DNA from: a virus
Lineage: Duplodnaviria > Caudoviricetes
Strand: one strand, 5' to 3'
Length of the DNA stretch: 64,000 nucleotides
Virus record (IMG/VR): IMGVR_UViG_3300020399_000132
Location: 96,001 to 160,000 of that record
Position 1 is the first letter of the stretch; the number at the start of each line of letters is the position of its first letter. Below are positions 1 to 64,000 of the stretch, one piece after another. Made by a program: the position numbers and the translations under genes. The notes under the pieces were generated by a model. The model was given only the letters and a program-made list of their open reading frames with translations, was not told the origin of the DNA and ran no database searches.

Positions 1-311
1 TCGTCATCTGAATCATCATCTCCAACAGGAGCATCATCTTCATCTTCCTCTGCATCATCATCTCCTTTTTTTAGAAACTGAGGTGGGACTTTTCCTTCCT
101 CGACTTCTTCCTCATCTTCGGCAAATAATGTTTGAGAAATTTTATACTTTTCTTCTTCGATTGCTACAACTACTTTATCTTCAATAATCGAATTAAACTT
201 CTGATTAGCCGCGTGTAACTCACCAGTAAGGATCAGTTCTACTAGTTCTTCCGCGGGAGCTTCCACTGTATTTTCATCATTTAATTCTTCTGTTCCTTCT
301 ACTTCCGACAT
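1..311 (-). CDS. T4-like prohead core protein (gp67-like), 3' end outside window
   Basis: Own translation MSEVEGTEELNDENTVEAPAEELVELILTGELHAANQKFNSIIEDKVVVAIEEEKYKISQTLFAEDEE..., very acidic; late promoter TATAAATA upstream. Confidence 0.6.
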   Translation of the reverse strand, partial: MSEVEGTEELNDENTVEAPAEELVELILTGELHAANQKFNSIIEDKVVVAIEEEKYKISQTLFAEDEEEVEEGKVPPQFLKKGDDDAEEDEDDAPVGDDDSDD

Positions 312-362
312 TGTTACACTCCGTTAAATATTTGTCAGTTATAATCTGGTTGTTTATAGGTA

Positions 363-370
363 TATTTATA
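363..370 (-). promoter_or_regulatory. T4-type late promoter TATAAATA
   Basis: Exact gp55 consensus in intergenic DNA upstream of the prohead core gene. Confidence 0.7.
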
Positions 371-381
371 CATTTAGTAAT

Positions 382-747
382 CTACAATTTACCATGGTTC
401 ACAGGAAACTGAAGAAACCAATCTTCTGAATTATAAGATTTATCACAAATATACATATCAAACCACGGTTTACCACCTACAACAAGTGAATGAAACTTGG
501 CCCCCCATTCCTGCAATTGTTTTTCCGTATCATTATACCAATATTGTGGATCATCTTTAAATGACTCTCCACCTCTACCTGTCCAATATATAATCTCATG
601 TCCTTGATCATAGAGATCGTTTACTATTTGAATTCGTTCAGGATATGGTTTCATATCTAGATATGTTAAAGTATCATCTTTCTTTTCTTTTCTAACGTCT
701 TCACGATTAGTACAAATAGTACCATCTATATCAAAAGCATATCTCAT
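382..747 (-). CDS. HAD-superfamily phosphatase
   Basis: FDIDGT motif I, YWTGR motif II, GKP..D.YICDK motifs III/IV. Confidence 0.8.
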   Translation of the reverse strand: MRYAFDIDGTICTNREDVRKEKKDDTLTYLDMKPYPERIQIVNDLYDQGHEIIYWTGRGGESFKDDPQYWYNDTEKQLQEWGAKFHSLVVGGKPWFDMYICDKSYNSEDWFLQFPVNHGKL

Positions 748-752
748 CTTTT

Positions 753-1340
753 TTACACCATTCTCATTTCCTGTACTTTATCACAAAGACCTAATTTCTT
801 AGCTTGTTTTGAATCCAACCAAACATCATGTGGTGGGAGTAACTTTTCACGAATTACCTTTTCTGTCAATCCAGTACATTTTTTGTAATGTGTCAACAAC
901 CGATTTGTAGTTAAATCAAATTCTTTTACTGTCGCGAACAGCTCATGTTCTTTTCCAAACGATCCCCATGTATATTGATGAGATAGAATTGATGTATTAG
1001 GTGTAAGTATTCTTTTACCTTTTGTTCCAGTAATGAACATCAACAATCCACATGATGCAATCATTCCCATTCCGATTGTACGTATCGGAATTTTAGAACC
1101 CATCATGACATCTAGAAGAGCGAAACATGCATTCAAATCACCGCCAGGAGAACAGATTCCCAAAGTCAACTCTTTATGTTGTTTTTCTTTAGTAAAATTG
1201 GATGCAACAATCCAATTAATTATTGGACTCATTGTTTCCATTGAGACTTCACCCATGAATATGTGAAACCCTCTTTGGAATAATTCTGCATCTGGTGCTT
1301 CTGTACTTTGTGGCTTTTGCCCTTTTTCTTCATCTGTCAT
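753..1340 (-). CDS. clpP: Clp protease proteolytic subunit
   Basis: ICSPGGD, GMIASCG (Ser), ILSHQ (His), HDVWLD..QAKKLGLCD (Asp). Confidence 0.9.
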   Translation of the reverse strand: MTDEEKGQKPQSTEAPDAELFQRGFHIFMGEVSMETMSPIINWIVASNFTKEKQHKELTLGICSPGGDLNACFALLDVMMGSKIPIRTIGMGMIASCGLLMFITGTKGKRILTPNTSILSHQYTWGSFGKEHELFATVKEFDLTTNRLLTHYKKCTGLTEKVIREKLLPPHDVWLDSKQAKKLGLCDKVQEMRMV

Positions 1341-1493
1341 TTTTCTTTTTCGATCTGATTTTTAATATGCTACCTCTGTACCCATCGGGAGTTTTATATT
1401 GTAATACAGTTTCAATATAAAAATCTTGATTGCCATATGCAGAATAATGAGATTTTAAACCTATAAGTGATTCTTTATCTTTAATTGATTCCC

Positions 1494-1652
1494 TTAAAGT
1501 TGTCGAATATTCGGATACAATGGTTCATTATCACTATCGTGTTCTGCTACTGTGGAATATTCAGTGCATCCACACTGAACGGTTGGCGAACATTCACATG
1601 GGTCGCAGTTACAATGTTCTTGTGAATTGCAATGTGTGTTAGTACATGCCAT
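1494..1652 (-). CDS. Small Cys/His-rich metallothionein-like peptide (52 aa, not in ORF track)
   Basis: MACTNTHCNSQEHCNCDPCECSPTVQCGCTEY...; 8 Cys in first 29 aa with three CxC; RBS AAGGAG upstream. Confidence 0.65.
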   Translation of the reverse strand: MACTNTHCNSQEHCNCDPCECSPTVQCGCTEYSTVAEHDSDNEPLYPNIRQL

Positions 1653-1852
1653 TAGTTTTCTCCTTTATTAATCCCACAAATCTTTATCCCATTCTTTATT
1701 AAAGTGTTCGTGGATAATATGTTTCTTATTGTTCTTTGTTTTTTTCCCGGCCTCATCCCGTGCTTTCATTCGCATAGCGCTAACGCCACGTTCAAGAAAA
1801 CTGGGACCGTTCCATATTTCTCTAAAACTCATTTTCTCTCTCACAAAGGTAT

Positions 1853-2038
1853 TTATATATCATAACTTCCTTGTCTATGTAATTTCCGTTGATGAGAACA
1901 TTTAAAACAAAGTTGTCCTGCTCCTTCAACGTAACCGGCTCTAAAAGTTACATTATCTGTTTTCTTATATTGAGTAGCTGTTCCACAGCGAACACAATAT
2001 TCAGTTTCGTCTTCTACTTCTTCTTTTTTAATACCCAT
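1853..2038 (-). CDS. Small zinc-finger-like hypothetical protein
   Basis: CVRC...YVEGAGQLCFKC. Confidence 0.6.
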   Translation of the reverse strand: MGIKKEEVEDETEYCVRCGTATQYKKTDNVTFRAGYVEGAGQLCFKCSHQRKLHRQGSYDI

Positions 2039-2248
2039 TTCGTTGTACTCCCGTGCTGAATATAATCACATTTTTCGTCTAACTGTTTCATGGCTAAACC
2101 AAACGGACAAGGTATTTCTGTATGATAGGCACAAGATGTAATTAACAAAAAAAACACTGTACTTAAAACCCGTGAGGTTGTCCCCAATGTTGTATGATAG
2201 CATTGACCCATAGAATATATATCAAATTCTTCCATAACCAAACTTCAA

Positions 2249-2530
2249 TCATTTATCCTCTTCTGTCAATGGTACACCCCTATAATCAAGAGATTCTTTT
2301 TTCATAACAAAAGATTTTTCTTTCACCATTGATTCAAAAACCTTCCATAATTTTTTCATTCTTGTTTCATGTAATTCGCTTAATCCAATTAAAACATTCG
2401 CAATATCATCTTCTGACATTTTGTCTGGATCATCCATCATGCGACTAGTTATTGATTCAAGATCGTCTTTCGTATTCCAGACACTCATGATTCCTGCTTC
2501 TAAATCAAATCTATCATATTCTTGTCCCAT
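2249..2530 (-). CDS. Phage hypothetical protein
   Basis: Packed ORF in minus-strand operon. Confidence 0.6.
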   Translation of the reverse strand: MGQEYDRFDLEAGIMSVWNTKDDLESITSRMMDDPDKMSEDDIANVLIGLSELHETRMKKLWKVFESMVKEKSFVMKKESLDYRGVPLTEEDK

Positions 2531-2536
2531 ATGATC

Positions 2537-2752
2537 TTACCACTTTCTAAAAGATTTTAATATTTTCATTCGCTTTTCTTTATATTCGTCAAAGGTAGAA
2601 AAATTAAAAATACGAACTCCAAGATAAATTAATACAATCCCCAACAATGATGTATGTATATGAGGCCAAATAAAATATGCTCCAATAAGTATTGTAGTCA
2701 AAGAGAGTAACCATCCTCCAAATTTCATCCATTCCATTTTCATTAATCCCAA
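2537..2752 (-). CDS. Small membrane protein
   Basis: Two hydrophobic segments; overlaps upstream gene. Confidence 0.55.
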   Translation of the reverse strand: MGLMKMEWMKFGGWLLSLTTILIGAYFIWPHIHTSLLGIVLIYLGVRIFNFSTFDEYKEKRMKILKSFRKW

Positions 2753-3258
2753 AGCCCGTTATAATATTTTCCAAACAATTTAAATCCTTTAATTATCCGA
2801 TTTTGATATTTCTCCCTACCCTCTACATCATATTCACGAGTATGATTTGGTCCGTATGCCCACGTATACAATGGTTCGCCTTCTTCATCTTTCTTATCAG
2901 GGATTTCAACAAATGATACATCATTTTCTCCTGACGCAAATTCATCTTCCCAATCTTCCAATTTAGATTGAAACGCGAAAATCATTTCGTCCATTACATA
3001 ATCCCAACGAGTAAAATAATGTTTATCAGATTCACCACCGTCCCAATGTTCTTTTAGTTCTTCTTCTGTTGCTCGAAGAAACTTTGGTACATCTTCATTT
3101 TCTACAAAAGGTGCACCTTGTTTAACATCTTTGAGCCTCTTTAGTAGCGGCACAATAATATGTGCAAGTGTCACATCAACGTTCCAAGTATCGTAATCAT
3201 GTATTTCAATTTTTTCTGCCCTATTTTTTCTGGCTGGGTTTCCGAGTCTTACAAACAT
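2743..3258 (-). CDS. Phage hypothetical protein
   Basis: DTWNVD.TLAHII.PLL and GFKLFGKYY..LWD patterns recalled from myophage hypotheticals. Confidence 0.65.
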   Translation of the reverse strand: MFVRLGNPARKNRAEKIEIHDYDTWNVDVTLAHIIVPLLKRLKDVKQGAPFVENEDVPKFLRATEEELKEHWDGGESDKHYFTRWDYVMDEMIFAFQSKLEDWEDEFASGENDVSFVEIPDKKDEEGEPLYTWAYGPNHTREYDVEGREKYQNRIIKGFKLFGKYYNGLWD

Positions 3259-3268
3259 ATTTTATTTT

Positions 3269-3481
3269 TTATGGAGGGTATACTAATCCTTTTTCTTCCA
3301 TCTGAAAATTTAGTTCTTTCCGAACAAGTCCTAATACTCCTTCTCTGTCTTGTTCATATTTGATCTTGTTTTGGATAAACTGATCTATGTGCCAAACAAG
3401 CAATGCCCAATCCATACCTTTATTAGCGATATGAAATAGTTCTTCATCTTCTGGTAAATCAAATTCTAATATTGCTTTCAT
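3269..3481 (-). CDS. Phage hypothetical protein
   Basis: MKAILEFDLPED start; ATGA-coupled. Confidence 0.6.
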   Translation of the reverse strand: MKAILEFDLPEDEELFHIANKGMDWALLVWHIDQFIQNKIKYEQDREGVLGLVRKELNFQMEEKGLVYPP

Positions 3482-3756
3482 AAATTTTTCCCTAAAAGGT
3501 CCATTGGATATCCTATGGCTCTTCTCATTTCCAATTCTTCTGTTTGATCCAAAAAGTTATCTCGTACCTCTTTAAATTGCCAATCAAAATCTTTATCGTA
3601 TTGATTATCGATCCAACGACAACTTTGATTCCAATGTTCCACGCAAAACTTTCCCGATTGTATATATTTAACCTTAACAATATTCCCAGTTTTTTTAACT
3701 AGATTTCTTCCATGCCTTGTTCTAGGTGTTAATACTAAAACATCTCCTTTTATCAT
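3478..3756 (-). CDS. Phage hypothetical protein
   Basis: Coupled ORF. Confidence 0.55.
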   Translation of the reverse strand: MIKGDVLVLTPRTRHGRNLVKKTGNIVKVKYIQSGKFCVEHWNQSCRWIDNQYDKDFDWQFKEVRDNFLDQTEELEMRRAIGYPMDLLGKNL

Positions 3757-4037
3757 TTGCCCTTTATGTCACAGGTCAACCAAACTAGTGGCTTACCGTC
3801 GAAATTCTTATACATTCTAGTTGGGTATTCTCGGTGCTCCGGGCGATGTTTTTTATGGTATTCTTTGCCCGGCTTATTGCCTTGGTGATCTAGAACTTGT
3901 ATGCCGTAGCTATTGAGCATTTTAGTTTCTCCTGCACCATTATCGTAGTAGTTCCAACAAGCTACTTCAGATGAAAATTCTTTATCTATTGTATAAATGA
4001 CGGGGTTCCATGTCATGACTATTGCTATCCATATCAT
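3753..4037 (-). CDS. Phage hypothetical protein
   Basis: Coupled ORF. Confidence 0.55.
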   Translation of the reverse strand: MIWIAIVMTWNPVIYTIDKEFSSEVACWNYYDNGAGETKMLNSYGIQVLDHQGNKPGKEYHKKHRPEHREYPTRMYKNFDGKPLVWLTCDIKGK

Positions 4038-4254
4038 AATATTCTTTCACATGTTTCGATGCTTCATCTGAGGTATCATATAAGAATACTCTTTTTGTTT
4101 TCTTTCTCTCAGAATATTCTTTAAGAGAAATTAGTGAGCTAGCAACTTCTTCCATGCCAATACATTCTTCATCAAATTCTGTTACTACATATTTATGCTT
4201 ACCAAATTTATTTTTACCACTGCCTTTTAAAATTTGAATAGTCGCGGTTTTCAA
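3982..4254 (-). CDS. Phage hypothetical protein
   Basis: N-terminus KTATIQIL resembles small ORF ending near 5680 (MKKKTATIEIL). Confidence 0.5.
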   Translation of the reverse strand: MKTATIQILKGSGKNKFGKHKYVVTEFDEECIGMEEVASSLISLKEYSERKKTKRVFLYDTSDEASKHVKEYYDMDSNSHDMEPRHLYNR

Positions 4255-4263
4255 ATGAATTCC

Positions 4264-4713
4264 CTAGAACCCGGGTGTTAGGCCCGGCTCCGGATATCCG
4301 GCGTCTGCCCGCTGCTGTGGAGTCCATAAATGTAGTTCACATCCGAACTCATCTCTGACAACCTGCCCATTAGCGCGTACGTGTGTAGCACATTTTTCAA
4401 AATTTATTAAACTTGGAGATGAATAAACCGGTGTTTTAAATGCTATAGATACTGGTTCTTCTTCATGTGTATGTGTAACTTCTCGTCTTTCCATTACACA
4501 ATCCGGACATTCGCCAGTTTTCGTATCTACCCAACACCCAGATAATGCTTTACAGACCTCTTCTGTTACATATTCATTTCCGTATATATAATTATAGGAA
4601 GAGAAAAAGAAAAATATAACAATCCATAATGTAAGTATTAAATATTTCATAATGCCCCGAAAAAAATATATTTGTCCATCATCGCCCAAAGATAGTCTGG
4701 TAACTCTATCCAC
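4264..4713 (-). CDS. Cys-containing membrane/secreted hypothetical protein
   Basis: Hydrophobic segment after internal Met (MKYLIL); several Cys. Confidence 0.5.
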   Translation of the reverse strand: MDRVTRLSLGDDGQIYFFRGIMKYLILTLWIVIFFFFSSYNYIYGNEYVTEEVCKALSGCWVDTKTGECPDCVMERREVTHTHEEEPVSIAFKTPVYSSPSLINFEKCATHVRANGQVVRDEFGCELHLWTPQQRADAGYPEPGLTPGF

Positions 4714-4917
4714 CTACAAAAATCTATAAAGTTACTATTAACAAAATAATACCACTCTGCGCTAACAAAACTAAAACCGTACCCTAATATAAATCCTAAA
4801 ACGATATATTTAAACATAAGTTATTTTAAAACTATCCAGGTCCAGGCTACTATCATAAAGATAAAACCAAGGTAAGCTGCTACACCACCCAAAAAATATA
4901 ATACATCATAAACCATT

Positions 4918-5202
4918 TTACCTCAACCCTGACCAATTCATAACTGGATCATTATACATTTCTTCTTGTTCACGACAGTAATGATAATATCTCATATCCT
5001 GTGCATCCAAATCTGCTTGATACTCTTCTTCAGAATCCGGCATGAACATATCTTCCATGGGTTCTTCTGCAACCTTTCTTGCTATATTATCTACCACTGC
5101 GTTACTCCAAATATAGGTTATATCTTTCATAATTTCCTTTTTATCCAGCGCCTGTCCAACGGACATGACCAAAAGTTCTGTCAAGGACATTTCCTCTTGC
5201 AA
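4918..5202 (-). CDS. Acidic hypothetical protein
   Basis: ORF; true start probably internal MKDIT. Confidence 0.45.
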   Translation of the reverse strand: MQEEMSLTELLVMSVGQALDKKEIMKDITYIWSNAVVDNIARKVAEEPMEDMFMPDSEEEYQADLDAQDMRYYHYCREQEEMYNDPVMNWSGLR

Positions 5203-5506
5203 AGTTTCTTGCAGGAGCCGCCCATCCAGCAGGTTTCAAAATATCTCCAAAACTGAATTTCTTATCAGTGGTGGTGTTCACAATAAAAGCACTAACACTA
5301 CTATTGCTAGTCACCTTGATATATTTTAAACCAGTAGTATAACTAATTTCATTAGCATACTCTTCTTCCATTCTTGTACGAATTTCATTATTGGAATGTG
5401 CAGAATCATGTTTTGCACACATACCAGACCATCTGCGATAATCTTCTCGCATATGTTCCATCATTGCTTCAACACCTTCTTCAATATTTTCATTCAATTC
5501 ATTCAT
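5141..5506 (-). CDS. Conserved phage hypothetical protein
   Basis: KYIKV...GDILKPAGWAAPARNFARGNV pattern common in T4-like marine phages. Confidence 0.7.
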   Translation of the reverse strand: MNELNENIEEGVEAMMEHMREDYRRWSGMCAKHDSAHSNNEIRTRMEEEYANEISYTTGLKYIKVTSNSSVSAFIVNTTTDKKFSFGDILKPAGWAAPARNFARGNVLDRTFGHVRWTGAG

Positions 5507-5858
5507 ATTATTTTTGTATTTTTAATTGTTGTTTGAGCTCTTTCTATTTTTTTCTTTAATAGTTTTTTCTCATTATCATCTTTACTAGAATTTAGCTTCT
5601 TTTCATATACAAGAATAGATGCTTCTGTTCGTTTGATTGCTCCTTCTTGGCGAGCTTGTTTTCCATGTTGTTTCATTCTATTCCTTCCCATTCTCTTATT
5701 GCTCCTCCTGCTTCCGCAAGGGTGTAGAAGAATTCACCACTCATTTCGATCCCATCTTCATATCTTCGTACCATATATTCACCTCTAGTACGAGATCCTA
5801 AAACCTTTTCATCTTTTTCTAAAATTTCAATTGTTGCTGTTTTCTTTTTCATCGTATA

Positions 5859-6224
5859 TTATTTTCCTTTATAAACGTAATATTTGGAACTATTGAAATG
5901 ATCAAGAGGAATCCTAGGATCTCCTGGTTCCATCATCGAATAACAATGACCGCAAGGTTTTTTCCCTTGCTTCTTCAGTGCATTTCTTAAAGCTTGAAGA
6001 AAACTATCCACTTCTTCATCGACTATTTCTTTTGCATCTTGTTCTGATGTGTCTGTAAACAACGACACAACTTGTTCTGATGTGTCTGTAAACAACGACA
6101 CAACCTGCTCTTTACCCCACTCAAAAAATCCAGAAGCAAATACCGGCTGCGCGCCAAAGACACTCGCTCCGAGTGTTATTGATAAAAATAATATAGTTAT
6201 TTTTTTCATGATATTCTCTCTCAA
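5859..6224 (-). CDS. Secreted hypothetical protein with internal 11-aa duplication
   Basis: Signal peptide MKKITILFL..VFA; EQVVSLFTDTS twice. Confidence 0.6.
   Translation of the reverse strand: MRENIMKKITILFLSITLGASVFGAQPVFASGFFEWGKEQVVSLFTDTSEQVVSLFTDTSEQDAKEIVDEEVDSFLQALRNALKKQGKKPCGHCYSMMEPGDPRIPLDHFNSSKYYVYKGK
6038..6104. repeat. Perfect 33-bp tandem duplication
   Basis: cttgttctgatgtgtctgtaaacaacgacacaa x2. Confidence 0.95.
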
Positions 6225-6368
6225 TTTTATAATACAAAAAATATAATCATTGCCCAGGTTCCGGCGACCATCGCTACGGTTCCAACAAATCTAACAATTT
6301 CTGTTAGTATAATTCTTTTCGACATGGCTCTCTCCATAATTTAAGTTATTATTTTATTCTCTACTTAT

Positions 6369-6429
6369 ATTATACCATATCTAACTCAACATGTCAACGT
6401 TTTTGTTTCGCAATAATATCAATTGGTTA
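6369..6429 (-). promoter_or_regulatory. Early sigma70 promoter module, copy 1
   Basis: TTGACA-N17-TATAAT with extended -10 TG, upstream TTGCGAAACAAAAAC, IHF consensus TATCAATTGGTTA at 6417-6429. Confidence 0.85.
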
Positions 6430-6480
6430 CTTGAATCTCGTTGAAATCATTGATAAACAAAATTGAAAATAATTGAGAAA

Positions 6481-7014
6481 TCATACGTTTGTGATCAAAT
6501 TTTTAGCGGGAACAGGAATTTTATCAATAGACCCGGTAACATAATGGAGAAGCAACTGGATTTGATAGACTCCGTCGAAGGGTTCTCGCCAATGTTCATA
6601 TCTATTCTCTTTTTGATCATAGAGTAAAGCATCTCCTACATTGCAATGTATGGGTGTACCGTCGACATATAAAGGCCAAACAGTCCCTTGATAGCTATCA
6701 CCGTAAAGGTGACCTGTATGTATAGTAATAGAAATTTCGCAAGCATCAGTATCTACATGTTTAGTTAATTGTTGCCCGTTCTCATAAACAATATAGAACG
6801 AATATGATGGATGAATATCTTCTTTAAAATATTTTTGTACTCGTTCCCGAAAACTATATAAACAAGCTTCTGCAAAAGAATCTTTATAAGCACCATGAGT
6901 GTTAGGAAGTTCTTTTCCATATGATTTAAAATTATCTAATCGTTCTCTTAGCGCATAAGTTGTAAAACTCTGACATAAATCTTCTCCAAGAAAACCCTTT
7001 AATACATGTAACAT
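6481..7014 (-). CDS. 2OG-Fe(II) oxygenase-like protein
   Basis: LTKHVD (HxD), CEISITI, GDALLY, EHWREPF. Confidence 0.7.
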   Translation of the reverse strand: MLHVLKGFLGEDLCQSFTTYALRERLDNFKSYGKELPNTHGAYKDSFAEACLYSFRERVQKYFKEDIHPSYSFYIVYENGQQLTKHVDTDACEISITIHTGHLYGDSYQGTVWPLYVDGTPIHCNVGDALLYDQKENRYEHWREPFDGVYQIQLLLHYVTGSIDKIPVPAKNLITNV

Positions 7015-7709
7015 TCTTTAACCATCGTTAAATCATTACAGGGTCTATATAAATCACCTGTCCAAAAATCTCTAAGATCAAAATCATGTCCCTTCCATGG
7101 CATTGTTTGATTAAAATAACATATAGTAGGAACTTTCATTAATCTAGATAAATGAGCTATACCACCTTCAGAGCAAATACTAAAAGAACAATTCTTTAAT
7201 ATAGATTGTACCAAATAACAATACTGTTCAAAATCATAATCTATATCATATATTGTTTCTCCAGCAGATCTTTTAAAGCTAGGAATCAATACAACTTTAT
7301 ATCCATCTTCTTTGAGATCTTTAAATAAACTCTGTAAAGTATAATGTCCAACAACTTTATCTTGATGATGAGGAGACTGTGAATGATGCTTTGTATATAA
7401 CCATATAGCACAATACTTTTCATCGCAGGAACTATGTAACACTTCAGCTGGCCAATACTCATGATCTTGTTGACTATATGGCGTTTCTTTTCTTTTTATA
7501 TACTCACCAAACTCATGTTTAATTAAAGAATTAGATTTAAAAAGTTTAATAACCCTTTGTACTTGCCTATGTGTGCGTGGTTGTAAATGCCATTTTATAG
7601 TTGTTGGTTCTTTGGCTTGTTGATATTCATACGATAAATGATTAATGAGATCTCCAAAGCCAGTGCCAAAACCTCTATGTGTCCAAAATTTATTAATTAT
7701 TTTCATCAT
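6999..7709 (-). CDS. Putative glycosyltransferase (GT-B, GT9-like)
   Basis: GFGDLI N-terminus; SEGGIAHLS...VPTI. Confidence 0.5.
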   Translation of the reverse strand: MMKIINKFWTHRGFGTGFGDLINHLSYEYQQAKEPTTIKWHLQPRTHRQVQRVIKLFKSNSLIKHEFGEYIKRKETPYSQQDHEYWPAEVLHSSCDEKYCAIWLYTKHHSQSPHHQDKVVGHYTLQSLFKDLKEDGYKVVLIPSFKRSAGETIYDIDYDFEQYCYLVQSILKNCSFSICSEGGIAHLSRLMKVPTICYFNQTMPWKGHDFDLRDFWTGDLYRPCNDLTMVKECYMY

Positions 7710-8466
7710 CTACATTAATACATCCTACAATATGTATTCTACTTACCTTTCGCGATAAATTAATTCCTGAATGATATACCTCTGTATTCATTAAATGAAC
7801 CTCTCCCGGATATATGTGGTATACTTCTTTATTGCCTTCTATGTTTTCTATAAGATGAAAGCTATCACTATCACCACATAAAGGTATATGAATCCTCATA
7901 CTGGGATCATGATGCCATGACAGACACGATTTAGGTTTTAATAACATCAATCGTGATCTATACATTTTTAATTCTTTAAGTAAATTATTAGTATAAATCA
8001 TTTCCGGAAATAAAGGAATTATAAAATCCTGTTCGCTATATCCTGCTTCTGCTATTTCTTTAAACTCTCTGGAACCAAAATAAACATCATCTTCTTTTCC
8101 CTCAGCTCCTTGAATCATGATTTGACATATGCCCTCTGTTTTCCAGTCTTCTCCAACAACCCTTATCTCTTCAAGGATTTTATCAACATCAATATCATGT
8201 CTAAGAGGCATTGTTCGATTATCGCCTATGTCTGCTCGTAAAGTCATTCTTCCCCTAATATTCGAAAAGTGTTCACATTTTTTAGCAACTCCAGGAATCA
8301 CTGGTAGTTTTATTTTTTTATTTCCTACAAAAATTCTATATTGATTTTTTTCATTTCCACATCTTACTCCCTGACCTAAAGCAACCATCCAAGACATAAA
8401 TTCACAATTATAACAACATTCATAATCTTTGGGGATTTGATTTCTAGTATGTAAATTATATTCCAT
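7693..8466 (-). CDS. Asp/Asn beta-hydroxylase-like 2OG oxygenase with N-terminal Cys-rich segment
   Basis: RSRLM.LKP..CLSWHHD..RIHIPL...HSGIN...RIHIV; N-terminal CCYNC..C..C. Confidence 0.65.
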   Translation of the reverse strand: MEYNLHTRNQIPKDYECCYNCEFMSWMVALGQGVRCGNEKNQYRIFVGNKKIKLPVIPGVAKKCEHFSNIRGRMTLRADIGDNRTMPLRHDIDVDKILEEIRVVGEDWKTEGICQIMIQGAEGKEDDVYFGSREFKEIAEAGYSEQDFIIPLFPEMIYTNNLLKELKMYRSRLMLLKPKSCLSWHHDPSMRIHIPLCGDSDSFHLIENIEGNKEVYHIYPGEVHLMNTEVYHSGINLSRKVSRIHIVGCINVDDENN

Positions 8467-8542
8467 GGAGTTGCCGACAGGAGTCGAACCTGCATAAAAC
8501 AGTTTTGCAAACTGTTGCCTTTAACCATTCAGCCACGGCAAC
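8466..8542 (-). tRNA. tRNA-Cys(GCA)
   Basis: GTTGCCG/CGGCAAC acceptor, ACAGT-TTGCAAA-ACTGT anticodon arm, GGTTCGACTCC T arm, encoded CCA. Confidence 0.93.
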
Positions 8543-8563
8543 ACTGGAGTGAGTAACAGGCAT

Positions 8564-8872
8564 TTAAACTTCTTCAGCTGTTACCATTAAAGGAAATTGA
8601 TTTTCTTTTGCGTGCTGCATTGATTCATATACTTTAGTTTCTGCTATCTGCAACGAGTAAATACCCGCTACACCTTTTCCTTTTTGATGGACGTTCAACA
8701 TTATTGCTTCAGCTGCCGTTGATGAATGACTAAAAACTATTTGTAATAGATATACTACAAATTCCATTGGAGTAAAATCATCATTATGAAAAACAACTTG
8801 ATATTTATTAGGGGCTTTCAGTTTTTGTTTCGACGTTGACTTCTTCTTTATAATTATTTCTTCTGTATCCAT
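8564..8872 (-). CDS. clpS: Clp protease adaptor ClpS
   Basis: YQVVFHNDDFTPMEFVV, MLNVHQKGKGVAG, FPL. Confidence 0.93.
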   Translation of the reverse strand: MDTEEIIIKKKSTSKQKLKAPNKYQVVFHNDDFTPMEFVVYLLQIVFSHSSTAAEAIMLNVHQKGKGVAGIYSLQIAETKVYESMQHAKENQFPLMVTAEEV

Positions 8873-8888
8873 CTTTATACCATTATTT

Positions 8889-8964
8889 TGGTAGGCGATA
8901 TTGGAATCGAACCAATGACCTGATGCTTGTAAAACACCTGCTCTCCCAACTGAGCTAATCGCCT
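8889..8964 (-). tRNA. tRNA-Val(TAC)
   Basis: AGGCGAT/ATCGCCT acceptor, loop TTTACAA, GGTTCGATTCC, CCA. Confidence 0.93.
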
Positions 8965-8967
8965 ATG

Positions 8968-9051
8968 TGGTGGGGAGAGATGGAGTCGAACCATCACAGC
9001 CTCAGGCGGCAGATTTACAGTCTGTTGAGCTCACCAATGCACAGCCTCCCC
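8968..9051 (-). tRNA. tRNA-Tyr(GTA)
   Basis: GGGGAGG/TCTCCCC acceptor, loop CTGTAAA, long variable arm, GGTTCGACTCC, CCA. Confidence 0.9.
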
Positions 9052-10380
9052 ATTAAGTATTTCTACTAACAAAGGATCTAAGTAGTCTTTATAACTTTGA
9101 TCCCTAACTTCATCTAAAATAATTATTTCCGTTTTCATTTTTTTAACATCACCATTATGATTATCAATCGCGTTTTGTATTTGACCAACTAAATTATGAA
9201 TATTAAATCTATACCACTTCTTATATTCTTTCCCTCTTATAGTTGCATGTACAGTATCAGATTGTGCAACAGTAGCTATTCCAGATTCAGTAATATCTAT
9301 AATCCGATCAAGAGCAATCTCTAATAATTCCTTTGGCATATTCCTAATTGATGTTCCCCTATTATCTGGATACATTTCTGAAAAATGAATATACCAATCA
9401 GGAATTTTATAGTGTGCACATTTATTACATATCCATTCTATATAATCAGCAACATTTAAAATATTTAAAGATGACAATACCATATTAAAATATTGATGTT
9501 TAATATTTGTACATGTACTAAGATAATGATCTAAACTTTCATTTAATTTTTTCCAATCAGAATTATGTCGGATATAATTATATGTTCTATGGGTGCCATC
9601 TATACTGAACGTATGCCCCTGCTCTTTAAAATTATTTAATAGTTTTGATAGTTCCGGTGTAAACTGAGTAGCATTAGTATGAAACTTTAAAATTGTATTT
9701 TTACTTGCTTCCGTTTCGACATATCGTTCTAATACTTTAACTACTCTTCTATCATAAAATGGTTCGCCTCCAGAAGCTTTTAACATTGTTATCTTGTGTG
9801 TATTATTCAATAACCAATCAATAACACTGTTATTATCTTTATCATAGATAACACCTTTTACATCAGGCATTGCATTATTACTAGCTTTCATAAAGGAATT
9901 ATGTAAACCCTTTACTTTCATCTTCTCAACGTCTTTACCCAATTGATGAGATGAACCCACATTACACATTCTGCAGGCTAAATTGCACAGGTTAGAAAGG
10001 GTTATGTCAAACTCAAACAACCCTTCTTGATTGGGATGAGGTGGATCAGAAGAATCAGAACATTGTCTAAATGATTCTAAACCATCTTCCTCCATCTTCC
10101 AACAAACGGTACATGCTTTATTCTTTATACCATTAGATAAATCATTTCTAAGTTTTTCAAAAGATTCATGATTAAATATTTCCTCTGGACTTAAACCTTT
10201 TAAAGATCCATGGCCTAACTCATGATGTTTAACTGAACCATCTTCTTCTGAAGTAACAGGGTTCATCATCATGCAACAAGGAGTTACATTAATGGGTTCT
10301 CTTCCATCTTTAGACCATTTCTTAAAAGTCATGGCATGAAATGGATAATGACAATATGTCGGATGTGTCTTAGGATTCAT
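9031..10380 (-). CDS. Radical SAM protein with N-terminal twitch/SPASM-like Cys domain
   Basis: CNLACRMC, SGGEPF, FSIDG; N-terminal YC..PF, PCC, CTVCWKME. Confidence 0.88.
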   Translation of the reverse strand: MNPKTHPTYCHYPFHAMTFKKWSKDGREPINVTPCCMMMNPVTSEEDGSVKHHELGHGSLKGLSPEEIFNHESFEKLRNDLSNGIKNKACTVCWKMEEDGLESFRQCSDSSDPPHPNQEGLFEFDITLSNLCNLACRMCNVGSSHQLGKDVEKMKVKGLHNSFMKASNNAMPDVKGVIYDKDNNSVIDWLLNNTHKITMLKASGGEPFYDRRVVKVLERYVETEASKNTILKFHTNATQFTPELSKLLNNFKEQGHTFSIDGTHRTYNYIRHNSDWKKLNESLDHYLSTCTNIKHQYFNMVLSSLNILNVADYIEWICNKCAHYKIPDWYIHFSEMYPDNRGTSIRNMPKELLEIALDRIIDITESGIATVAQSDTVHATIRGKEYKKWYRFNIHNLVGQIQNAIDNHNGDVKKMKTEIIILDEVRDQSYKDYLDPLLVEILNGEAVHW

Positions 10381-11312
10381 TCAAATAAAATAGAAATAGA
10401 TTCATTATGATTAATTCTTCTAATCGCTTCTGAGAACATAGGTGCTATTGTTAATACTTTTACACTATTAGTTTCAAGATTTGGTATAGTATCTGTTATT
10501 ACTAAATTTGATAGGGCATCTGACTCTTCCATTTTACGTCCACCACCCTTACTTAACACTCCGTGAGTAATATACGCGCTGACTTCAATTGCTCCTTCTT
10601 TCTTTAATGCCTCAGCAGCTTTTAGAAGTGTACCACCAGTATCTACAATATCATCTACTATTATACATTTTTTCTTATTCACATTTCCAATAACATTCAT
10701 CGAAGCAATTTGATTAGCTTGCTCTCTACGTTTATCGATGATCGCTATATCTAATTGTAATTTCTTAGCCACCTTTCTTGCTCTGGCAACACCACCTGCA
10801 TCAGGAGAAACTATAACACCATTCCTTGCTATTACCATTCGATTGGGATGGGTTTCTAAATCATTAACAAACAATGGCATGGCTCCTAAATCATCTACTG
10901 GAATATCAAAGAACCCTTGTATCTGTCCAGCATGTAAATCCATTGTTACTATTCTATTAGCACCTGCCGCCTCTAACATGTTTGCCACTAACCTAGCCGT
11001 TATGGGTGTTCTGGAAACGGGCTTTCTATCTTGTCTTGCATAACCGAAATAAGGAATCACTGCAGTAATTCTACCAGCTGATGCTCTCTTACAAGCATCC
11101 ATTAGAATCAATAATTCCATTAAATTATCATTGGCGGGATTACAAATACTTTGAATGATGAATACATCCTCACCACGGACATTCTCTTTGATCATACAAG
11201 AGAGTTCATTGTCTGCAAATTTAATAAGTTCTACTTCACATAAATGTTGTCCACAATGTTGTGCAATGGACACTGCTAAATTATTATTTGAATTTCCAGC
11301 GATCAGTTTCAT
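10377..11312 (-). CDS. prs: Ribose-phosphate pyrophosphokinase
   Basis: PYFGYARQDRK, DLHAGQIQGFF, VSPDAGG, IVDDIVDTGGT. Confidence 0.97.
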   Translation of the reverse strand: MKLIAGNSNNNLAVSIAQHCGQHLCEVELIKFADNELSCMIKENVRGEDVFIIQSICNPANDNLMELLILMDACKRASAGRITAVIPYFGYARQDRKPVSRTPITARLVANMLEAAGANRIVTMDLHAGQIQGFFDIPVDDLGAMPLFVNDLETHPNRMVIARNGVIVSPDAGGVARARKVAKKLQLDIAIIDKRREQANQIASMNVIGNVNKKKCIIVDDIVDTGGTLLKAAEALKKEGAIEVSAYITHGVLSKGGGRKMEESDALSNLVITDTIPNLETNSVKVLTIAPMFSEAIRRINHNESISILFE

Positions 11313-11487
11313 TTAACCTTTACGAATTCAGTTTCATTACCTACTTTTTTAGTTTTAATATATCCTTCTGATTCAAGCATTTCTAAAGTTCTATTAGCTA
11401 CCTTATCTACTGCTATATGCCAAGCAATGCGATATCCGAAGTATGATCCTATTACATAAGCTATTAAATTTTGTATCCACGGTTCCA

Positions 11488-11748
11488 TTATTTCCTCTTA
11501 TTCCTTTGAATGTCATCCAAATAATCTACACCTTCTTTTAAATGATCATAGGGGCCTGGTAGTACTCCTTCATATTTTTTTAGTATATCTTTTCGATGTT
11601 GCTTTACGGTCTTTCTTATATTCTGTTTTATTTCTTTTTTAGTGGGCATTGTGATTGGCTCCCTTATTTTAAAAGCTGAACTGATTTCTGCTTCTATTAT
11701 TCCTTGAACATAGTCCCAAGAATTATTCTCTACTGATATTTTGTACAT
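11488..11748 (-). CDS. Phage hypothetical protein
   Basis: RBS AAGGAG upstream. Confidence 0.55.
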   Translation of the reverse strand: MYKISVENNSWDYVQGIIEAEISSAFKIREPITMPTKKEIKQNIRKTVKQHRKDILKKYEGVLPGPYDHLKEGVDYLDDIQRNKRK

Positions 11749-11774
11749 CTCTCCTTTAATATATTTATGTGGGG

Positions 11775-11849
11775 TGGCTGCCTAGGCTGGGCTCGAACCA
11801 GCGACATTCTGATTAACAGTCAGATGTTCTACCACTGAACTACTAGGCA
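11775..11849 (-). tRNA. tRNA-Asn(GTT)
   Basis: TGCCTAG/CTAGGCA acceptor, TCTGA-CTGTTAA-TCAGA, GGTTCGAGCCC, CCA. Confidence 0.94.
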
Positions 11850-11857
11850 TTAAAACA

Positions 11858-12066
11858 TGTAGGGTAGAGCCTAGACTATCCCGAAAGATAACTCTTGCAA
11901 GACACTCGGGTCTCGTTCATCAAAAGTTATCTACTCCCTCACCCGGTGGCACGTACCGTTGGTCTTATTGGAGGGGAACTCTTAACTTCATCTAGGTAGA
12001 TCACTTAGTCGCACTCAGTACTAAGGTCCGTCCCCCGTTCCTGGCTTTAGTGTCGTTTACCCTACA
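11858..12066 (-). ncRNA. Candidate structured non-coding RNA (~209 nt)
   Basis: Closed by TGTAGGGTA/TACCCTACA; several internal stems; no ORF; GC-richer than flanks; 8 nt upstream of tRNA-Asn. Confidence 0.7.
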
Positions 12067-12068
12067 AT

Positions 12069-12323
12069 TCAAATCATCTTATACCATTCAGTAGGTATCT
12101 TATCTAACATCATACAGTTTTTATATAAGTCCGATCGCTTCCTCATAAAGCTACGAGCAGTCGTATCATTATTATATATTCGTCCTTCAAATCGGCCATC
12201 ATTATATTCAACTATTAATCCGCAATGCCAGACACGGCCAGACGCAGCCAAGTCCCCCATCGCTCTCACAGGAACTTCCGCAACTCCACACGCCGACAGC
12301 GCGCGCTCTATAAGTTTACCCAT
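12069..12323 (-). CDS. Phage hypothetical protein
   Basis: ORF with AGAG upstream. Confidence 0.5.
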   Translation of the reverse strand: MGKLIERALSACGVAEVPVRAMGDLAASGRVWHCGLIVEYNDGRFEGRIYNNDTTARSFMRKRSDLYKNCMMLDKIPTEWYKMI

Positions 12324-12393
12324 ACTCTCTTTTCGTTTAGCCGTAGGCTGATTATTTATTAGTGGTTTAGGGCGCGAAGCGCCCTTCGGCTCG

Positions 12394-13212
12394 TCACTTC
12401 TTCTCTAGACCTTCGCCAAAGGCTGTTTCTGGTAAGGAACGTTCCAGATCCGTTAGATCTTCATCTGATGCAGCTAAGTGCAAAACTTCTCCATAAGCTT
12501 TTCTTTGATCTCTCTCACTCTCTAATTCTGCAATGAAATCATTTACATCCATAGCGGCTCCTTGTGGCTTTGATGTCTCTTCTGTCTTCTTCCTTGTCTC
12601 TAACTTTCTTTTCCTCTTGCTCCAGGATTTCTTTGCTTGGTCCTTCCAGCTCTGTCCATCTATATTTCCATCCGAAACAAGTTTCTGTATTTTTCCACCA
12701 CCTGCTAAGAAATCATCTACTGCGTTTCTAATCTGTTGCCTATCTATTATATCATCTACGCCTTTCGATGCGGCAGCAGCACTTTTCAGGCGGTTCTTGT
12801 CGGCGCTAACTGTACCTGCCCATTTCTTACGCACGGCTAAATTTTGTTTGTTTGCCTTAGCAATAATAGAATCTTCTTGTGCTTTCTTTGTTGCTTTTTT
12901 CTCTAGTAGATCTGTTCCTGCCACTCCACGTTTAATCTTACCACTAATCGCTGCGTTAGAGAATCCTGTAGCACTTGCAATTTCTGCTACGGTCATTCTA
13001 GTTTTTCCTTGCGAGTCTACAGCAAATACTCTAGGATTTTTTCCGGAGCGTTTTGCACCTTCTGAATTACGCTGTAAATAAATTGTATCTGCATCGTGAT
13101 TAAACTTATGCATTAGATTACTCATCCTACAATACGAAAGATTAAAGAGCTTTGCTAGCTCTCTCATCGTGTGTAGGGATTCGTGGAATGGGTATAATTT
13201 CGCTTTAGCCAT
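12394..13212 (-). CDS. Early basic protein with HTH-like segments and SutA-like motif
   Basis: TMRELAKLFNLS and TVAEIASATGFS HTH-like; AVDDFLAGGGKIQKL; directly behind consensus promoter. Confidence 0.55.
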   Translation of the reverse strand: MAKAKLYPFHESLHTMRELAKLFNLSYCRMSNLMHKFNHDADTIYLQRNSEGAKRSGKNPRVFAVDSQGKTRMTVAEIASATGFSNAAISGKIKRGVAGTDLLEKKATKKAQEDSIIAKANKQNLAVRKKWAGTVSADKNRLKSAAAASKGVDDIIDRQQIRNAVDDFLAGGGKIQKLVSDGNIDGQSWKDQAKKSWSKRKRKLETRKKTEETSKPQGAAMDVNDFIAELESERDQRKAYGEVLHLAASDEDLTDLERSLPETAFGEGLEKK

Positions 13213-13258
13213 AATCTTATCTTTTCTTAATTGGTTGTTATTTAAAATATAATATTAT

Positions 13259-13303
13259 ATTATAATATATTCGGGGCAACATGTCAACGTTTTTCTTTCG
13301 CAA
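13259..13303 (-). promoter_or_regulatory. Early sigma70 promoter module, copy 2
   Basis: TTGCGAAAGAAAAACG-TTGACA-N17-TATAAT. Confidence 0.85.
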
Positions 13304-13319
13304 ATGGAAAAAAAATTTT

Positions 13320-14011
13320 TCCGAAGCCTGGTCCCGATTGAGGAAGCGGTTTACATAAGGCCGCCAAGTCCTACTCTTACTTACTTAGGACCTGCTCTTG
13401 ATTCCGGAAGCCCTGACTCGAATGCGGTATTACAATAAATAAACATTAACGGTGGGAGATGTTAAAAAATAAAAAAAAATTTTGTATTAGATTAGTTTAT
13501 AGCCTGATGCCTAAGCCTATAGGGCTATGACGATTACGGTACACTCTATTGCAGGTAGGGGGGTGCATGTGTTGTTCTCTCTATTGAACGAGCAGAGTGT
13601 GTTGACCGTTTCATATCTCTACTGAGCTTGTAGCTAGCACTCACTCAGCCGCGTCATGTGCGTTGCAGATATGCTACACTAGTTTGACGACACTTAGTCC
13701 GATGCTTCAATCATGATGAGCAGTCGGACGACTCTGCTCGAAGCTCGTATATATAAGAAAAAAAATATAGCAGAGGATAATTTTATTACGTAGCTCTGAG
13801 CTTATCCCACGTTCACATTATCCTCCATAACATATATCTATCTGAGTCCCGCAATGCATGTTCGCGCTTGTCGTATACACGACTACGTAGGAGCTGGTCG
13901 ACTACTCGTATATATGCTTAGCTATATACGCTGTATCTCTCATTGTATGTTAGACAGGGACTCCGGCGGCGAGAGAGATGGAAGCGCGAAGCCCCTGTAG
14001 AAGGCGCGTTA
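13320..14011. other. Hairpin-rich non-coding region (possible ncRNAs, origin or genome-end region)
   Basis: No ORF of 60 aa or more; inverted repeats 13589-13598/13731-13740, 13773-13781/13817-13825, 13844-13850/13957-13963. Confidence 0.55.
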
Positions 14012-14260
14012 CTAGTTAAGTAATTCGCCATCATGTATATACTGCAGCAGTTCGAACTCTGCTACGTCTTGTTCATATATGCTTACTGCGCCGTTCAGAT
14101 GCTCTATGGTTTTTTGCAGTCTATTATAGAGAGTTGTATCTGAACGGTCGCTAGCTTCCCATATACCTAATAGTGTATCTAGCTCATTTAATTGACTATC
14201 GATTCGACTCGATAAATCATTGCACAATTCTGCTGCTTCGTCCATTGGTTGATTATACAT
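14012..14260 (-). CDS. Early hypothetical protein
   Basis: Coupled ORF behind promoter copy 3. Confidence 0.55.
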   Translation of the reverse strand: MYNQPMDEAAELCNDLSSRIDSQLNELDTLLGIWEASDRSDTTLYNRLQKTIEHLNGAVSIYEQDVAEFELLQYIHDGELLN

Positions 14261-14648
14261 AGTCTATTGTTCTTCCCGGTCGTGGTTTATTGTTTACTAA
14301 ATTTGTATATTTTTCAAAACGTGCGTCCCACTCTACGCGAGTAGCACTAAGATAATTCCGCATCTCGGATTTCGAAATAGCGATCTCCATATCAGTTTTA
14401 AAATTTTCGGGAACTTCAATTCCACCGAGGACTTCTTCGTTGAAATATTCATTGGGGGGATTGACGATGTAACTGTAAACGAATTCTACAGCTTCTTCAA
14501 CAGATGGAGCACCGGAGACAATGTAATCATCACCGCCTTTACATTTCCACATCTGCGGACAGTCACCTGAACCGTTCCAGTCGTGGGCTCCATAGTTTTC
14601 ACGTATCTGTGATTGTACGTGTACTTCAATACTCATAATCTCTCTCAT
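14253..14648 (-). CDS. Early conserved phage hypothetical protein
   Basis: QIRENYGAHDWNG.G.CPQ.WK.KGG.DY pattern. Confidence 0.65.
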   Translation of the reverse strand: MREIMSIEVHVQSQIRENYGAHDWNGSGDCPQMWKCKGGDDYIVSGAPSVEEAVEFVYSYIVNPPNEYFNEEVLGGIEVPENFKTDMEIAISKSEMRNYLSATRVEWDARFEKYTNLVNNKPRPGRTIDYV

Positions 14649-14654
14649 GATATG

Positions 14655-14864
14655 TTATAGTTCATTCATATGATACAGATAACCTTCGAGGTCCAAGAAC
14701 GGTCCTCCTCCAGCCTTACTCTCTGCTAAGCTAATTCTACCGATATCGTCGTAATTCTCATCGACGAACGTATGATAAGCACCGACCAAATCACGATGTG
14801 GCTGACACAAATCTAAATCACTTTTATCTATTTCACTCAATTTTCTCATAATGTCCTCTCTCAA
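14655..14864 (-). CDS. Early hypothetical protein
   Basis: RBS GAGAGG before internal ATG (MRKLS). Confidence 0.55.
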   Translation of the reverse strand: MREDIMRKLSEIDKSDLDLCQPHRDLVGAYHTFVDENYDDIGRISLAESKAGGGPFLDLEGYLYHMNEL

Positions 14865-14888
14865 ACTCTTTCTTTATTCTCTATATAT

Positions 14889-14949
14889 ATTATACCACAT
14901 CTAGAGAGAAATGTCACGGTTTTTCTTTCGCAACAACTTCAATGAGTTA
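14889..14949 (-). promoter_or_regulatory. Early sigma70 promoter module, copy 3
   Basis: TTGCGAAAGAAAAACC-GTGACA-N17-TATAAT with extended TG; IHF-like CTTCAATGAGTTA at same offset as copy 1. Confidence 0.8.
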
Positions 14950-15666
14950 CCTGGAGTGCGTTGATATTATTAACAAAGAAACTTTCCTTTTTTTACAGAA
15001 ACCTACAGCGTAGCTGACACGTTACTGCAATTGTTGATTCAGTATATCACTATTCATATAGTAGAATATTTTAGTTGATTTCTAAATTTTTTCGCTTTTT
15101 TGCCTGCGGCGCCGTTTATATCCACTCTCTGAGAACATTTATACAGCTTCTACTGCGCATTAACCCGGTTTATTTACCGTTTCTAAACGGTCTCATATCC
15201 GAGATTCCTGTTCGATAAAAGAGATCCCGGGATAAGGAGTAATAGAAGATCTATGAGATCTACCACGAATAGACGTCAAAAACAGGAGAAAAGTCGATAT
15301 CTGGTGACCTTTCTCTATAGTATATCCTATGATAGTCTATGTAATATGAATGATTATTGTTTGTTTTTATGCCAAGAATCATGTCGAAATATTAATTGTG
15401 CTTCTGATACTTGTTTGACTTTTTGTATCATTTCTATATGAGATAGTCTCTTATGTAGTTGCCATCCTATTACTATCCATATTAGAGTTAACATAACAAT
15501 TAATGTTGTATTAAACCATGGTTTCATTGTTACGGATTGTTGTTGTTATCAGACTTCCTATACACATTCCGAACCCTGTGAAGAGAATGAGTCCGATGAT
15601 CATATTGGTTGAGTACATTGATATTATATCATTTGCTAGTGTAGTACATTCCATTGTATTATCCTA

Positions 15667-16710
15667 TTATAGTATTTGTTTATCATTATGATGGTCTATC
15701 CATCTTTGTAAACCTTTGGAATTCCCGTTCCATCCAGTGTCTTTATAGATCGTTTCTATGAGTATTTTTGTTATCTCATATGGATTAGCGTTGCCTGCTG
15801 GTCGTCTATCTTCTAGGTAACCTGTAGTATAGTTTGATTCAACTGTCTCTACTGGTATTCTTACACTAGCACCTCTATGACCTTCTCCGTAAGTGAATTC
15901 GTCTATTGATGCAGTCTCGTGCTTACCTGTCATTCGTTGATCATTGTCTTTACCATATACAGCTATATGATCCGCGTGTGTGCTTTCCATATTTTTTAGG
16001 ACCTGCATATAGACTTTGTGTGATGAGTTGTTTCTCATCTCGTTCGTACTAAAATTTGTATGCATGCCAGAACCGTTCCAGTCTCCTTTGATGGGTTTAG
16101 GTTCTATATTAATATCGCAGCCATGTTCTTCTGCGATTCTCTCTAGGATGTATCTTGACATCCAGAGGTCGTCACCAGCATTTTTTGCGCCTTTACTGAA
16201 CACCTGATATTCCCATTGACCGAGAGCTACTTCTGCGTTCGTACCCGTAATAGTAATCTCTGCTTCTATGCATGCTTCCATGTGATCGTTGACGACTTCT
16301 CGCCCTGCGACTTTACTAGCGCCCACACCACAATAATATGGACCCTGAGGTCCTGGTTCTCCGCTCTCCGGCCAGCCTAGTGGTTTGTTGGTGTCGGACT
16401 CACATAAAAAGTATTCTTGTTCGAATCCAAACCAGTAACTATCGGAGTCGACAAACGTTATTGCCTCTCTCTTTTCGGTTGAACACATGACGAGCCAGCC
16501 ATTAAAATGAAATGAATTATGATAGATTTTGACAGGAGTTAGTTTACAATCTGATTTATCGCCAGGTGCTTGACCTGTTGACGAACCGTCATAACCCCAG
16601 ATGGGCACGTCTCTCAGTTCATTAATCTCTATGCTTGTGATCTTTATTTTGCTACGTAGTTGCTCATCTGCGTCCAGCCATACGTATTCAAGTAGTGTCT
16701 GTGTGGTCAT
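15667..16710 (-). CDS. glnII: Glutamine synthetase type II
   Basis: LEYVWLD, WGYDGSSTGQA, QGPYYCGVG, NAEVALGQWEYQ, GDWNGSGMHTNFST, GYLEDRRP; 347 aa. Confidence 0.95.
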   Translation of the reverse strand: MTTQTLLEYVWLDADEQLRSKIKITSIEINELRDVPIWGYDGSSTGQAPGDKSDCKLTPVKIYHNSFHFNGWLVMCSTEKREAITFVDSDSYWFGFEQEYFLCESDTNKPLGWPESGEPGPQGPYYCGVGASKVAGREVVNDHMEACIEAEITITGTNAEVALGQWEYQVFSKGAKNAGDDLWMSRYILERIAEEHGCDINIEPKPIKGDWNGSGMHTNFSTNEMRNNSSHKVYMQVLKNMESTHADHIAVYGKDNDQRMTGKHETASIDEFTYGEGHRGASVRIPVETVESNYTTGYLEDRRPAGNANPYEITKILIETIYKDTGWNGNSKGLQRWIDHHNDKQIL

Positions 16711-16851
16711 GTTTTTCCTCTCCCAATTTTAATTGTTTTCTTTTTTCGTACCTTTCCATCCATTCAACGTTCTGTTGCTTGTTCTTATTCTGCATATCCT
16801 TGACTATTTTATCACGTTGATCATCGAAGTACTTTCCGAAAGATGTTTTAC

Positions 16852-17064
16852 TCATAACATATCCTTTTCCCAGTTTTGAGCATGTACGTCATCTGTGGCT
16901 TTCTCTAACCGTTCTCCTACTCTTTCCCATTGTTCTAGTTCGGCCATGAGTTGATTGTTTGCTTCCACTAGATAGTCAATACGTTTTGAATACATTAACA
17001 TACAGGCTTCTTTTATCTCTTCTCTTAGTCCCTTATCATAAACAAGTTGAGCTAGTGTATTCAT
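16852..17064 (-). CDS. Hypothetical protein
   Basis: Coupled ORF. Confidence 0.5.
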   Translation of the reverse strand: MNTLAQLVYDKGLREEIKEACMLMYSKRIDYLVEANNQLMAELEQWERVGERLEKATDDVHAQNWEKDML

Positions 17065-17327
17065 CGTCTTCTTCCTCCGCGCGCTTCTTGATGTAATGCT
17101 TCTAACCTTTTAAGGTGAGCTTTTCGCTGTTGGATCTCCACTTCACGATTTATTGTTTGTTTCATTTCTTCGAAGTCTTTTTTTTGTTCTTCGGGCGGCT
17201 TATCGAATCTAGATTCGTCACCTAGGTCAATCTCACAGATCGCCTTAATCAACTTGGCTTCTTCTTTCTTGTATTCCTCTGTGCCCGGCTTTAGATGGAA
17301 TAGCGGTGAATCGGTTCCTTTAGCCAC
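17061..17327 (-). CDS. Hypothetical protein
   Basis: Coupled ORF. Confidence 0.5.
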   Translation of the reverse strand: MAKGTDSPLFHLKPGTEEYKKEEAKLIKAICEIDLGDESRFDKPPEEQKKDFEEMKQTINREVEIQQRKAHLKRLEALHQEARGGRRR

Positions 17328-17616
17328 TTTTACTCTTTAAATCTTCTTTAGGTACTACTTGATATCCAGACTTATTATAAGCTATAGTCACAGCAAATCC
17401 ATCCGGTGTTGTAATCTCTCTAATAGGCTTATTAACGCATATACGATCGCGCTTCATCATTCGCTCTACATAATTATCTGGTATATCTTCTAACGTCGAA
17501 CGACGCTGATAGAGAGGTTCTTTAATTCCATAATTACGACCTTTTCGACCTATAATAGGATCAATAGGTTCATCTTCTTCCTGTTCAAAATAACATCCCG
17601 CACTAATTTTTATCAT
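17320..17616 (-). CDS. Conserved phage hypothetical protein
   Basis: C-terminal AYNKSGYQVV pattern; own promoter. Confidence 0.6.
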   Translation of the reverse strand: MIKISAGCYFEQEEDEPIDPIIGRKGRNYGIKEPLYQRRSTLEDIPDNYVERMMKRDRICVNKPIREITTPDGFAVTIAYNKSGYQVVPKEDLKSKSG

Positions 17617-17622
17617 AATTAT

Positions 17623-17651
17623 ATTATAGTATATTTTGATTCAAATGTCAA
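17623..17651 (-). promoter_or_regulatory. Sigma70 promoter, apparently leaderless transcript
   Basis: TTGACA-N17-TATAAT, 6 nt before ATG at 17616. Confidence 0.8.
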
Positions 17652-17794
17652 CTGGTTTATTTTCGTGAATATCATCAAAGTCAGTCTCAAATCTCCTCCG
17701 CCAATAGTCCTTACATTCTTGAGAAATCTCTATCATTTTATCGCCACACTCTCGTGTTTCCTTCTCATACTTTTCATCTTCTTCTGTTGTCATT

Positions 17795-18721
17795 TTAGTT
17801 AACCTGTTGTTCCCAACCCTGTTGATCATGATGTTGAGCTAATCTCCATTTAAAATATTCATGGGAGGTGATAGGTGAGTGCTTATCTGGTTCATCTGTA
17901 AAATTTTTGATCAATGCATCTTTACCTGGATCGACAAAGTAAGGCATTGTATAGCGAGATTTTGTATGATCTCTATTAATGACTCTATGATTGGTTGATT
18001 TCAACGTATCGTTAGACCATCTTTGAAACATGTCTGCTACATTCAATACTATAGAGTTTTCTACTATGGGAGCTTCAATCCATTCTCCTGTTTCTCTATC
18101 CTCAACCTGAAGACCTCCTACATCGTCGAATCGCCAGAGTAGTGTAATGGAACCGTAATCTGTATGTTCTCCGCCTCTATAGGTTTGTGGTCCGCGAACT
18201 ACTCTAGGTGCAACAGCTGGATAATGAATCATTCTCATATTGACAGAGCCGTCTACGTGCTTATCTATTAAATATTTTTTTTTGAGTTTGAACATGCTCT
18301 CGAACTTGTCGAAAAACTGATGAGAGAGTTGTTGAGAGATCTGAAGAATCTGTTGAGCTAACGATTTGAGCTCTGAAATCTCCGTCGGCCAGTACTGCTC
18401 TTGCATTCTTGTTGAATCAATCCAGTTATAGGACTCTTTCATATCACCTGGTCGACTCTGAATATAACCCATCTCTCCCCAGCCAGCGCGGCACGTTGCT
18501 GAGCCTTTTACTCCGCTATATTCGTATTTCTTTTTCGCATCTAATGGTAGTTGGAAGAACTCCTCCATGAGTTGCTTCCAGTCTTGAAATTCTGATAGCC
18601 ACTCATTATAAACATTGGTGAAGACAGCGAACCCACAGGTAGTATATGCTCTGTGCATTTCTTCTATGCAAGTTTTACTTCTGAAATCAATTATTGGGAT
18701 GGCCATTTTTGTTCGAACCAA
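17795..18721 (-). CDS. Isopenicillin N synthase family 2OG-Fe(II) oxygenase
   Basis: IPIIDF, RMIHYP, HTDYGSITLL, GGLQV, STNHRV, RYTMPYF. Confidence 0.9.
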   Translation of the reverse strand: MVRTKMAIPIIDFRSKTCIEEMHRAYTTCGFAVFTNVYNEWLSEFQDWKQLMEEFFQLPLDAKKKYEYSGVKGSATCRAGWGEMGYIQSRPGDMKESYNWIDSTRMQEQYWPTEISELKSLAQQILQISQQLSHQFFDKFESMFKLKKKYLIDKHVDGSVNMRMIHYPAVAPRVVRGPQTYRGGEHTDYGSITLLWRFDDVGGLQVEDRETGEWIEAPIVENSIVLNVADMFQRWSNDTLKSTNHRVINRDHTKSRYTMPYFVDPGKDALIKNFTDEPDKHSPITSHEYFKWRLAQHHDQQGWEQQVN

Positions 18722-19002
18722 GCCTCGTCAGGGAATTTCTTTCCAATCAAAGGGTCATTATTAGTCTTTTTTAACATGTTGATTGTATCTTTTCTTTGAT
18801 GCTCTGGCAGTTCTTGAATCATACGTTTAACTGTGCCCCACTTTTCATTCAATGCATGTCTTTGTAGTATCTGTAGCATTTCGTGCTGCTGAAGATGTTC
18901 TGGATGTTTCACCTGACCATCTGGATGAGGACTAGTGATATGACCTATTTCCTTATCTGCTAGTCTCTTCTCTGTAGCGTTTTCAAAATTGTATTTGTGC
19001 AT
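18691..19002 (-). CDS. Hypothetical protein
   Basis: ORF. Confidence 0.5.
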   Translation of the reverse strand: MHKYNFENATEKRLADKEIGHITSPHPDGQVKHPEHLQQHEMLQILQRHALNEKWGTVKRMIQELPEHQRKDTINMLKKTNNDPLIGKKFPDEAWFEQKWPSQ

Positions 19003-19010
19003 AGGTAACT

Positions 19011-19412
19011 CTAAATTGCTGCTGTTAGACGTTCGACGAACTTTACGTGTTCTTTTGGTCGCTTGCCTTTATATTGAAAAGTATATGTTCGCTTCTCTAA
19101 ATCATCTAAAACCATCTGTAACTGCTCTTTACTAAAATCATTTATCTCATCACTCACATCTTCTAAGACATAGTAAATCTCATGTTCAGCTTCATGCAGC
19201 CATCCATCAAGAGCTTCCCGATAGATTATCTTATTACTATTACTCGCAGACATTATAGACATCCGCAACCAATTTTTAATTCTATTAATATTATCGTAAG
19301 CATTAAACTCAAATAACCAATCATGCATAAAATCGACTTTCTCCTGAACGTCTTTTATACGCTTCGCTCTTACTCTAGCTACCTGCCAACTAATATTCCA
19401 ATTTGTTTTCAT
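19011..19412 (-). CDS. Hypothetical protein (start revised to MKTNW)
   Basis: The longer ORF-track start lies inside the promoter. Confidence 0.55.
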   Translation of the reverse strand: MKTNWNISWQVARVRAKRIKDVQEKVDFMHDWLFEFNAYDNINRIKNWLRMSIMSASNSNKIIYREALDGWLHEAEHEIYYVLEDVSDEINDFSKEQLQMVLDDLEKRTYTFQYKGKRPKEHVKFVERLTAAI

Positions 19413-19419
19413 AATATAT

Positions 19420-19448
19420 ATTATACTACAATATAGAAAACAAGTCAA
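19420..19448 (-). promoter_or_regulatory. Sigma70 promoter, apparently leaderless transcript
   Basis: TTGACT-N17-TATAAT, 7 nt before ATG at 19412. Confidence 0.75.
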
Positions 19449-19613
19449 GTTAATTTTACAACATTAACCACACGAGTTCTTCTTTAAACACAATCATAGA
19501 TATTATCACACTGAATGCGATCACTAGAGCAACTCGTGTCTCGAAATCTCCCTGTGGCGACTCGTAATTCATCTCTGAATGTATCGGATATCCCCACTGG
19601 TCGTATTCGACTT

Positions 19614-19799
19614 TCATTTCTTCTTCTTAGTTTTCTTTTTAACAAGACCTTTTGCTTTCTTAGCGGTCTTCTTAACCTTTTTTGCTGTGTCCACAACTTT
19701 TTCTGCTGTGTCTACGGCGCTCTTAGTTTCTTCAATAATCTCTTTATGATTACCCATCAGCGTTTGTGCATGATGCTTCAATTTACTCAAAAATCCCAT
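19614..19799 (-). CDS. Small Lys-rich protein
   Basis: MGFLSKLK...KKVKKTAKKAKGLVKKKTKKKK; RBS AAGGT. Confidence 0.6.
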   Translation of the reverse strand: MGFLSKLKHHAQTLMGNHKEIIEETKSAVDTAEKVVDTAKKVKKTAKKAKGLVKKKTKKKK

Positions 19800-19852
19800 A
19801 TTTACCTTTCATTATGAGTTTGTTTTTTAACCACCTAGGGCCGGGGTGGCTT

Positions 19853-20371
19853 TCATATTTCGATTCCGGCATCGAACTTTATGTGTTCTACTTCTTTCAT
19901 CCCTATTCCTTTTATGCGATAGGCTTTACCGAAGCCCTTTATATAAGTTCCACGCATAGGAAGAAAACGAAACATCTTAAAGTCATCTAAGGACACTAAA
20001 GTATTTATTATATCTCCAAATTTTGCAGTAAATCGGGATACCAAATCATCCCAGAGTAAATGACCGGCTCCCATTTCTCTAGTTATTTGTAATGTGTTGC
20101 AATAAAAATTAAGGCGTGTTCTAACATATATTTGTTCACATTGTTCTTCAGACTCAATGAACATCAATGATGTATTACGTTGTGCGAGTAATGCTTCGGT
20201 GCGTTTTGAAAGGGTACTTACAAGAACGTAAATGTTCTTATTTTCATCTACTATACAAGGCGAGTAACTTATCTCTGGTGTCATTCCACCTCGAAACTCA
20301 TTCAATGTTGAGATGTAGACACTTTTTGCGGCATTCATGAATTCAACGTATTCATCATAAATCTTTTTCAT
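19853..20371 (-). CDS. HugZ/HutZ-like pyridoxamine-phosphate-oxidase-fold protein
   Basis: PEISYSP, SLMFIESE, RTRL, DFKMFRF...YIKGFGKAY. Confidence 0.8.
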   Translation of the reverse strand: MKKIYDEYVEFMNAAKSVYISTLNEFRGGMTPEISYSPCIVDENKNIYVLVSTLSKRTEALLAQRNTSLMFIESEEQCEQIYVRTRLNFYCNTLQITREMGAGHLLWDDLVSRFTAKFGDIINTLVSLDDFKMFRFLPMRGTYIKGFGKAYRIKGIGMKEVEHIKFDAGIEI

Positions 20372-20386
20372 AATATATTTTATGTT

Positions 20387-20629
20387 TTATTTTTTTGGTT
20401 CGTCTGGAAGGTATCGTCTACTCTTTTTAAGGATCCTATCTTTTCTCTTCTTTTTTTCTTTTTGCTTCTCTTTTTCCTTATCTGTTAGAGCTAGCATAGG
20501 AGGACTCTCTTGAGTATCTGAATACGTTGGTCTAACAGCAGCGGCAAATGATGTAGTTGAAAGCTTTTCAGTGGGGTTGAGATGAGGATGAGCTTCGAAG
20601 AATGCTCCAAATTCTTTAAATGTTTTCAT
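20387..20629 (-). CDS. Putative internal head protein
   Basis: MKTFKEF..FFE resembles T4 capsid-targeting sequence MKTYQEFIAE; basic tail. Confidence 0.55.
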   Translation of the reverse strand: MKTFKEFGAFFEAHPHLNPTEKLSTTSFAAAVRPTYSDTQESPPMLALTDKEKEKQKEKKKRKDRILKKSRRYLPDEPKK

Positions 20630-20644
20630 ATTACATGGACATTT

Positions 20645-21121
20645 CTACTTTAATTTTTTAGGTGGGTGCTTGTGAGTTTGTTCTCTTGTTATTGTAACTT
20701 CTGATGCTTCCAGAACCACGTTGGATCCAATTTGTGAAGCAGGAGGTGGAATAACTACATATTGTTCTATGTTGCCCCTTTTATCTAAGCTATGGCTAAC
20801 TACTACTAATTCTTCCTCACCCAAACTTGAGTGTCGAACATGAGTAGCTCAATTATGTTCCAGAGCTTTTTCAGAGATTGTGTCTAATTTATCAGCTATC
20901 CACGTATAGGGGTCACCATCGCGAGCTTTTGCTACTCCGTATGGCATATCTGTCTGCCAGTGATTCATTAATGCATCATATAACTTTGGCAAATCTAGTA
21001 AATCTTCTTTACCATCTTTAAATGCTTTGTAATCTTTAGCATGTGCTTTGAGAATATTTTGGAGTTCTCGATCCATGCGTAATTCTTGTTCATCAATTAC
21101 ATGCTCTATGAATGTCTTCAT
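20645..21121 (-). CDS. Putative internal head protein with in-frame TGA (candidate selenoprotein, 158 aa)
   Basis: MKTFIEHVIDE start; frame stays open 67 codons past TGA 20849-20851 (HN-TGA-ATHVRH...HKHPPKKLK-TAG); SECIS-like hairpin downstream. Confidence 0.65.
20818..20848 (-). promoter_or_regulatory. Candidate bacterial SECIS element
   Basis: CACTCA-AGTT-TGGGTG hairpin; apical loop starts 21 nt after UGA and has GU at loop positions 2-3. Confidence 0.55.
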
Positions 21122-23403
21122 CCGGTTAATTTCCTTTTCTTATTCCATACTCCGAGAAAACCACCCTTATAATATATGTGTGGTTCTCCACCCTTTTTGA
21201 ATGACTTCGCTAGGGTCTTTTCAGCTTTTACAACATCTTTTTTATCTACCCATAGCTTACCATCTTCCCAATAGCTTTTAATACCAGCGTCATCTAATGC
21301 CATATTAGCTTGGAGCTTATTACTCTCGTCAATTTTCTTTTTAGCTGCTCTATCGAATTTAAATGCTTGATAATCTTTCTTAGCTGCTTGGTAATCTGCG
21401 CGTTTCGATTTAAGATTTTGTCCTGGTGGTTGACTAGTGTCTCCAACCCTTGAAGCGGCTCGATCTGATACAGCTCTTTGTTGCCCAGCTTTCTTTTTAG
21501 CTGCTTGTCCTGCGCGTTGTAACAGGTCTTTCGAAAGTTCGTTAACGGAATTGGTTTTATCGCGGCTTTTAGCAAGAAACAGTTTGTCCCGCGTTTTCTT
21601 CTGACTGCCTACCGACCTGGCCATCATCTCATTTTTACTTGTTACCTTCTCCACTGCTTTCTTAGCTATGTGCTTTATTGCTTTTCTAGCAATGAACGCA
21701 CCAACTGGTCCGAGTTCCTTAACCTCAACTTCGTCATAAAAAGTACCTCTGGTAGCTTGCTTTCCTGGATTTCTCCGCTTCTCTCTTCCGACTGTAGTTC
21801 TAAACAGACTTTTGGAAATTGGACCATCCGGTTGTTTTTCAACTTTTCCACCTTTCTTTTTAAAAGCAGCGATTTTGTCAGCGTAATCGCTTTCTTTTTC
21901 ATCAATAACATCTTCCTTTTTAAAAGCTGTATCCCGTTGCTTGACATCGACGGCCGCACTGAATTTTCCGGCTTGTTTCTCTCTCTTTGCTGCCTTTTTG
22001 CCTGCTTCGTCAGCACCAAAAGCATGTCCTTTACCTTTCACTCTCGTCGCCCAATCTTGTGCGTCTCTTTGTGTTGCGGCATCCTTCTTTGCTGCGCCGG
22101 CTGCGCGGTTTAATAGTCCAGTTGAGATTTCATCAACAACTTCTCCTGCTCTTGCCTTTTTAAGCTTAGCTAGAGTTTCTGGAGTGGTAGGAACTGCTCT
22201 AGCCTTCTTCCTCATCTCTGATTCTTTTCTTTTATGATCATACATATCTATGCCGGATGAATCAACTTCATTAACTTTATCTCTTAACTCAGCGAAAGTC
22301 TTCTTATTACCTTCAACATAACCAGTATACTTATCTTTCTTAGGATTCTGATTTGGGTAACCGTGTTTCTTTACTGATTCTCTCTTCTTTATTGTGCCGA
22401 CATATTCATCTACCATTTTTCCATCCTTGTAATGAGCGGCATGTTTATGATCACCGCCGCCTTTACGAATCTTATCTAATTTTTTATCATCCTGATATCT
22501 ACTTGAACTATAATTTTGACCAGTTTTTGTATTTTTAATACTATACTGCGGTCTTTTTAAACTTTTTATTAACTCTAGTGCATTTTTGTCTTCATCAACT
22601 TCTACTTCTTCATTTGTCCGGAATCCAGCTTGTACTGGATTATCTATTGTACCAAAAACATATTGATGCAAATCTTTAGGTACAATCTTTTTGGCTTTTG
22701 CTTCCATATCTCTTTGAACATATATTCTGTCTCCAAAATACATAGAGTTACCATACTTTGCTGGTATACCTTTTTTCTTTAAAAGTGCGATTGCTTTCTC
22801 AGAATCTTTTTTAATTTCTGGATGCTTCCTACCTTTAGGATCGGGTTTTGACTTGTCTCTGCTGTCTTCAACAATTTCTACTTCTTCTAATACACGTTTT
22901 AAAGTAGTTTTCTCTCTTTTTGTTAATCCACCAATGCCATCAACCCATGCATCTTTGTCTGCCGTAGAAGTTTTATCGCCCATTTTCATCTTGAATTTTT
23001 TAACATAGTCATTCAGATTTGCTTCATCGATGTAGAACTCTTCTTTAGCAAGTAAAACTGCTATCTTCTTTAGATTTTCTCTTTCTGATTTGCTAAGCAT
23101 TTTTAATGCTCTATCATTAGCTATTTTCTCAAGAGATTTGGCATATTCTTTTGTAGATTCATCAACATCTACACCCCTTATCCTGTTAAAAAATTTTTGA
23201 TACGTTTCTTTATGGGTAAGGCCTAACTTCTGTAGTCTTTTCTTTTTCTCATCCGTATCTGTTAGCGCTTTGGATCTTATGTCTGGCCGATCAGGCTTCA
23301 CTTGACCCATAGAATCTGGTTTACACTGCGACGCCAGAGCAGACGTTTTGGACAATCCAGGAGTGTCGCAAAATGCAGGTCTCTCTTGGAGGTTTTCTGA
23401 CAT
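21118..23403 (-). CDS. Large basic modular protein, putative internal head polyprotein
   Basis: Lys-rich blocks separated by repeated [VI]-[DNK]-E motifs matching T4 gp21 cleavage consensus. Confidence 0.6.
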   Translation of the reverse strand: MSENLQERPAFCDTPGLSKTSALASQCKPDSMGQVKPDRPDIRSKALTDTDEKKKRLQKLGLTHKETYQKFFNRIRGVDVDESTKEYAKSLEKIANDRALKMLSKSERENLKKIAVLLAKEEFYIDEANLNDYVKKFKMKMGDKTSTADKDAWVDGIGGLTKREKTTLKRVLEEVEIVEDSRDKSKPDPKGRKHPEIKKDSEKAIALLKKKGIPAKYGNSMYFGDRIYVQRDMEAKAKKIVPKDLHQYVFGTIDNPVQAGFRTNEEVEVDEDKNALELIKSLKRPQYSIKNTKTGQNYSSSRYQDDKKLDKIRKGGGDHKHAAHYKDGKMVDEYVGTIKKRESVKKHGYPNQNPKKDKYTGYVEGNKKTFAELRDKVNEVDSSGIDMYDHKRKESEMRKKARAVPTTPETLAKLKKARAGEVVDEISTGLLNRAAGAAKKDAATQRDAQDWATRVKGKGHAFGADEAGKKAAKREKQAGKFSAAVDVKQRDTAFKKEDVIDEKESDYADKIAAFKKKGGKVEKQPDGPISKSLFRTTVGREKRRNPGKQATRGTFYDEVEVKELGPVGAFIARKAIKHIAKKAVEKVTSKNEMMARSVGSQKKTRDKLFLAKSRDKTNSVNELSKDLLQRAGQAAKKKAGQQRAVSDRAASRVGDTSQPPGQNLKSKRADYQAAKKDYQAFKFDRAAKKKIDESNKLQANMALDDAGIKSYWEDGKLWVDKKDVVKAEKTLAKSFKKGGEPHIYYKGGFLGVWNKKRKLTG

Positions 23404-23452
23404 AGTTTCCTTCTAGAAAAGTTTATGTTATATCTCTTCTATTTATTATAAT

Positions 23453-23587
23453 TCAGTCCGCAGCACTCATTTGTCGATAATATGAGTGTCGTTTGCGTCC
23501 TTTAGAATTCCCTAACCATCTGTAGTAGGTACACATCGTACATTTAGGGCTTTTTTTTCGCCAACCTTTTCGCTTCCTCTTGCCCAC
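23453..23587 (-). CDS. Small basic CxxC peptide (44 aa)
   Basis: GTG start; MGKRKRKGWRKKSPKCTMCTYYRWLGNSKGRKRHSYYRQMSAAD. Confidence 0.45.
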   Translation of the reverse strand: MGKRKRKGWRKKSPKCTMCTYYRWLGNSKGRKRHSYYRQMSAAD

Positions 23588-23780
23588 TTTCTTATTCAAA
23601 TCCCCGCCACTGGTTCTTCTTCGACCAGCAACTGAGGTTCTTCTTGGCGTGCTCTCATTTCTTCTCCGATTCCCTCTCTAAATTTGATTTCTGCTTGTAA
23701 TTTACCGAGTAAACCCCTCATTTCTGAGGTTGACATATTTTTAATATCTATTACGCTCCAGTTTTCCATTATTATATCCT

Positions 23781-24005
23781 CTAGTCATTTGTTAAAGTTG
23801 GCTCGCCTCTATCATAAAATTTCCAGCCCATAAAACAAGGCATCTGTTTTCTTTTACCATAAGCTCTATCTGTGTATACTTTGCCACTATCTTCACATAC
23901 TGCAAAAAAAGGTGTCATTCCATCTGGCCAATTATTGCTCTTTGATGAACAAGATGTTCCTATTGTTATTAAAAATATTATTGATAATATTAGTTTCCAT
24001 TTCAT
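23781..24005 (-). CDS. Putative lipoprotein
   Basis: Signal peptide ending GTSC. Confidence 0.55.
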   Translation of the reverse strand: MKWKLILSIIFLITIGTSCSSKSNNWPDGMTPFFAVCEDSGKVYTDRAYGKRKQMPCFMGWKFYDRGEPTLTND

Positions 24006-24421
24006 CCGTATATTCCCTCTTGATAAATTGGGCTCGACTCATGAGCTGAAGTCGATTGAGTTATTGTTTTAATCTCTACTGCCCTATCCAAGAGCATGTG
24101 CTCGATCTTAATGGGTTCCATCTCCATAAATTCCACTAGAACTTCATTTGAAGAAAATTCTGCACATGAATATACATCACATTGCACTAATGCCGGAGAT
24201 GTTTCATCCCAGATATGTATTGCTATGTGACTTGTTTCTATCATTACTACTGCTGTTATACCACGATTACCTTCCTCGGACACATATGCAGCATATGGGC
24301 CCTTGATAATTTTCATCTCTATTTTGTTTACTAAATTTCGAAGCCATTTTTTAATTTCTTTTTCACCCGTCATCGGGTTATTCACTTCAGCCCTAATAAT
24401 CAAATGCTTATGTTCAGGCAT
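24002..24421 (-). CDS. speD: S-adenosylmethionine decarboxylase proenzyme
   Basis: HKHLII, GITAVVMIETSHIAIHIW, DVYSC; RBS AGGAGAGAGG before MPEHK. Confidence 0.85.
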   Translation of the reverse strand: MPEHKHLIIRAEVNNPMTGEKEIKKWLRNLVNKIEMKIIKGPYAAYVSEEGNRGITAVVMIETSHIAIHIWDETSPALVQCDVYSCAEFSSNEVLVEFMEMEPIKIEHMLLDRAVEIKTITQSTSAHESSPIYQEGIYG

Positions 24422-24486
24422 CCTCTCTCTCCTGTTATAAATGCTGAGGGCGTGTCGTCGGAACGACACTCCGAGCCCCCAATAAA

Positions 24487-24783
24487 TTAATTACATTTAT
24501 ATAACGTATAACTCCAAGTAAGTTCTTCTCCGGATTTAATGTCTCTTGAAGCACCGATCCACCAAGTTTTAGGATCCATCAAAAGTTTGAAACAATTAGG
24601 ATCATCAGAGTGATTACCAAATCCTCCTAGAGGAGTTCTAATGAATCCGTTTTCAGAGTTTTCATTTGCATGATGGGTAACTCCAATTATTGTGTGTGCT
24701 GCAATATTTTCTGTTGCGAAAAGTCCTAGTCCGGAGACAGGAGATTCTTTAATTGTTATATAGTGGGGTAATGGTTTATACAT
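24487..24783 (-). CDS. SET-domain protein
   Basis: GLGLFAT, GGFGNHSDDPNC, DIKSGEELTWSY; TATAAATA at 24792-24799. Confidence 0.85.
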   Translation of the reverse strand: MYKPLPHYITIKESPVSGLGLFATENIAAHTIIGVTHHANENSENGFIRTPLGGFGNHSDDPNCFKLLMDPKTWWIGASRDIKSGEELTWSYTLYKCN

Positions 24784-24803
24784 ATTATCTTTATTTATAT
24801 TTC

Positions 24804-25274
24804 TCAATTATAAACTATATCTTCTTCCTCTTCCGATTTTTCAATTGGTTTTATATTTTTCCTTTGTATTTCCGCATGGTACTTCATATGTGCTTCGATA
24901 AGTTTATCTTCGTTAAAAGGCTTATCAGATTGTATCTGCTGAGCTATTTCAATTGCATCATCTGGAGAATCAAACCATTCACTTTTCCACGTTCCTTTAG
25001 CTACAATTGTTCTAGGGTTTGTATATACAATTCCAGATTCTTCAGGTGTCCACCAAAGATGTAACATTCCAATAAATCCTATTTCCGGTGGAGCTTCAAA
25101 TCCTTGTAAAATATGTCTTATGCCCATGCTTTGAAGAAATGGAAACTCTGTTGAATTATAAAACTTATAACGAAATTGAGTTTCCATAGCATGTCTCAAA
25201 TCTTTTCGCATCTTCTCTCTATTGTTCATTTCGTCAGAGCTACTCATATATAAACTCCGATATTTCTTCTCCAT
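24804..25274 (-). CDS. Hypothetical protein
   Basis: Coupled ORF. Confidence 0.55.
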   Translation of the reverse strand: MEKKYRSLYMSSSDEMNNREKMRKDLRHAMETQFRYKFYNSTEFPFLQSMGIRHILQGFEAPPEIGFIGMLHLWWTPEESGIVYTNPRTIVAKGTWKSEWFDSPDDAIEIAQQIQSDKPFNEDKLIEAHMKYHAEIQRKNIKPIEKSEEEEDIVYN

Positions 25275-26034
25275 CTTTTATATGATATAGATCTTCATGA
25301 AACTCTTCTGAGAATTTTGTATTATAAAAGAAATTAGAAATAATATTATACAAAACTATATGATTTGGATATGATAAATGATTCTTACGTTTACTTTCAA
25401 TTTCACTGCGAATAATTCCATCATGAAATTCATTACCGCATACTTCACGTAATTGGGTATCTACGATTTTAAAGTTTGAGTCATTAAGAGTCGACCAATC
25501 ATACGGCACGTCTTTAAATACATTCTTTTCCGTTGTTAATACTAACGTTTTCATATTGAGATGTTTTAAAAACAAACATGTATAAAACGCCCACATTTTA
25601 ATCTCAGGTTTAAAGGTATCATATGCGCCTATAACTTTTTCCATATTATTATAGACACTACCTCCAATTTCATAGCCCTCGCCAGCTTCACCCTTTCTAC
25701 AAAAATCATCTATATTTTCTCCAGATTTATATGCCCTATACATATCGTCTGCGGCTCCAGCATGTGTTGGTTTGTCAAGAAAAGGAAAAGGTATCCGGGT
25801 TCTATCTGTTAATAGAAATATAACTTTATCACCCCGTAAATAACCCTGCCTTGGTAATTTTTCTTGTAATATGCGCAATGACTCATATGTACTTCGACCG
25901 CCATTTGAATTAACATCAATGGCTTCATGTTTTTTTAATTGATTTTGCCAGCACAGATCGCCGTTATCAAAATCCCAGTTATAGTCTGGTTCTTCATTAT
26001 AATCACAATAACTATCACCGTATATTAAATACAT
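25240..26034 (-). CDS. SGNH/GDSL-like protein, paralog 4
   Basis: IYGDSY, NGGRS, NHLSYPNH. Confidence 0.6.
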   Translation of the reverse strand: MYLIYGDSYCDYNEEPDYNWDFDNGDLCWQNQLKKHEAIDVNSNGGRSTYESLRILQEKLPRQGYLRGDKVIFLLTDRTRIPFPFLDKPTHAGAADDMYRAYKSGENIDDFCRKGEAGEGYEIGGSVYNNMEKVIGAYDTFKPEIKMWAFYTCLFLKHLNMKTLVLTTEKNVFKDVPYDWSTLNDSNFKIVDTQLREVCGNEFHDGIIRSEIESKRKNHLSYPNHIVLYNIISNFFYNTKFSEEFHEDLYHIKDGEEISEFIYE

Positions 26035-27184
26035 ACTTATCCTGATCTTTATTAAATATTTCTAAAACCTCGGTGTCGCTTTTAGTTAAGCCTTCTTCGC
26101 GAAACATATCAACCATATCTATGTGTTGTAATTTGTCTAAAGCCTTATAATTATATTCCCTCTTCTCAGAAAGATTCTTACACTTATCTATTAATTCTGA
26201 CGTAGGTATTTTTAAGATTTCTTTTATTTGAGTTATAACTGAATTCAATCTTTCCTTGTAAGGTTTATCATCGAATGAATAGTCAAATAATTCATCATAT
26301 AATTTAAAACCCATATTCTTAAGAGCTTGATGGATATATCTTGGACCTAAAATAATGAATGGTTTCTTATATAACATAGGTTTATATGCTTTTTCTGTTA
26401 ATACAGTACCAGCTGAGATACAATAAGCTTCCGTCACGAGATCAATACAACTTTCAATATATTCTAAGGGTACGCTTTCTTCCCGTGATTGCTGTTTCAG
26501 TTCCCATTCCTCTAATAAATCTTCTCGAGTTCGTTCCTTTAAAGGTTTTTTATTTTTATCTGTCTCGTTTAACTCTGTTAATTCATTTAATAATTCTACT
26601 TCACCATCATCTTTAAAAAACGAATTAATTTGATCTTCATCTTCAAACGGATAGTATGAATATATAAACCTCTCCTCGCCCTGTAAAGCTCTCAGTAAAT
26701 CTATTCTGTGAGGTTTTCGAGTACAATTTAATGATACTACATTATATTTTAAATCTAAATCTAATTCATAAGAACGATTCCTATCTCGCGTATTTCTTAA
26801 AAACTGTGGTATACATACTTCGGGATAGATTATAGGCTTTAAATTACTATCTACTTCGAATCGTTCTATGTTAGAATGTATATTAAAATCACCTGTAATA
26901 TAATATACGTTTTTGCCTTTAAAATCTAAAGTTAAAAGATTATATAAAACATAGTCAGTATATTGATATCTATCATCTGATGTTTTTAATGGACTAAACC
27001 TATCTGTCTCTCCATCAAAAAATATCATATTATCATCTAATAACTCATCTAATAGTGCTTGATTTACTTGATGGTTATTACTTTGTCGTATTCCTAAAAT
27101 AAAAGATGTTCTGTCTCCAGGAACATAGAATCTCATAGATAGAATCCAGATATTTGAAGAGTATATTTGTCTTTCAATCCACAA
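26015..27184 (-). CDS. GT10-like putative glycosyltransferase, paralog 4
   Basis: IDLVTE..LTEKAYKP...KPFIILG..GFKLYDELFDYSFD; start probably MRFYV. Confidence 0.55.
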   Translation of the reverse strand: MWIERQIYSSNIWILSMRFYVPGDRTSFILGIRQSNNHQVNQALLDELLDDNMIFFDGETDRFSPLKTSDDRYQYTDYVLYNLLTLDFKGKNVYYITGDFNIHSNIERFEVDSNLKPIIYPEVCIPQFLRNTRDRNRSYELDLDLKYNVVSLNCTRKPHRIDLLRALQGEERFIYSYYPFEDEDQINSFFKDDGEVELLNELTELNETDKNKKPLKERTREDLLEEWELKQQSREESVPLEYIESCIDLVTEAYCISAGTVLTEKAYKPMLYKKPFIILGPRYIHQALKNMGFKLYDELFDYSFDDKPYKERLNSVITQIKEILKIPTSELIDKCKNLSEKREYNYKALDKLQHIDMVDMFREEGLTKSDTEVLEIFNKDQDKYVFNIR

Positions 27185-27669
27185 TTACCACTTAAATGTA
27201 AATGGCTTGGATCCCATAGATATCCTTCAGCCGCACTCCAATGGGTGCTTGATTGCCAATCATGATTTTCATCTTGATAATGCATCAGGTGTCCTGGTTC
27301 CCAATCTTGCAAATATATATTTGCTCTTACTTTGGGTCTAGTATCATTTGGATATTCATTTTTAAATTTAAAAAATGTATCTCTATGTAGAGTAACAGTA
27401 TTACCTGGTGGCTGAAGTATTGTGCTAACTGTAATTACCTCCATCTTTAATTGTTCACCCAATACTTTATAATCTACATCTCCATCATTAAACCATAATT
27501 GTTGTATTCTTGTATTATCTTCGGTATAGGTTTCAGGAAAACCTCCTGCTATTTCATGTAAATCTTTTTGTTCTGCAGTTTGATAGCTGATACAACTACC
27601 ACGATGTTGGTTATAATCTGCATCTAAAAATACACTCAAATCATAATCTAATTTAATATCTTCAATCAT
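27133..27669 (-). CDS. Cupin/2OG-Fe(II) oxygenase-like protein
   Basis: QPPGN...HRD, RANIYLQDW, HLSGNCG..KYTLQISG. Confidence 0.6.
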   Translation of the reverse strand: MIEDIKLDYDLSVFLDADYNQHRGSCISYQTAEQKDLHEIAGGFPETYTEDNTRIQQLWFNDGDVDYKVLGEQLKMEVITVSTILQPPGNTVTLHRDTFFKFKNEYPNDTRPKVRANIYLQDWEPGHLMHYQDENHDWQSSTHWSAAEGYLWDPSHLHLSGNCGLKDKYTLQISGFYL

Positions 27670-28931
27670 GTTATACCTTTCTCTTTATCTATTTGCTTTG
27701 TGATCTTAAACACATCGGTATATTCTCTACACTCTAATAATTGTTTTTTATTATAATATATTTTGTCCTGAATATCTAGTATTTTTTTATCAAATTCACT
27801 TTTATCCATATTTAAAATGTCTTTCATTTGAGTCATGATTGCTTCATGCCTGTATCTAAATGATTCTATTTCATCAAAACTGTAATCAAATAATTCATCA
27901 TATAATTTAAACCCTAATTGTTCAAATATCTTATACCATCCAGTGCACCCAACAACGAGAAATGGCTTACAATGAACCAATGCTTTACATGTCTTATCAC
28001 TCAAACCAAATGCTCTTATATGATATGTTTCAATAATTAAATCTATCTCCGACTCTAACCACTCCTGCACTGGTAAGAAATCATGATATGCATCTGTGTC
28101 GTCTTCAAAACCTTGTGTAAAAGGCGTTTTAAAATGGATTCGTTTAGTTTGATCAAACCTTTCATTACTCATATTAAATCCACATGATAGATCAACATAC
28201 TTTGTCTCATCACTTCTATTATTAAATTCTATAGCGTCTCCATTCTTTACCCACTTCCAAGAGCTCTTAGGATGCATTCTTTCTACGAATGATGTAAAGA
28301 ACTCATCAGTTTCGGAGCCGTCTCTTCCTATGCTATTAACTTCTGTGCAGTTGAATGAATATATGAATCCAGGTATACCTGCTAATTCTCTAAGTGTTAA
28401 TACTCTAGATATCTTCGGTTGATTAACCATGCTAATCACCCGATATTTTACAGGGATACCCATATCTTCTACAGGTTGATACAACTCATAAAATTTTCGT
28501 AATCTGGAGGCACAGATATCTCTAGCACTTGATGGTACTAGAGGATACATAGTAATTCTCATTTTAGGCTTAACTAATTCACACCAATCATTATAGATAT
28601 GTTCCGCATTTGCATCGCCATTAAGATACCATATTTTATTATCGGGATGAGAATAATTATGAATTATCTCTAATACATTATCATACTGATCACCTAATAA
28701 CGGATGGTATCCTCCTGATTCATTAGCATTCCATATCATTATATTTTTATCTGTCTTCTCCTTTAACCTTTCAAGAGAATAATTCCAATGATCAAATCCA
28801 GGCGGCTTTGGGACGTCCGGTGGTGTTAAAAATTCTTCTTTTGATTCGTATGCGCGGCCGTGACTAATGTATAGCCAATTCCCTGATTCGTTTTGCATTG
28901 TACTCCAATTTAGGTTGTAATCTCTTTTCAA
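27666..28931 (-). CDS. GT10-like putative glycosyltransferase, paralog 3
   Basis: IDLIIET..LSDKTCKA...KPFLVVG..GFKLYDELFDYSFD. Confidence 0.55.
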   Translation of the reverse strand: MKRDYNLNWSTMQNESGNWLYISHGRAYESKEEFLTPPDVPKPPGFDHWNYSLERLKEKTDKNIMIWNANESGGYHPLLGDQYDNVLEIIHNYSHPDNKIWYLNGDANAEHIYNDWCELVKPKMRITMYPLVPSSARDICASRLRKFYELYQPVEDMGIPVKYRVISMVNQPKISRVLTLRELAGIPGFIYSFNCTEVNSIGRDGSETDEFFTSFVERMHPKSSWKWVKNGDAIEFNNRSDETKYVDLSCGFNMSNERFDQTKRIHFKTPFTQGFEDDTDAYHDFLPVQEWLESEIDLIIETYHIRAFGLSDKTCKALVHCKPFLVVGCTGWYKIFEQLGFKLYDELFDYSFDEIESFRYRHEAIMTQMKDILNMDKSEFDKKILDIQDKIYYNKKQLLECREYTDVFKITKQIDKEKGIT

Positions 28932-29937
28932 TTTTTTTTATTTCTTCTTTATCCATATCTAATATCTTATCACATTGTCTCATTATATTTTTCCATCTAT
29001 CTTCAAATAAGGGGTTAGAATCAAAACTGTAATCAAATAATTCATCATATAATTTAAATCCCATTCTTTCAAACTCTCTATACCAATTAGGTCCTCCTAT
29101 AGTTAAGAATATCTTTTTCCAGTATAGCGGCTTGCATGATTTATCTGATAGGTAATTTGCTACACATACTTTATTTTCTTGAACTAAATCTATATACGAT
29201 TGCCACCATTCTTTAGGAGGAAATATGTCGTGTTGACATGAAGTGCCTATTGCTTCTCGAGGACATTCTTCAGTTAATAATACTCTCTCTCGTGCATTAA
29301 AATTTCTAAAACTCAAATCACATGGCGCCGGATAATCCGCAGGATATATCATATCTAATGTTTCAATACTATTGCCGTCGTGCCAGTCCCATTTCTTACC
29401 TAACCAGGCTTCCGTAGTATTTTTCCAATTCTCTCCAATCGCTTCTTCATCGTTTAATAAATGAGTGGGGGTGACTCTGTAAGAATACTTAAACCAAGAA
29501 TTACCTGTTAAACGTCCTAGAGTAAGTAATCGAAATATTCTGGGATTATTAACTAATGTAACAATCTTATAGAGCCGTTTATGGGTAGGTGCTTGATACT
29601 CACTCCACAAGGAATTCATCGTATTCACATACTTTGATATCATAAACCTCCAATTTGGGTTTACTTTTATCTTAAATTCCGGTTTAACTATTTGACACCA
29701 TCTATCATAATTTTGTTGTAATAAACTATCGTGATTGGAAAACGTCACATTATTGTCAGGATGTGCAAAATCATGAATAACCTGTAATAATTTGTCGTCT
29801 TCTCGCCCATGCAACGGATAATAGCCCTGTGCTTCCCACTCGTCTTTAATAACTATAGGTTCATCAATTGGATTAGATATAATTTCTAATTCTGGATACT
29901 CTGTTTTTCCTATAGTGGACTCTACTTTTATAATCAT
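28864..29937 (-). CDS. GT10-like putative glycosyltransferase, paralog 2
   Basis: IDLVQE..LSDKSCKP...FLTIGG..GFKLYDELFDYSFD. Confidence 0.55.
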   Translation of the reverse strand: MIIKVESTIGKTEYPELEIISNPIDEPIVIKDEWEAQGYYPLHGREDDKLLQVIHDFAHPDNNVTFSNHDSLLQQNYDRWCQIVKPEFKIKVNPNWRFMISKYVNTMNSLWSEYQAPTHKRLYKIVTLVNNPRIFRLLTLGRLTGNSWFKYSYRVTPTHLLNDEEAIGENWKNTTEAWLGKKWDWHDGNSIETLDMIYPADYPAPCDLSFRNFNARERVLLTEECPREAIGTSCQHDIFPPKEWWQSYIDLVQENKVCVANYLSDKSCKPLYWKKIFLTIGGPNWYREFERMGFKLYDELFDYSFDSNPLFEDRWKNIMRQCDKILDMDKEEIKKIEKRLQPKLEYNAKRIRELAIH

Positions 29938-30587
29938 AATCCTTTTTCATAATCAATGATATAGCTTTTTATGCTAGGCCTCACATATCGATGATTTATA
30001 AATGTTTTCTTTATTATCTCTTTATTAATTTTGTTTTCATCGTTGACAACAAATTGTATAATTGGAAACTCTGGAAAGGTATCAGCCATAAAAGATTCAG
30101 GAATCTTTATTTGTAAATCAGCAGAAGTAGTTTCAGGAACTCTGGGAGGATAAACGGAAATCACTTCTAAAATTATTCTATCTATTAAGAGATCTTTTAC
30201 ATTATTTAAAAACTCTTTAAATTCGTGATATTCATCAGACTCAAATAGATGATAAAAGTCTCCATTATTTACATGTATAGTTCTATATTCTCTGTATATA
30301 TTCCATTCTATAGATGTATTAGATCTATCAAAATCAACTGTTAGACATTTTTTTAATATATTAACATAATCATGATTCCTAAAACATCCTTCAAATAGCT
30401 TTACATCTACAAAACGAGTTTGTTCATAATCAATTTCATCAATATTTACTGAGGGTGTTATACTATCATCGTCATAATCTGAACATGAACGATATAATTC
30501 TCTGCCAAATACTAAATTATCTAGATGCAGCATATTTTGTCTATACAAAAAACCTCTCTGTTCTCCTACCCCACCACATACATTCAC
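29934..30587 (-). CDS. Hypothetical protein
   Basis: Coupled ORF in cluster. Confidence 0.5.
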   Translation of the reverse strand: MNVCGGVGEQRGFLYRQNMLHLDNLVFGRELYRSCSDYDDDSITPSVNIDEIDYEQTRFVDVKLFEGCFRNHDYVNILKKCLTVDFDRSNTSIEWNIYREYRTIHVNNGDFYHLFESDEYHEFKEFLNNVKDLLIDRIILEVISVYPPRVPETTSADLQIKIPESFMADTFPEFPIIQFVVNDENKINKEIIKKTFINHRYVRPSIKSYIIDYEKGL

Positions 30588-32349
30588 GAGCCCACTTTTC
30601 TAAATTACCATTATATACTTCGTAAGGGTCTTTCATCTTATTATACTGAGTATCAACTATTGAATGATTAAACCCATACTCATCTTTTAAATAATCTCCT
30701 ATTTCTCCATAGAAACGGTCTTTTTCTTTAGCAATATGTATAGCAGTTGCTTCTTCATATTCCCAATATATATTAGAGGCTCCCGGAACTTTACGCCCCC
30801 ATGGAATCTCTCTATCAAATACCTTCTTTAATAGTCTCATTGTTACTGTATATTCTCTATATAGTAATGACTTATCGTTTTCATTAAACCACTCGAATAA
30901 TCCATTATAAAACTCTCTCATTGATATATTATGATTATTCTTTAATTCTAATGCTAATATTCTAAGCCATCCTAAAAAATGTAGAGATATCATAAACCAC
31001 TTCCATCCAGAGGCATCTAAGTATTCATCAAACGTCATATTACTAGAACCGACTACTACAGAATTAGTGTCTTTTAATAATTGGTCTGGAGGATGTTCAT
31101 GGTGAAAAAATGCAGGTGATGTTTGTTTTATTAGTACATTATATTTTCTGCAATATTCAGGATCCCCAAATGGGGTTTGGGGAAGAGCCACCATTATATA
31201 TATGCCGATGTAATTGTGATAATCTATATCATCAATCAATCTAAAGAGACCTTCTTTAAAGCTATGTAGTGATTCCTCTGGTAGTCCAAGAATAGTTTCT
31301 ATGTAACATGGTACTCCTCTACTTTTTAAATAATCTATCACCTCTTTTAGATTAGTATTCTCATTAGATCTTTCAATCGCTTTTAATGTATCATCATTCA
31401 TCGATTGTAGAGCGATTGTAACACTTTTATTAAGGCCTACCTTCCATAAGTCTTCTGCTATATCAAATAGCCATGCCTTCTTATGCTTCGCCCATGTTAT
31501 ATTAAGTGTATCCGGATATCCAGTAGATTTTTTAGTATCAATCAGTAAATCAGATATAATCTTATGATCTTTGAACATGCCAAAATTATTATCAATAAGG
31601 TGTAAGTACTCTATCTTTTTATCAGCTATCCAATCAATCTCTTTTATTAACTTATCATTGTCTTGTCTATGCACTTTGGTCCAGTGCCTATCACCTGTCT
31701 CACAAAAAGTACACATATATGGACAGCCACGCGATAATTCTACTAAGCCCTCCCATTCATATGGATAATCTTTAATTTCCAGGAGATCATCAAATAACCC
31801 ATCTAAATATGGGCTTGGTAGTGTTTTGATGTCTTTTATTCTCTCTCTGTCTCCTCCATTTTGAAATAACGGTGTTGTAATACCCTTGACCATACTGAGG
31901 TCTTGCTCGTGTAATAGCGCTTTAAGGATGTGTTTAAACCCTGTCTCACCTTCATTATGTACTGCCACATCAATGAATGGTTTATCTTTTAAGAACTTTT
32001 TACATCTGTTGGGATGTGGTAAATTTAGCCCGCCGTATATAATTAAACAATTAGGGTTTATCTTTTTTATTTCAGCACATAACCTATCACTCGCGTGCTC
32101 ATTCCATACAAAATAAGAAGTAGCTATGATATCACATTCGGCCAACTTTCTAGCCGTAGCTGAATAATCAAAATCGCCATCAAGTACATACACCCAGTCA
32201 TTAACATCAAAAGAATAATTATCAGTAATCTCTTTATCAGTCCTGCAATAACTCCAAATACAACCTGTTGAGTATGGCAACTTAATCTGGTTGGAAAATA
32301 TATGTGTTAATTCAACAAACGCGATGCGCTTAGAAGTCGTATTGTTCAT
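30541..32349 (-). CDS. Cobalamin-binding radical SAM enzyme
   Basis: SYFVWN, IIYGG, HNEGE (B12-binding-like); ELSRGCPYMCTFC; ILGLPEE. Confidence 0.88.
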   Translation of the reverse strand: MNNTTSKRIAFVELTHIFSNQIKLPYSTGCIWSYCRTDKEITDNYSFDVNDWVYVLDGDFDYSATARKLAECDIIATSYFVWNEHASDRLCAEIKKINPNCLIIYGGLNLPHPNRCKKFLKDKPFIDVAVHNEGETGFKHILKALLHEQDLSMVKGITTPLFQNGGDRERIKDIKTLPSPYLDGLFDDLLEIKDYPYEWEGLVELSRGCPYMCTFCETGDRHWTKVHRQDNDKLIKEIDWIADKKIEYLHLIDNNFGMFKDHKIISDLLIDTKKSTGYPDTLNITWAKHKKAWLFDIAEDLWKVGLNKSVTIALQSMNDDTLKAIERSNENTNLKEVIDYLKSRGVPCYIETILGLPEESLHSFKEGLFRLIDDIDYHNYIGIYIMVALPQTPFGDPEYCRKYNVLIKQTSPAFFHHEHPPDQLLKDTNSVVVGSSNMTFDEYLDASGWKWFMISLHFLGWLRILALELKNNHNISMREFYNGLFEWFNENDKSLLYREYTVTMRLLKKVFDREIPWGRKVPGASNIYWEYEEATAIHIAKEKDRFYGEIGDYLKDEYGFNHSIVDTQYNKMKDPYEVYNGNLEKWARECMWWGRRTERFFV

Positions 32350-33385
32350 TTTTACCTTCTCTATGTAAGTCCAATGTCACACAATGAAATCCACCCCCTA
32401 ATGTTTTAGCATGTCTTAGGCGCATGGGGATTGAATCAATATTATATTTTTTTAATTCTTTTATTAGTGGCGTTTGACTTTCTTCTACAATAACTACTTT
32501 TTCATTAATACTTAAAATATTTAGTCCTATTGCGGGTGATGCAATAGCAATGCTAGCGTCAGATGAACCACTGCTGCTTCTAATACCCTGATCTACTATA
32601 TCTGTAAAGAATATCTTATCCCATTTCTTAAATATTTCAGGATAATTATCTTCACTACATCTATGTCCGTTTAATAATACGAGACCTGGTCTTAACGGTA
32701 TTACTGTGCTGTCAAAATGTGCTCCTGAATACTGATATGCTAGATGTACATTATATTCTGGAAACATTGATTGAAGCCATTTGCCTCCTTTTTCATTACC
32801 GCTATTACTCACCTGATATAATAAATCTTTGCCCATTCTTACAACATTTGCGGCGTCAAAAAGAATTTCTTTATTCATTAATGTTGGTTTCGATAAGTCT
32901 TCAAAATTAAACGATGCATCTAATAATTGAGGTCTAGGAGCTGAGAACCATTTACCGGAACATTGATTCAAAATACGTCTATAGGCGTGCATCTCAAAGT
33001 ACCGACTACGCATTACATTGGGAGTTTCAATTAAACAATCATTTAGTACTAAAAATATATCACGCGGGCAATAATTATACCATCCTTGTGCTATCCATTC
33101 CGAAGACATTACTCTTCTTTTGTGATTTGTTTTATCTGGTCTATGAACTTTTATATCCAAACTTGTCAGAACCTTACAAAACAACCCTAAATCTTCATTG
33201 GTCTCTTCTATAACTTGTTTATCATACGATCCAACTAGAGATTTAATTTTATTATCACTCAAATTCGCATACATGAAATTCTTCATGGATAAATCAAACG
33301 AAGGTATCCGAGCACCGGTAGCATCTCCAACGATTACCTCTTTAAGAGGGTCCCATCCGTTACAGGATTGTATAATAGTTTCCAA
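32330..33385 (-). CDS. Amidinotransferase (AGAT/StrB family)
   Basis: WDPLKEVIVG, CPRD, FDAAN, HFDST, GGGFHCVTLD. Confidence 0.92.
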   Translation of the reverse strand: METIIQSCNGWDPLKEVIVGDATGARIPSFDLSMKNFMYANLSDNKIKSLVGSYDKQVIEETNEDLGLFCKVLTSLDIKVHRPDKTNHKRRVMSSEWIAQGWYNYCPRDIFLVLNDCLIETPNVMRSRYFEMHAYRRILNQCSGKWFSAPRPQLLDASFNFEDLSKPTLMNKEILFDAANVVRMGKDLLYQVSNSGNEKGGKWLQSMFPEYNVHLAYQYSGAHFDSTVIPLRPGLVLLNGHRCSEDNYPEIFKKWDKIFFTDIVDQGIRSSSGSSDASIAIASPAIGLNILSINEKVVIVEESQTPLIKELKKYNIDSIPMRLRHAKTLGGGFHCVTLDLHREGKNEQYDF

Positions 33386-34100
33386 TTTTAAATAATTCTT
33401 TTTGTGTTTGCCATTTGCCTCTCTTTCTTACTTTTACATCAGAAAGACTTTCATTATTATATTCACTCCAACCACATGCTTTGAAGTCCATAGAAACTCT
33501 AGTATTTTTAGATTTATTATGCACGTAGCCACCATGCAACACTTGATCAAACACAACCATTTCTCCATGTTTAGGTGTTTGCATTACATCATCTACAAAT
33601 ATGCCGTTATCCTCATCCATATCTGTTAAAGGAATTATAAAATTAGTTTCAAACTCTGGGTGATGAAAAGGAAAATCCATTTCATAATGTATATTAGCTT
33701 CTCTATCGTTTATTAGAGTTGTATCTTCATAAAATTTCCAATCATATCCTGATGGGAATATTTTAATTGATGGTAATTGTTGTATTACCGTATTCTCACC
33801 AAACCAAGATTTCACTACATCTTTTTGAAACTCCCACCACATAAATCTAAACGCATAGGACTCATGCAATAATACTCTATAGAGTTTTTCAATCAATCCA
33901 TATTGTGTATCTTCTTCTGGTAAATGTACTCCGCCTGCAGTATTATAAGTCACTGGTTTAATGTCATGATTCAAATGTATATCTTCAAGTCGACCTAAGC
34001 AGTCTTCAAACCATTTTCTAAAGTTATATTTCTCTATGTCATATTTGATTATCTCAATCATATACAAACTCGTCTTTATTATATGTGCCTTTATACACAT
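33360..34100 (-). CDS. StrG-like/2OG-Fe(II) fold protein
   Basis: QQLPSIKI, HHPEFETNFIIPLT, HG..HN...TRVSMDFK; start probably MIEII at 34061. Confidence 0.6.
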   Translation of the reverse strand: MCIKAHIIKTSLYMIEIIKYDIEKYNFRKWFEDCLGRLEDIHLNHDIKPVTYNTAGGVHLPEEDTQYGLIEKLYRVLLHESYAFRFMWWEFQKDVVKSWFGENTVIQQLPSIKIFPSGYDWKFYEDTTLINDREANIHYEMDFPFHHPEFETNFIIPLTDMDEDNGIFVDDVMQTPKHGEMVVFDQVLHGGYVHNKSKNTRVSMDFKACGWSEYNNESLSDVKVRKRGKWQTQKELFKIGNYYTIL

Positions 34101-34842
34101 TCTTTAAAAATTTAGGAATTTCCTTACCGTCTACAAACCCAGCTATTTGTTTGTACATTACCTCATGATTGACATCTGTAAGGTGATTAACTCTAAAATG
34201 AAGATCATCGGATATTTTATGAATTAACCTTTCTTCTTCTACATATTCATTCCAAACAACTCTCTCTAATCCTTCATCATGGACGTAAAAATATTCATCA
34301 TTTAATGAATTTTTAATATAAGATTCTTCCATACTTAAATGGTATATGAATATTTTACATTTTTGTATTCTTGAAGCTGTATATAATAATGATTCATATT
34401 TCCAATTACCATAGACAGTTTCATCGCGGAATGTATCTACAGCAAAGCGTGCCTTGTCTTTATTTATTTTTATCCATTTATCATATTCAGATTCTAATTC
34501 GATACCATCTCCTGCTTTGTCCGATGATTCTGAATCCGTAATATTTCTTACTATCCTACCATTCCATTGGTGTATTTCGTCGCCGGCTTCTTCAATGTTA
34601 AAATATATTCTAGGAGCTCCTGACACAACAAATACAATTAAATCCTCATGAGTATAACTATGAAGACTCTCATAAAATTTTTTAAATGAATACATCGGCC
34701 CTGAACCGGATTTACCATAATTTACAGTTTCAGGCCACCTCTTTCTCAATAATCCATACCATGTAATTTCTTGCCACCTGGAGGGATCACTCCAACTAGG
34801 ATCTGCAAAGCTATCTCCATATATCGTTACTCTTTCAATCAT
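34054..34842 (-). CDS. SGNH/GDSL-like protein, paralog 3
   Basis: IYGDSFAD, NYGKSGSG, NHLTDVNH. Confidence 0.6.
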   Translation of the reverse strand: MIERVTIYGDSFADPSWSDPSRWQEITWYGLLRKRWPETVNYGKSGSGPMYSFKKFYESLHSYTHEDLIVFVVSGAPRIYFNIEEAGDEIHQWNGRIVRNITDSESSDKAGDGIELESEYDKWIKINKDKARFAVDTFRDETVYGNWKYESLLYTASRIQKCKIFIYHLSMEESYIKNSLNDEYFYVHDEGLERVVWNEYVEEERLIHKISDDLHFRVNHLTDVNHEVMYKQIAGFVDGKEIPKFLKNVYKGTYNKDEFVYD

Positions 34843-35608
34843 ATATAAATCTGTCTGTTGGTTGAACTGGTTCTTCTAACAGATTTTGTTTAAATTCTGG
34901 TACCGTGTGAATACCTTGAACAAAATTATTAATAATATTATACATTATTTTATGATTAGGTTCAGATAAATGGTTATTTCTTTTATTATCTTCATAAAAA
35001 GGTTCACCTGGATTTTTATATTCATTTCTAGATATATCTTGTAAAGCTATAGGATTTATATAAAATAATTTATCATTAAGGCTATCTTTTATATACGAAT
35101 CATCATAGTTTAAAAAGAATATACAAATTTTACATTTATGTATTCTGGATATTGTATAGAGAAATGATTCATTCTTTTTATTACTGTTTATCATCTCTCT
35201 TTCAAATGTCTTCATCGTATAAGACATATGATCTTTATGAGATTGATGAAAAGATGAATCTAGGACATCATTGCATTTCATTTTTTGATTTTTAAAATCC
35301 CAATAAGATTCATGAACTAACTGAATATCATTGCGTTCATAGGTTCTATACTCTTTGGGAAGATGATATTGAATTCTTTCTTCTCCAGATAAAATCCATA
35401 TGACTAAATCTTCTTTATCAAATTGTTTATATCGTCTATAAAACTCTTTCATACTATAATGAGGCCCAGTACCAGCCATAGCGAAGTTTTTATACTCGTA
35501 TTGCTTAGCTAACGTTTCATACCAAGTCTCATGATCCGGCATATTTTCATGGTCCCAATTTGGATCTGCGTAGCTGTCACCAAATATCCATACTCTTTTA
35601 ATCGTCAT
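34835..35608 (-). CDS. SGNH/GDSL-like protein, paralog 2
   Basis: IFGDSYAD, NFAMAGTG, NHLSEPNH. Confidence 0.6.
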   Translation of the reverse strand: MTIKRVWIFGDSYADPNWDHENMPDHETWYETLAKQYEYKNFAMAGTGPHYSMKEFYRRYKQFDKEDLVIWILSGEERIQYHLPKEYRTYERNDIQLVHESYWDFKNQKMKCNDVLDSSFHQSHKDHMSYTMKTFEREMINSNKKNESFLYTISRIHKCKICIFFLNYDDSYIKDSLNDKLFYINPIALQDISRNEYKNPGEPFYEDNKRNNHLSEPNHKIMYNIINNFVQGIHTVPEFKQNLLEEPVQPTDRFIYD

Positions 35609-36233
35609 ACCACTCCAAATTACTAATATCTTTATAATGATTATTATCAGCTATATCTTTATCGTCGAAACCAAAATTAATGCGATCATTAAAATTAAAT
35701 AATCCTAATTCTGCAGTTTCTGGGGGCATGTACATATTATACCCAGATGCCATAAGCTTGTCATCTACATACTTTACATCTTTATTTCTGCCCATATAAA
35801 TCATTGGTCTTGCCCAGTCAACAAAATCTTTATTATCTGTTAATATCATACCACCTCTAACAGTAGATATTGTTTTTCTATGATGGAAACTAAGACAATA
35901 ATAAGTATCCGAAAAATACATGTTTTCGGTAAATCTACATGCAGAATCAACAATATCCAGTGATTCTATCGGATAATATCCCTTCCATTTGAAATCTATA
36001 AATTTTAATTTATAGCCGGCATGCTGAAGTGATTGGGGTACACTTATATATGTTTGTTTAGGTAATTCTGCTATGTTATTATATGTTTCAAATGGCTTAA
36101 TTTTTTTATTCCATAATGCTGCTATAAAAATTGCATTAGTACAGCTGTCTGTAGCTACTGCATATTTGGAGCCGCCAAATTCTGCAATTGTTTCTTCAAA
36201 TTCTTTTACTTTGTTCCACATTAAATAACTCAC
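35598..36233 (-). CDS. DegT/DnrJ/EryC1/StrS PLP aminotransferase (short form)
   Basis: FEETIAEF.G.KYAVATDSCT.A, DSAC, SFHHRK...RGGMI. Confidence 0.85.
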   Translation of the reverse strand: MSYLMWNKVKEFEETIAEFGGSKYAVATDSCTNAIFIAALWNKKIKPFETYNNIAELPKQTYISVPQSLQHAGYKLKFIDFKWKGYYPIESLDIVDSACRFTENMYFSDTYYCLSFHHRKTISTVRGGMILTDNKDFVDWARPMIYMGRNKDVKYVDDKLMASGYNMYMPPETAELGLFNFNDRINFGFDDKDIADNNHYKDISNLEWYDD

Positions 36234-37098
36234 AATAATGATTATAATTAAATACTATTTTATCTTTAACTGTTTTAATCTTCTTCGTAAATATATCGGG
36301 CTCCATTTGCATATAAGGTTCTATTGAATCGTTTAATCTGTTTAGGCGTCTCCAATTTGGATCAAACACTCCGCCGTCAAAACTATAATCAAATAATTCA
36401 TCATATAACTCAAAACCAAGATCTTTTAACTTAGCATGGATTCCTTGACCACCCCAAACTAAGAAAGGTTTTTGAAATACTATAGGTTTCCATGTTTTTT
36501 CTGTAATAAAAAGAGAATCAATGGTTGATTCTAATACCAAATCACAATTAGATTGATAATATTCAAGGGGCACTAATTCTTGAAATCCTCGATGATCGGA
36601 TTCTATCTCCGTAAGCTTTATTATATCAAGATTAGAAAAACCATTTTTACCTTTATATTCTTCTAATGGAGTGTCCGGATGCCATTTATACTCTATTTCA
36701 TTAACTTTAGAATAAGGATTATTAGAATATATAAAATATTTATTAGTATATAATTTATCTAATAATTCATACTTGTGTTCTCTGGGGGCTGAGCATAAGC
36801 TAATAAAATTATATTTTATAGGACCGTGAAGTACTGGGCGATTATAATATATGTCTCTACTGCGTTGGCTAATTTCTGTTAGGAAGGAGTAAGGATCATA
36901 AACTATTTTAAGTTTATCATTCTTCAGATTACCATCAGCAGTGTAATACGTTACTTCATTAGGTAAGTCTTCTAAAAACTTGATAATATCTTCTCTGAAC
37001 ACCTCCCATACATCATAGACCTCTATGGGGCCTTCAACGTTTAACAAGGGTGTTAGATCTGGATTATTAACTGTTGGTGGGTTAATATAAAATTTCAT
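36196..37098 (-). CDS. GT10-like putative glycosyltransferase, paralog 1
   Basis: DLVLES..FITEKTWKP...KPFLVWG..GFELYDELFDYSFD. Confidence 0.55.
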   Translation of the reverse strand: MKFYINPPTVNNPDLTPLLNVEGPIEVYDVWEVFREDIIKFLEDLPNEVTYYTADGNLKNDKLKIVYDPYSFLTEISQRSRDIYYNRPVLHGPIKYNFISLCSAPREHKYELLDKLYTNKYFIYSNNPYSKVNEIEYKWHPDTPLEEYKGKNGFSNLDIIKLTEIESDHRGFQELVPLEYYQSNCDLVLESTIDSLFITEKTWKPIVFQKPFLVWGGQGIHAKLKDLGFELYDELFDYSFDGGVFDPNWRRLNRLNDSIEPYMQMEPDIFTKKIKTVKDKIVFNYNHYCELFNVEQSKRI

Positions 37099-37949
37099 TC
37101 ATATATAAAGTCTACTAACTTATTTGGATCCGGATCATGTCGATTTTCACCGGCTTCTACATCACGAATAAAGTGTTCGTGAAACTTGGTAGGCAAATCT
37201 GTTTTATTAAAATGGTTTGTTATTATATTACTTAACACTGTATGATTACGATGTGTAAAATGATTAATCATACCGGCATGATGAATATTTTCATCTGACC
37301 ATTCTTTTTTTGAATGATCAAATAAAGGAAATGAATAAAAATGAAATAAATTATCATTAAGACTTGTAAAATCAAATAACTCTTCTTTGTGTACTCTACT
37401 AAAAGGATTAGGAGTCATTCCCCATACACGAAAAACTATCATTGGCCAATTGTTCAACTTAGATAGTGCATGAAGATATGAAACATTCTTTAAGTTTTGA
37501 TGATCAAATTCATCCCACATACTTTCATAAAGAGATGTTATACTAAATTCCTCTTCTGGTGTATAATAATATTCAGCAAGTTCCGGATTTCCTTCACGTT
37601 TAGCCATCCAATCTTGATATGCTGAAGATGGGTCTATACCACCTTTCCGGTTTCTTTTATCACTAGGGTTTTTTGTACTATCTGTAGTTCCTTCTAGCCA
37701 AGTCCAAGGAATTCTATATGTACTAGATAATACAAATACGAACTTAGGATTTAATCCAAAACATTCTTGCTCATAATGCCGATGAAATTTTGCTAATGTG
37801 CCGGCAGGCCCTTCACCACATTTTCCATGATTATCATGTTCTTCATCTAGATTTTTAGAAAGCATTTGATACCAACGTTCATGGTCGCGCATTCCTAATT
37901 TTTCTGCTCGTTCATTTTCTACAAAACTATCACCATACAAATATATCAT
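37095..37949 (-). CDS. SGNH/GDSL-like protein, paralog 1
   Basis: MIYLYGDSF, NHGKCGEG, NHFTHRNH. Confidence 0.6.
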   Translation of the reverse strand: MIYLYGDSFVENERAEKLGMRDHERWYQMLSKNLDEEHDNHGKCGEGPAGTLAKFHRHYEQECFGLNPKFVFVLSSTYRIPWTWLEGTTDSTKNPSDKRNRKGGIDPSSAYQDWMAKREGNPELAEYYYTPEEEFSITSLYESMWDEFDHQNLKNVSYLHALSKLNNWPMIVFRVWGMTPNPFSRVHKEELFDFTSLNDNLFHFYSFPLFDHSKKEWSDENIHHAGMINHFTHRNHTVLSNIITNHFNKTDLPTKFHEHFIRDVEAGENRHDPDPNKLVDFIYE

Positions 37950-38095
37950 TTTCCCTGACCGCGGTATTTTTTCCAACACTTACGTTTATGTTTGTTCTTC
38001 GGTTTGGTATATTTTGACTTTCCAATGGAAGTTCGTTTCGGTGTTACTTTAATCTTTTTCGTTTGTGTTAATCCGTATGCTGTTCTTTTAGCCAT
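37946..38095 (-). CDS. Small basic T4-like conserved protein (49 aa, not in ORF track)
   Basis: MAKR...KRTSIG...NKHKRKCWKKYRGQGK, C-terminus typical of marine T4-like phages. Confidence 0.75.
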   Translation of the reverse strand: MAKRTAYGLTQTKKIKVTPKRTSIGKSKYTKPKNKHKRKCWKKYRGQGK

Positions 38096-38098
38096 TTG

Positions 38099-38392
38099 TT
38101 AATCATTTTCTATCTGTTGAATTGTATCGGGATAAGGCCAGGAATGCTTCTCAACTTCAATCTTGGACTCTGCTTCTTTCTTTTCCCTATGGGCCATCAA
38201 ATCAAGAATATCTTGTCCTAACTCGGTAAGATCACTATTGGTTAGATAAGGGAGAAAGCTATTAATAACGCGTGCCATATTCTGATGCGAATATAACATT
38301 TCTTTTTTATTAATGTATATTTGAATATTTTCTTCACTCATAGGAATTTGATGACATCTTCTCTTGAATATTATAAGCCTTTTTGCCATCAT
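38099..38392 (-). CDS. Hypothetical protein
   Basis: ORF; start probably MSEEN. Confidence 0.5.
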   Translation of the reverse strand: MMAKRLIIFKRRCHQIPMSEENIQIYINKKEMLYSHQNMARVINSFLPYLTNSDLTELGQDILDLMAHREKKEAESKIEVEKHSWPYPDTIQQIEND

Positions 38393-38960
38393 AATAATAT
38401 AAAGATTGATGAGGAGACTCTGTGGGGGTACTGTTACTTTGATAATAAAATTGTCTTATAGCGTATCTAGTGCCGCTTGTTATTTCTGTTACACTATGTG
38501 GAGCCGAGTCATTATTTTTAAACAATACTGACGTATTATGATTCGGCACATGACTCCACATAATATTTTTTCTTTCTTTATCCCAGAGACGAAATTCACC
38601 TCCTTTACAGTCCCCAAGATATATCATTAAACTGAATGCTCTGTTTAATTTTACTCTATTATTCCAATTAAAATCTATATGAGGATCGAGTTTACATCCT
38701 TTAGTCATTTTGGATATACCTTCGCCCACGCCTAATGGATCAAATAACAATCCTTCTAGGCCTGTTTCCTCTTCTAAATTTTTAATTGTGCGTTGTGAAT
38801 GAAGTTGATTATATACTTCTCTAAGAACAGTATGCTCCTCCCAATCATAATATTCATACATCAAACTATTATTTCTCTCAAAAGTTTTCCAATTTTCAAT
38901 TCCTTCAAGAGTTTTAAGACAGCTTGTCGCTATTTTTTTATCAAGAAAACAAGACTTCAT
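38334..38960 (-). CDS. 2OG-Fe(II) oxygenase (prolyl-hydroxylase-like)
   Basis: LDPHIDFN, MIYL..GGEFRLW, PHSV, R...FYY. Confidence 0.85.
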   Translation of the reverse strand: MKSCFLDKKIATSCLKTLEGIENWKTFERNNSLMYEYYDWEEHTVLREVYNQLHSQRTIKNLEEETGLEGLLFDPLGVGEGISKMTKGCKLDPHIDFNWNNRVKLNRAFSLMIYLGDCKGGEFRLWDKERKNIMWSHVPNHNTSVLFKNNDSAPHSVTEITSGTRYAIRQFYYQSNSTPTESPHQSLYYYDGKKAYNIQEKMSSNSYE

Positions 38961-39180
38961 TATGTTCCATAAGATTGGTTAATAAAGCGGATGAAACAAA
39001 TTCCGCTTCATCTCTATCCACTACTACAAAATCTCCGTCCTCATCTAAAACTACAAAATTACCAGAATCTTTAAAGATTCTAATTTGATATTGTTTAGAT
39101 TGAGCAAGAAAATCGGTATGGGCTTCCATTTCAGGATGTTTCGATATGTTCATCAGACCCTTCAATTTCACTATTTTCAT
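38941..39180 (-). CDS. Hypothetical protein
   Basis: Coupled ORF. Confidence 0.5.
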   Translation of the reverse strand: MKIVKLKGLMNISKHPEMEAHTDFLAQSKQYQIRIFKDSGNFVVLDEDGDFVVVDRDEAEFVSSALLTNLMEHNEVLFS

Positions 39181-39354
39181 CTACTTTTTCGAGATTAGCT
39201 CGTTTTAGACGTTCTATATTTTCATCTTTTAAAGGAAAAGGAATTATTTCTGCAGGCCCTTTTAGTTCTTGAATTTTTCTACTTATCCAATCTTTCATAA
39301 AGGGCCTCCATGATTCACCTCAAAGTTATGTTATATTTATTCAAGCAAATCTTT

Positions 39355-40494
39355 CTATCTTTTTGGCGCCGGTAACATATTTGGAGTTTTTCGTGGATAT
39401 ATATCAGCTGCATTAACTGGTAAAACTTTTAATGTTACCTCTACTTTGTGAAAAACACGTTTTCGTATAATTGTTAATGAAACCTTATCTCCAATATTAC
39501 ATTTTCCTAATTCTTCTGAAAATTCTAAACCATCATTAATCATCACGCCATTGACTCCAATGATAGTGTCATAAGCTTTCAATCCTTCTGGTACTGTGCC
39601 AGGTCGTACCCATAAACCAAGAGTATTCGGCACATGGGCGGGTTTAATATTAGGATAATCTTTCATTATTTTGTCTTTAGTTTTAGGATTAACTAATCCC
39701 ATAATCATTATGCCGACTGCAGGCCTATCAACCCTACCATTTTCTAACATAGATTCTAAAGACTTTTTTACAATATCTCCTCTGACTGCTATGCCAACCC
39801 CAGCGTTTTCCATAGTCTTAGAAATAATCATAGAATTAATCCCTATGATTTCCCCTTTCATATTCAGAAGAGGTCCGCCTGAATTTCCTTTGTTTATTGC
39901 AGCATCAGTTTGCAATGATTTAATATAAGGATGTCTCATATATCTTTCATTGCTTGAAATAATACCTTTAGTTAAAGTCCAAGCCATTCCCATCGGATGA
40001 CCAAATGCAAAAACTTCAGTTCCTGGTGATATATTTTCTATATCATCTGCAAATTTAATATAAGATTTAGGTTTTACATCTGATGTGACCTGAATTAATG
40101 CTAAATCTGCAAGCGGATCTAAACCAATTACATTTACATCATGAAGTTCATAATCATGTTCAGAATAATAAATTAATTTAATATAATTTTGTTGATAAAT
40201 GCAGTGAAAATTTGTAAGTATATGTCCTGAATCAGATACGACAACTCCTGCACATAACCCATTTGATCTGGGATCTGTTTCTGCATCAACATTGGGACTT
40301 GTAGAAAGCATAACTATAGCCTCTTTAGTCCTTTGAAGAATTGATTCGAAGTTGAATGGTTTTTTAACTTCCGCTAAAACTGGTTCATTTGTTTTATTTT
40401 CTAATGGGAAGCGTTCTGCATATGATGTGCTCCAACCAAATATTAACAATAACAAAGTATAACACATCAAACCCAAAAATTTGAATTTTTTCAT
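39355..40494 (-). CDS. HtrA/DegP-family serine protease with PDZ domain
   Basis: Signal peptide; ILTNFHC, DLALI, QTDAAINKGNSGGPL; C-terminal PDZ. Confidence 0.92.
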   Translation of the reverse strand: MKKFKFLGLMCYTLLLLIFGWSTSYAERFPLENKTNEPVLAEVKKPFNFESILQRTKEAIVMLSTSPNVDAETDPRSNGLCAGVVVSDSGHILTNFHCIYQQNYIKLIYYSEHDYELHDVNVIGLDPLADLALIQVTSDVKPKSYIKFADDIENISPGTEVFAFGHPMGMAWTLTKGIISSNERYMRHPYIKSLQTDAAINKGNSGGPLLNMKGEIIGINSMIISKTMENAGVGIAVRGDIVKKSLESMLENGRVDRPAVGIMIMGLVNPKTKDKIMKDYPNIKPAHVPNTLGLWVRPGTVPEGLKAYDTIIGVNGVMINDGLEFSEELGKCNIGDKVSLTIIRKRVFHKVEVTLKVLPVNAADIYPRKTPNMLPAPKR

Positions 40495-40497
40495 GTA

Positions 40498-41055
40498 CTA
40501 TCCTTGAAAAATTATTCCCGGTTCCTCTTTGGATTCTGTCGGTTTTTGGCTTTGTGGCTCTTCGGGCGAATCCTGAGGCACATCTGGGATTATTGTTTTA
40601 TTATCTTTATCTTCTGTCGTTTCATTATCTAATGGTATTTCTATTTTAGATTTTGTAAAAAAACTTGGTAAAGTTTCATATTCTTTAACACATTCTAACG
40701 CTTTAATCATGAATAAGTCCCCAGTCCAATTGGGGTTTTGAACTTTTTTAAAATAGTTTTCTAATGTAATTTCTTTTCTAATCTTATCCATTACACAAAA
40801 ACAATGTTCTACCATTTGTCTTTGCGCCATTGGATGCATCTGCAGATTTCCAAGAGATGGATTACTCAATACTACCCATCTTATAGTTCCTTGGTAACAA
40901 GCATTTATCGTATCATATAAAAGTTGGGATGACCATTTACCTTCTTCTAATATTTTTGGAAATCCAAAACCAGTCCGCGGCAACGGTTCTTTACCATTAA
41001 CAAATCCCGCGAAAGATAGGATTAATACAAACATTAAAATTAAAGAGGTTTTCAT
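40498..41055 (-). CDS. Secreted hypothetical protein
   Basis: Signal peptide; C..CFC..C pattern. Confidence 0.55.
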   Translation of the reverse strand: MKTSLILMFVLILSFAGFVNGKEPLPRTGFGFPKILEEGKWSSQLLYDTINACYQGTIRWVVLSNPSLGNLQMHPMAQRQMVEHCFCVMDKIRKEITLENYFKKVQNPNWTGDLFMIKALECVKEYETLPSFFTKSKIEIPLDNETTEDKDNKTIIPDVPQDSPEEPQSQKPTESKEEPGIIFQG

Positions 41056-41073
41056 ACTTCCATCCTTTATTAT

Positions 41074-41697
41074 TTAGATATCCCTTGGTCCGTGAAATAT
41101 AATTTGACCATAATCTTTTGATTGTCTGAATACTCTTCTTCTTACTGGTTCTTTCCCGTTTTTTAATTCTATATAATACATTAAAAATGTATCTGCTTGC
41201 ATATTTAAACCATTCTGTAATTCCATATACTTATAGGTAGCTTTTACAATACCTTCTGCAAATTCTGGTGAGATCATGTATGAAGTAGCGGGCGGAACAC
41301 CCAAGATCGCAATACCATTATCTCTTCTATAATCTTTACCTTTATCTATAAATCTTTCAAACTTAAATTTAAGATCGTAACTATCCACAATTTCTAGATT
41401 TTTACGAGCGTCATGTTCAAAACAAGCAATAGACCTTCCTAATTTAAGACACCTTTTCCATAATTCAAAATGAGTACAAAAACAAGCTTTTTCTGTGTCG
41501 TGAATCGGAAGTTTTAATTTGCGCCCATGCGTTGATACCTTATATTCTTGAAATCGTAATTCAGGAGAAAGTACTTCTGGAGAACGAGCAGGAAACATCT
41601 CCAAATCAATATCAAATTCTTTTTTAAAATGTTTTATACCTTCTTCAAAATATTGTTCGGATATAGGATTTCCCTCAATCAAGTGCATGAAATACAT
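41074..41697 (-). CDS. Glycosyltransferase family 25-like
   Basis: EKACFCTHFELWKRC, FEHDA, SYMISP, AD. Confidence 0.7.
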   Translation of the reverse strand: MYFMHLIEGNPISEQYFEEGIKHFKKEFDIDLEMFPARSPEVLSPELRFQEYKVSTHGRKLKLPIHDTEKACFCTHFELWKRCLKLGRSIACFEHDARKNLEIVDSYDLKFKFERFIDKGKDYRRDNGIAILGVPPATSYMISPEFAEGIVKATYKYMELQNGLNMQADTFLMYYIELKNGKEPVRRRVFRQSKDYGQIIFHGPRDI

Positions 41698-41708
41698 TAT
41701 TACATTTT

Positions 41709-41951
41709 TTATCCGACCTGTTCAGTATAACAATTGGGGCATGTCAACTTAGATTTGTGTTTAGCTGATTCAGCGGGCATATTTTGTGAGAAAGGAAGTT
41801 TACACGAATTACATGTAAAATGCCTCACGTCGGAGTTTCCAACGGAAAAATCATGTTCTTGTTTTTCTAATACAGGTGTTTTAATATCTGGAGCTCTAAA
41901 AATTCCAGTTCCCCGTTGACCTGCGCCTTTGTTAGTTACTCTCATTGCCAT
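41709..41951 (-). CDS. Zinc-ribbon protein
   Basis: CNSC...CPNC. Confidence 0.55.
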   Translation of the reverse strand: MAMRVTNKGAGQRGTGIFRAPDIKTPVLEKQEHDFSVGNSDVRHFTCNSCKLPFSQNMPAESAKHKSKLTCPNCYTEQVG

Positions 41952-42364
41952 CCTAATTGTTCTTTACCATCTTTAATGTCTTTAAGTGGAGTGAAACTCT
42001 CCCCGCACCCACAGACATGTCCGAATTTGAGACGATTAAATACAAAACCTTGTTCTACTAAATTTCCTATTTTATAATCAACTTCAACGTCACCCATTAT
42101 ATTATTTAGCAACTCATTATCAACAACTAAATTCACACCATGCTGTTCAAAAACTAAGTCAGTTGAATCTACATTATCTTCATAATCTAAACTATATTTC
42201 CAACCGGAACATCCACCTGATTTAGCACCAACTCTTAAATAAGAGTTTTTAAGTCTCTTATTTTGATCAGCAATCATATTTTTAAAAACAGTTGCCGCTT
42301 TCTCTGTTATTTTTAGTTCACATCCAGCTTGGTTTGTGTCCATCTTCTTGTTCCTCATGTTCAT
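41942..42364 (-). CDS. IscA/HesB-family Fe-S carrier
   Basis: LRVG..GGCSG..Y, CGCGESF. Confidence 0.9.
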   Translation of the reverse strand: MNMRNKKMDTNQAGCELKITEKAATVFKNMIADQNKRLKNSYLRVGAKSGGCSGWKYSLDYEDNVDSTDLVFEQHGVNLVVDNELLNNIMGDVEVDYKIGNLVEQGFVFNRLKFGHVCGCGESFTPLKDIKDGKEQLGWQ

Positions 42365-42686
42365 ACATAAATGATGTTCTGCATCCGCAAGAGCCTTTTG
42401 CAGAAGGATTATTAAATTTGAGACCTCGATCGTTTAAATCGTTAGACCAATCTATTTCTGTTCCTTTAATATATAAATGACTCTTTTTATCTACCACGCA
42501 AGTGAGACCATGGCTTTCAAATTCTAGGTCGAATTTAGTTTTTCTACTATCAAAATCTACGGTATAAGTAAAACCCGAACATCCACCGCCTTTTACACCT
42601 ACTCTACAAAACGTTTCCCTGTTAACATTTTGTTCGTTCATTATATCTAATATAACTTTCGCGGCGGTCTCTGTGAAACATATCAT
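42318..42686 (-). CDS. iscA: IscA/HesB-family Fe-S carrier
   Basis: RVGVKGGGCSGFTY, FNNPSAKGSCGCRTSF. Confidence 0.92.
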   Translation of the reverse strand: MICFTETAAKVILDIMNEQNVNRETFCRVGVKGGGCSGFTYTVDFDSRKTKFDLEFESHGLTCVVDKKSHLYIKGTEIDWSNDLNDRGLKFNNPSAKGSCGCRTSFMYEHEEQEDGHKPSWM

Positions 42687-43540
42687 GCATTTAATTTAGC
42701 GGCGATTGCCATCTCTCTCTTTTTTTCTTTAGATTTACCTTTAAATTGAGGCGCATCAGAACTTTGAAAATCTTTAACTACATCTCCCATATCCGCATTT
42801 TTAACATCTATACCTTCATTTGTTTTCTCTTTTTTCTTTTTTAAAGCTTGCGTAGTTGCGGCATGTGCGGCTCCTGCTGCAACACCACCAACAGCCGCTT
42901 TTGTAAGAGACCCTGCTGCTTTTCCAACTGCTTTCTTTGCTAGATAACGAGCACCTATTCCAACAAGAGGTGCAACTATACCTATCTCTTTAATTGTTTC
43001 CTCAGCAGTTTCTTCTCCCTCTTCACTTGACGGACCTTCTTTTGCTAGACGTCGATACATTTTTACCATATTGGGTTTAGTAATTCTTTCAATTGAAACA
43101 TCTTTCCACACATCTGGCTTTAATTGACTTCGTAAATCATTTTTGATTGATGATTTTGAAGAACCTTCAATAAAAATAGGAGTTGGTAGACCGGGAATTT
43201 TTATTTGCCAGAAAGCTTCACTCAATTCTTCATTTTTTGATTCTGCATCATATCCTGGATGACTAACTGTCTTTAAAATTTCTTCTTTTTTCTTCTTTCT
43301 CTTTAAAAGATCATCCGCAGCATCTTCCGCATGCATATGTTTTTTCCAACTATCACCTGTCTTTAAATCATGCCTGGTTTTTACAAGAACGTGATCAGAG
43401 GGAGTTTTCGGGTTCCTTATCGTTTTTTGCATTTGCCGCAACGAACCTGAATGTGTAACTTTACCCTTTTCAGTACTACCTTGAACTATATGATGATTAA
43501 AAATTTCTTCTTCGATATAATGATCTATAAATTTTTTCAT
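42683..43540 (-). CDS. Putative internal head protein (modular)
   Basis: MKKFIDHYIEE start; LSE/IKE/TNE junctions; C-terminal DF..SDAPQFKGKSKEK.REMAIAA. Confidence 0.6.
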   Translation of the reverse strand: MKKFIDHYIEEEIFNHHIVQGSTEKGKVTHSGSLRQMQKTIRNPKTPSDHVLVKTRHDLKTGDSWKKHMHAEDAADDLLKRKKKKEEILKTVSHPGYDAESKNEELSEAFWQIKIPGLPTPIFIEGSSKSSIKNDLRSQLKPDVWKDVSIERITKPNMVKMYRRLAKEGPSSEEGEETAEETIKEIGIVAPLVGIGARYLAKKAVGKAAGSLTKAAVGGVAAGAAHAATTQALKKKKEKTNEGIDVKNADMGDVVKDFQSSDAPQFKGKSKEKKREMAIAAKLNA

Positions 43541-43917
43541 ACTGCCTGCTTCTGTTTATAATCCGCGATTGCCGCTTTAATAGCATCTTCTGCTAGAACG
43601 GAACAATGTATTTTAACTGGTGGAAGTGATAATTCTTCAACAATCTCTACATTATTTAAAGTCATAGCTTCTTCAACGGATCTATCTTTAACCCATTCTG
43701 TAGCTAATGACGATGCTGCTATAGCAGAACCGCACCCAAACGTTTTAAATTTAGCATCAACAATTTTGTTGTCTCTGACTTCAATCTGAAGTTTCATTAC
43801 ATCACCACATTCTGGAGCGCCTACTAAACCGGTGCCAACATGGATGTCATTTTTATCCAGACTTCCTATATTCTTCGGATTCTCAAAATGGTCTAAAACT
43901 TTATCACTATATGCCAT
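43537..43917 (-). CDS. iscU: Fe-S cluster scaffold IscU
   Basis: MAYSDKVLDH, GAPECGDVMKLQI, FGCGSAIA, LPPVKIHCS. Confidence 0.97.
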   Translation of the reverse strand: MAYSDKVLDHFENPKNIGSLDKNDIHVGTGLVGAPECGDVMKLQIEVRDNKIVDAKFKTFGCGSAIAASSLATEWVKDRSVEEAMTLNNVEIVEELSLPPVKIHCSVLAEDAIKAAIADYKQKQAV

Positions 43918-43943
43918 ATATGCCTTTCATTCTATTTATGAAA

Positions 43944-44345
43944 TTATGCTTCTGGATTATAATTTAATATAGCAGATACAAATGAATGATATACACCAAG
44001 GGCTTCAGATCTAGGACTCGAAACTATTATCACAAACTTTTTATCAATTTCATATCTGCCTAAATTAGCATTAGTAGGAAATGCATTAGGAGCTAATCTT
44101 TCAACGTTACGGCCCAAATCCACATCCCATTCCATAGCCCACCGAAATTGAACGGCGTCTATTAATTCATATTTATCTCCCAAATCTCTAATTTTTGAGA
44201 CCACTTCTTCACCTGTAGATATTTTGAGCACCTTTACTTCATGATCAAAAACCGCTTTAGATAAGGCTGCATCGTTCACTTCATTCATAACGGAAATCCT
44301 TCTTTCACTTTTGTTATTTGATGGTGGCCACAATGAGGACACCAA
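43944..44345 (-). CDS. Sm-like fold T4-type hypothetical protein
   Basis: VLKISTGEEVVSKI; start probably MNEVN. Confidence 0.5.
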   Translation of the reverse strand: MVSSLWPPSNNKSERRISVMNEVNDAALSKAVFDHEVKVLKISTGEEVVSKIRDLGDKYELIDAVQFRWAMEWDVDLGRNVERLAPNAFPTNANLGRYEIDKKFVIIVSSPRSEALGVYHSFVSAILNYNPEA

Positions 44346-44479
44346 AATTTTTCATTATTAGAGAAACTTATATCCTGCTCTAATTTACTAGGAGTAAGAG
44401 TATAGCTCCACCATTCTTGGCAGCTACCGCAGGTAAAATGATATAAAATTTCTATTGTGTATTCGTGTTTGAGCGCCAT
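44285..44479 (-). CDS. Small zinc-finger protein
   Basis: HFTCGSC...WCPHCG. Confidence 0.6.
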   Translation of the reverse strand: MALKHEYTIEILYHFTCGSCQEWWSYTLTPSKLEQDISFSNNEKFWCPHCGHHQITKVKEGFPL

Positions 44480-44502
44480 AATATATTCGCTTTTAATTTT
44501 AT

Positions 44503-44531
44503 ATTATATAATAAAACTTATAAAAAATCAA
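44503..44531 (-). promoter_or_regulatory. Sigma70 promoter
   Basis: TTGATT-N17-TATAAT. Confidence 0.6.
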
Positions 44532-44715
44532 GCATTATCTACGCTTATCTTGCTGACCGTTTTGATATGCTTCAAAAAGAGCTCTCTCTGCGAATAAAGC
44601 AATAGTTTTTTCATGATCCATAGGTAATTGAGTCATTACATAGCTCATAAGACTATCCTTAAATCTTCTCTTAGATTTTGGATTTTGTTGTAGTTTTTCT
44701 TCGTAAGTCAAATGT

Positions 44716-44958
44716 TTATCCCCACATTTGTTGTTCTAGCCTTTCGACCTGTTTAATGTCTTTGCGAAAATCTTTTATTCGTTGTCTTTCTGCTTCTTCC
44801 CTCTTTAGCCTTTTTGCCATAGAAGGTTTAACAAAATATCTTCGTTTTTTCACCTCATTAAGAGTTCCTTCACGAGACACTACTTGTTTTAATTTTTGTA
44901 AAGCTTTTATAATATTTCGCTGGTCTGAATCCTTATGACCAATCTTTATTGAAATCAT
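44716..44958 (-). CDS. rpsU: Ribosomal protein bS21
   Basis: KALQKLK...EG.L.EVKKRRYFVKPS..KR. Confidence 0.88.
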   Translation of the reverse strand: MISIKIGHKDSDQRNIIKALQKLKQVVSREGTLNEVKKRRYFVKPSMAKRLKREEAERQRIKDFRKDIKQVERLEQQMWG

Positions 44959-45640
44959 ATTCTTCCATTTCTATCCAATGTTTATCATATATTGATTTTA
45001 AATATTCATTATCAACATTAGTTTTATACCAAGGACCGCCTAAAGTAAAATGAGCGGCACCAATATCTTCCTTATCAGGATAATTTGGTTCATTTACTAA
45101 CCAATTCCATTCTAAAGGAATTGATCCTATATATTTTTCTTCGGGTTCTGCCCACTCCATTTGATGTAAATAACTCATGGGTGAGTGAAATATTTCTTTG
45201 CAAGTCAATGAATATTTTTCTTTATTAAATATCATAAAACTTGACCAATTCTTTCTGGGGTAATTCACATTTTTATGTCGGCCGCCCATTTTGACTTCAC
45301 CCTTTGAAACATAATTTTCATGCTTGCAACAGTATACCATTTTATTTTTATCTAAATCTCTAACTAAACTCAAAGGATTTTTAAAAAATATAAAATCATC
45401 ATCGACAAACGCTACCCATTTATTATCTTCATTATAATCAATTAACGGAACTAAGTATCTTGTTCTGGCAAAAGGATTGTTCGTATTTTTAACATAATAA
45501 TGGGGAACACTGTGAGTTTTTACTCCGAATCTTTCTAAAGAAAATCTACATTTCCTATTAACCTGTTCGCGTCCTGGCGTATATCCAACCCAAAAATCTA
45601 TCATACTGCTTCCATTATTTGATAACACGCATCTTTCCAA
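44933..45640 (-). CDS. GT-A glycosyltransferase
   Basis: RYLVP, FVDDDFIF (DxD), YPRKNWSS, EWNWLV, HFTLGGPW. Confidence 0.8.
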   Translation of the reverse strand: MERCVLSNNGSSMIDFWVGYTPGREQVNRKCRFSLERFGVKTHSVPHYYVKNTNNPFARTRYLVPLIDYNEDNKWVAFVDDDFIFFKNPLSLVRDLDKNKMVYCCKHENYVSKGEVKMGGRHKNVNYPRKNWSSFMIFNKEKYSLTCKEIFHSPMSYLHQMEWAEPEEKYIGSIPLEWNWLVNEPNYPDKEDIGAAHFTLGGPWYKTNVDNEYLKSIYDKHWIEMEEYDFNKDWS

Positions 45641-47037
45641 AGACTTATATCTTTTGAATCATTCGCTATATTTGTATTATTAATGTGATTGTAGAGTTCA
45701 TTCATGTATCCTGAAAACCCTTGTTTTTTAGGCGGGGCAAACTTAAATTCTTTCTTAAATATTTTTACTAATTTTTCTTTTCCTATATCATTTACAAAAG
45801 CATCATTATAAAATATAGTATGATCTAAAAAAGGATTTCTTGACTCTATACAGCTCATTCCTAATGCCAAATTTGCACCGATAGCTGCACAAGGGAGAAA
45901 GGATCTCTGATCCAAATACTTATTTGTTTGAGTTACATTATTAACTTTAGAGATTTGTTTTGCTACTTGATGTTTGTATTTAGCATTTAGGATTTTTCCG
46001 TCAGCTACTCTAGAATATTTGGAAAGTTTATTATCTTTATATAAATCATAACCTCCAAATATTTCATCTGCTCCCTCTCCCGTCAACATTACTTTTACAT
46101 GAGGACTCATTGCTTTACCCATTATATAATAACCAACATAACTCCATGTATAGGGAATCATATATGATTTTTGAATATATTCTATTGCTGCTTCACACCA
46201 TTGTTTTTCATCGTTTTTAACTTCCACTCTAGGCTCAAATCCATATTTTTTAATATCCGCCGAAGCCCAACATTTATCTTCATTAATTGTCGTTACATAA
46301 TGATCTAAACTATCTTTAAAAAGAGCAGATATAACAGAACTATCTACTCCACCCGAAACTATTCCACAATTGACTCGATGACTCGAATATGAACGTTGCA
46401 TGTTTTTTAACAATTGTAATATATTGCCATCATAAACATGTTTCGGTTTAATAACGCGCGATTTAAGAGCTCTACCGCGCATGTTATAAGTGATTATTAA
46501 ACCTTTGGGAAATAACTTAATGTCTTTATAATGTGTTTTATCAAATGTATAATGACGTGTTTGGTGCCAACGTTTGAGGAAGTCTTTATCTAATTTTGTT
46601 TTAACTGTTGTGGCAATAGATTTTATAGTATTGCTATAAATTAAACAATTTTTATTATAATAGAAAAGAGGTACTTGCCCTATAGGATCTCTAATTAATG
46701 TTATAGTTAAATTTTTTTTGTCATAAACAGAAATTGCATATTGTCCGTTCACTTCATCAAAATTATAATCCTGTCTTCTTATTTTTTCTGCTAACCATTC
46801 CGTATCATTAGCAAAACCCTTTGTAGGAGCGTTATATATTTCACCCACATACGTAAAATAATAATCGCCCGTATCAAATACTTGAGAGCCTGGAAATTTT
46901 CCGTTAACGGAAAGAATACTTTGATGGAAAAATGAAGAATTAAAAGTAGCAGAAAAACTAATTTCACCTCTTTCATCTATATCACTGAAATCAGTATCAA
47001 TTAAGGATCTGTCACTTATACCGAAAAAACCACACAT
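45601..47037 (-). CDS. Asparagine synthetase-like glutamine amidotransferase
   Basis: MCG Ntn start, RDPIGQ.PLFY, SGGVDSS, TGEGADEIFGGY. Confidence 0.88.
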   Translation of the reverse strand: MCGFFGISDRSLIDTDFSDIDERGEISFSATFNSSFFHQSILSVNGKFPGSQVFDTGDYYFTYVGEIYNAPTKGFANDTEWLAEKIRRQDYNFDEVNGQYAISVYDKKNLTITLIRDPIGQVPLFYYNKNCLIYSNTIKSIATTVKTKLDKDFLKRWHQTRHYTFDKTHYKDIKLFPKGLIITYNMRGRALKSRVIKPKHVYDGNILQLLKNMQRSYSSHRVNCGIVSGGVDSSVISALFKDSLDHYVTTINEDKCWASADIKKYGFEPRVEVKNDEKQWCEAAIEYIQKSYMIPYTWSYVGYYIMGKAMSPHVKVMLTGEGADEIFGGYDLYKDNKLSKYSRVADGKILNAKYKHQVAKQISKVNNVTQTNKYLDQRSFLPCAAIGANLALGMSCIESRNPFLDHTIFYNDAFVNDIGKEKLVKIFKKEFKFAPPKKQGFSGYMNELYNHINNTNIANDSKDISLWKDACYQIMEAV

Positions 47038-47064
47038 AATAACAATAATATTTAAGCTACATCC

Positions 47065-47355
47065 TTATTCGGGCGCCACACCCCAGTGTATATTTTCTAG
47101 CCCAGCAGGGGTTAACATGCCGGTTTTGGTGTCTTGCGTCTTCAATGAAGAGGCAAGATCAGCCGCATTTGCCTTTTTTTGAACGTATAAAGCCACGTCT
47201 GCTCGTAAAGCATCTTTTATTTCATCCGAGACGGCTTCGTCGAAGACGGTTAGATTATCAATGAATTCCTCCGCTTCTGCATCCGAAGGTGCTCTGCTGC
47301 CAAAACTGCTAAGTGCCCTAATAGCCTCAGTATGAATTTCGTTTTTATCTGCCAT
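47065..47355 (-). CDS. Hypothetical protein, possible fibre chaperone
   Basis: Small ORF directly after tail-fibre gene. Confidence 0.4.
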   Translation of the reverse strand: MADKNEIHTEAIRALSSFGSRAPSDAEAEEFIDNLTVFDEAVSDEIKDALRADVALYVQKKANAADLASSLKTQDTKTGMLTPAGLENIHWGVAPE

Positions 47356-47366
47356 AGGTTATCCTT

Positions 47367-49265
47367 TTATGCTCTAATTAATAGCTGTGTCGCCGAAAGT
47401 GCAGTTCCTGCTATAACAGATGGTGAACCTGCAGTAGTTGATAAGGTTCCATCCGGCAGTACATAATATGTAGATCCTGTTGTTAAACCTGATTGAGAAT
47501 CATCAACAGATGAACTAGCTAATTGAACTGTAGCTGTGGCACCATCCGCATATGCGGCATCAACAATACCTATATAATTATGCGCAGTAAGATTCTGAAC
47601 TCCTGGTGATCCAAGGGCAATGGAAGAAAATTTAGTGTGGTTGCCGGATCCAGTTGCGCGCAAGCCGTTTATCATCAACTTCATTCCAGTTGAATTTACT
47701 GCCATGTGCCAAGGAAAAGCTACTCCCATATTATCATTGTTATAAAAAAGATCAAACCATTGATGAGGATGACATTGGGTAAAAGAACCGGGGGTCGTTA
47801 TAGTAGTCCCAGTAATATCAAAAGCTTGAACATACAAATATCCTACCATACCTCCTGACGGCATTTTAGTTGTTCCAGCATAAAATCTGCCTGCTGCAGC
47901 ACCCACGCCAAATACAATTTGCCATGGTTGGGTATTAACAGCCGGATAGGACGGATAGGCTCGATATACCGTTCCCCAAGATACAGAAGATCCACTTACT
48001 GTTCCAACGACAAACACCGGATCATTATCATAAGAAGTCCCAGAAAGTGTTTGCTGACCTGAAAAAACGATTTGATTTGCTATACTTGGATTCCATTCGA
48101 CCCAATGTTCACCTCGACCGGTTATAGCGCAGGACTGCGTGGACATGTTTATTTCTGATCCCAATGTGATGGAGGTTGAACCATTTGTAGTACAAATATA
48201 CAAAGAAGGACAAGATTGATTACCACTTGCATTATATGGAGGAGAATCATTATTCATCATCCCTGTAACTAAGAATTTATTCGCAGTATTCGGGTCAAAT
48301 CGTAAACTTCTAACTTGGCCACCACCATACCACCAATGGGCATCATTCATTTCGAGGGGGTACCCTCCTTGCGGCCAAGCCACACTTCCTTTACTCGGAC
48401 TAGTTGCATCATCCGCAACTACACCGCATATGATTGCAGGCATGCGCCTCGCTTTTTTACCAGTATTGGGACCGCCATAAGCCGTGGACCAATTATCATA
48501 CTGAAGAGCCCAATGATTAGTTGATGAAAAATAATCCCAACTAAAACAGAAACTACCTTCATGGGAGCCATAATTGACCCATTCAGCTAGTATCATAGAG
48601 GAAACCATAGTTATTGATGTTCCTGATACAACTCCAAATCTAAGGTAAGCTTTATTGTATGTTCCGTATGCGACTGCAAACAAATTTGGGGTACTAGGAT
48701 GAAAGTGGATGCAACAAGGGCTATGGTCACCCTCTCCGTCGATTTGCACCGCAGATCCAAATGATATGGTTGAACCAGACATTGTTCCTATTTTACAATG
48801 GAGTGTACCGTTATAAGAACCATATCCTACTATAAATTTATCTTCGTCGTTTGGATCCCAAGAAATCCACGGTTTATGCGATGGGGGATCCGGTTTGTTA
48901 GCTGATGAGGACGTGCCCTGAGCTTCCGCTTCTTTACCGCACCTGAGACCAAAAGTTTGATTTTGGTTACCGGGAGTAACATTATCACTCGCTGTACCTG
49001 CATCATTAGCTACTTCAATTTTTCCATCTGAGCGAATCAGAACTCTATCTCCATTGGATAATGCTCCTTCTGCTACAGCGTCCCAAGTGGAACCGGCTGG
49101 AGCAGTAAAAGCCGGATCCGGAGCTTCAACAGCCCAATTTGTTCCATCACTTGTTAAAAGTGTTCCGTCGGCTCCTGGAGTCGGCAAAATTGGAATATCT
49201 GCTCTTGAGAGTCCATCCCAAATTTTACCGGAGTTTGAACCTACTTTATTAACAATTCCGCTCAT
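47367..49265 (-). CDS. Tail fibre/receptor-binding-like protein
   Basis: G/S/T-rich; GTLLTSDGTNW; homologous to both halves of 49678-53514. Confidence 0.7.
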   Translation of the reverse strand: MSGIVNKVGSNSGKIWDGLSRADIPILPTPGADGTLLTSDGTNWAVEAPDPAFTAPAGSTWDAVAEGALSNGDRVLIRSDGKIEVANDAGTASDNVTPGNQNQTFGLRCGKEAEAQGTSSSANKPDPPSHKPWISWDPNDEDKFIVGYGSYNGTLHCKIGTMSGSTISFGSAVQIDGEGDHSPCCIHFHPSTPNLFAVAYGTYNKAYLRFGVVSGTSITMVSSMILAEWVNYGSHEGSFCFSWDYFSSTNHWALQYDNWSTAYGGPNTGKKARRMPAIICGVVADDATSPSKGSVAWPQGGYPLEMNDAHWWYGGGQVRSLRFDPNTANKFLVTGMMNNDSPPYNASGNQSCPSLYICTTNGSTSITLGSEINMSTQSCAITGRGEHWVEWNPSIANQIVFSGQQTLSGTSYDNDPVFVVGTVSGSSVSWGTVYRAYPSYPAVNTQPWQIVFGVGAAAGRFYAGTTKMPSGGMVGYLYVQAFDITGTTITTPGSFTQCHPHQWFDLFYNNDNMGVAFPWHMAVNSTGMKLMINGLRATGSGNHTKFSSIALGSPGVQNLTAHNYIGIVDAAYADGATATVQLASSSVDDSQSGLTTGSTYYVLPDGTLSTTAGSPSVIAGTALSATQLLIRA

Positions 49266-49274
49266 TTATGTCTC

Positions 49275-49631
49275 CTATGTCCAATCTTGATCAATATATG
49301 AAACTACAACGTCAACATCGGCACCGCCTGCTCCGTTTGTCACAACACAAAGTGCATCTGTTCCAGATAGGACGAGCCTATCATTATATACGAAGGTTTC
49401 ATTTGCGCCAAGCGCATTTTCAGAAAGGATTTCGTAATCTGTTCCGCCTGCATTATCATCAACATACATATCAAATGTTTCTGCCGCGCCGGCCGTTTCA
49501 CACAATGTAACACTTAATATCGTATAGATATGATTTGCAACACCACCCAAAACAACGCTTTCTGAATTAGTAACACCTGCTGTTAATGCTACTTTTAAAA
49601 CTTCTGTTCCGCTGCCGCTAGGTATAGCCAT
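49275..49631 (-). CDS. Small virion structural protein
   Basis: Beta-rich; in structural operon. Confidence 0.55.
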   Translation of the reverse strand: MAIPSGSGTEVLKVALTAGVTNSESVVLGGVANHIYTILSVTLCETAGAAETFDMYVDDNAGGTDYEILSENALGANETFVYNDRLVLSGTDALCVVTNGAGGADVDVVVSYIDQDWT

Positions 49632-49677
49632 TTTTTATTTCTCCTTAAATTTTTTATTAGTCAAAAATCAAATTAAA

Positions 49678-52600
49678 TTATAAAAATAATCCTTGATGTA
49701 GTGGTTTCAAAGTCCCGAGTGCTCTTGCATCTCCGGAAGTCCAATTTGTTCCATCACTTGTTAAAATTTTTCCTGTTGTTCCTGGTAATGGTAATTGCGA
49801 ACCCACCACGCCTGGACGAGTGGCAGCAATTAATAATGTTGTTGCTGAAAGTGCTGTGCCAGCGAAAACGGAAGGTGTACCTGGAGTTGTAGCTAAAGAC
49901 CCATTAGGTTGTATGTAATATGTAGAACCGGTTGTTAGGCCCGATTGAGCGTCATCTACCACTCCAGAAAGTTGAATTGTTGCTGTCGCACCGGATGCAT
50001 ATACACCATCGGAAATTCCTAAGAAATTATCTGCAGTAAGATTTGTTACTCCTTCTCCTCCGATTGTACCAGTAGTAATTTTAGTATCTCCAGTTGATTC
50101 GAGATGGGTCACCATAAATTTCTTTCCGGAAGGTGAAACCGCGGCGTGCCAAGGATAAGTTGTAGTATTATCAAGCCAGTTGTGAGCAGCAATTGTTACC
50201 GGGGAACCAACCTCCGATATAGTAGTACCAGTAATATCAAAAGCTTGGCACACTAGTGGACGTGGATCAGTGCTGTTTCCTGTATAAATGGTTGTTACGC
50301 CGTAAAATCTACCTTGCGCGGCGCCAAGTCCAAAGAAAATATTCCATGGTTGTGCCGTGGAAGTGTTTGAGGCTGTTGGGGTAAACCTAGATCCCCAAGA
50401 TACTGAAGTTCCACTTACTGTTCCTACGCACATTGTAGCGGGCTGATATGTCTTACCTGAAAACACGATTTGGTTTGGTATACCAGGATTCCATTCGCAG
50501 TAAGCACCGGCATCACTATTATCTACACCTTGTCCCACAAGCTGTATTTCTGAACCCATACTAGGATAATTATTTGAATCTAAATTAACTATGCGTAAAG
50601 CGTGAGCAATTCCGCCTCCTCCTGAAGGATAATGATGTACAAAAAAGAATTTCTTGTGAGTATTAGGATCAAATCGTAAAGATTTAATTTGTCCACCGCC
50701 CCATTGATAATTACCAGCAGAGGTAAGCCCTCGTGGCCATGTTGCTGAACCTGGAGTTATACTAACAGCGTCCTGAGTAACTTTACCTGCTCTCAGAACC
50801 GCCATTCGATAGTTAGTTGCACCGGCAAAATCAAACCAACAATCCATGACACAAGCATATTCTCTGTGAGTACCACTTGAATTGCGATCCCAATCAAATG
50901 CGAAATTACCTTTTTCGAAACGAGGTACACTCGAGCCGTATGAAGCACCCAGATGCATATTAAGAACAGATTTGGCTACAAATCGCTCAGTCGGTGCGTT
51001 TTCAATCATTCCAAATTTAAGTATTGGACTTTTTGTACCGGTATAGTCGGCGCCGTATGCAATTGCTACCAAATCAGCTACATCTGGATGAAAATGTATA
51101 GCAACAGGACTACTATCGTCATCCGTATCGATATCAACTGGAGTACCTAATGATAAAGTTGTACCAGATATTGTTCCTACTACGGCCCTTGGATAACCTG
51201 TTCCGAGTGGAGCGTTTTCGTCTTTATATCCTATGATGAATCTATTCTCGTCAAGTGGATCCCAAGAAATGAACGCTTTCTGCTGTGGTTGTTCTGTTGC
51301 ACCACTGCCTAGAGCCACTGTAGGTTCATCCATCCTTCCACCCATCGTTTGCGATTGAGTATCGGAAGTTGGAACATCCAGCGGTGGTGGACTATTGGCA
51401 ATTAGTTTAGCCGTTCCATCTGCTTGAAGAATAACTTTATTTCCATTTGCCAAAGATCCAGATGCAACAATTTGTAAAGTATCGACGGCGTAAGCTAGTG
51501 TTGTTGCCGCCGCAATTGCGTCTGTTTCTGCTTGGTCTGCTTTAGTAGTTGCGTCGGTTGCGGCATTGGTTGTTATGGTAGTATCGGCTGCTGCTCTAGT
51601 TGCTGCTTCGGCCGCTATGGCTGCTGCTGATGTAGTCCTTGACTGTGATTCAACTTTGGAATCAGCAATTAATATTTTCGTTGCAGAAACTGCCGTACCC
51701 ACTAAAACTTCTGGTGTGGCCGCAGTTGTAGCTAAAGATCCATCGCTCTGTACATAATATTTGGATCCTATTGTTAAACCTGATTGAGCATCGTCAACGG
51801 CGCCGGGAAGTTGAATTGTTGCTGTTGCTCCATCAGCATATACCCCATCGGAAAGTCCTAAGAAATTATCTGCAGTAAGATTGGTTCCACCTGCACCTAC
51901 AAACTCAGATAGTGAAAGTTCATGAAAAGCGGAATGCATTCCCGATGGAAAATACATAGCAATAATTCTGGTTAATCCATCACTGGCTGCACAGAAAGAC
52001 CGTTGATAATAATTACCAATGTTTGGTTCAGTTCCATAGTTGGGATTACTAATGATCACCTGCGCCCATGGAGCAGATATAGTAGTACCAGACCATGAAA
52101 AGGCTCGGTGATATATTTGATAGTTTTCATATCCAACGGCATAAATTTTGTCGGCATTAAACTCCATTATGAACCAAGGGAATTTAACAGCACCGGTACC
52201 CACTGAGGAGACCTCAAAAGGCTGAGTCGGACCAGCGGAACCGGGAATGTTAGCAACAGTTCCTGAAACAGTAGCTATTTGAAAGTGTGGTCTCGAGGCG
52301 CGGTTTGGTGCAACAAATGATATTAAGAGAGTATCTGCTACGGCGGAATTCCATAATATGTTAGACATAGTTGCCCTGTCTCCTCCGCCACCGCCATCAA
52401 TATCATATGGGGAACCAAGAGTAATAGTGGTTCCTGAAATAGTACCAATAAATAATTGAAGTTTTGAATTTCCCGGGACTGTTTTATCATCCCAGTTTGC
52501 ATATGCAAACTTACCTGCAGTATTCGGATCGAATGCAACGGGTCTTTCATAATGTTCCCAAGCAAATTCCTGCGCGGATGTTTGTAGTCCGTACGGCGAG

Positions 52601-53514
52601 GTTCCTTGGCTCCAATTCTGGGGGCTGCCAAAAACGATATTTGTTCCATTATTATCACATGTCCCTGCAACTAGGAAGGTCGGTCTATGACTCATATTCA
52701 TCATGTCCATCATGCCTGAGAATGAGAGCAAAAATCGATTTGTAGTTGTATACGCAATATCCCAATCAAAATAACCATACGTTGCTTGCGAATCGTAGTT
52801 CATGCCGGTGCCCATATTCATAGCAGTTCCGAGATTTACGTTTGCAACAACCGCAGTAATCGATGAACCAGTTGCTAAGTAAGTAGATACTGACCATCCA
52901 TTCGTTTGCTGTGCCCAAGCAACCGCGACTAAATTTGGAGTGACAGGATGATATTTTACTTTCGGGCCTTCACTAAAATTATTATTAGGGCTCACTGCAA
53001 ATGGTGTGCCCATTGATATAGTATTGCCACTTAGTGTGCCTACATTAATCATCAACTCATAACCCATACCATTATTTCTGAATAATATTACAAATTTGGT
53101 TGGGTCATTCGGATCAAAATCAACAGAACAGGAATGGTCTGCCGACCAGGAAGCATGTGCCAAGGTACGGGTGTCAGTGCCCTGTGAAAGTGGTACGTCC
53201 AGCGGAGCAACAGGTATATCGACTATTTCAACTTTTCCATCTGATCTAAGAATAACTGTTCTTCCATCGGTCAGTGCTCCGGATGCAACAGCTTCCGTTG
53301 AACCGCCGCCGCCGCCTGCTGATACCGCGGAAACCCAATTTGATCCGTCAAATGTTAAAACTTCATCTTGATTACCTACTGGCAGTTCCAGATGTCCAGG
53401 ATCTTGAGTCTGCCAAGTTCCGGATCCATCACTTTTTAAAACTTGTCCTGCTGTACCTGGATTTGGGATTCGCGAATCATTTGTAGTTCCTGCAATAGTA
53501 CCGATATATGGCAT
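49678..53514 (-). CDS. Large tail fibre-like protein with two tandem homologous modules
   Basis: GQVLKSDG, VLTFDG, ILTSDG linkers; duplicated NLTADNFLG...GTA.SAT module; start MPYIG. Confidence 0.75.
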   Translation of the reverse strand: MPYIGTIAGTTNDSRIPNPGTAGQVLKSDGSGTWQTQDPGHLELPVGNQDEVLTFDGSNWVSAVSAGGGGGSTEAVASGALTDGRTVILRSDGKVEIVDIPVAPLDVPLSQGTDTRTLAHASWSADHSCSVDFDPNDPTKFVILFRNNGMGYELMINVGTLSGNTISMGTPFAVSPNNNFSEGPKVKYHPVTPNLVAVAWAQQTNGWSVSTYLATGSSITAVVANVNLGTAMNMGTGMNYDSQATYGYFDWDIAYTTTNRFLLSFSGMMDMMNMSHRPTFLVAGTCDNNGTNIVFGSPQNWSQGTSPYGLQTSAQEFAWEHYERPVAFDPNTAGKFAYANWDDKTVPGNSKLQLFIGTISGTTITLGSPYDIDGGGGGDRATMSNILWNSAVADTLLISFVAPNRASRPHFQIATVSGTVANIPGSAGPTQPFEVSSVGTGAVKFPWFIMEFNADKIYAVGYENYQIYHRAFSWSGTTISAPWAQVIISNPNYGTEPNIGNYYQRSFCAASDGLTRIIAMYFPSGMHSAFHELSLSEFVGAGGTNLTADNFLGLSDGVYADGATATIQLPGAVDDAQSGLTIGSKYYVQSDGSLATTAATPEVLVGTAVSATKILIADSKVESQSRTTSAAAIAAEAATRAAADTTITTNAATDATTKADQAETDAIAAATTLAYAVDTLQIVASGSLANGNKVILQADGTAKLIANSPPPLDVPTSDTQSQTMGGRMDEPTVALGSGATEQPQQKAFISWDPLDENRFIIGYKDENAPLGTGYPRAVVGTISGTTLSLGTPVDIDTDDDSSPVAIHFHPDVADLVAIAYGADYTGTKSPILKFGMIENAPTERFVAKSVLNMHLGASYGSSVPRFEKGNFAFDWDRNSSGTHREYACVMDCWFDFAGATNYRMAVLRAGKVTQDAVSITPGSATWPRGLTSAGNYQWGGGQIKSLRFDPNTHKKFFFVHHYPSGGGGIAHALRIVNLDSNNYPSMGSEIQLVGQGVDNSDAGAYCEWNPGIPNQIVFSGKTYQPATMCVGTVSGTSVSWGSRFTPTASNTSTAQPWNIFFGLGAAQGRFYGVTTIYTGNSTDPRPLVCQAFDITGTTISEVGSPVTIAAHNWLDNTTTYPWHAAVSPSGKKFMVTHLESTGDTKITTGTIGGEGVTNLTADNFLGISDGVYASGATATIQLSGVVDDAQSGLTTGSTYYIQPNGSLATTPGTPSVFAGTALSATTLLIAATRPGVVGSQLPLPGTTGKILTSDGTNWTSGDARALGTLKPLHQGLFL

Positions 53515-53515
53515 T

Positions 53516-53845
53516 TTATGTAATCTCCAAAAAAGACATAAGTACGTCAATACTGGACGCGGTGTCTGATGTTATAACTATTTTATCTCCTGTCATTAAA
53601 ACTACTTTCTGATCGCCACCAATTACTACTAGCGCCGTTTCCGTTGGAATGGGGATGTTTTTAGCTATATTCGTTGTGTTTGACCCATCATTTATCGCAA
53701 TGGTTGCTTTGATATTAGAAGCAGTTATATTTGCAAGTGACAAACCTATTACTGTTACTTCAGTGGCGCTCGGAACAGCATTTCCAACATCTGTTGGGGC
53801 TGTGCCTACTGCTCTTTCTGTGCTATTCTTAAAAGTACTTGCCAT
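53516..53845 (-). CDS. Virion structural protein
   Basis: MASTFK...IGGDQKVVL..GD...S.LEIT pattern of marine T4-like virion proteins. Confidence 0.65.
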   Translation of the reverse strand: MASTFKNSTERAVGTAPTDVGNAVPSATEVTVIGLSLANITASNIKATIAINDGSNTTNIAKNIPIPTETALVVIGGDQKVVLMTGDKIVITSDTASSIDVLMSFLEIT

Positions 53846-53858
53846 AATTTATTTATCC

Positions 53859-54458
53859 TTATCCTAGTGCAATTGCCATTGCTATCGCAATTCCTGTGAC
53901 AAACTGACCTGTGGCGGTGGCAGTTCCGACAGCTAAATCAGTGGTTTCCCAAAATAAACCAGTAGAATTGGAATACAGCTTATTTGCTGTTACTGTTGGT
54001 TTGCTTACGTGGTCTGTTATTTTTATAGAAGTTCCGGTAGCAAGTTCTGATACTTTAAGACCCCCTGTTGAATTAGCTGCTAATATTGTAGCTGCACTTG
54101 CGGCACTAGTATCGTCAGAAGAAGTAATCGAGTGTGTATGTGATCCGACAGAGGCGGCATCTGTAGTAATAGCTGTTAATGTATCCGGAGTACCTAACGT
54201 AATTGTTTGTGTATCATTTCCATCCGCACCGCCTGGTCGAACAGATACTTGCATTCCATTGCCGGCAACAACTTCATCTAATCGGCCAGCATCAACCGAA
54301 GTTTTCATCTGGGCATGTGTTCTATAATGGGCTACTCCACTTGGCGACAATGAAAGAATTCTTCCACCGGTTGCTGGAGACCCACCTGAAATATTGGCAA
54401 GTTTAAAATCTCCCTCTACTTCTATTCCGCCTGCTGCTTTAAATGGTACTGTTGACAT
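53859..54458 (-). CDS. Virion/tail fibre protein
   Basis: C-terminal AIAMAIALG; shares ~110-aa module with 54464-55792. Confidence 0.65.
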   Translation of the reverse strand: MSTVPFKAAGGIEVEGDFKLANISGGSPATGGRILSLSPSGVAHYRTHAQMKTSVDAGRLDEVVAGNGMQVSVRPGGADGNDTQTITLGTPDTLTAITTDAASVGSHTHSITSSDDTSAASAATILAANSTGGLKVSELATGTSIKITDHVSKPTVTANKLYSNSTGLFWETTDLAVGTATATGQFVTGIAIAMAIALG

Positions 54459-54463
54459 GTCGT

Positions 54464-55792
54464 TTATACGCTATGAAAGGTTGCTTCTACTTTGGCTACT
54501 ATTTGAACTCCGTCTCCATTGAGAACGTTCATTCCTATATGAGTTGCACCTAATGTAGAACCCGAACCATCGGTTGTATCAAAAGTTATTGTTGCAGTAA
54601 TATCATGACCTAATCCACCATATTGATTATTTTCTACTGTTCCGCTTCCACTTTCACAAAATAAATACTTGCGAAATTCAGTTTCATTAGCTCCAGCTTT
54701 TAATTTTAAGGCCACTTCTCCTGCAGACCAACTCGCTATGGGAACTTCAAATAACCATGCATCAGCTGCATTCGCAATAGTAGCTTCTGCTACTAAAGTT
54801 CGTGTTATATCTTTTTTAAACGTATCGGTCCAAGTAGTTAAATCTCCGCCGATTACTGCTGCTTTCGCAATTCCTAAACCACCGGATGAAAGTAATTGTC
54901 CTGATGTATTAGATGTAGCATTTACGGTTCCGTCTGCATGTACAACATTAGCAAAAAGAGATAATGCTACTCCTACTCCACCATCAGTTTGAATTGAACC
55001 GGTTGTTCCACTTGATGCATCTGCTGTACCTTCAACTACTATAGCATCTTGAACTGTTACTGTACCTTGATTCGTATCAGCATAATCCGTAACAGTTATA
55101 CTACCTGTTGATAATCCACCATCAGTAGTTGTAATAAATGCAAATTCATCTTCTGATTCGTCCCATACAAAAGCGACGTTCGCGGAATTACCTCTGTTGA
55201 TCATAAGACCTTGATCATGGGTAGGATCAACAAGATCGCCATTTGCGGATAAAGTAATTAAAGGATCACTGACACTTAAATTCGTTGCATTAACATATGT
55301 AAGTGCTCCGTCAACGAATAAACTTCCATCAATAGCTACATTAGCTGAAAATGTAGCATCTCCGGCTGCTGCGAATTCCTCTACTTTAACTCCACCAGTT
55401 GAATTTGCTGATAATATTACAGTTGAGGTTGCTCCGCTAGTATCATCAGAATGAGTAATCGCGTGTGTATGAGAATCTGCTGTAACTGCGTCTGTGGTAA
55501 TGGTCGTTAATGTGGTTGGAGTATCTAATGTGATCGTTTGTGTATCGGCTCCAACTCCACCACCTTGCTTTGCAGAAACACCAATACCGTCGCCGGCTAC
55601 TACTGATTCTAATTCACCTGCATCTATTTCTGCTTTTACTTGTGCGAATGTACGGACATGGACATTAGAACTATTATCTATTTCTAAAATTTTACCGCCG
55701 GTTGCGACTGTGCCGTCGGCAGGAGTATTATTAAGAGTTAAATTCCCGTCAGAAATTAAACCACTTCTTACTCTAAACTGTTTCATTGCCAT
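54464..55792 (-). CDS. Tail fibre-like structural protein
   Basis: V.DPLITL..., FVWDESEDEF, GGVGVA/GGLGIAK repeats. Confidence 0.7.
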   Translation of the reverse strand: MAMKQFRVRSGLISDGNLTLNNTPADGTVATGGKILEIDNSSNVHVRTFAQVKAEIDAGELESVVAGDGIGVSAKQGGGVGADTQTITLDTPTTLTTITTDAVTADSHTHAITHSDDTSGATSTVILSANSTGGVKVEEFAAAGDATFSANVAIDGSLFVDGALTYVNATNLSVSDPLITLSANGDLVDPTHDQGLMINRGNSANVAFVWDESEDEFAFITTTDGGLSTGSITVTDYADTNQGTVTVQDAIVVEGTADASSGTTGSIQTDGGVGVALSLFANVVHADGTVNATSNTSGQLLSSGGLGIAKAAVIGGDLTTWTDTFKKDITRTLVAEATIANAADAWLFEVPIASWSAGEVALKLKAGANETEFRKYLFCESGSGTVENNQYGGLGHDITATITFDTTDGSGSTLGATHIGMNVLNGDGVQIVAKVEATFHSV

Positions 55793-55823
55793 TGTTAATC
55801 TTCCTTAAATGTTCTGCTAAAGG

Positions 55824-56750
55824 TTAAGGTGCCCATGGAGTTCCGTCATAATTGGTACACACTGTTCGATGAACAGTAACTACTTGTTGATCAGAAGAAG
55901 TAGTAACTTTTAATCGAACATCCGTCGCTAATATATCTGCCGCTATACCGGGTTCAATTGAAATCGCACCTAATTCCACTTCCCCATAAATTACATGTTC
56001 TGTATCTGTTCCATCATGAACTAATGCTACCTCACCGGTCCAATATGCCGTCGTGCCCAAAGTGTAATCTTCACAGGTGACAATGTACTTAGCGGATCTG
56101 AATGTATTTATATTAAAAGTATCTGCAACAACCTCTCCTGCAGTGACGGCAAGTGTTCGTGAAGTGGAAAACATCATGTCAGAATTAACTGTAAAAGTAC
56201 CCTTAACCTGAAAGTCTTCAAATTCAAGCATATTTGTATTAACAGCTTTCCATGCGCTCAATGAATCATTATATTGCCACATCATACCATCAGCATATAC
56301 TGATGCTGCAACGTCTTCTAATTCTCCGATACCTTTTTGAGAAATATCTAAACTCTCTGGAGTTGTACCGGGACCAGCAACCCACTTTGATGTAGCTTTA
56401 TCCCAGTTTAAGATATCTCCGTTTGCGATTCCCTCTATAGTAACATCAGTTAATGCGGATATTTTTAATTGATCTCCAAAAGCTAATAATCTAGTTCCGG
56501 TGATAGTGGTAGACCCTATCATAACATTAGCACCAAAATCTAAATATTCAACACCATCTTGTTCTGTTATTCCAATTGATTTGGTAGATAATGTAAGAGT
56601 ATTACCTTGAAGATATAAATCACCAAACGGCGCTTCCGTGGTACCCAGTCCGACAGGATTGTTACCGGGTTCCGGAGCTTTAGGCTTTAAGTTGACCGTT
56701 AAATTTTCTAAATCAATTATACCTAATGATACAGTTGCTTGCTGTTGCAT
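55824..56750 (-). CDS. Virion structural protein, paralog A
   Basis: FGDLYLQGNTL, L.DV..G.IL.W repeats, FRSAKYIV..VHDG. Confidence 0.7.
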   Translation of the reverse strand: MQQQATVSLGIIDLENLTVNLKPKAPEPGNNPVGLGTTEAPFGDLYLQGNTLTLSTKSIGITEQDGVEYLDFGANVMIGSTTITGTRLLAFGDQLKISALTDVTIEGIANGDILNWDKATSKWVAGPGTTPESLDISQKGIGELEDVAASVYADGMMWQYNDSLSAWKAVNTNMLEFEDFQVKGTFTVNSDMMFSTSRTLAVTAGEVVADTFNINTFRSAKYIVTCEDYTLGTTAYWTGEVALVHDGTDTEHVIYGEVELGAISIEPGIAADILATDVRLKVTTSSDQQVVTVHRTVCTNYDGTPWAP

Positions 56751-56771
56751 TAATTAAATTCCTCAGATGTT

Positions 56772-57755
56772 CTATAGATAATTATCAAACACTGTTCGAT
56801 GAACAGTAACTACTTGTTGATCAGAAGAAGTAGTAACTTTTAATCGAACATTAGAGCCTGTTATATCTGACTCAATTATGGGCATCATTGAAATTATACC
56901 TATTTCCACATCGCCATATAGAGACAGTCCTGTATTTGTTCCGTCATGAACCAACATTGCTTGGCCCGTCCAATAAGCTTTGTTGTCTGTGGTATAATCT
57001 TCGCAGGTGACAATGTACTTAGCAGTTCTATATATATTTATATCAAAGGTATCTACTACAACTTGCCCGGCTAAAATCTGAATTGTTCGTGAAGCGGAGT
57101 ATCTTACTGTGCCCGTTGGGTTCTCAGCGGACGTTCCAGAATTAACTGAAAACGTTTTAGCTTTGGGATAATCTAAATCAAGATCATTCGGATTGAAGCT
57201 TGCCCAAGCGTCCGCTGATGGACTATATTGCCACATCATACCTTCTGTATAGGTATTGGGTTCAACATCATTTAATTCTGCAATATTTTTTTGAGATAGA
57301 TCTAAGTCAGCTGGATCAAGTGAAAAATCCGCATGAATCCACTTAGATGTATCCTGATTCCATTCTAGAACATTTCCATCTTCAATACCAGTTATAGTAA
57401 CATCGGTTAGTCCAGTTGTTTTTAATTGATCTTGAAAAGCTAATAATCTAGTACCGGAAATCACAGTTGAACCTATCACAACATTAGACCCAAAATCTAA
57501 ATATTCCGTGCCGGATTGTTCCGTTATTCCGATTGATCTAGTTGATATTGTAAGGGTATTACCTTGAAGATATAAATCACCAAAGGGTGCTGTTGTTTCA
57601 CCTAATGAAGGTGCTTTTTCGCCGGCGGCAACTGTTTTAGGTTTTAGATTAACAGTTAAATTTTCAAAATCAATATTACCTAAATGAATTATATTATCTT
57701 GTGAAGCAATTAAATTGATTTCCCCTTGTCGTCCGTCTTCATACAGTAGAGTCAT
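56772..57755 (-). CDS. Virion structural protein, paralog B
   Basis: Full-length paralog of 55824-56750. Confidence 0.7.
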   Translation of the reverse strand: MTLLYEDGRQGEINLIASQDNIIHLGNIDFENLTVNLKPKTVAAGEKAPSLGETTAPFGDLYLQGNTLTISTRSIGITEQSGTEYLDFGSNVVIGSTVISGTRLLAFQDQLKTTGLTDVTITGIEDGNVLEWNQDTSKWIHADFSLDPADLDLSQKNIAELNDVEPNTYTEGMMWQYSPSADAWASFNPNDLDLDYPKAKTFSVNSGTSAENPTGTVRYSASRTIQILAGQVVVDTFDINIYRTAKYIVTCEDYTTDNKAYWTGQAMLVHDGTNTGLSLYGDVEIGIISMMPIIESDITGSNVRLKVTTSSDQQVVTVHRTVFDNYL

Positions 57756-57757
57756 CT

Positions 57758-58141
57758 TTAACCTTCAAGTAATAGTTTATTGCCGGATTCTAGTAAAGTT
57801 GCACCTTTTGGACTTGCGGTAGGTCTTAATACTAATGTTCCCTCTATTACGCGTCTGGTTATATCAAATTCGGAGTTATGAATAACAATGTCATAATTAT
57901 AACGGCCGGAAGGAATATCATCGGATACGGAACCCAATAATCTTAATTGCACTGCGCCCGTCGTAGGGCTTGTTATAGTAGTGGTAAATTTATATACTTT
58001 GTTTGCACCGGTCCACTTTTGAAAATAAGCTTCAGCCGTATAGCCTGTTAAATCAGTTGAGCCGCCGCTATCATTTTTAACTGTTAATGATAAAGTATAA
58101 TCAGAACCTTGATCTGCAAATATATTTACAATAGATGCCAT
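57758..58141 (-). CDS. Baseplate/virion protein (BppU-N-like)
   Basis: NIFADQGSDY, DLTGYTA, GRYNYDI..RVIEG. Confidence 0.65.
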   Translation of the reverse strand: MASIVNIFADQGSDYTLSLTVKNDSGGSTDLTGYTAEAYFQKWTGANKVYKFTTTITSPTTGAVQLRLLGSVSDDIPSGRYNYDIVIHNSEFDITRRVIEGTLVLRPTASPKGATLLESGNKLLLEG

Positions 58142-58160
58142 ATAATTTCTCCTTATACAT

Positions 58161-58168
58161 TATTTATA
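58161..58168 (-). promoter_or_regulatory. T4-type late promoter TATAAATA
   Basis: Exact consensus ahead of RBS AAGGAG of structural operon. Confidence 0.8.
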
Positions 58169-58177
58169 ATACCTCAT

Positions 58178-58945
58178 CTATTCCCAAAAATACTTATTAT
58201 GAATTTTAAAATTAGAGCAATCTCTCTTATGGTTACCTGTAAACATATCATAGTCTAAGGGTAAGTTGGTTGCCTTCATCCAGTCTTCTAAGAATGTATG
58301 ATTTCTAATAGGAAGTCTATTTACACACATTTCTTCGGATATAGCATGACTATATTCTTGTGTTGTTTCCAGACCAACGATCCAATTTCTGCTTGAGACT
58401 TCCATTATTTGTAACCTAAACTTTTCAAGAGGTATTGAGCTATTATATTGTTTATGTTGCCAATTACCTATTTCAGATGAAAAGCCTGTATAAAAAAAAT
58501 AACGGTGGGTGTGGTGATTGAGTGGAGGGGACACTTGTTTATGTAATCTACTGAAGGTGTACTCCAATTGTTTTCGCGCAGTGTTTACAGGGCGTAATTG
58601 AGGCTTAAATTTTACTAATACATGTTTTACGTGAGGAATATCATGTGGTTGATATTTATTAATTACTCCGTCGTCTTCTATCCATATGTTAGTCAATTCA
58701 TAATCACATGCATTTATAACCCAATTTCCAGGATCATTCCATGCTTTATCTGCTAAAAAAGTTACATCATCTGGAACATTCATTCTATTGCGATCTGATA
58801 TATTCCAGGAATAATCAAACAAATCTTCTCCTGTTCCAGATCCGTTTTCTTCCATCTCAGAACGTCTAGACCAATATGTATATCGTTCCAGACCTATTCC
58901 TCTGGCTGCTATAGAAACACCAGGACCGCTAACATAAATTTCCAT
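58178..58945 (-). CDS. Hypothetical protein
   Basis: Abuts queE stop. Confidence 0.55.
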   Translation of the reverse strand: MEIYVSGPGVSIAARGIGLERYTYWSRRSEMEENGSGTGEDLFDYSWNISDRNRMNVPDDVTFLADKAWNDPGNWVINACDYELTNIWIEDDGVINKYQPHDIPHVKHVLVKFKPQLRPVNTARKQLEYTFSRLHKQVSPPLNHHTHRYFFYTGFSSEIGNWQHKQYNSSIPLEKFRLQIMEVSSRNWIVGLETTQEYSHAISEEMCVNRLPIRNHTFLEDWMKATNLPLDYDMFTGNHKRDCSNFKIHNKYFWE

Positions 58946-59911
58946 TCATGTGCCCCATTTATTACCAAATAAATCTACATGTAATCTGGGCGAATATTTA
59001 AAGCCATGCTTCATTGCCATTTCAGCAACATTAAATTTTGTATTTTCTAACATCTCAGCTGTTCCACCAACTGGCATTAAATAAATATCTATATAATCTT
59101 CCCACCGAGTGTATTCAAGTTCTATTTGCTTAATTTCCTCAATATCCTGTTCATCTTGAACCACAAATTTTAAATACAAATGTGAATTTTGCACTTCTTT
59201 ATACTGATGCCAATTTTCAGGTTTAATTGCTTTAAAACCCAATTCACCACTTATACTTAATTTTGGACTACATGACCACGTAATATGATGATCATAAAGA
59301 CTATACTCATGTAACCATTTAAGAAATTCATCCGTTAAAGCAAATGTACTATTTGTTTCAAATGTAATATTTTTAATATGTCTAAATGAAGGATGACCTA
59401 ATAAATCTGGCAATTGTTTCTGCCACATCATTGGTTCACCGCCTGTAATCACCAAATGAATATCCTGTTTATTATCTTCATAATACCATTTTTTATCAGG
59501 ACAAAGATCTATTAGTTTTTCAGCTATTACATCAGCCTCTTCAAATGTTGATAGATGCATATATTCTTTTGCCCAGCTTGCAGAACTATCACATCCTATT
59601 TTCATTACAGGTAATTCTTCAATACTCTTGTACTGACTAACATCAAGTTTTTTCCAAGGCATTTCATCTCGTGGAATTAATTGCCCTCTAGGTTGTCCAA
59701 ATCCAGGACACTCAAAATTACACCCAAATAATCTTAAAAATACACTTGGTGTTCCTACAAATCTTCCTTCGCCCTGAATGCTATAAAACATTTCAGAATG
59801 TCTAAGTTTTTTCACAGTTCTTTTCTCTTTTTTTTTCAATTCTCTCTCACCTTTTTGTAATTCTTTTATGACCTCTGGAATTCCTGTTCCATCTTTGTAA
59901 ACCTTAATCAT
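58946..59911 (-). CDS. queE: 7-carboxy-7-deazaguanine synthase
   Basis: EMFYSIQGEG, FLRLFGCNFEC..GCDS, VITGGEP, FETN, SPKL, SPRLHV. Confidence 0.92.
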   Translation of the reverse strand: MIKVYKDGTGIPEVIKELQKGERELKKKEKRTVKKLRHSEMFYSIQGEGRFVGTPSVFLRLFGCNFECPGFGQPRGQLIPRDEMPWKKLDVSQYKSIEELPVMKIGCDSSASWAKEYMHLSTFEEADVIAEKLIDLCPDKKWYYEDNKQDIHLVITGGEPMMWQKQLPDLLGHPSFRHIKNITFETNSTFALTDEFLKWLHEYSLYDHHITWSCSPKLSISGELGFKAIKPENWHQYKEVQNSHLYLKFVVQDEQDIEEIKQIELEYTRWEDYIDIYLMPVGGTAEMLENTKFNVAEMAMKHGFKYSPRLHVDLFGNKWGT

Positions 59912-60423
59912 TATTCATCTACGTCGAATAAATCTTCATTCCATTCTCTATGACCTTCACGCCATGCCATGTTGCTTTCTGTTTCACGTACTTCTACTCT
60001 ATAACACCAAAGTCTTTCTGCTTCGCCCTTTCCCCACATATCAGGAATGAATACTCCATTCATATATTTGTACAACATAGAAGAAAGCCCTTCACATCCA
60101 AGTTTTGGTAATACAGTAAGTTTTGCAATACCACGTTCTTGTAACTGTTTATAAAGATCTATTTCTGGGTCATCTTCTGCTACTAATAATGTATGATCGA
60201 ATTGCTCATCTAAGAAACTTTTGAGTTCTCCCAATCCACCATAATCTGCAACCCAATTTCTAACATCCAAATGATCTGTACCAAAAAAGAATCTCATAGT
60301 AAAACTGTAACCATGAATAACATTACAATGACTATCGGCCTTGTATTGTCTATATGCACATGGAAATTTGTCTACATATTCTTTTGTGCTATTATATTTG
60401 TATATTCTTGGCTCTTTATTCAT
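59911..60423 (-). CDS. queD: 6-carboxytetrahydropterin synthase
   Basis: HCNVIHGY, FDHTLL, GCE, VEVRET; start MNKEP. Confidence 0.85.
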   Translation of the reverse strand: MNKEPRIYKYNSTKEYVDKFPCAYRQYKADSHCNVIHGYSFTMRFFFGTDHLDVRNWVADYGGLGELKSFLDEQFDHTLLVAEDDPEIDLYKQLQERGIAKLTVLPKLGCEGLSSMLYKYMNGVFIPDMWGKGEAERLWCYRVEVRETESNMAWREGHREWNEDLFDVDE

Positions 60424-60519
60424 ATTCCTCCTCCTCTTCTTCAGTCTCATCGAATTCTTCATCGATGTAATTATTAGCCCAGTCTTTATTTCGACGGCGT
60501 TCTTTTTTCGACATATTTT

Positions 60520-61092
60520 TTAAAATGTCTTTACTAAAACTCTCTCTTGTTTTTTGTTGTTTAAATGACTTTGCCATAGTGTTGGACTCGATGTTTTTAT
60601 TTTTTTAAGAAACATTCTTCGTTTTTTCCTCGCATTTTGTATATAAATTTGGCTCGCTCCATCATAAAAAATTTTTCCCTTTATATGATCCATTTCATGT
60701 AAAAAGATACGAGCAGATAGATCAGAAAAATAACCATTAAGGGGGTTGTTTTCAGCATCCTCCCAAGATGCAGATAAACTCTTAGGTCTACTTATTTTAA
60801 TATATAATCCGGGATATGTCAAGCAACCTTCAGTTTCCCAAACAAATTCTTCCGACTCTTCAATAATTTGAGGATTAAATAATACCATGCTATTTCCTTC
60901 ATGATTCATAGCAAATGCACTATATTGATAACCTATCTGATTTGCAGATAATCCTACTCCATCATAGTATTTCATATTTTCTATTAATTCATCCCGAAAT
61001 TCAATGGGGTCAACCGGAGGGCTCCAGAAGCTAAATGGAATAGTTTCCTTTTCTAATAATTCATGCCCTTCTGGCACCAAAGGTTTAATCAT
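60520..61092 (-). CDS. def: Peptide deformylase
   Basis: GVGLSANQIG, EGCLT, HEMDH. Confidence 0.93.
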   Translation of the reverse strand: MIKPLVPEGHELLEKETIPFSFWSPPVDPIEFRDELIENMKYYDGVGLSANQIGYQYSAFAMNHEGNSMVLFNPQIIEESEEFVWETEGCLTYPGLYIKISRPKSLSASWEDAENNPLNGYFSDLSARIFLHEMDHIKGKIFYDGASQIYIQNARKKRRMFLKKIKTSSPTLWQSHLNNKKQERVLVKTF

Positions 61093-62801
61093 AATATTAC
61101 ACTAAAGTTTTTTCGTTTTTCAAATTTCATATGGACTCTAAATTTATCATATAAAGTATCCCCCTTATGAGAAATTACAAAAACATTTATAGTTTCTCCC
61201 TGTTCATTAACTATCTTCATAAATTCATCTGTTCCGTCGCCATCTAAGGAACTATCAAATACTTCATCCAATATTAATAAATTAGTATTAACTGAATTTT
61301 TTAATTTAGCAACGGTCCTCCATGTAAACAATAATGCTAAATCAATACGCATTTTCTCTCCCTCACTAAAAGAATCATACGTAAAATCATCCCTATATCT
61401 TGACTTTATCTCTTCATTAAAGTTCTCATCTAAATTAAAAGATACAAAGAAATTCATTTGAGTTAAATATTTGTTAATCAATTTATTCATGATTGGCAAA
61501 TATTGTTTTATAATTCTAGATTTTATTCCTTCATCTTTTAAAATACTTTTGGCTGTTTCATTTATAAATTTTTCTTCAATTAATTCCTCTGTTTGAACCT
61601 TTATTTCCTCAAACTCTTTCCCATATTCCTTTAATTTCTTTTTTTCATCATTTATATCGCCAGTATCTTGTTCTAAATGATTTATACTTTCTTGTTGTTT
61701 TTTAACATATTGATCAATAACACTTATGCCATTATTAATTGTTTGTACTGTTGTCTGGTGATCTTGTATGTTTTCTTGAATTGATTGTATTGAAGATAAT
61801 CGATCTCTGATTGCATTAAGTTCTTCATCAATTTTATCGATTGCTGTTCTGAATTCTTTAATCTTTTCTTGCTTTTGAATAATTTCTTTGTGTTTGAAGG
61901 CGTGGTCGATGTTTTGTTTACATGTTGGACAATCATCATTTGTCTCAAAGAAGGAGATATTCTTTTGTTCGGAATCAACATTTCTGAGAATGGAACGTTG
62001 ATATTCTGTAAGTTTATCATGCTTATTATTCACCTGTTTGGCATCAGACACTTCATTTAAAAATTCTTCTACCGATTTATTAATTTCATCAATTTGTTTT
62101 ATGCGAGAATCTTTTTCATCTAAGGATTTTTTAATATCATTTTCATATTTTGAAATAAGAGTTTTAGTTTTACGTTTTAATTGTAATATATAATTCTCTT
62201 TTAAATCTATTTTATTTTCAAGTAAATCTTTAGCTGATTTAGTTTTATCTATTTTTAGTTTATTCTCTATCGCATATGTTTTAAGAATATTATTCATAGA
62301 AGAAAATATTTGTATGTCTAACAAGTCCTCTATAATATCTCTTCTGTCTGATGCTTTCAATTGCATGAAAGGAACAAATGAAGAATTTCCCAAAATTACT
62401 ATTTGAGTAAATGATTTATAATTTAACTTTAATACATTTTTTTCTAAAAATTCTTGAAAATCTCTTACATTAGCATTTTGTTGTAATTGAACACCATCTG
62501 TTTCTATTTCAAAGAAATTTGGCTTAATTCCTCTGCGAACTAAAATATGTTTTTTACCAACTAAAAATTCTACCTCAACAACTGCTTCTCTTTCGTTAAC
62601 AGAATTTACTAATTGAGGTTTATTGACATTGCGAAATGGTTTACCAAATAAGCCGAATGTTAAGGCATCAAGCATAGTACTTTTGCCTGCGCCGTTATCT
62701 CCAATGATAAGTGTAGTTTTAGATCTATCCAGATCTATCTGGGTAAAAACGTTGCCGCTACTTAAAAAGTTTTTATAGCGCACAGATTTAAATACTATCA
62801 T
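61089..62801 (-). CDS. T4 gp46-like recombination endonuclease subunit (Rad50/SbcC)
   Basis: GDNGAGKS Walker A, CPTC hook, FSEGEK, LILDE, VISH. Confidence 0.96.
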   Translation of the reverse strand: MIVFKSVRYKNFLSSGNVFTQIDLDRSKTTLIIGDNGAGKSTMLDALTFGLFGKPFRNVNKPQLVNSVNEREAVVEVEFLVGKKHILVRRGIKPNFFEIETDGVQLQQNANVRDFQEFLEKNVLKLNYKSFTQIVILGNSSFVPFMQLKASDRRDIIEDLLDIQIFSSMNNILKTYAIENKLKIDKTKSAKDLLENKIDLKENYILQLKRKTKTLISKYENDIKKSLDEKDSRIKQIDEINKSVEEFLNEVSDAKQVNNKHDKLTEYQRSILRNVDSEQKNISFFETNDDCPTCKQNIDHAFKHKEIIQKQEKIKEFRTAIDKIDEELNAIRDRLSSIQSIQENIQDHQTTVQTINNGISVIDQYVKKQQESINHLEQDTGDINDEKKKLKEYGKEFEEIKVQTEELIEEKFINETAKSILKDEGIKSRIIKQYLPIMNKLINKYLTQMNFFVSFNLDENFNEEIKSRYRDDFTYDSFSEGEKMRIDLALLFTWRTVAKLKNSVNTNLLILDEVFDSSLDGDGTDEFMKIVNEQGETINVFVISHKGDTLYDKFRVHMKFEKRKNFSVIL

Positions 62802-63109
62802 TAATTCTCAACTAAAAATCTAGGCTTGCTACCATTTTCGAATTGATATTCATTATCTTTTAGCTGATTTTTTAATACTTGAGATACGAGCTGATTTAAT
62901 GTTATATCGTTTTCATGAGCCATCAACATCAATTTGAGTAAATCTGGCTCATCTATTTCAACTTCTACATTTTTTGCTTTTAATTTTGTTTCTTTTTCGT
63001 GGGATTTATCATCCATAAAAATTCTCTCTGCTTCTTTCAATGAACAATTATGTTCTCTGGCTATTTCAGGTAAACGCTCACCATAAAACCAATTTGCGTT
63101 GTCACTCAT
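62801..63109 (-). CDS. Hypothetical DNA-binding protein
   Basis: LMLMAHENDITLNQLV ribbon-helix-helix-like tail. Confidence 0.5.
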   Translation of the reverse strand: MSDNANWFYGERLPEIAREHNCSLKEAERIFMDDKSHEKETKLKAKNVEVEIDEPDLLKLMLMAHENDITLNQLVSQVLKNQLKDNEYQFENGSKPRFLVEN

Positions 63110-63110
63110 A

Positions 63111-64000
63111 TTACTCTAAGGTTAAAGATTCATTATATAGGTTTCTCATTAAAATGTCAAGTCTTTTTTTATCTGCAATTGTATCCATTTGATCTATATA
63201 CGAAGATAAAATAGTCATAGTATCTTGAGCTTCATCAACGAATGTTTCATCATTATCTAATTCGGCAAAAGATTCAACAACAGTAATATCCCCTACTCCA
63301 GATTTATACATTTTATCTAATATAACATCAAATAGATATGGATTAGTTTTATTTTCAACAATTATTTTAATATAACAATTTTTCCATTTATCAAAACTTA
63401 CTCCTTGAACTGTTTCCGTGGTCCAATCTAAGTCATTATAAAAATACTTATGAAACATTTCATTAGGATTTTCAACAAACGTTAATTCTCTTGTTTCAAA
63501 ATCAAATATATGAAATCCTCGTGGATCCTTATAATCCATCCAATTAGTTTGATAGGGGTTTCCGAGATAGTAAATAGTACCGTTATCTGACTTATGATGA
63601 AAGTGACCACTGAAAACCATGTCAAATTTATCAAATAACTTTCGATCCAATCCTTCAGCACAAAATTGCCCCCTAATCATTTCAAAACCATTTACTTCAA
63701 GATGTCCGAACATTAAATCACATTTAGTATTATTAATTAATTCAACGGCTCCTCCATAATTTTCCTTACATAACCATGGCATCATTATAAATGTTGAATC
63801 ACAATATGTTAATTCACAAGGGTTGCTATAAGTTGTAATATTAGAATATTCTTTTAATAAAAGAGTTGGAGAATTTATTTCATTGGTGGTTTTATAAAAT
63901 GTATCATGATTGCCGGCTAACATATGACATTCTATATCATTTTTCGCCAAGGGATTGAAAAACATATCTTTGGCATCATATAGAGATTTATAATTGACAA
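63111..64000 (-). CDS. T4 gp47-like recombination endonuclease subunit (Mre11/SbcD), 5' end outside window
   Basis: GNHD, GHLE, SGHFH, YLGNPY; next to gp46. Confidence 0.95.
   Translation of the reverse strand, partial: VNYKSLYDAKDMFFNPLAKNDIECHMLAGNHDTFYKTTNEINSPTLLLKEYSNITTYSNPCELTYCDSTFIMMPWLCKENYGGAVELINNTKCDLMFGHLEVNGFEMIRGQFCAEGLDRKLFDKFDMVFSGHFHHKSDNGTIYYLGNPYQTNWMDYKDPRGFHIFDFETRELTFVENPNEMFHKYFYNDLDWTTETVQGVSFDKWKNCYIKIIVENKTNPYLFDVILDKMYKSGVGDITVVESFAELDNDETFVDEAQDTMTILSSYIDQMDTIADKKRLDILMRNLYNESLTLE

Follow-up and report, generated by a model that had tools for sequence, protein, structure and literature searches.

In T4, which offers one of the closest comparisons for the RNA described here, the species 1 and 2 RNAs (rnaC and rnaD) are small stable RNAs of 139 and 119 nt that are encoded within the tRNA cluster, co-directionally with the tRNAs and separated from their neighbours by spacers of a few nucleotides. 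Their ends are set by tRNA processing, and for fifty years they have been without a function. Further RNAs have been described from similar surroundings: manA (RF01745), a structured RNA known from marine bacteria and cyanophages, has been reported near phage tRNA genes, and GOLLD and ROOL are ornate RNAs of unknown function that are often phage-borne and often found beside tRNA genes. Marine T4-like myoviruses, which belong to the most abundant ocean viruses, gain with the present family a complex and deeply conserved RNA gene that is unnamed in Rfam 15 and occurs in none of the GenBank phage records searched. The family is a natural counterpart of the T4 species 1 and 2 RNAs and shares with them the question of why T4-type phages retain stable RNAs other than tRNAs inside their tRNA clusters.

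The stretch of DNA analysed (64,000 nt, hereafter the window) comes from a complete IMG/VR virus record of 177,419 bp. The gp46 homolog of this phage is nearest, at 46-49% identity, to those of Methylophilales phage Melnitz and of cyanomyoviruses, and the source phage is therefore regarded as a marine T4-like myovirus. Its only four tRNA genes all lie around the RNA locus, the RNA gene is present in a single copy and a tmRNA was not found by ARAGORN in the whole phage. On the minus strand of the window, a sigma70 promoter matching the consensus at 12 of 12 positions (TTGACA-17-TATAAT, 13259-13287) is followed by a 272-aa ORF, an 84-aa ORF (12069-12323), the RNA (11858-12066) and a tRNA-Asn with anticodon GUU (11775-11849; called by ARAGORN and scoring 73.2 bits with the Rfam tRNA model). 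This promoter is the nearest promoter-like site upstream of the RNA on its strand, none being present within 11500-12600, and it likely drives a unit comprising both ORFs, the RNA and the tRNA-Asn. An earlier sequence-only reading of the window had placed a multi-stem RNA at 11858-12066 and noted that it occupies the intergenic space almost exactly. The same coordinates are returned by a covariance model built from the relatives (R1; 154 bits, E 2.8e-35, model positions 1-157 complete; alignments A2 and A3), so that the 209-nt RNA, a long form of the family, begins 2 nt past the stop codon of the 84-aa ORF and ends 8 nt before the tRNA-Asn. It is near certain that this segment is a genuine gene of a structured RNA.

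Relatives of the RNA are numerous. In the locus L002, where a neighbouring protein is 58% identical and the 84-aa ORF is absent, an RNA 81-93% identical to that of the window again lies directly 5' of a tRNA-Asn and differs from the window's copy by a clean deletion of about 50 nt. A 20-mer of the conserved core matched 15 viral contigs, a gapped pattern chosen independently in a different part of the RNA matched 31, and a 26-base pattern matched at least 120 contigs in marine metagenomes; R1 finds 103 matches of 82-181 bits in 100 loci of the at least 120 contigs listed, in addition to divergent paralogs (L028, a chance match of an 18-base pattern in GC-rich DNA, was left out). Homologs of the 84-aa ORF occupy the same position in seven other loci; as a query for related loci, this ORF returned no relatives among viral contigs. 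All DNA runs in which the window's copy is present carry the label of a marine or seawater metagenome, and the neighbouring genes in family contigs are replication genes of the T4 type, namely sliding clamp and clamp loader, as well as a gene for a CobS-like protein. The family is thus widespread in uncultured marine T4-like myoviruses and often embedded among tRNA genes.

Outside these viruses, two independent gapped patterns gave no match in 185,579 prokaryote species genomes, and sensitive blastn of 50,697 GenBank phage records with the region and with a short-form member returned only the tRNA or nothing. R1, which is positive on the source genome, finds nothing in Melnitz, HTVC008M, S-RIM32 or T4 (NC_000866, at E<=10). 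At gathering threshold, the 4227 models of Rfam 15, among them manA, GOLLD, ROOL, raiA, 6S, SRP, RNase P, tmRNA, Y RNA and the known ribozymes and riboswitches, match only the four tRNAs in the 64-kb window, and at E<=10 there is no credible match overlapping the RNA in the 501-nt region, a short-form member or a type B member (see below). The earlier impression that the RNA belongs to no assignable family thus holds even at this permissive threshold, and the RNA is not manA, GOLLD or ROOL, the candidates then named. Nor does the RNA contain a tRNA- or tmRNA-like domain, as ARAGORN calls the flanking tRNAs only and the Rfam tRNA match stops at 11849. The family is new relative to Rfam 15; a catalogue of structured RNAs from IMG/VR lists 8,495 unnamed candidates (PMC10690425), which could include the same family. 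Since an alignment and a covariance model now exist, the family can be searched for and tested directly.

How far does the RNA resemble the systems described so far? In location the window's copy corresponds to rnaC and rnaD, an analogy of function only: it lies 8 nt from tRNA-Asn, and two relatives (L004 and L122) lie between tRNAs. The T4 RNAs are shorter than the 160-220 nt of the family and resemble it in neither sequence nor structure, sharing no motif with it by inspection and escaping R1 as stated above. With manA there is no match at gathering score and none at E<=10 in any of the three queries. GOLLD and ROOL are three to four times larger, whereas in the family two arms issue from a single three-way junction. 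The topology of 5S rRNA, too, comprises a helix closing both ends, a three-way junction and two arms, and by eye a short segment around CCCAUACC..GAAGUUAAG, which pairs differently in the family, resembles it; a 5S rRNA mimic was considered and rejected, as no 5S model matches at E<=10. The family RNA is also 40-90 nt longer. YrlA and similar Y RNA-like RNAs are likewise modular and stable, with ends that form a long stem, and some are phage-encoded and processed like tRNAs. The present RNA, in contrast, lacks a tRNA-like module and an Rfam match, and neither Ro60/TROVE nor RtcB, nor Hfq, was detected in the source phage, although Ro60 could still be host-encoded. The pRNA of phi29 is also phage-encoded with its own promoter and has a three-way junction and loops free for intermolecular pairing, a feature to which the self-complementary, invariant ACGU loop of the family may be compared, its pairing role being putative. 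The phi29 pRNA, however, belongs to the packaging motor of phi29-like podoviruses and has no sequence similarity to the family. T4-type phages package their DNA without an RNA.

Judged by itself, the window's copy offers weak evidence of structure. Its minimum free energy (-61.9 kcal/mol) lies close to that of shuffled sequences (-57.9 +/- 4.3 kcal/mol; z-score -0.94) and the other strand is no different; the 12 complementary 6-mers compare with a mean of 6.1 in dinucleotide shuffles, 38/500 of which do equally well or better, and a 9-mer complement is present in 37/500. Because these statistics barely exceed those of shuffles, the case for an RNA gene rests on the relatives. From a structure-blind MAFFT alignment of 25 sequences, RNAalifold derives a nested fold with the helices P1, P2, P3, P3a, P4 and Px, in which 18/31 pairs are compensatory. 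In a hand-curated structure of 39 pairs, 96.0% of the cells of the same 25 sequences are paired and 21/39 pairs show compensatory changes, a result reached by 0/500 shuffles, while slid controls on this alignment pair only 25-50% of cells. With 90 distinct sequences aligned by the covariance model, the figures rise to 96.3% and 28/39 (again 0/500 shuffles), in an alignment that, unlike the MAFFT alignment of 25, leans towards the model. Paired columns contain 205 G-U or U-G cells against 42 A-C or C-A cells, which fixes the strand of the RNA, and since stop-free stretches are short (median length of the longest in the six frames, 28 aa), the RNA does not code for protein. Homologs from at least 120 contigs and covariation in up to 90 distinct sequences, the kinds of check that had been called for, bear out the earlier view that the minus strand encodes a non-coding RNA with several stems.

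The same data speak to the possibility that the segment acts as DNA, for example as a recombination site, an origin or a mobile miniature element, or that its short complements arose by chance. Such an explanation could draw on the weak single-sequence statistics, on the several different genomic contexts in which the family occurs and on the presence of an identical 84-aa neighbour beside a clearly different copy of the RNA (see below). It is nevertheless highly improbable, being at odds with compensatory changes in 28 of the 39 pairs, with the preference for G-U over A-C on one strand only, with one copy per genome, with the lack of terminal-repeat or target-duplication features and with contigs from RNA libraries that cover the RNA.

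The consensus fold (all coordinates on the minus strand) is organised around a three-way junction of P1, P2 and P4, whose joining strands AAAYGA, CUCUA and CUCU are almost constant. P1, formed by UGUAGGGUA (12058-12066) and UACCCUACA (11858-11866), is the 9-bp closing stem recognised earlier, and every one of its pairs covaries; its core pairs are compensatory in 7/7 cases with 98.9-99.8% of cells paired, and across the family it measures 7-15 bp. P2 pairs GACACU (12049-12054) with AGUG-A-UC (11999-12005), and its CACU/AGUG is replaced by CUCU/AGAG in 18/90 sequences and by CAUU/AAUG in L013. The P3/P3a arm (12011-12045) covaries in P3a (GGAG/CUCC, GAAG/CUUC, CAGAG/CUCUG, CAAAG/CUUUG) and is capped by the invariant 7-nt loop GGACGGA (12027-12033), which is identical in 15/15 loci found by a pattern that did not contain it. 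P4 pairs CCUAGAU (11990-11996) with GUCUAGG (11870-11876), 6/7 of its pairs being compensatory (CUUAAA/UUUAAG, GCUAGA/UCUAGC and, in type B, CUCUGG/CCAGAG), and it is followed by an asymmetric internal loop whose 5' side, GAAGUUAAGAG.. (11977-11989), is near-invariant in alignments A2 and A3, reads GAAAUUUAAGG in type B and faces AUAG at 11877-11879 together with adjacent bases. In Px, the strand CCCCUCC (11970-11976) finds its partners in GGAG (11934-11937) and in GGG (11880-11882), a helix represented in short forms by CCUAUCC/GGAUAGG, UUCUAUC/GAUAGAA or CCUAUAC/GUAUAGG. The P5 hairpin (11943-11962) carries an invariant ACGU in its loop and has outer CC/GG and inner GG/CC pairs, for which GC/GC in L033 is compensatory. 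Finally, a variable insert (11883-11933) forms an extra hairpin with a 12-bp outer and a 6-bp inner stem and turns Px into a three-way junction. Joining strands and internal loops are conserved more than the helices, and about 60 unpaired nucleotides are near-invariant across at least 120 contigs.

Apart from P1, most of the 11 pairings that had been read from the single sequence are not supported by this fold. CGGT/ACCG is a real hairpin, namely P5, but in an alternative register, and GACACT is indeed a strand of P2, but its true partner is the segment at 11999-12005 rather than the proposed AGTGTC, which lies in the insert. AGCC/GGCT gives way to a pairing in which G-G of GGCU covaries with CC of CCUAGA; instead of GGGGGAC/GTTCCCC, GGGAC is a loop and CCCC pairs with GGG and GGAG; CTTAGT/ACTAAG, TCTT/AAGA and TATC/GATA compete with covariation-supported helices. 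The long-range complements AAGTTA/TAACTT, ATCTAC/GTAGAT and CGGGT/ACCCG each have one partner in the insert of about 50 nt that is missing from 84/105 distinct copies. As to the suspected pseudoknot, a mutual-information scan yielded neither a conserved one nor extra long-range pairs, only subfamily correlations in P5. Two further interpretations of conserved elements were tried and discarded: for a pairing of AAAGCC.. with ..GGCU.. like P4 of RNase P, columns 79 and 218 covary mutually and not with the invariant GCC, and the consensus does not accommodate a K-turn or a T-loop in the conserved internal loops.

Members of the family fall into two size classes. Insert-free short copies of about 155-167 nt make up 84/105 distinct members and long copies of about 200-222 nt the remaining 21/105. 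The window's copy is of the long form, with its hairpin of about 50 nt placed within the 3' strand of Px; when 18 long forms are folded with RNAalifold, the Px 3' strand is likewise split around the insert, and the same insert hairpin appears in the minimum free energy fold. At least two unrelated insert sequences occupy this site. Some phages contain two copies, L044 for instance one short and one long. In addition, a divergent type B paralog scoring 33-58 bits with R1 was found in four loci, directly 3' of a type A copy in L045:1371-1582(+) and L011:4934-5127(+), alone in L160:8885-9093(+), and furthermore at L040:24-236(-). Type B has its own insert and a 7-nt loop AGGUAGA in place of GGACGGA. 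It retains P1, AAACGACA, GUGCUCUAC, a P4 that covaries to CUCUGG/CCAGAG, GAAAUUUAAGG, the GGUA..GCC hairpin and GCUCU, and because of this retention these elements are regarded as the functional core.

A separate observation concerns the 84-aa neighbour. In L055:568-776 and L077:4751-4959, the upstream 84-aa protein is 100% identical to that of the window and the RNA differs at many positions, the differences including compensatory changes in P1 and P2. Such a pattern suggests recombination at the gene boundary.

The genomic context of the family bears on how the RNA is produced. Among the 105 distinct loci, an ARAGORN tRNA lies within 40 nt of the RNA in 26, ending 9-10 nt upstream in 10, starting 6-17 nt downstream in 20 and flanking the RNA on both sides in four; L004 has the order tRNA-Asn, 10 nt, RNA, 14 nt, tRNA-Asp, and L122 the order tRNA-Pro, 10 nt, RNA, 12 nt, tRNA-Tyr. 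The proposed link to tRNA genes is thus frequent but not obligatory. A promoter-like TTGAC-N16-19-TATAAT is found at most 70 nt upstream in 19/105 loci, and in L008 an extended -10 promoter matching at 12/12 positions ends 20 nt before P1 and is followed by the RNA and then by tRNAs. In the remaining loci the RNA is situated between co-directional ORFs, with all neighbours in the direction of the RNA. The RNA of the window has neither a tRNA nor a promoter directly upstream. The idea that RNase P sets the 3' end is plausible for the window and for 20/105 loci, but since only 26/105 loci have a tRNA close by, RNase P processing cannot account for maturation across the family. Flanking sequences, lineage-specific yet mutually complementary, lengthen P1 to 9-15 bp in about half of the loci, so that the ends of the mature RNA would be base-paired, as in other stable RNAs.

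Two side observations were made on the tRNA genes themselves. A tRNA-Tyr(GUA)-like gene directly follows the RNA in L008:5304-5386(+) and occupies the same place in many loci (e.g. L016, L040 and L044); its variable arm is long and its D-arm aberrant, and it scores 23 bits with the Rfam tRNA model against a threshold of 29 and is not called by ARAGORN. In L068:11347-11555(-), a close relative of the source phage, the 84-aa ORF and the RNA are kept and no tRNA-Asn lies downstream, indicating that RNA and tRNA are gained or lost independently.

What follows the RNA is relevant to a cis-acting role as riboswitch or attenuator. In such a role, the conserved junction and loops would serve as binding site for a small molecule or protein, and P1 together with a U-rich tract would terminate or attenuate downstream transcription. 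The size of the RNA, its three-way junction and its many invariant unpaired nucleotides are indeed reminiscent of large aptamers. A U-rich tract (a mean of 6.5 T in 12 nt) directly follows P1, the next gene begins 6-35 nt downstream, and in 19/105 loci the RNA sits between a strong promoter and tRNA genes. Yet the downstream genes are mutually unrelated, comprising three tRNA species (tRNA-Tyr, tRNA-Asp and tRNA-Asn), a phrog_1574 protein and several other ORFs, a variety too great for a classical riboswitch; no protein gene consistently adjoins the RNA across loci. Moreover, a conserved alternative pairing that could act as anti-terminator is absent, a simple terminator scan is empty at the 3' end of the RNA, and the confinement of transcript contigs to the RNA weakly suggests that it accumulates separately. 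Control in cis is therefore considered unlikely.

The transcript contigs come from RNA libraries, six of which contain 13-20% of the words of an 801-nt query around the RNA. Two metatranscriptome studies each contributed one contig on this 801-nt stretch, both wholly within the RNA: one of 185 nt (11871-12055) with 1 mismatch (99.5% identity) and one of 194 nt (11862-12055) with 3 mismatches (98% identity); a third study contained pieces of relatives. These contigs are assembled, so that ends, strand and level cannot be read from them and DNA carry-over is possible, and the missing cover of the flanking ORFs and the tRNA in X16 and X17 carries no evidential weight. Their confinement to 11858-12066 is accordingly a weak hint at a discrete, abundant RNA. 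The contigs of three RNA runs end at the same base, 12055, which would be of interest if the RNA were catalytic and either excised itself from tRNA or mRNA precursors or acted on another RNA. A ribozyme would also agree with joining strands and internal loops that are more conserved than the helices and with a location in polycistronic units where ends must be generated. Base 12055 is, however, a polymorphic C/T column and may mark an assembly break, a molecule starting there would lose the fully covarying P1, and no ribozyme family of Rfam is matched even at E<=10, all of which makes catalysis very unlikely.

The reading favoured here, with somewhat better than even confidence, is that of a stable trans-acting RNA that is matured together with tRNAs where it adjoins them. 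The structure and the existence of the gene are near certain under this reading, whereas the processing and the action in trans are what we infer. Host sigma70 RNA polymerase would transcribe the RNA early, either from its own promoter or within a tRNA-containing unit, and tRNA-processing enzymes would cut it out where tRNAs flank it; in the window, the RNase P cut that forms the 5' end of tRNA-Asn would leave the RNA with a tail of 8 nt. Its base-paired ends would protect it, and a discrete species of about 160-210 nt would accumulate and act in trans, the invariant loops and the junction forming a surface to which a conserved partner would bind specifically. This partner would probably be a protein or an RNA, of host or phage origin, with a part in translation or RNA processing. 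A reverse transcriptase (RVT_1) as in a retron-type partnership gave no match in the complete 177-kb phage, with positive controls.

A different target in trans is conceivable as well, as the RNA might serve as a decoy or sponge directed against host defence or a host factor, binding for instance a host nuclease or signalling molecule, and be carried along with phage tRNAs since both would answer RNA-targeting immunity. That the RNA travels with phage tRNA genes, stands behind early sigma70 promoters, is confined to phages (no match in the 185,579 prokaryote genomes with either pattern) and occurs as two diverged paralogs in some phages would fit this idea, but such support is purely contextual. 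The RNA mimics neither a tRNA nor an anticodon loop, ARAGORN and the Rfam tRNA model leaving it untouched, and a defence-related partner was not identified, so that a decoy appears improbable. A more far-reaching proposal, tentative and rather doubtful, is that of a new functional RNA class with sophisticated biochemistry in abundant ocean phages, which could comprise ribozymes or else, as high-affinity aptamers or sponges, bind a host factor or a small-molecule immune or metabolic signal, with dimers or rings possibly formed via the self-complementary ACGU. In past cases, structured RNAs of this size with many invariant unpaired positions were ribozymes, riboswitches or ribonucleoprotein cores. 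The near-invariance of about 60 unpaired nucleotides and the core kept in the diverged paralog fit a sophisticated role of the RNA better than that of a mere stabilising or processing element.

Some features in the surroundings of the RNA deserve mention in their own right. The 272-aa early protein (12394-13212, minus strand) matches, below the Pfam thresholds, an HTH domain and the RNA-polymerase-binding domain of SutA (for the latter E 1.9e-5 and 24.4 bits, the cut-off being 29.3), and may be a factor directed at the host RNA polymerase. Between its ORF and the 84-aa ORF lie a GC-rich hairpin without a U-tract (GGGCGC-UUCG-GCGCCC, 12365-12392, minus strand) and a second, small hairpin (12337-12351), which may be processing or pause sites within the unit that contains the RNA. 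Genes for a radical-SAM protein and a ribose-phosphate pyrophosphokinase (PRPP synthetase) are interspersed among the phage tRNA genes (9031-11312, minus strand), and a glutamine-synthetase-like protein is encoded at 15667-16710 of the window.

What the first reader, a model, noticed from the sequence alone, without database searches (positions are those of the whole stretch)
20645..21121. Candidate phage-encoded, capsid-packaged selenoprotein: in-frame UGA plus SECIS-like hairpin
Seen: the 90-aa ORF 20849-21121 stops at TGA, but the frame stays open for 67 more codons and fills the gap to the next gene, reading ...ISEKALEHN-U-ATHVRHSSLGEEELVVVSHSLDKRGNIEQYVV...EQTHKHPPKKLK-TAG. The extension has no ATG; the first alternative start is a TTG with no RBS. 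21 nt after the UGA lies the apical loop of CACTCA-AGTT-TGGGTG. Knowledge: bacterial SECIS elements sit just 3' of the UGA with a G (often GU) early in the apical loop at roughly 16-37 nt, which this fits. From memory, not searched: marine T4-like phages have a His-rich domain starting H-D-C-A-T-H-V and ending HxH, which would put Cys at the UGA. Inference: the N-terminus mimics the T4 capsid-targeting sequence and an I-S-E gp21-type site precedes the domain, so a Sec/His metal- or redox-active domain could be packaged, cut free and injected, using host SelABCD. TGA is a normal stop elsewhere in the window (many ATGA overlaps), so this would be local recoding.
Basis: partly seen in the sequence, partly recalled or inferred. 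Interest (0 to 1): 0.92.

Follow-up and report, generated by a model that had tools for sequence, protein, structure and literature searches.

The report
Phage capsid-cargo gene encoding selenocysteine
A small gene of this uncultured marine T4-like phage has an internal UGA "stop" that is almost certainly read through, most likely as selenocysteine. It would belong to a widespread family of phage selenoproteins, which I found reported in no paper.

Summary
The 90-codon ORF 20849-21121(-) ends in TGA, and the frame stays open for 67 more codons.

- **UGA is conserved.** All seven close metagenomic lineages keep TGA at this codon. The downstream frame is under purifying selection (dN/dS 0.15-0.23).
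- **Sec/Cys alternation.** The UGA sits in an invariant H-x-[C/U]-A-T-H motif of an unannotated ~65-residue His-rich beta-barrel domain. Pattern scans of IMG/VR gave TGT 58, TGC 23 and TGA 47. The only 3 TGG matches were chance, and TAA/TAG never occurred. Cys forms occur in 109 cultured cyanomyovirus records. TGA forms occur only in uncultured phages.
- **Hairpin.** All 35 distinct TGA forms, but only 1 of 60 Cys forms, carry a 4-7 bp hairpin. It starts 10-17 nt after the UGA and has GU in a 3-4 nt loop. It comes in three unrelated sequence versions.
- **Capsid cargo.** Typical members are ~88 aa with UGA at codon ~24. They start MKT[FY]xEF, like T4 internal-protein capsid-targeting leaders.

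Best reading: a SelB/SECIS-decoded selenoprotein that is probably capsid cargo (about 0.7).

Main gap: the host, and so its Sec machinery, is unknown, and the phages encode none.

This scan had already reported the same family on other DNA (e1-5319761).

The parts
20645..21121 (-). Single 158-codon reading frame (plus TAG stop) with UGA at codon 91: the proposed selenoprotein gene.
   Evidence: The fused reading is conserved in relatives. dN/dS after the UGA is 0.15-0.23.
20849..20851 (-). In-frame UGA (codon 91), the proposed Sec codon, inside the invariant H89-N-U91-A-T-H94 motif.
   Evidence: TGA in all close lineages. Cys (TGT/TGC) at the same column in distant homologs. With the codon left free, 23 of 23 real members had TGA.
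20818..20833 (-). SECIS-like hairpin CACUCA-AGUU-UGGGUG (6 bp with one G-U pair, tetraloop containing GU). The stem starts 15 nt after the UGA.
   Evidence: present in 35 of 35 TGA forms and 1 of 60 Cys forms. Synonymous codons inside it are frozen: Leu is TTG in 31 of 31 sequences, against 5% elsewhere in these genes.
21089..21121 (-). N-terminal leader MKTFIEHVIDE. It resembles a T4 capsid-targeting sequence and ends in an I-D-E gp21-type site.
   Evidence: T4 ipII/ipIII start MKTYQEFIAEA and ipI starts MKTFKEF. The CTS concept is reviewed in PMC9026906. [LIV]-x-E motifs were located.
20879..21091 (-). Helical N-domain (residues ~11-81, containing DMPYGVxKARDGDPYEW). It also exists as a stand-alone 82-aa protein in relatives.
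   Evidence: AF2 model, (pLDDT 82-92 in this part). L013-L015 lack the C-domain. P0008 fuses it to a Cys-form domain.
20870..20878 (-). I-S-E (residues 82-84), a possible prohead-protease site that would free the C-domain.
   Evidence: L-S-E occupies the same place in the L003 lineage (alignment). Cleavage is inferred, not shown.
20672..20857 (-). His-rich five-strand small beta-barrel domain (residues 89-150). Conserved residues are H89, U91, A92, T93, H94, H110 and Y121 (invariant in the 49-sequence alignment) and H97, G101, G116 and H150 (at least 90% conserved). A basic tail follows (20648-20671).
   Evidence: Alignments. Domain-only model with pLDDT 81. Only generic SH3/KOW/Tudor-like fold matches, Z about 5.
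21118..23403 (-). Upstream 761-aa basic protein, overlapping this gene's start by ATGA. It is part of the same putative capsid-cargo block.
   Evidence: It shares a 33-residue module (21550-21648) with the C-terminal tail of the L022/L023 homologs.
20387..20629 (-). Downstream 80-aa gene that starts MKTFKEF, identical to the first 7 residues of T4 ipI. Probably a second capsid-targeted protein.
   Evidence: Only 3 ORFs in the genome have such a leader, and two of them are adjacent here.

Best explanation
Positions 20645-21121(-) are one gene. Its codon 91 is UGA, and the infected cell most likely reads it as selenocysteine. The 16-nt hairpin that starts 15 nt downstream would act as a bacterial-type SECIS. 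It would recruit host SelB.GTP.Sec-tRNA(Sec) to compete with release factor 2.

The product has four parts:
- a T4-like capsid-targeting leader;
- a helical N-domain;
- a small beta-barrel in which Sec91 sits with conserved His89, His94, His110 and His150;
- a lysine-rich tail.

The barrel probably holds a metal-binding or redox centre. The protein is probably packed into the prohead through its leader, trimmed by the gp21-type protease at [ILV]-x-E sites, and delivered with the DNA.

Shown by sequence comparison: the UGA is translated, the column alternates between Sec-type UGA and Cys, and a hairpin is specific to the UGA forms. Inferred: Sec rather than another residue, the SelB mechanism, packaging and injection, and metal or redox chemistry.
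For: 1. TGA is kept at the same codon in 7 close lineages, and the downstream frame is conserved. dN/dS is 0.15-0.23 at pS 0.5-0.6. The 8 codons between the UGA and the TTG change mostly synonymously.
2. HMMER against 1.8 billion representatives found fused homologs. The four that show 'W' at the column are all TGA read as W. The others have Cys.
3. IMG/VR scans: with the codon free, 23 of 23 real members had TGA. With TGN the counts were TGT 58, TGC 23, TGA 47 and TGG 3, and all three TGG matches were unrelated chance hits.
4. Typical members are about 88 aa with UGA at about codon 24. Homology to the Cys forms extends about 15 residues upstream of the UGA.
5. The hairpin is present in 35 of 35 TGA forms and 1 of 60 Cys forms. 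It occurs in three unrelated sequences at the same place: CAYYCA-AGUU-UGGGUG, GCACC-GGUC-GGUGC and AGUGGAA-GUC-UUCCACU. Two of these subfamilies have no possible start codon there. Synonymous codons in the stem are frozen.
6. Cys forms are in 109 cyanomyovirus records. TGA forms are in no cultured phage.
7. TGA is an ordinary stop for 66 of 167 long ORFs.
8. T4 ipI/ipII/ipIII leaders match the family's MKT[FY]xEF, and the genome has a Peptidase_S77 (gp21) gene at 116 bits.
9. Sec use is enriched in marine communities (PMC5029168).
Against: - The host is unknown.
- No tRNA-Sec, SelB or SelD was found in this phage or three related phage genomes, so everything depends on host machinery.
- The phage carries an alpha-proteobacterial-type permuted tmRNA and has 33.6% GC. 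Its scaffold protein is nearest to the Pelagibacter and Methylophilales myophages. A preprint states that 135 Pelagibacter genomes lack selC (10.64898/2026.04.03.716425). A SAR11 host would therefore exclude Sec.
- The hairpins are short (4-7 bp, -3.5 to -9.8 kcal/mol).
- Within the main hairpin type there is little true covariation: one pair with changes on both sides, the rest G-C to G-U.
- The TGA forms make up one or two clades, so the counts are not independent events.
- No second selenoprotein candidate was found in this genome.
- There is no experimental evidence of Se incorporation.
Confidence: 0.7

Rival explanations
1. Programmed UGA read-through without selenium. The hairpin slows termination and a near-cognate tRNA (Trp or Cys) inserts a standard residue. 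This gives a short and a long isoform in a fixed ratio, as with the Q-beta A1 protein.
For: UGA is the leakiest bacterial stop (general knowledge). Strict TGA fits this reading as well as it fits Sec. No Sec machinery is phage-encoded. The host may be a Sec-less lineage. The 82-aa N-domain can function alone, so a two-isoform design is plausible for the window's gene. This phage encodes an odd tRNA-Cys(GCA).
Against: The column is an invariant Cys in 81 scan hits and is never Trp, so Trp would destroy the motif. In the common ~88-aa form the short 'isoform' would be a 23-residue leader peptide. A related TGA-form phage genome showed no tRNA-Cys in the tRNA regions examined. The loop with GU, about 18-22 nt from the UGA, matches SelB-type elements. 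Hairpin-stimulated read-through is not an established bacterial mechanism (own knowledge).
Confidence: 0.13
2. Two separate products. The UGA is a true stop, and the C-domain is made independently by re-initiation at the invariant TTG (20824) or at GTG in some relatives.
For: TTG is invariant in 31 of 31 type-A sequences although it is rare elsewhere. Gene callers annotate a separate downstream gene from TTG or GTG.
Against: The 8 codons between the UGA and the TTG are conserved as protein and are homologous to CATHVxH of the fused Cys forms. The invariant H89, U91 and H94 would be lost. Hairpin types B and C have no start codon at all in that stretch. There is no Shine-Dalgarno sequence before the TTG. 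The TTG is explained by stem pairing.
Confidence: 0.07
3. Broken gene or artefact: a nonsense mutation in a decaying fusion gene, or an assembly error.
For: A single transversion turns TGT/TGC into TGA. One lineage has lost the C-domain altogether.
Against: The same TGA is found in about 35 distinct sequences from independent assemblies and several sub-clades. There is strong purifying selection downstream. No frame disruptions were seen in any copy.
Confidence: 0.02

Closest known systems
Bacterial selenoprotein genes with an in-ORF SECIS bound by SelB (prototype E. coli fdhF; bSECIS consensus of Zhang & Gladyshev 2005)
   Same: In-frame UGA at a position that is Cys in homologs. A stem-loop lies immediately 3' inside the coding sequence, with G/U in a small apical loop about 18-22 nt from the UGA. 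One subfamily has the loop GGUC, which I recall (memory, not tested) is also the fdhF apical loop.
   Different: The gene is encoded by a virus of bacteria that carries no Sec machinery of its own. The stems are shorter than classical SECIS elements, with no bulged U. The protein family is unannotated and is not a known selenoprotein family. The literature searches found 'viral selenoprotein' only in papers about viruses of animals and humans; the phage-specific phrases occurred in no paper.
T4 internal proteins IPI, IPII, IPIII and Alt (capsid-targeting sequence, gp21 processing, injection with the DNA)
   Same: An N-terminal MKT[FY]xEF leader; [ILV]-x-E sites; small basic proteins; a variable, non-core gene block; a gp21-type protease in the genome. 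In T4, ipII/ipIII lie next to denV. In P-SSM7 the Cys-form gene lies four genes from denV.
   Different: There is no sequence similarity beyond the leader. The window protein has His rather than Phe at leader position 7. Most short family members lack an [ILV]-x-E site after the leader. Presence in virions is untested.
Cys forms of the same domain in cyanomyoviruses (for example P-SSM7 PSSM7_192, annotated 'possible cytitidyltransferase', T4-like GC 715) and large tandem-domain proteins (P0014, P0015, P0018)
   Same: The same H-x-C-A-T-H...H...Y...H-x-H small barrel and lysine tail, at 25-34% identity to the window domain.
   Different: They have TGT/TGC instead of TGA and no hairpin. They often have a second Cys about 15 residues on. 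They are often in two tandem copies inside 400-840-aa proteins. The 'cytidylyltransferase' label has no Pfam support for the homologs scanned.
Selenoproteins of eukaryotic viruses (molluscum contagiosum and fowlpox glutathione peroxidase homologs; own knowledge)
   Same: A virus-encoded UGA read as Sec by host machinery.
   Different: They use a eukaryotic 3'-UTR SECIS, belong to a known enzyme family, and have animal hosts.

Membership tests
Bacterial-type selenoprotein gene (UGA + in-ORF SECIS) | In-frame UGA conserved at one codon among orthologs, with coding conservation on both sides | tested here: met
   dN/dS 0.15-0.23.
Bacterial-type selenoprotein gene (UGA + in-ORF SECIS) | Homologs carry Cys at the aligned position (a Sec/Cys pair), and not Trp or another stop | tested here: met
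   TGT 58, TGC 23, TGA 47; 3 TGG matches, all chance. With the codon free: TGA in 23 of 23.
   35 of 35 TGA forms against 1 of 60 Cys forms; loops AGUU, GGUC, GUC and GGU at about 18-22 nt. Within-type covariation is weak. Three unrelated stem sequences sit at the same place.
Bacterial-type selenoprotein gene (UGA + in-ORF SECIS) | SelA, SelB, SelD and tRNA-Sec available in the translating cell | not testable with these tools
   The host is unknown. The phage genomes G000-G003 have no tRNA-Sec, SelB or SelD over cut-off. The one MAG that holds a family member lacks them, but the binning is doubtful.
Bacterial-type selenoprotein gene (UGA + in-ORF SECIS) | Selenium actually incorporated at the UGA | not testable with these tools
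   This needs 75Se labelling or mass spectrometry.
T4-type capsid-targeted internal proteins | An N-terminal ~10-residue leader like MKTYQEFIAE, with residues 4 and 7 mattering most for targeting (PMC9026906) | tested here: inconclusive
   The family and the neighbouring gene have MKT[FY]xEF, identical to T4 ipI residues 1-7. The window protein has MKTFIEH, with His at position 7.
T4-type capsid-targeted internal proteins | A gp21-type prohead protease in the genome, and [ILV]-x-E cleavage sites | tested here: met
   PF03420 at 116 bits at G000:167583-168059. I-D-E at residues 9-11 and I-S-E at 82-84.
T4-type capsid-targeted internal proteins | Protein present in the mature head and injected | not testable with these tools
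   This needs virion proteomics.
Cytidylyltransferase (GenBank label of the Cys forms) | Match to a nucleotidyltransferase family | tested here: not met
   No such Pfam match for the window protein or for P0010, P0012 and P0014-P0016. No PDB sequence match for the domain profile.
SH3-like / KOW / Tudor small beta-barrels | A five-strand barrel that superposes on solved members clearly above background | tested here: inconclusive
   Best match Z 5.3 (Spt5/NusG KOW), which is within the tool's stated background range.

The most novel reading that the evidence does not exclude
A widespread family of marine phage proteins uses host selenocysteine machinery to place Sec in a His-rich centre. These proteins are loaded into the capsid through a T4-type leader and injected with the DNA. 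They would be a selenium-dependent early effector, and their UGA would tie these phages to Sec-competent hosts.
Probability: 0.35. Interest if true: 0.9.

Novelty: new variant of a known kind. Interest (0 to 1): 0.8.

Why it matters
I found no paper that describes a selenoprotein encoded by a bacteriophage. The phrases 'phage selenoprotein', 'phage-encoded selenoprotein' and 'selenoprotein in phage' gave no hits.

If the reading is right:
- Phages exploit the host's UGA-recoding system for one of their own proteins.
- Gene callers systematically split or truncate these genes. Here they produced 90-aa and 59-79-aa fragments, or called TGA as W.
- The presence of the UGA form predicts a Sec-competent host. 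That would be a new host marker for uncultured marine myophages.
- The protein is a new Sec/Cys-His domain of unknown chemistry, probably delivered into the cell at infection.

All of this can be tested directly with reporters, 75Se labelling and viral-fraction proteomics.

Tried and rejected
**Searches that found nothing useful**
- Rfam scan of 20400-21300: nothing relevant.
- Pfam: no family for either half or for homologs. PHROGs: only a weak hit spanning the UGA (phrog_22379, E = 5e-4).
- The domain profile against PDB sequences: nothing.
- Foldseek and VIA: only generic small barrels.
- ESM Atlas by features: only unnamed viral clusters. The Atlas fold search failed to run.
- No megablast match of the region in GenBank phages.

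**Ideas tested and dropped**
- The phage's unusual tRNA-Cys(GCA) (6-bp anticodon stem) as the UGA reader. Dropped because it pairs with UGY, and a TGA-form relative showed no tRNA-Cys in the tRNA regions examined.
- Phage-borne Sec machinery or a second selenoprotein (tRNA-Sec, SelB, SelD, SelW/Rdx, and a genome-wide scan for TGA plus hairpin): none found.
- My first impression that hairpin types A and B are compensatory in strict register. Withdrawn, because the ungapped alignment shows the loops offset by 1-3 nt.

**Host inference**
- The genome-contig scan gave one real member, on a 15-kb contig binned in a Flavobacteriaceae MAG without SelB or tRNA-Sec. I judge this a binning artefact and uninformative.

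**Not run**
The many independent assemblies answer the assembly-error question instead.

Full report
**1. The observation**

All genes in this part of the window lie on the minus strand. The ORF 21121-20849 encodes 90 residues and ends in TGA (20851-20849). The same frame continues for 67 sense codons to TAG at 20647-20645, 15 nt before the next gene's ATG. The extension has no ATG. The only alternative start is TTG at 20824, and no Shine-Dalgarno-like sequence precedes it. The hairpin CACTCA-AGTT-TGGGTG lies at 20833-20818, which puts its loop 21 nt after the UGA. TGA ends 66 of 167 long minus-strand ORFs in the genome, so the code is standard.

**2. The genome**

The window is positions 96001-160000 of a 177,419-bp virus record that CheckV rates as complete. 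GC content is 33.6%.
- It is a marine T4-like myophage. gp46 is 49% identical to that of Methylophilales phage Melnitz and 46-47% to cyanomyoviruses. The gp22 scaffold protein is nearest to those of Pelagibacter phage HTVC008M and Melnitz.
- It has a gp21-type prohead protease (PF03420, 116 bits).
- It encodes four tRNAs (Cys, Val, Tyr, Asn) and no tRNA-Sec or suppressor tRNA.
- It has no SelB or SelD.
- It carries a permuted tmRNA that scores as alpha-proteobacterial (RF01849 at 61.7 bits, RF04321 at 109 bits).

**3. Close relatives keep the UGA and the frame**

A protein search with the read-through product found seven proteins.
- One is a 179-aa 'fused' protein whose W at the column is a TGA read as W.
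- Four are 90-96-aa proteins that stop at the same ...HN.
- One is a downstream fragment.
- One is a 255-aa protein (P0008) in which the same N-domain is fused, without any stop, to the same C-domain, with Cys at the column.

The DNA of seven lineages (window, L002, L003-12, L017, L018, L019-21, L022-23) has TGA at the identical codon and a conserved downstream frame. Nei-Gojobori estimates give dN/dS of 0.15-0.23 after the UGA, at synonymous divergence of 0.5-0.6. The value before the UGA is 0.08-0.17. The eight codons between the UGA and the TTG change mostly synonymously or conservatively. The extension is therefore translated in this frame and is under selection.

A further lineage (L013-15) has only the 82-aa N-domain, followed directly by the next gene. 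The C-domain is therefore a separable module.

**4. The domain family and the Sec/Cys column**

HMMER with the C-domain against 1.8 billion representatives gave ten hits. Four small proteins show 'W' at the column, and all four are TGA read as W. The rest have Cys, including 400-840-aa proteins with two tandem copies of the domain.

Pattern scans of IMG/VR gave these results:
- The TGA pattern matched 31 stretches, and all 31 are family members with open frames on both sides.
- With the codon left free, 23 of 23 real members have TGA. The other two matches (AAA) are unrelated.
- With TGN in a broader context the counts were TGT 58, TGC 23, TGA 47 and TGG 3. All three TGG matches are unrelated sequences.

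Across 49 diverse members the invariant columns are H-x-[C/U]-A-T-H, a later His and a Tyr. A Gly and the first His of a terminal H-x-H are at least 90% conserved.

Homology between the TGA and Cys forms continues about 15 residues upstream of the column, as D-L-N/D-x-x-N-x-x-K-A-I-x-H-D. The typical TGA form is only about 88 aa with UGA at about codon 24. If the UGA were a stop, the product would be a 23-residue peptide.

Cys forms are present in 109 GenBank cyanomyovirus records. TGA forms are in no cultured phage. In a quick tree the TGA forms fall into a well-supported clade of 34 and a second clade of 5. One or two origins are possible, so the counts are not independent events.

**5. The hairpin**

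All 35 distinct TGA-form sequences have a hairpin of 4-7 bp. It starts 10-17 nt after the UGA and has a 3-4 nt loop that contains GU. Only 1 of 60 distinct Cys-form sequences meets the same criterion, although the Cys forms have higher GC.

The hairpin comes in three unrelated sequences, which encode different peptides:

| Type | Hairpin | Peptide encoded |
|---|---|---|
| A | CAYYCA-AGUU-UGGGUG | HPSLG |
| B | GCACC-GGUC-GGUGC | APVG |
| C | AGUGGAA-GUC-UUCCACU | EWKSST |

- Types B and C contain no possible start codon.
- Within type A the synonymous positions of the stem are frozen. Leu is TTG in 31 of 31 sequences, against 5% elsewhere in these genes. Pro is CCA in 29 of 29, and Ser is AGT in 30 of 30.
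- Formal pair counting within type A shows 88.8% of cells paired, against 19-54% for slid controls. Only one pair has changes on both sides, and the other variation is G-C to G-U.
- The structural evidence therefore rests on three points: replacement of the hairpin by other hairpins at the same place, its absence from Cys forms, and codon freezing. It does not rest on classical covariation.
- The three types are not in strict register. Their loops are offset by 1-3 nt.
- Position and loop composition fit the bacterial SECIS consensus. The fdhF loop GGUC is my recollection and was not tested.

**6. The protein**

AlphaFold2 with the family alignment gives a helical N-domain (residues 11-81) and a five-strand small beta-barrel (residues 89-150), with U91 in the first strand. 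The domain-only model has pLDDT 81. Fold searches return only generic SH3/KOW/Tudor-like barrels at Z about 5, which is within background. No Pfam family, PDB sequence or named Atlas cluster matches. One Sec/Cys with four conserved His suggests a metal or redox centre. This is inference.

**7. Capsid targeting**

- T4 ipII and ipIII begin MKTYQEFIAEA, and ipI begins MKTFKEF. The first ten residues of IPIII suffice for packaging, with residues 4 and 7 mattering most for targeting and residues 8 and 10 for processing (PMC9026906).
- Family members begin MKT[FY]xEF, and the next gene in the window begins MKTFKEF.
- Only three ORFs in the genome have such a leader, and two of them are adjacent here.
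- The window protein begins MKTFIEHVIDE, with His at position 7. It has I-D-E at residues 9-11 and I-S-E at 82-84.
- Packaging is plausible but untested.

**8. Why selenocysteine, and what remains open**

Four features together are the standard computational signature of a bacterial selenoprotein:
- strict UGA that alternates only with Cys;
- a translated and selected downstream frame;
- a hairpin specific to the UGA forms, at the SECIS position;
- ordinary use of TGA as a stop elsewhere in the genome.

The weak point is the host. The phages carry no Sec machinery, and the host is unknown. The alpha-type tmRNA, the low GC and the affinity to pelagimyophage leave SAR11 possible, and a preprint reports that 135 Pelagibacter genomes lack selC. 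Other abundant marine bacteria do have the machinery (Actinomarina, same preprint), and Sec use is enriched in marine communities (PMC5029168).

I put UGA decoding at about 0.9 and Sec specifically at about 0.7. SECIS-independent read-through is the main rival.

**9. Novelty**

The library searches returned 'viral selenoprotein' only in papers about viruses of animals and humans. The phage-specific phrases had no hits.

Within this scan the same H-x-U-x-x-H family was already reported on another genome with the same conclusion (e1-5319761). Other candidate phage selenoprotein families have also been noted. These are unchecked notes, and I did not use them as evidence.

Noticed in passing
window 8466-8542 (-): The phage tRNA-Cys(GCA) has an unusual cloverleaf: 77 nt, a 6-bp anticodon stem and a 3-bp D stem (ARAGORN drawing). 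It scored 34 bits on the tRNA-Sec model, below cut-off.
   Followed up: partly
genome G000:C1:6658-7043 (L158:1159-1544, - strand), outside the window: A phage-encoded permuted (two-piece) tmRNA: RF04321 at 109 bits, alpha_tmRNA RF01849 at 61.7 bits. ARAGORN did not call it. This is a possible host clue pointing to Alphaproteobacteria.
   Followed up: partly
window 21550-21648 (-), inside the 761-aa gene; L022:1049-1690: A 33-residue module (KVTSKNEMM...SRDKTN) of the 761-aa neighbour reappears as an insertion in the C-terminal tail of the L022/L023 homologs of the selenoprotein candidate. This suggests module shuffling among the putative capsid-cargo proteins.
   Followed up: no
window 20645-20660; L017, L018, L003, L022: Relatives end with an extra tail, KVEMSMKKRRxMGxM, after PPKKIK. 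The window copy stops right after PPKKLK, so its tail is truncated.
   Followed up: no
L013-L015 (IMG/VR), 3001-3246: A sister lineage has only the 82-aa N-domain, which ends in an ATGA overlap with the MKTFKEF gene. The Sec domain is absent altogether.
   Followed up: partly
genome G000:C1 about 47538 (- strand), outside the window: Another same-frame pair of ORFs (196 aa and 254 aa) is separated only by a TGA, in the radical-SAM island. The first ATG downstream is 25 codons in. It did not pass the hairpin filter.
   Followed up: no
window 19853-20371 (-): A 172-aa protein with a pyridoxamine 5'-phosphate oxidase-like (PNPOx_N) domain at 29.5 bits, just over the cut-off, lies directly downstream of the capsid-cargo block.
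   Followed up: no
P0015 / P0018 (metagenomic Cys-form proteins); L129: In some tandem Cys-form proteins the second domain copy carries an inserted CxxCxGxG (DnaJ-type zinc-finger-like) segment between strands. This fits a metal-related role for the domain.
   Followed up: no
L001 (P-SSM7) 1-4378; L195 (T4) 6940-8416: In T4, ipII and ipIII lie next to denV. In P-SSM7 the Cys-form domain gene lies four genes downstream of denV. This may be a conserved 'internal protein' locus.
   Followed up: no

Follow-up and report, generated by a model that had tools for sequence, protein, structure and literature searches.

A translationally coupled gene cluster in a marine T4-like phage, predicted to tailor a sugar and assemble a decorated glycan

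We asked what could be made by a tightly packed 14-kb operon of predicted soluble enzymes in an uncultured marine T4-like phage, found within a 64,000-nucleotide stretch of viral DNA (the window). The first-pass annotation had read the locus as a pathway for an amidino/amino-modified glycan and had likened its aminotransferase and amidinotransferase to the enzymes of streptidine synthesis. In published papers, the module has been annotated only. We favor, at a probability of roughly 0.55, a reading in which the soluble, acidic enzymes of a single translationally coupled operon would tailor a sugar and assemble a short decorated glycan. The most likely product class is an amino/guanidino-modified, methylated sugar chain, although we know of no guanidino-sugar glycan.

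Organization of the operon

The whole cluster lies on the minus strand, where every feature named in the first-pass annotation was present (Table 1). Positions 25240 to 38960 hold 17 genes, a 49-codon open reading frame (ORF) included. From 37,949 to 24,487 the genes form a single string with an overlap of 4–38 nt at every junction: from GDS4 through the SET-domain gene, each in-frame start sits 4–38 nt before the stop of the gene upstream, bearing out the coupling that had been proposed. Above GDS4, what looks like a 119-nt gap holds the 49-codon ORF, with a stop that overlaps the ATG of GDS4. The cluster proteins are acidic (pI 4.8–6.7) and have zero transmembrane segments. Membership of the SET-domain gene in the pathway is uncertain.

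Table 1. Genes of the cluster in order of transcription. L numbers denote related viral loci; YDE, YDELFDY family.
Feature	Position	Strand	Basis and remarks
P4H-type 2OG-Fe(II) oxygenase, head of conserved block	38334..38960	-	Pfam PF13640 E 4.6e-16; syntenic in L007, L008, L010, L011
97-aa protein	38099..38392	-	ORF only, no family match; present in L007 and L010 only
Putative small ORF, 49 codons, very basic	37946..38095	-	TGA overlaps next gene's ATG; conserved only in near-identical contig L007; expression uncertain
GDS4, SGNH-fold paralog 4	37095..37949 (ORF to 37979)	-	Likely start ATG 37949; paralog alignment and family model
YDE paralog 4, GT-B glycosyltransferase-like, 300 aa, minimal form	36196..37098	-	AF2 model and structure matches
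Half-size DegT/StrS-type PLP aminotransferase, 211 aa	35598..36233	-	Pfam PF01041, 63.7 bits (cut-off 19.8)
GDS3, SGNH-fold paralog 3 (modelled)	34835..35608	-	Structure matches
GDS2, SGNH-fold paralog 2	34054..34842	-	36% identical to GDS3; same invariant residues
PhyH-like 2OG-Fe(II) oxygenase	33360..34061	-	Likely start 34061; residue pattern, Atlas, TIGR04324
StrB1-type L-arginine amidinotransferase	32330..33385	-	phmmer vs PDB
Predicted cobalamin-dependent (class B) radical SAM C-methyltransferase-like enzyme	30541..32349	-	Pfam, NCBIfam, PDB matches
217-aa protein	29934..30587	-	No Pfam, PHROG or NCBIfam match; only in near-identical L007
YDE paralog 3, SDK variant of TEK motif	28864..29937	-	Sequence
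YDE paralog 2, SDK variant	27666..28931	-	Sequence
Small AspH-like cupin 2OG-Fe(II) oxygenase	27133..27669	-	Invariant residues; Atlas neighbours
YDE paralog 1	26015..27136 (ORF to 27184)	-	Likely start ATG 27136, overlapping upstream stop
GDS1, SGNH-fold paralog 1	25240..26034	-	Sequence
156-aa protein, still translationally coupled	24804..25274	-	Sub-threshold Pfam Glyco_tranf_2_5, E 6e-4; syntenic in L007, L008
SET-domain protein, last coupled gene	24487..24807	-	Pfam SET E 1.8e-11; 4-nt overlap with upstream gene; syntenic in L007, L008

Candidate tailoring enzymes and their neighbors in relatives

The predicted amidinotransferase matches StrB1 (PDB 1BWD) end to end (E 7.6e-84), followed by HsvA (5e-54), SxtG (2e-49) and AGAT (4e-46). 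Scores of 285 bits for StrB1 and about 160 for AGAT support a StrB1-like rather than AGAT-like enzyme, narrowing the original StrB/AGAT label, and the Asp/His/Cys triad (D109, H223, C335) is unchanged in 10 of 10 viral homologues. The aminotransferase had been placed rightly in the DegT family: it matches the PseC, LegC, DesI and ArnB family models, and all 10 viral homologues compared (196–228 aa) keep its PLP lysine (S-F-x3-K). However, it is a truncated form, missing the C-terminal domain that characterised sugar aminotransferases have.

The B12-binding radical SAM enzyme and the further 2OG-Fe enzymes of the first-pass annotation, three in number, were likewise located. The former has a CxxxCxxC motif, a Pfam Radical_SAM match (2.9e-15), a weak B12-binding match and a match to the NCBIfam KedN5 family (E 6.4e-67) that falls under that model's cut-off; its closest PDB relatives are the C-methylases TokK (1e-56) and CysS (4e-42), and we predict a TokK/KedN5/CysS-like cobalamin C-methyltransferase. 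In the AspH-like oxygenase, H95-x-D97, R115 and H158 are invariant in nine homologues, and its Atlas neighbours are named Asp/Asn/Pro hydroxylases (PF05118 in 19% of members). The protein first described as StrG-like behaves, as judged from its sequence, like a PhyH-like 2OG oxygenase: the pattern H-P-x-E...H-G-G...R-x-S-x-D-F is invariant across six homologues, PhyH occurs in 15% of members of its Atlas neighbour cluster, and TIGR04324, the 'sporadic carbohydrate cluster 2OG oxygenase', matches below cut-off (E 6e-4).

The streptidine branch of Streptomyces griseus, in which StsC precedes StrB1, uses the same two enzyme superfamilies as this one phage operon; the phage amidinotransferase has the length and catalytic residues of StrB1, and the logic of an amine followed by a guanidine is common to both. 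The cluster might then make a soluble, streptidine-type aminocyclitol or aminoglycoside-like pseudo-oligosaccharide, a small molecule acting on host or competitors rather than a decoration. Consistent with this, the amidinotransferase finds its best PDB match in an inosamine-phosphate enzyme, a DegT/StsC-type aminotransferase lies in the cluster, and a twitch-domain radical SAM gene (NF033640) is found at 9031–10380, of a family that co-occurs with YDE genes (21/24 loci versus 0/56). The twitch-domain enzyme BtrN oxidises an aminocyclitol ahead of DegT-type transamination in butirosin synthesis. Three homologues were also called 'antibiotic synthesis genes' by the authors describing phage S-SCSM2R (PMC12801897). 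Yet the phage aminotransferase is truncated, its partners are GT-B transferases, a cobalamin radical SAM enzyme and 2OG oxygenases, and the cluster encodes no inositol or 2-deoxy-inosose synthase, inositol dehydrogenase, kinase, phosphatase, exporter or resistance gene. Four transferase and four esterase-like paralogs also better suit a polymer or glycoconjugate. We consider such a small molecule improbable and find no support for the classic inositol-to-streptidine route; of the first interpretation, the folds, the StrB1-type enzyme and the gene co-occurrence stood, while the streptidine analogy, which fails at the dehydrogenase, kinase and phosphatase, reaches no further than the aminotransferase and amidinotransferase.

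Gene neighborhoods in relatives point instead toward sugars. Dozens of IMG/VR contigs carry the amidinotransferase with YDE, DegT, B12-radical SAM and small AspH-like oxygenase genes, the co-occurrence on which the first reading had depended. Within 10 kb of the amidinotransferase at 65 viral loci, YDE genes were found in 38, the B12-radical SAM gene in 30, the AspH-like gene in 29 and DegT in 26. The radical SAM gene directly follows the amidinotransferase in L007–L019 and L068, an adjacency that persists to 57% identity, whereas the pairing of amidinotransferase and DegT is far from obligatory (26/65 amidinotransferase-anchored loci, and 16 of the best 80 loci for the short DegT). These same 80 loci include an SDR in 47 and a UDP-glucose dehydrogenase (UGDH) in 18. 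The jumbo-phage contig L054 encodes a fusion of an NAD epimerase/dehydratase (SDR) domain with a YDE domain (hhalign probability 99.5, E 2.6e-23), followed by UGDH and then two more YDE genes, and in L023 a GDP-mannose-dehydratase-family SDR adjoins the amidinotransferase. Since distant relatives surround these genes with sugar-nucleotide enzymes, the substrate is likely to be a sugar and not a cyclitol or scyllo-inosamine phosphate.

The grouping of UGDH, SDR and short DegT (L054; 18/80 DegT-anchored loci) recalls the ArnA/ArnB route to UDP-4-amino-4-deoxy-L-arabinose, which employs Ugd, an SDR decarboxylase and a DegT-family aminotransferase. Unlike that route, the window's cluster contains no SDR, dehydratase, nucleotidyltransferase or UGDH; in the rest of the phage genome a sole SDR was found, and NTP_transferase and UGDH were not. 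We therefore assume that the keto-sugar comes from the host. Amidination and transfer to an acceptor have no Arn counterpart.

GT-B-fold and SGNH-fold paralogs

The four YDE proteins are 25–32% identical in pairs. Paralogs 1–3 carry the motif ...GFKLYDELFDYSFD and paralog 4 carries GFELYDELFDYSFD, with an E-x(9-10)-TEK/SDK-x2-K-P...G block upstream in all four. The AF2 model of paralog 4 (pLDDT 85.5, pTM 0.85) confirms, at the level of predicted structure, a shared GT-B glycosyltransferase fold, which the first-pass annotation had made decisive for its reading: all of the best 50 VIA matches are GT-B enzymes. T4 beta-glucosyltransferase (BGT) came first (Z 10.0, next 9.1), with T4 AGT at 8.0, three GT10 fucosyltransferases at 8.6–8.9 and other GT-B families scoring equally; Z values of 8–10 exceed the tool's background by a moderate margin only, and a difference of about 1 is a near tie by its standard. 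The top Foldseek match is the H. pylori alpha1,3-fucosyltransferase. The suggested likeness to GT10 thus holds for the fold, common to YDE proteins and GT10 alpha1,3/4-fucosyltransferases (H. pylori FucT 2NZW/5ZOI, FUT9, plant FUT11/13), and we take the conserved acidic residue, T/S-E/D-K and K-P...G of the C-terminal domain to resemble the GT10 donor-binding motif. Unlike GT10 enzymes, none of 35 YDE family members matched any Pfam model, PF00852 and the other glycosyltransferase models included, and no NCBIfam glycosyltransferase model matched YDE proteins. A profile search found 12,773 YDE cluster representatives; tblastn with one window paralog against 50,697 deposited phage records found no homologue.

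Could the acceptor be phage DNA, through glycosylation of a modified base, as in T4 and 5hmC-glycan phages, or amidination of aminomethyl-deazaguanine? The phage genome encodes QueC and a QueE-like gene. Amidinotransferase homologues occur in Campylobacter phages, which are known for deazaguanine DNA. T4 BGT is the single best YDE structure match, and phage GT-B enzymes that attach mono- to trisaccharides to 5hmC are documented (bioRxiv 10.1101/2023.12.21.572611). Nevertheless, the Z lead of BGT is close to a tie, and the genome (CheckV 100% complete) has no match to a thymidylate-synthase-like hydroxymethylase, C5 DNA methyltransferase or TGT/DpdA; nor was Tet_JBP matched, though the control for that search stayed silent. 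With net charges of -6 to -18, all four YDE proteins are acidic and so a poor fit to a DNA-binding groove. DNA is a disfavoured acceptor, and we regard its hypermodification as very unlikely.

The GDS paralogs, like the YDE proteins, form a family without annotation; they are 24–36% identical, share invariant G-D-S, Gly, Arg and N-H residues, and all terminate in F-[IV]-Y-[DE]. The GDS3 model (pLDDT 80.5) best matches the OatA C-terminal domain in VIA (Z 11.1, rmsd 3.3, 141 residues), and nearly all of its top 50 structure matches are SGNH/GDSL proteins, so the SGNH fold first proposed is confirmed in the model. Blocks III and V are non-canonical; the block V Asp of D-x-x-H is absent, with Arg at -3. 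Cytoplasmic SGNH proteins are more commonly esterases than acyltransferases. The four paralogs are specific to close relatives of the window phage.

OatA and PatB, the top GDS matches, O-acetylate cell-wall glycans, and the same chemistry could act on a glycan of the host envelope, be it the LPS O-chain or core, the capsule or an S-layer glycan, remodelling the cell surface against superinfection or progeny trapping. This is the usual proposal for hypervariable-region glycosyltransferases of pelagimyophages and cyanomyophages, and a pelagimyophage survey reads hypervariable glycosyltransferase and radical SAM cassettes as O-chain modification (PMC7029224); 2 kb upstream of the cluster (41074–41697) there is also a member of the GT25 'LPS biosynthesis' family. 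We hold this to be possible though unlikely. The 19 proteins include no flippase, polymerase, initiating phosphoglycosyl transferase, AT3/MBOAT partner, signal peptide or membrane segment; OatA/PatB-type SGNH domains act outside the cytoplasm, whereas the GDS proteins look cytoplasmic; and replacing a surface polymer needs time, of which a lytic phage has little.

A proposed pathway and its acceptor

In the pathway we favor, the half-size DegT enzyme would transaminate a keto-sugar (the likeliest being a host 4-keto sugar in nucleotide-activated form), and the StrB1-type enzyme would turn the new amine into a guanidine with arginine as donor. The cobalamin radical SAM enzyme may then put on one or more C-methyl groups, and the three 2OG-Fe(II) oxygenases may hydroxylate the sugar or its acceptor. 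Each of the four deeply diverged GT-B transferases would add one residue or linkage, with the four divergent SGNH-fold proteins adding or removing ester groups. For the acceptor we weakly prefer a phage (virion) protein to a host envelope glycan, and both to DNA.

Protein side chains might instead be modified directly, by 2OG hydroxylation, amidination of Lys/Orn to homoarginine-type residues and SET methylation, after which GT-B enzymes would glycosylate the hydroxylated positions, as in collagen or mimivirus. The P4H-like and AspH-like families are best known for protein hydroxylation, the last coupled gene encodes a SET domain, and the nearby GT25 gene belongs to a family that includes collagen hydroxylysine galactosyltransferases. 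But StrB1/AGAT-family substrates are small amines, not proteins, DegT substrates are keto-sugars or cyclitols, and the SDR and UGDH link in relatives would go unexplained; we judge this the least probable explanation.

A decorated virion protein has parallels in the capsid glycans of chlorovirus PBCV-1 (A075L) and in mycobacteriophage virion glycosylation, which likewise use soluble, virus-encoded cytoplasmic glycosyltransferases without lipid-carrier machinery, and A075L is among the YDE structure matches (Foldseek E 5e-3, VIA Z 7.3). Those systems differ in transferase family and have no counterpart to the amino-to-guanidino and radical SAM tailoring.

Related modules occur in other large T4-like phages. 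Campylobacter phages CP220 and CPt10 carry a radical SAM and 'glycine amidinotransferase' module (Timms et al., 2010; PMC2853527); the CP220 amidinotransferase is homologous to the window's at 30% identity but, unlike the cluster described here, CP220 encodes five non-B12 radical SAMs. The amidinotransferase of the Synechococcus phage S-SCSM2R is 38% identical; its surroundings, like those in the window, include several glycosyltransferases as well as a radical SAM, a short DegT and an AspH-like oxygenase.

Genomic setting and organization of the cluster

The window spans bases 96,001-160,000 of a 177,419 bp IMG/VR virus record that CheckV rates as complete (100%). Because the genome carries gp46/gp47-type recombination genes, has Methylophilales phage Melnitz (49% identity by gp46) and cyanomyoviruses (about 47%) as its nearest cultured relatives, and encodes ThyX but no psbA, we regard its source as a marine T4-like myovirus whose host was probably non-cyanobacterial. 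In view of the missing psbA and these nearest isolates, we set aside a cyanophage identity.

Every gene between 24.0 and 41.7 kb of the window lies on the minus strand. The first-pass annotation had described a coupled 14-kb cluster for an amidino- or amino-modified glycan, and the word coupled proved accurate: at every junction from GDS4, the fourth SGNH-like paralog, to a SET-domain gene, an in-frame start lies 4-38 nt ahead of the preceding stop. The sole apparent gap, 37,980-38,098, is occupied by a basic 49-codon open reading frame, its TGA overlapping the start of GDS4, which is probably at 37949, and the operon extends about 750 bp past the lower boundary first assigned to it. Translations confirmed both of the four-member paralog sets that had been reported, the GT-B-like YDELFDY (YDE) proteins and the SGNH-like GDS proteins. 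Paralogs within either set are merely 24-36% identical, so the duplications are old. The fully overlapping operon and the four-plus-four arrangement are distinctive to the window. When the 13.7-kb region was compared by megablast with 50,697 phage records, a collection from which the window's own record may be missing, no match was returned. A T4-type late promoter (TATAAATA) was not found upstream of the operon.

Positions of the cluster genes and of other features discussed in the text (window coordinates unless stated)
Feature	Position	Strand
Twitch radical SAM gene	9031-10380	-
PRPP synthetase	10377-11312	
Small glutamine-synthetase-like protein	15667-16710	-
Basic K-R-K-R-K-x-W motif	about 23555-23650	
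SpeD-type SAM decarboxylase	24002-24469	-
SET-domain gene	24487-24807	-
GDS...NH set (SGNH-like)	25240-26034, 34054-34842, 34835-35608, 37095-37979	-
YDELFDY set (GT-B-like)	26015-27184, 27666-28931, 28864-29937, 36196-37098	-
Putative AspH-like oxygenase	27133-27669	-
Cobalamin (B12) radical SAM	30541-32349	-
Predicted amidinotransferase	32330-33385	-
Putative PhyH-like oxygenase	33360-34061	-
Short DegT	35598-36233	-
Basic 49-codon ORF	37946-38095	-
P4H-type 2OG oxygenase	38334-38960	-
Protease, 185-aa protein, GT25 genes	39355-41697	-
IscA-type genes	41942-42364, 42318-42686	-
IscU/NifU gene	43537-43917	-
Asparagine-synthase-like amidotransferase	45601-47037	-
QueE-like radical SAM gene	58946-59911	-
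QueC gene	genome C1:3339-3980	

The 49-codon frame is extremely basic and rich in Lys, Arg, Thr and Ser. We set aside the idea that it is a RiPP-like precursor or acceptor, as it is conserved only in one contig (L007) that is 94-100% identical to the window phage; a loosely similar basic motif, K-R-K-R-K-x-W, occurs at about 23555-23650. The SET-domain gene is the last coupled gene and is followed by a SpeD-type SAM decarboxylase, and Synechococcus phage S-SCSM2R likewise has a SpeD gene close to its homologous cluster. Directly upstream of the operon are a trypsin-PDZ (DegP-like) protease, a 185-aa protein with a hydrophobic segment and a GT25-family glycosyltransferase, all syntenic with the cluster in two related contigs (L007 and L008).

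Fold predictions for the two paralogous families

The YDELFDY proteins are invisible to the profile libraries searched. No Pfam, PHROG or NCBIfam model matches them; 35 diverse members hit nothing in Pfam at E up to 1, including PF00852 and the other GT models; their profile found nothing among PDB sequences at the same limit; and tblastn of one paralog against the 50,697 phage records gave no match. An AF2 model built from the 35-sequence alignment was nonetheless confident (pLDDT 85.5, pTM 0.85), and its best 50 matches among 48,161 PDB chains are all GT-B enzymes (Z 7.0-10.0 over 200-250 residues). T4 beta-glucosyltransferase heads the list (Z 10.0), followed by trehalose-phosphate synthases, three GT10 fucosyltransferases and POGLUT (Z 8.4-9.1), with T4 AGT (Z 8.0) and chlorovirus A075L (Z 7.3) also matched. 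The first-pass annotation had made its reading of these proteins depend on a GT-B fold, and at the level of the predicted structure that fold, with its two Rossmann-like domains, is established.

The invariant or nearly invariant residues E190, E200, K201, P205, K210 and P211 lie in the C-terminal domain, where GT10 enzymes have a donor-binding motif with the catalytic Glu-Lys pair; an F-D-Y-S-F-D block of the YDE proteins lies in that domain as well. The first Foldseek hit was an H. pylori alpha1,3-fucosyltransferase, with a weak E (1.2e-3). Likeness of the model to GT10 is a reasonable lead, though by sequence the family falls outside GT10 (PF00852).

Searched with a YDE profile, 1.84 billion cluster representatives yielded 12,773 family members at E up to 1e-3, many of them tandem two-domain proteins of 680-800 aa, and all those with names are labelled ‘hypothetical protein’. 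The highest-scoring representatives (P0147-P0173) contain two full YDE domains in tandem within 680-800 aa, and one reaches 1,091 aa. One narrow peptide pattern, searched in 185,579 cellular genomes, found five loci, a count that does not imply absence from cells; four of the five sit on MAG contigs, 2-28 kb long and possibly of viral origin. YDELFDY seems to be a large family with a glycosyltransferase fold, essentially viral in distribution and outside all domain databases; giving it a name would lend an annotation to thousands of marine and freshwater virome genes now called ‘hypothetical’. The only YDE gene found on a large cellular contig (L076, positions 7479-8453 of a 936-kb Bdellovibrionia MAG contig) sits amid six radical SAM genes, two of which encode twitch proteins (NF033640), so the association of YDE with radical SAM genes is not confined to phages.

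The GDS family is small, with 26 clusters in a word-indexed search, and its alignment, run as a profile against PDB sequences, gave nothing significant. Its model (pLDDT 80.5) has the flavodoxin-like SGNH fold that had been proposed for these paralogs: the top structural matches are the OatA catalytic domain (Z 11.1) and EstA (Z 10.9), the top 50 consist almost wholly of SGNH/GDSL proteins, and Foldseek returned SGNH matches at probability 0.98-1.0. Blocks I and II are canonical, with G10, D11, S12 and G46 invariant in 16 sequences. Block III reads S74-G-x-x-R78 (R invariant) after strand 67-73 in place of G-x-N-D, and an invariant N-D pair comes later, at 178-179. The canonical D-x-x-H of block V is altered, as H213 is invariant and adjoined by N212, while Arg (R210) almost invariably occupies position -3. 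The family may use a Ser-His dyad, or its acid may be displaced. Judged by the model, the family is a divergent SGNH branch of putative esterases or transferases.

In all four GDS paralogs, and in almost every metagenomic homologue, the protein terminates in F-[IV]-Y-[DE]-stop, inside a tail of low model confidence; a TATGA in these C-terminal codons doubles as the ATG source for the next gene. The conservation may act on the protein (a docking motif?) or on the nucleotides (coupling).

Tailoring enzymes and their company in related phages

The amidinotransferase aligned over residues 4-351 with residues 3-348 of StrB1 (1BWD; E 7.6e-84, 285 bits), the Streptomyces inosamine-phosphate amidinotransferase, clearly better than with HsvA, SxtG or AGAT (153-187 bits, E 1e-44 to 1e-54). 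The StrB1 catalytic triad, Asp108/His227/Cys332, lines up with C-P-R-D109, H223-x-D-S-T and G-G-G-F-H-C335 of the phage protein, and D109, H223 and C335 are invariant across 10 viral homologues of 43-80% identity. By sequence, then, the protein belongs to the StrB1/AGAT amidinotransferase family (pentein fold), with predicted arginine-dependent amidino transfer. The ArcS-type ‘amidinotransferase’ of the deazaguanine papers was discarded as an unrelated family; the word occurs there solely in reference lists.

The other enzymes named in the first-pass annotation, a DegT aminotransferase, a B12-binding radical SAM protein and 2OG-Fe oxygenases, also held up. The DegT protein is genuine (PF01041, 63.7 bits against a cut-off of 19.8) although, at 211 aa, it departs from the two-domain architecture of about 360-400 aa, and its profile matches span only positions of about 23-96 and about 180-255. 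Since ten viral homologues, all of 196-228 aa, keep the PLP lysine motif S115-F116-x3-K120 invariant, it is a minimal form that has been conserved, rather than a broken gene. The radical SAM protein has CxxxCxxC (Radical_SAM Pfam, E 2.9e-15) and a weak B12-binding match (E 4e-4, under the cut-off); the motif and the similarity of its closest characterized matches, the cobalamin C-methyltransferases of the KedN5 family (E 6e-67), TokK (1e-56) and CysS (4e-42), place it among class B methyltransferases. At 226 bits against a subfamily cut-off of 700, it is related to the KedN5 subfamily without being a member.

Besides the P4H-type 2OG oxygenase, sequence features indicate two further oxygenases. 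One is small and AspH-like, with H-x-D...H and an Arg invariant in nine homologues and AspH-like language-model neighbours. The other is PhyH-like, as indicated by an H-P-x-E...H...R-x-S pattern, its Atlas neighbours and similarity, below threshold, to a ‘sporadic carbohydrate cluster’ oxygenase. Profile searches with either alignment against PDB sequences gave nothing significant.

Co-occurrence in relatives had been set as a test of the cluster, and it was borne out. Within 10 kb of the amidinotransferase in 65 IMG/VR loci we counted YDE genes in 38, the B12 radical SAM in 30, the AspH-like oxygenase in 29, the short DegT in 26, GDS genes in 14 and the PhyH-like oxygenase in 13. Adjacency of the amidinotransferase to the B12 radical SAM is kept down to 57% identity, and a separate group at 41-44% identity has the order DegT-amidinotransferase-YDE. 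The short DegT anchors at least 584 viral loci, and the best 80 of these include SDR (47), YDE (24), PhyH-like oxygenase (22), twitch radical SAM (21), B12 radical SAM (21), UDP-glucose dehydrogenase (18) and amidinotransferase genes (16).

Two related loci indicate a substrate class. A jumbo-phage contig (L054) encodes, in order, GT7, two twitch radical SAMs, DegT, amidinotransferase and a 719-aa protein that joins an N-terminal NAD epimerase/dehydratase domain to a C-terminal YDE half (hhalign probability 99.5), followed by UDP-glucose dehydrogenase and two more YDE genes. Its neighbours of 246, 345 and 284 aa have no Pfam hit; no relation emerged between the 345-aa protein and the YDE profile, or between the 284-aa protein and the PhyH-like profile. 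In the second locus (L023), between gp15 and the tail sheath gene, lie an amidinotransferase, two AspH-like genes, a GDP-mannose-dehydratase-family SDR and a B12 radical SAM. Mainly because of such fusions and neighbours, we place the chemistry on nucleotide sugars.

The window phage itself has a twitch radical SAM gene (NF033640, E 6e-67) beside a PRPP synthetase gene, 15 kb from the cluster. Among the best 80 DegT-anchored loci, the twitch family occurs in 21 of the 24 with YDE and in 0 of the 56 without (Fisher p 2e-16, uncorrected for relatedness), with as many as 7 copies within 20 kb. The twitch protein may be part of one system with the cluster.

Proposed product and acceptor

The cluster is real and coherent, combining known enzyme superfamilies with a large unclassified GT-B family and a small divergent SGNH family. 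It best fits a variant of virus-encoded glycan biosynthesis not described before. From the observed folds, catalytic residues, coupling and co-occurrence we infer a route in which DegT would transaminate a keto-sugar and the amine would then be amidinated with arginine as donor. The B12 radical SAM would C-methylate in the manner of TokK, CysS or GenK-type enzymes, the oxygenases would hydroxylate, each of the four diverged GT-B proteins would add one residue, and the SGNH proteins would handle ester groups. SDR and dehydrogenase genes are absent from the cluster; elsewhere the genome encodes a single SDR but neither UGDH nor a nucleotidyltransferase, so the precursor would have to come from the host. 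Streptidine-type pathway enzymes (inositol/inosose-forming, kinase, phosphatase) were not found among the 19 cluster proteins with Pfam, PHROGs or NCBIfam. A guanidino-sugar product is a plausible hypothesis; if the chemistry is right, phages make such a sugar with an enzyme known elsewhere from the pathways to streptomycin-type antibiotics.

All 19 cluster proteins are acidic and without a membrane segment, and lipid-carrier machinery is not present, which argues against classical surface-polysaccharide assembly. DNA is a second conceivable acceptor, and the QueE-like and QueC genes indicate 7-deazaguanine precursor synthesis. Against it, despite these genes, are the net negative charge of the YDE proteins, the absence of TS-like hydroxymethylase (PF00303) and C5-methyltransferase (PF00145) from the complete genome in searches whose controls responded, and the failure to detect a TGT/DpdA homologue (PF01702) in the genome. 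TET/JBP (PF12851) likewise had no match genome-wide in a search whose control was equally silent. A soluble product is possible. Chloroviruses and mycobacteriophages glycosylate their virions, and this analogy, together with clusters like L023 inside the tail module, weakly favours a phage protein as the acceptor.

In its most far-reaching form, to which we give roughly one chance in four, the reading is that large aquatic phages use the YDE family and a StrB1-type amidinotransferase to decorate their own virion proteins with an oligosaccharide that is cationic, C-methylated and carries guanidino groups. We know of no glycan that contains a guanidino-sugar; if true, this would be the first, and no T4-like marine phage would have been described with a glycan coat before it. 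Host recognition, particle stability, aggregation and grazing would all be affected by a charged glycan, whether it sits on virions or on the infected cell.

Related modules have been noted before. Campylobacter phages CP220 and CPt10 carry five radical SAM genes and a putative glycine amidinotransferase as an interchangeable module, with no function assigned (Timms et al., 2010; PMC2853527). In S-SCSM2R, a homologous trio was labelled ‘antibiotic synthesis genes’ without tests (2025; PMC12801897); that locus also has several glycosyltransferases and an AspH-like oxygenase. A pelagimyophage survey ascribed hypervariable-region glycosyltransferases to O-chain modification (PMC7029224). Many large phages carry the module, and cultured ones among them, such as S-SCSM2R and CP220, offer a way to examine what it does.

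Two IscA-type genes and an IscU/NifU gene lie just upstream of the cluster; through them the phage itself could provide Fe-S clusters for its several radical SAM enzymes. On the far flanks are a small glutamine-synthetase-like protein and an asparagine-synthase-like amidotransferase; the latter, from the family that makes acetamidino sugars in bacteria, could be an additional amidino-type tailoring enzyme.
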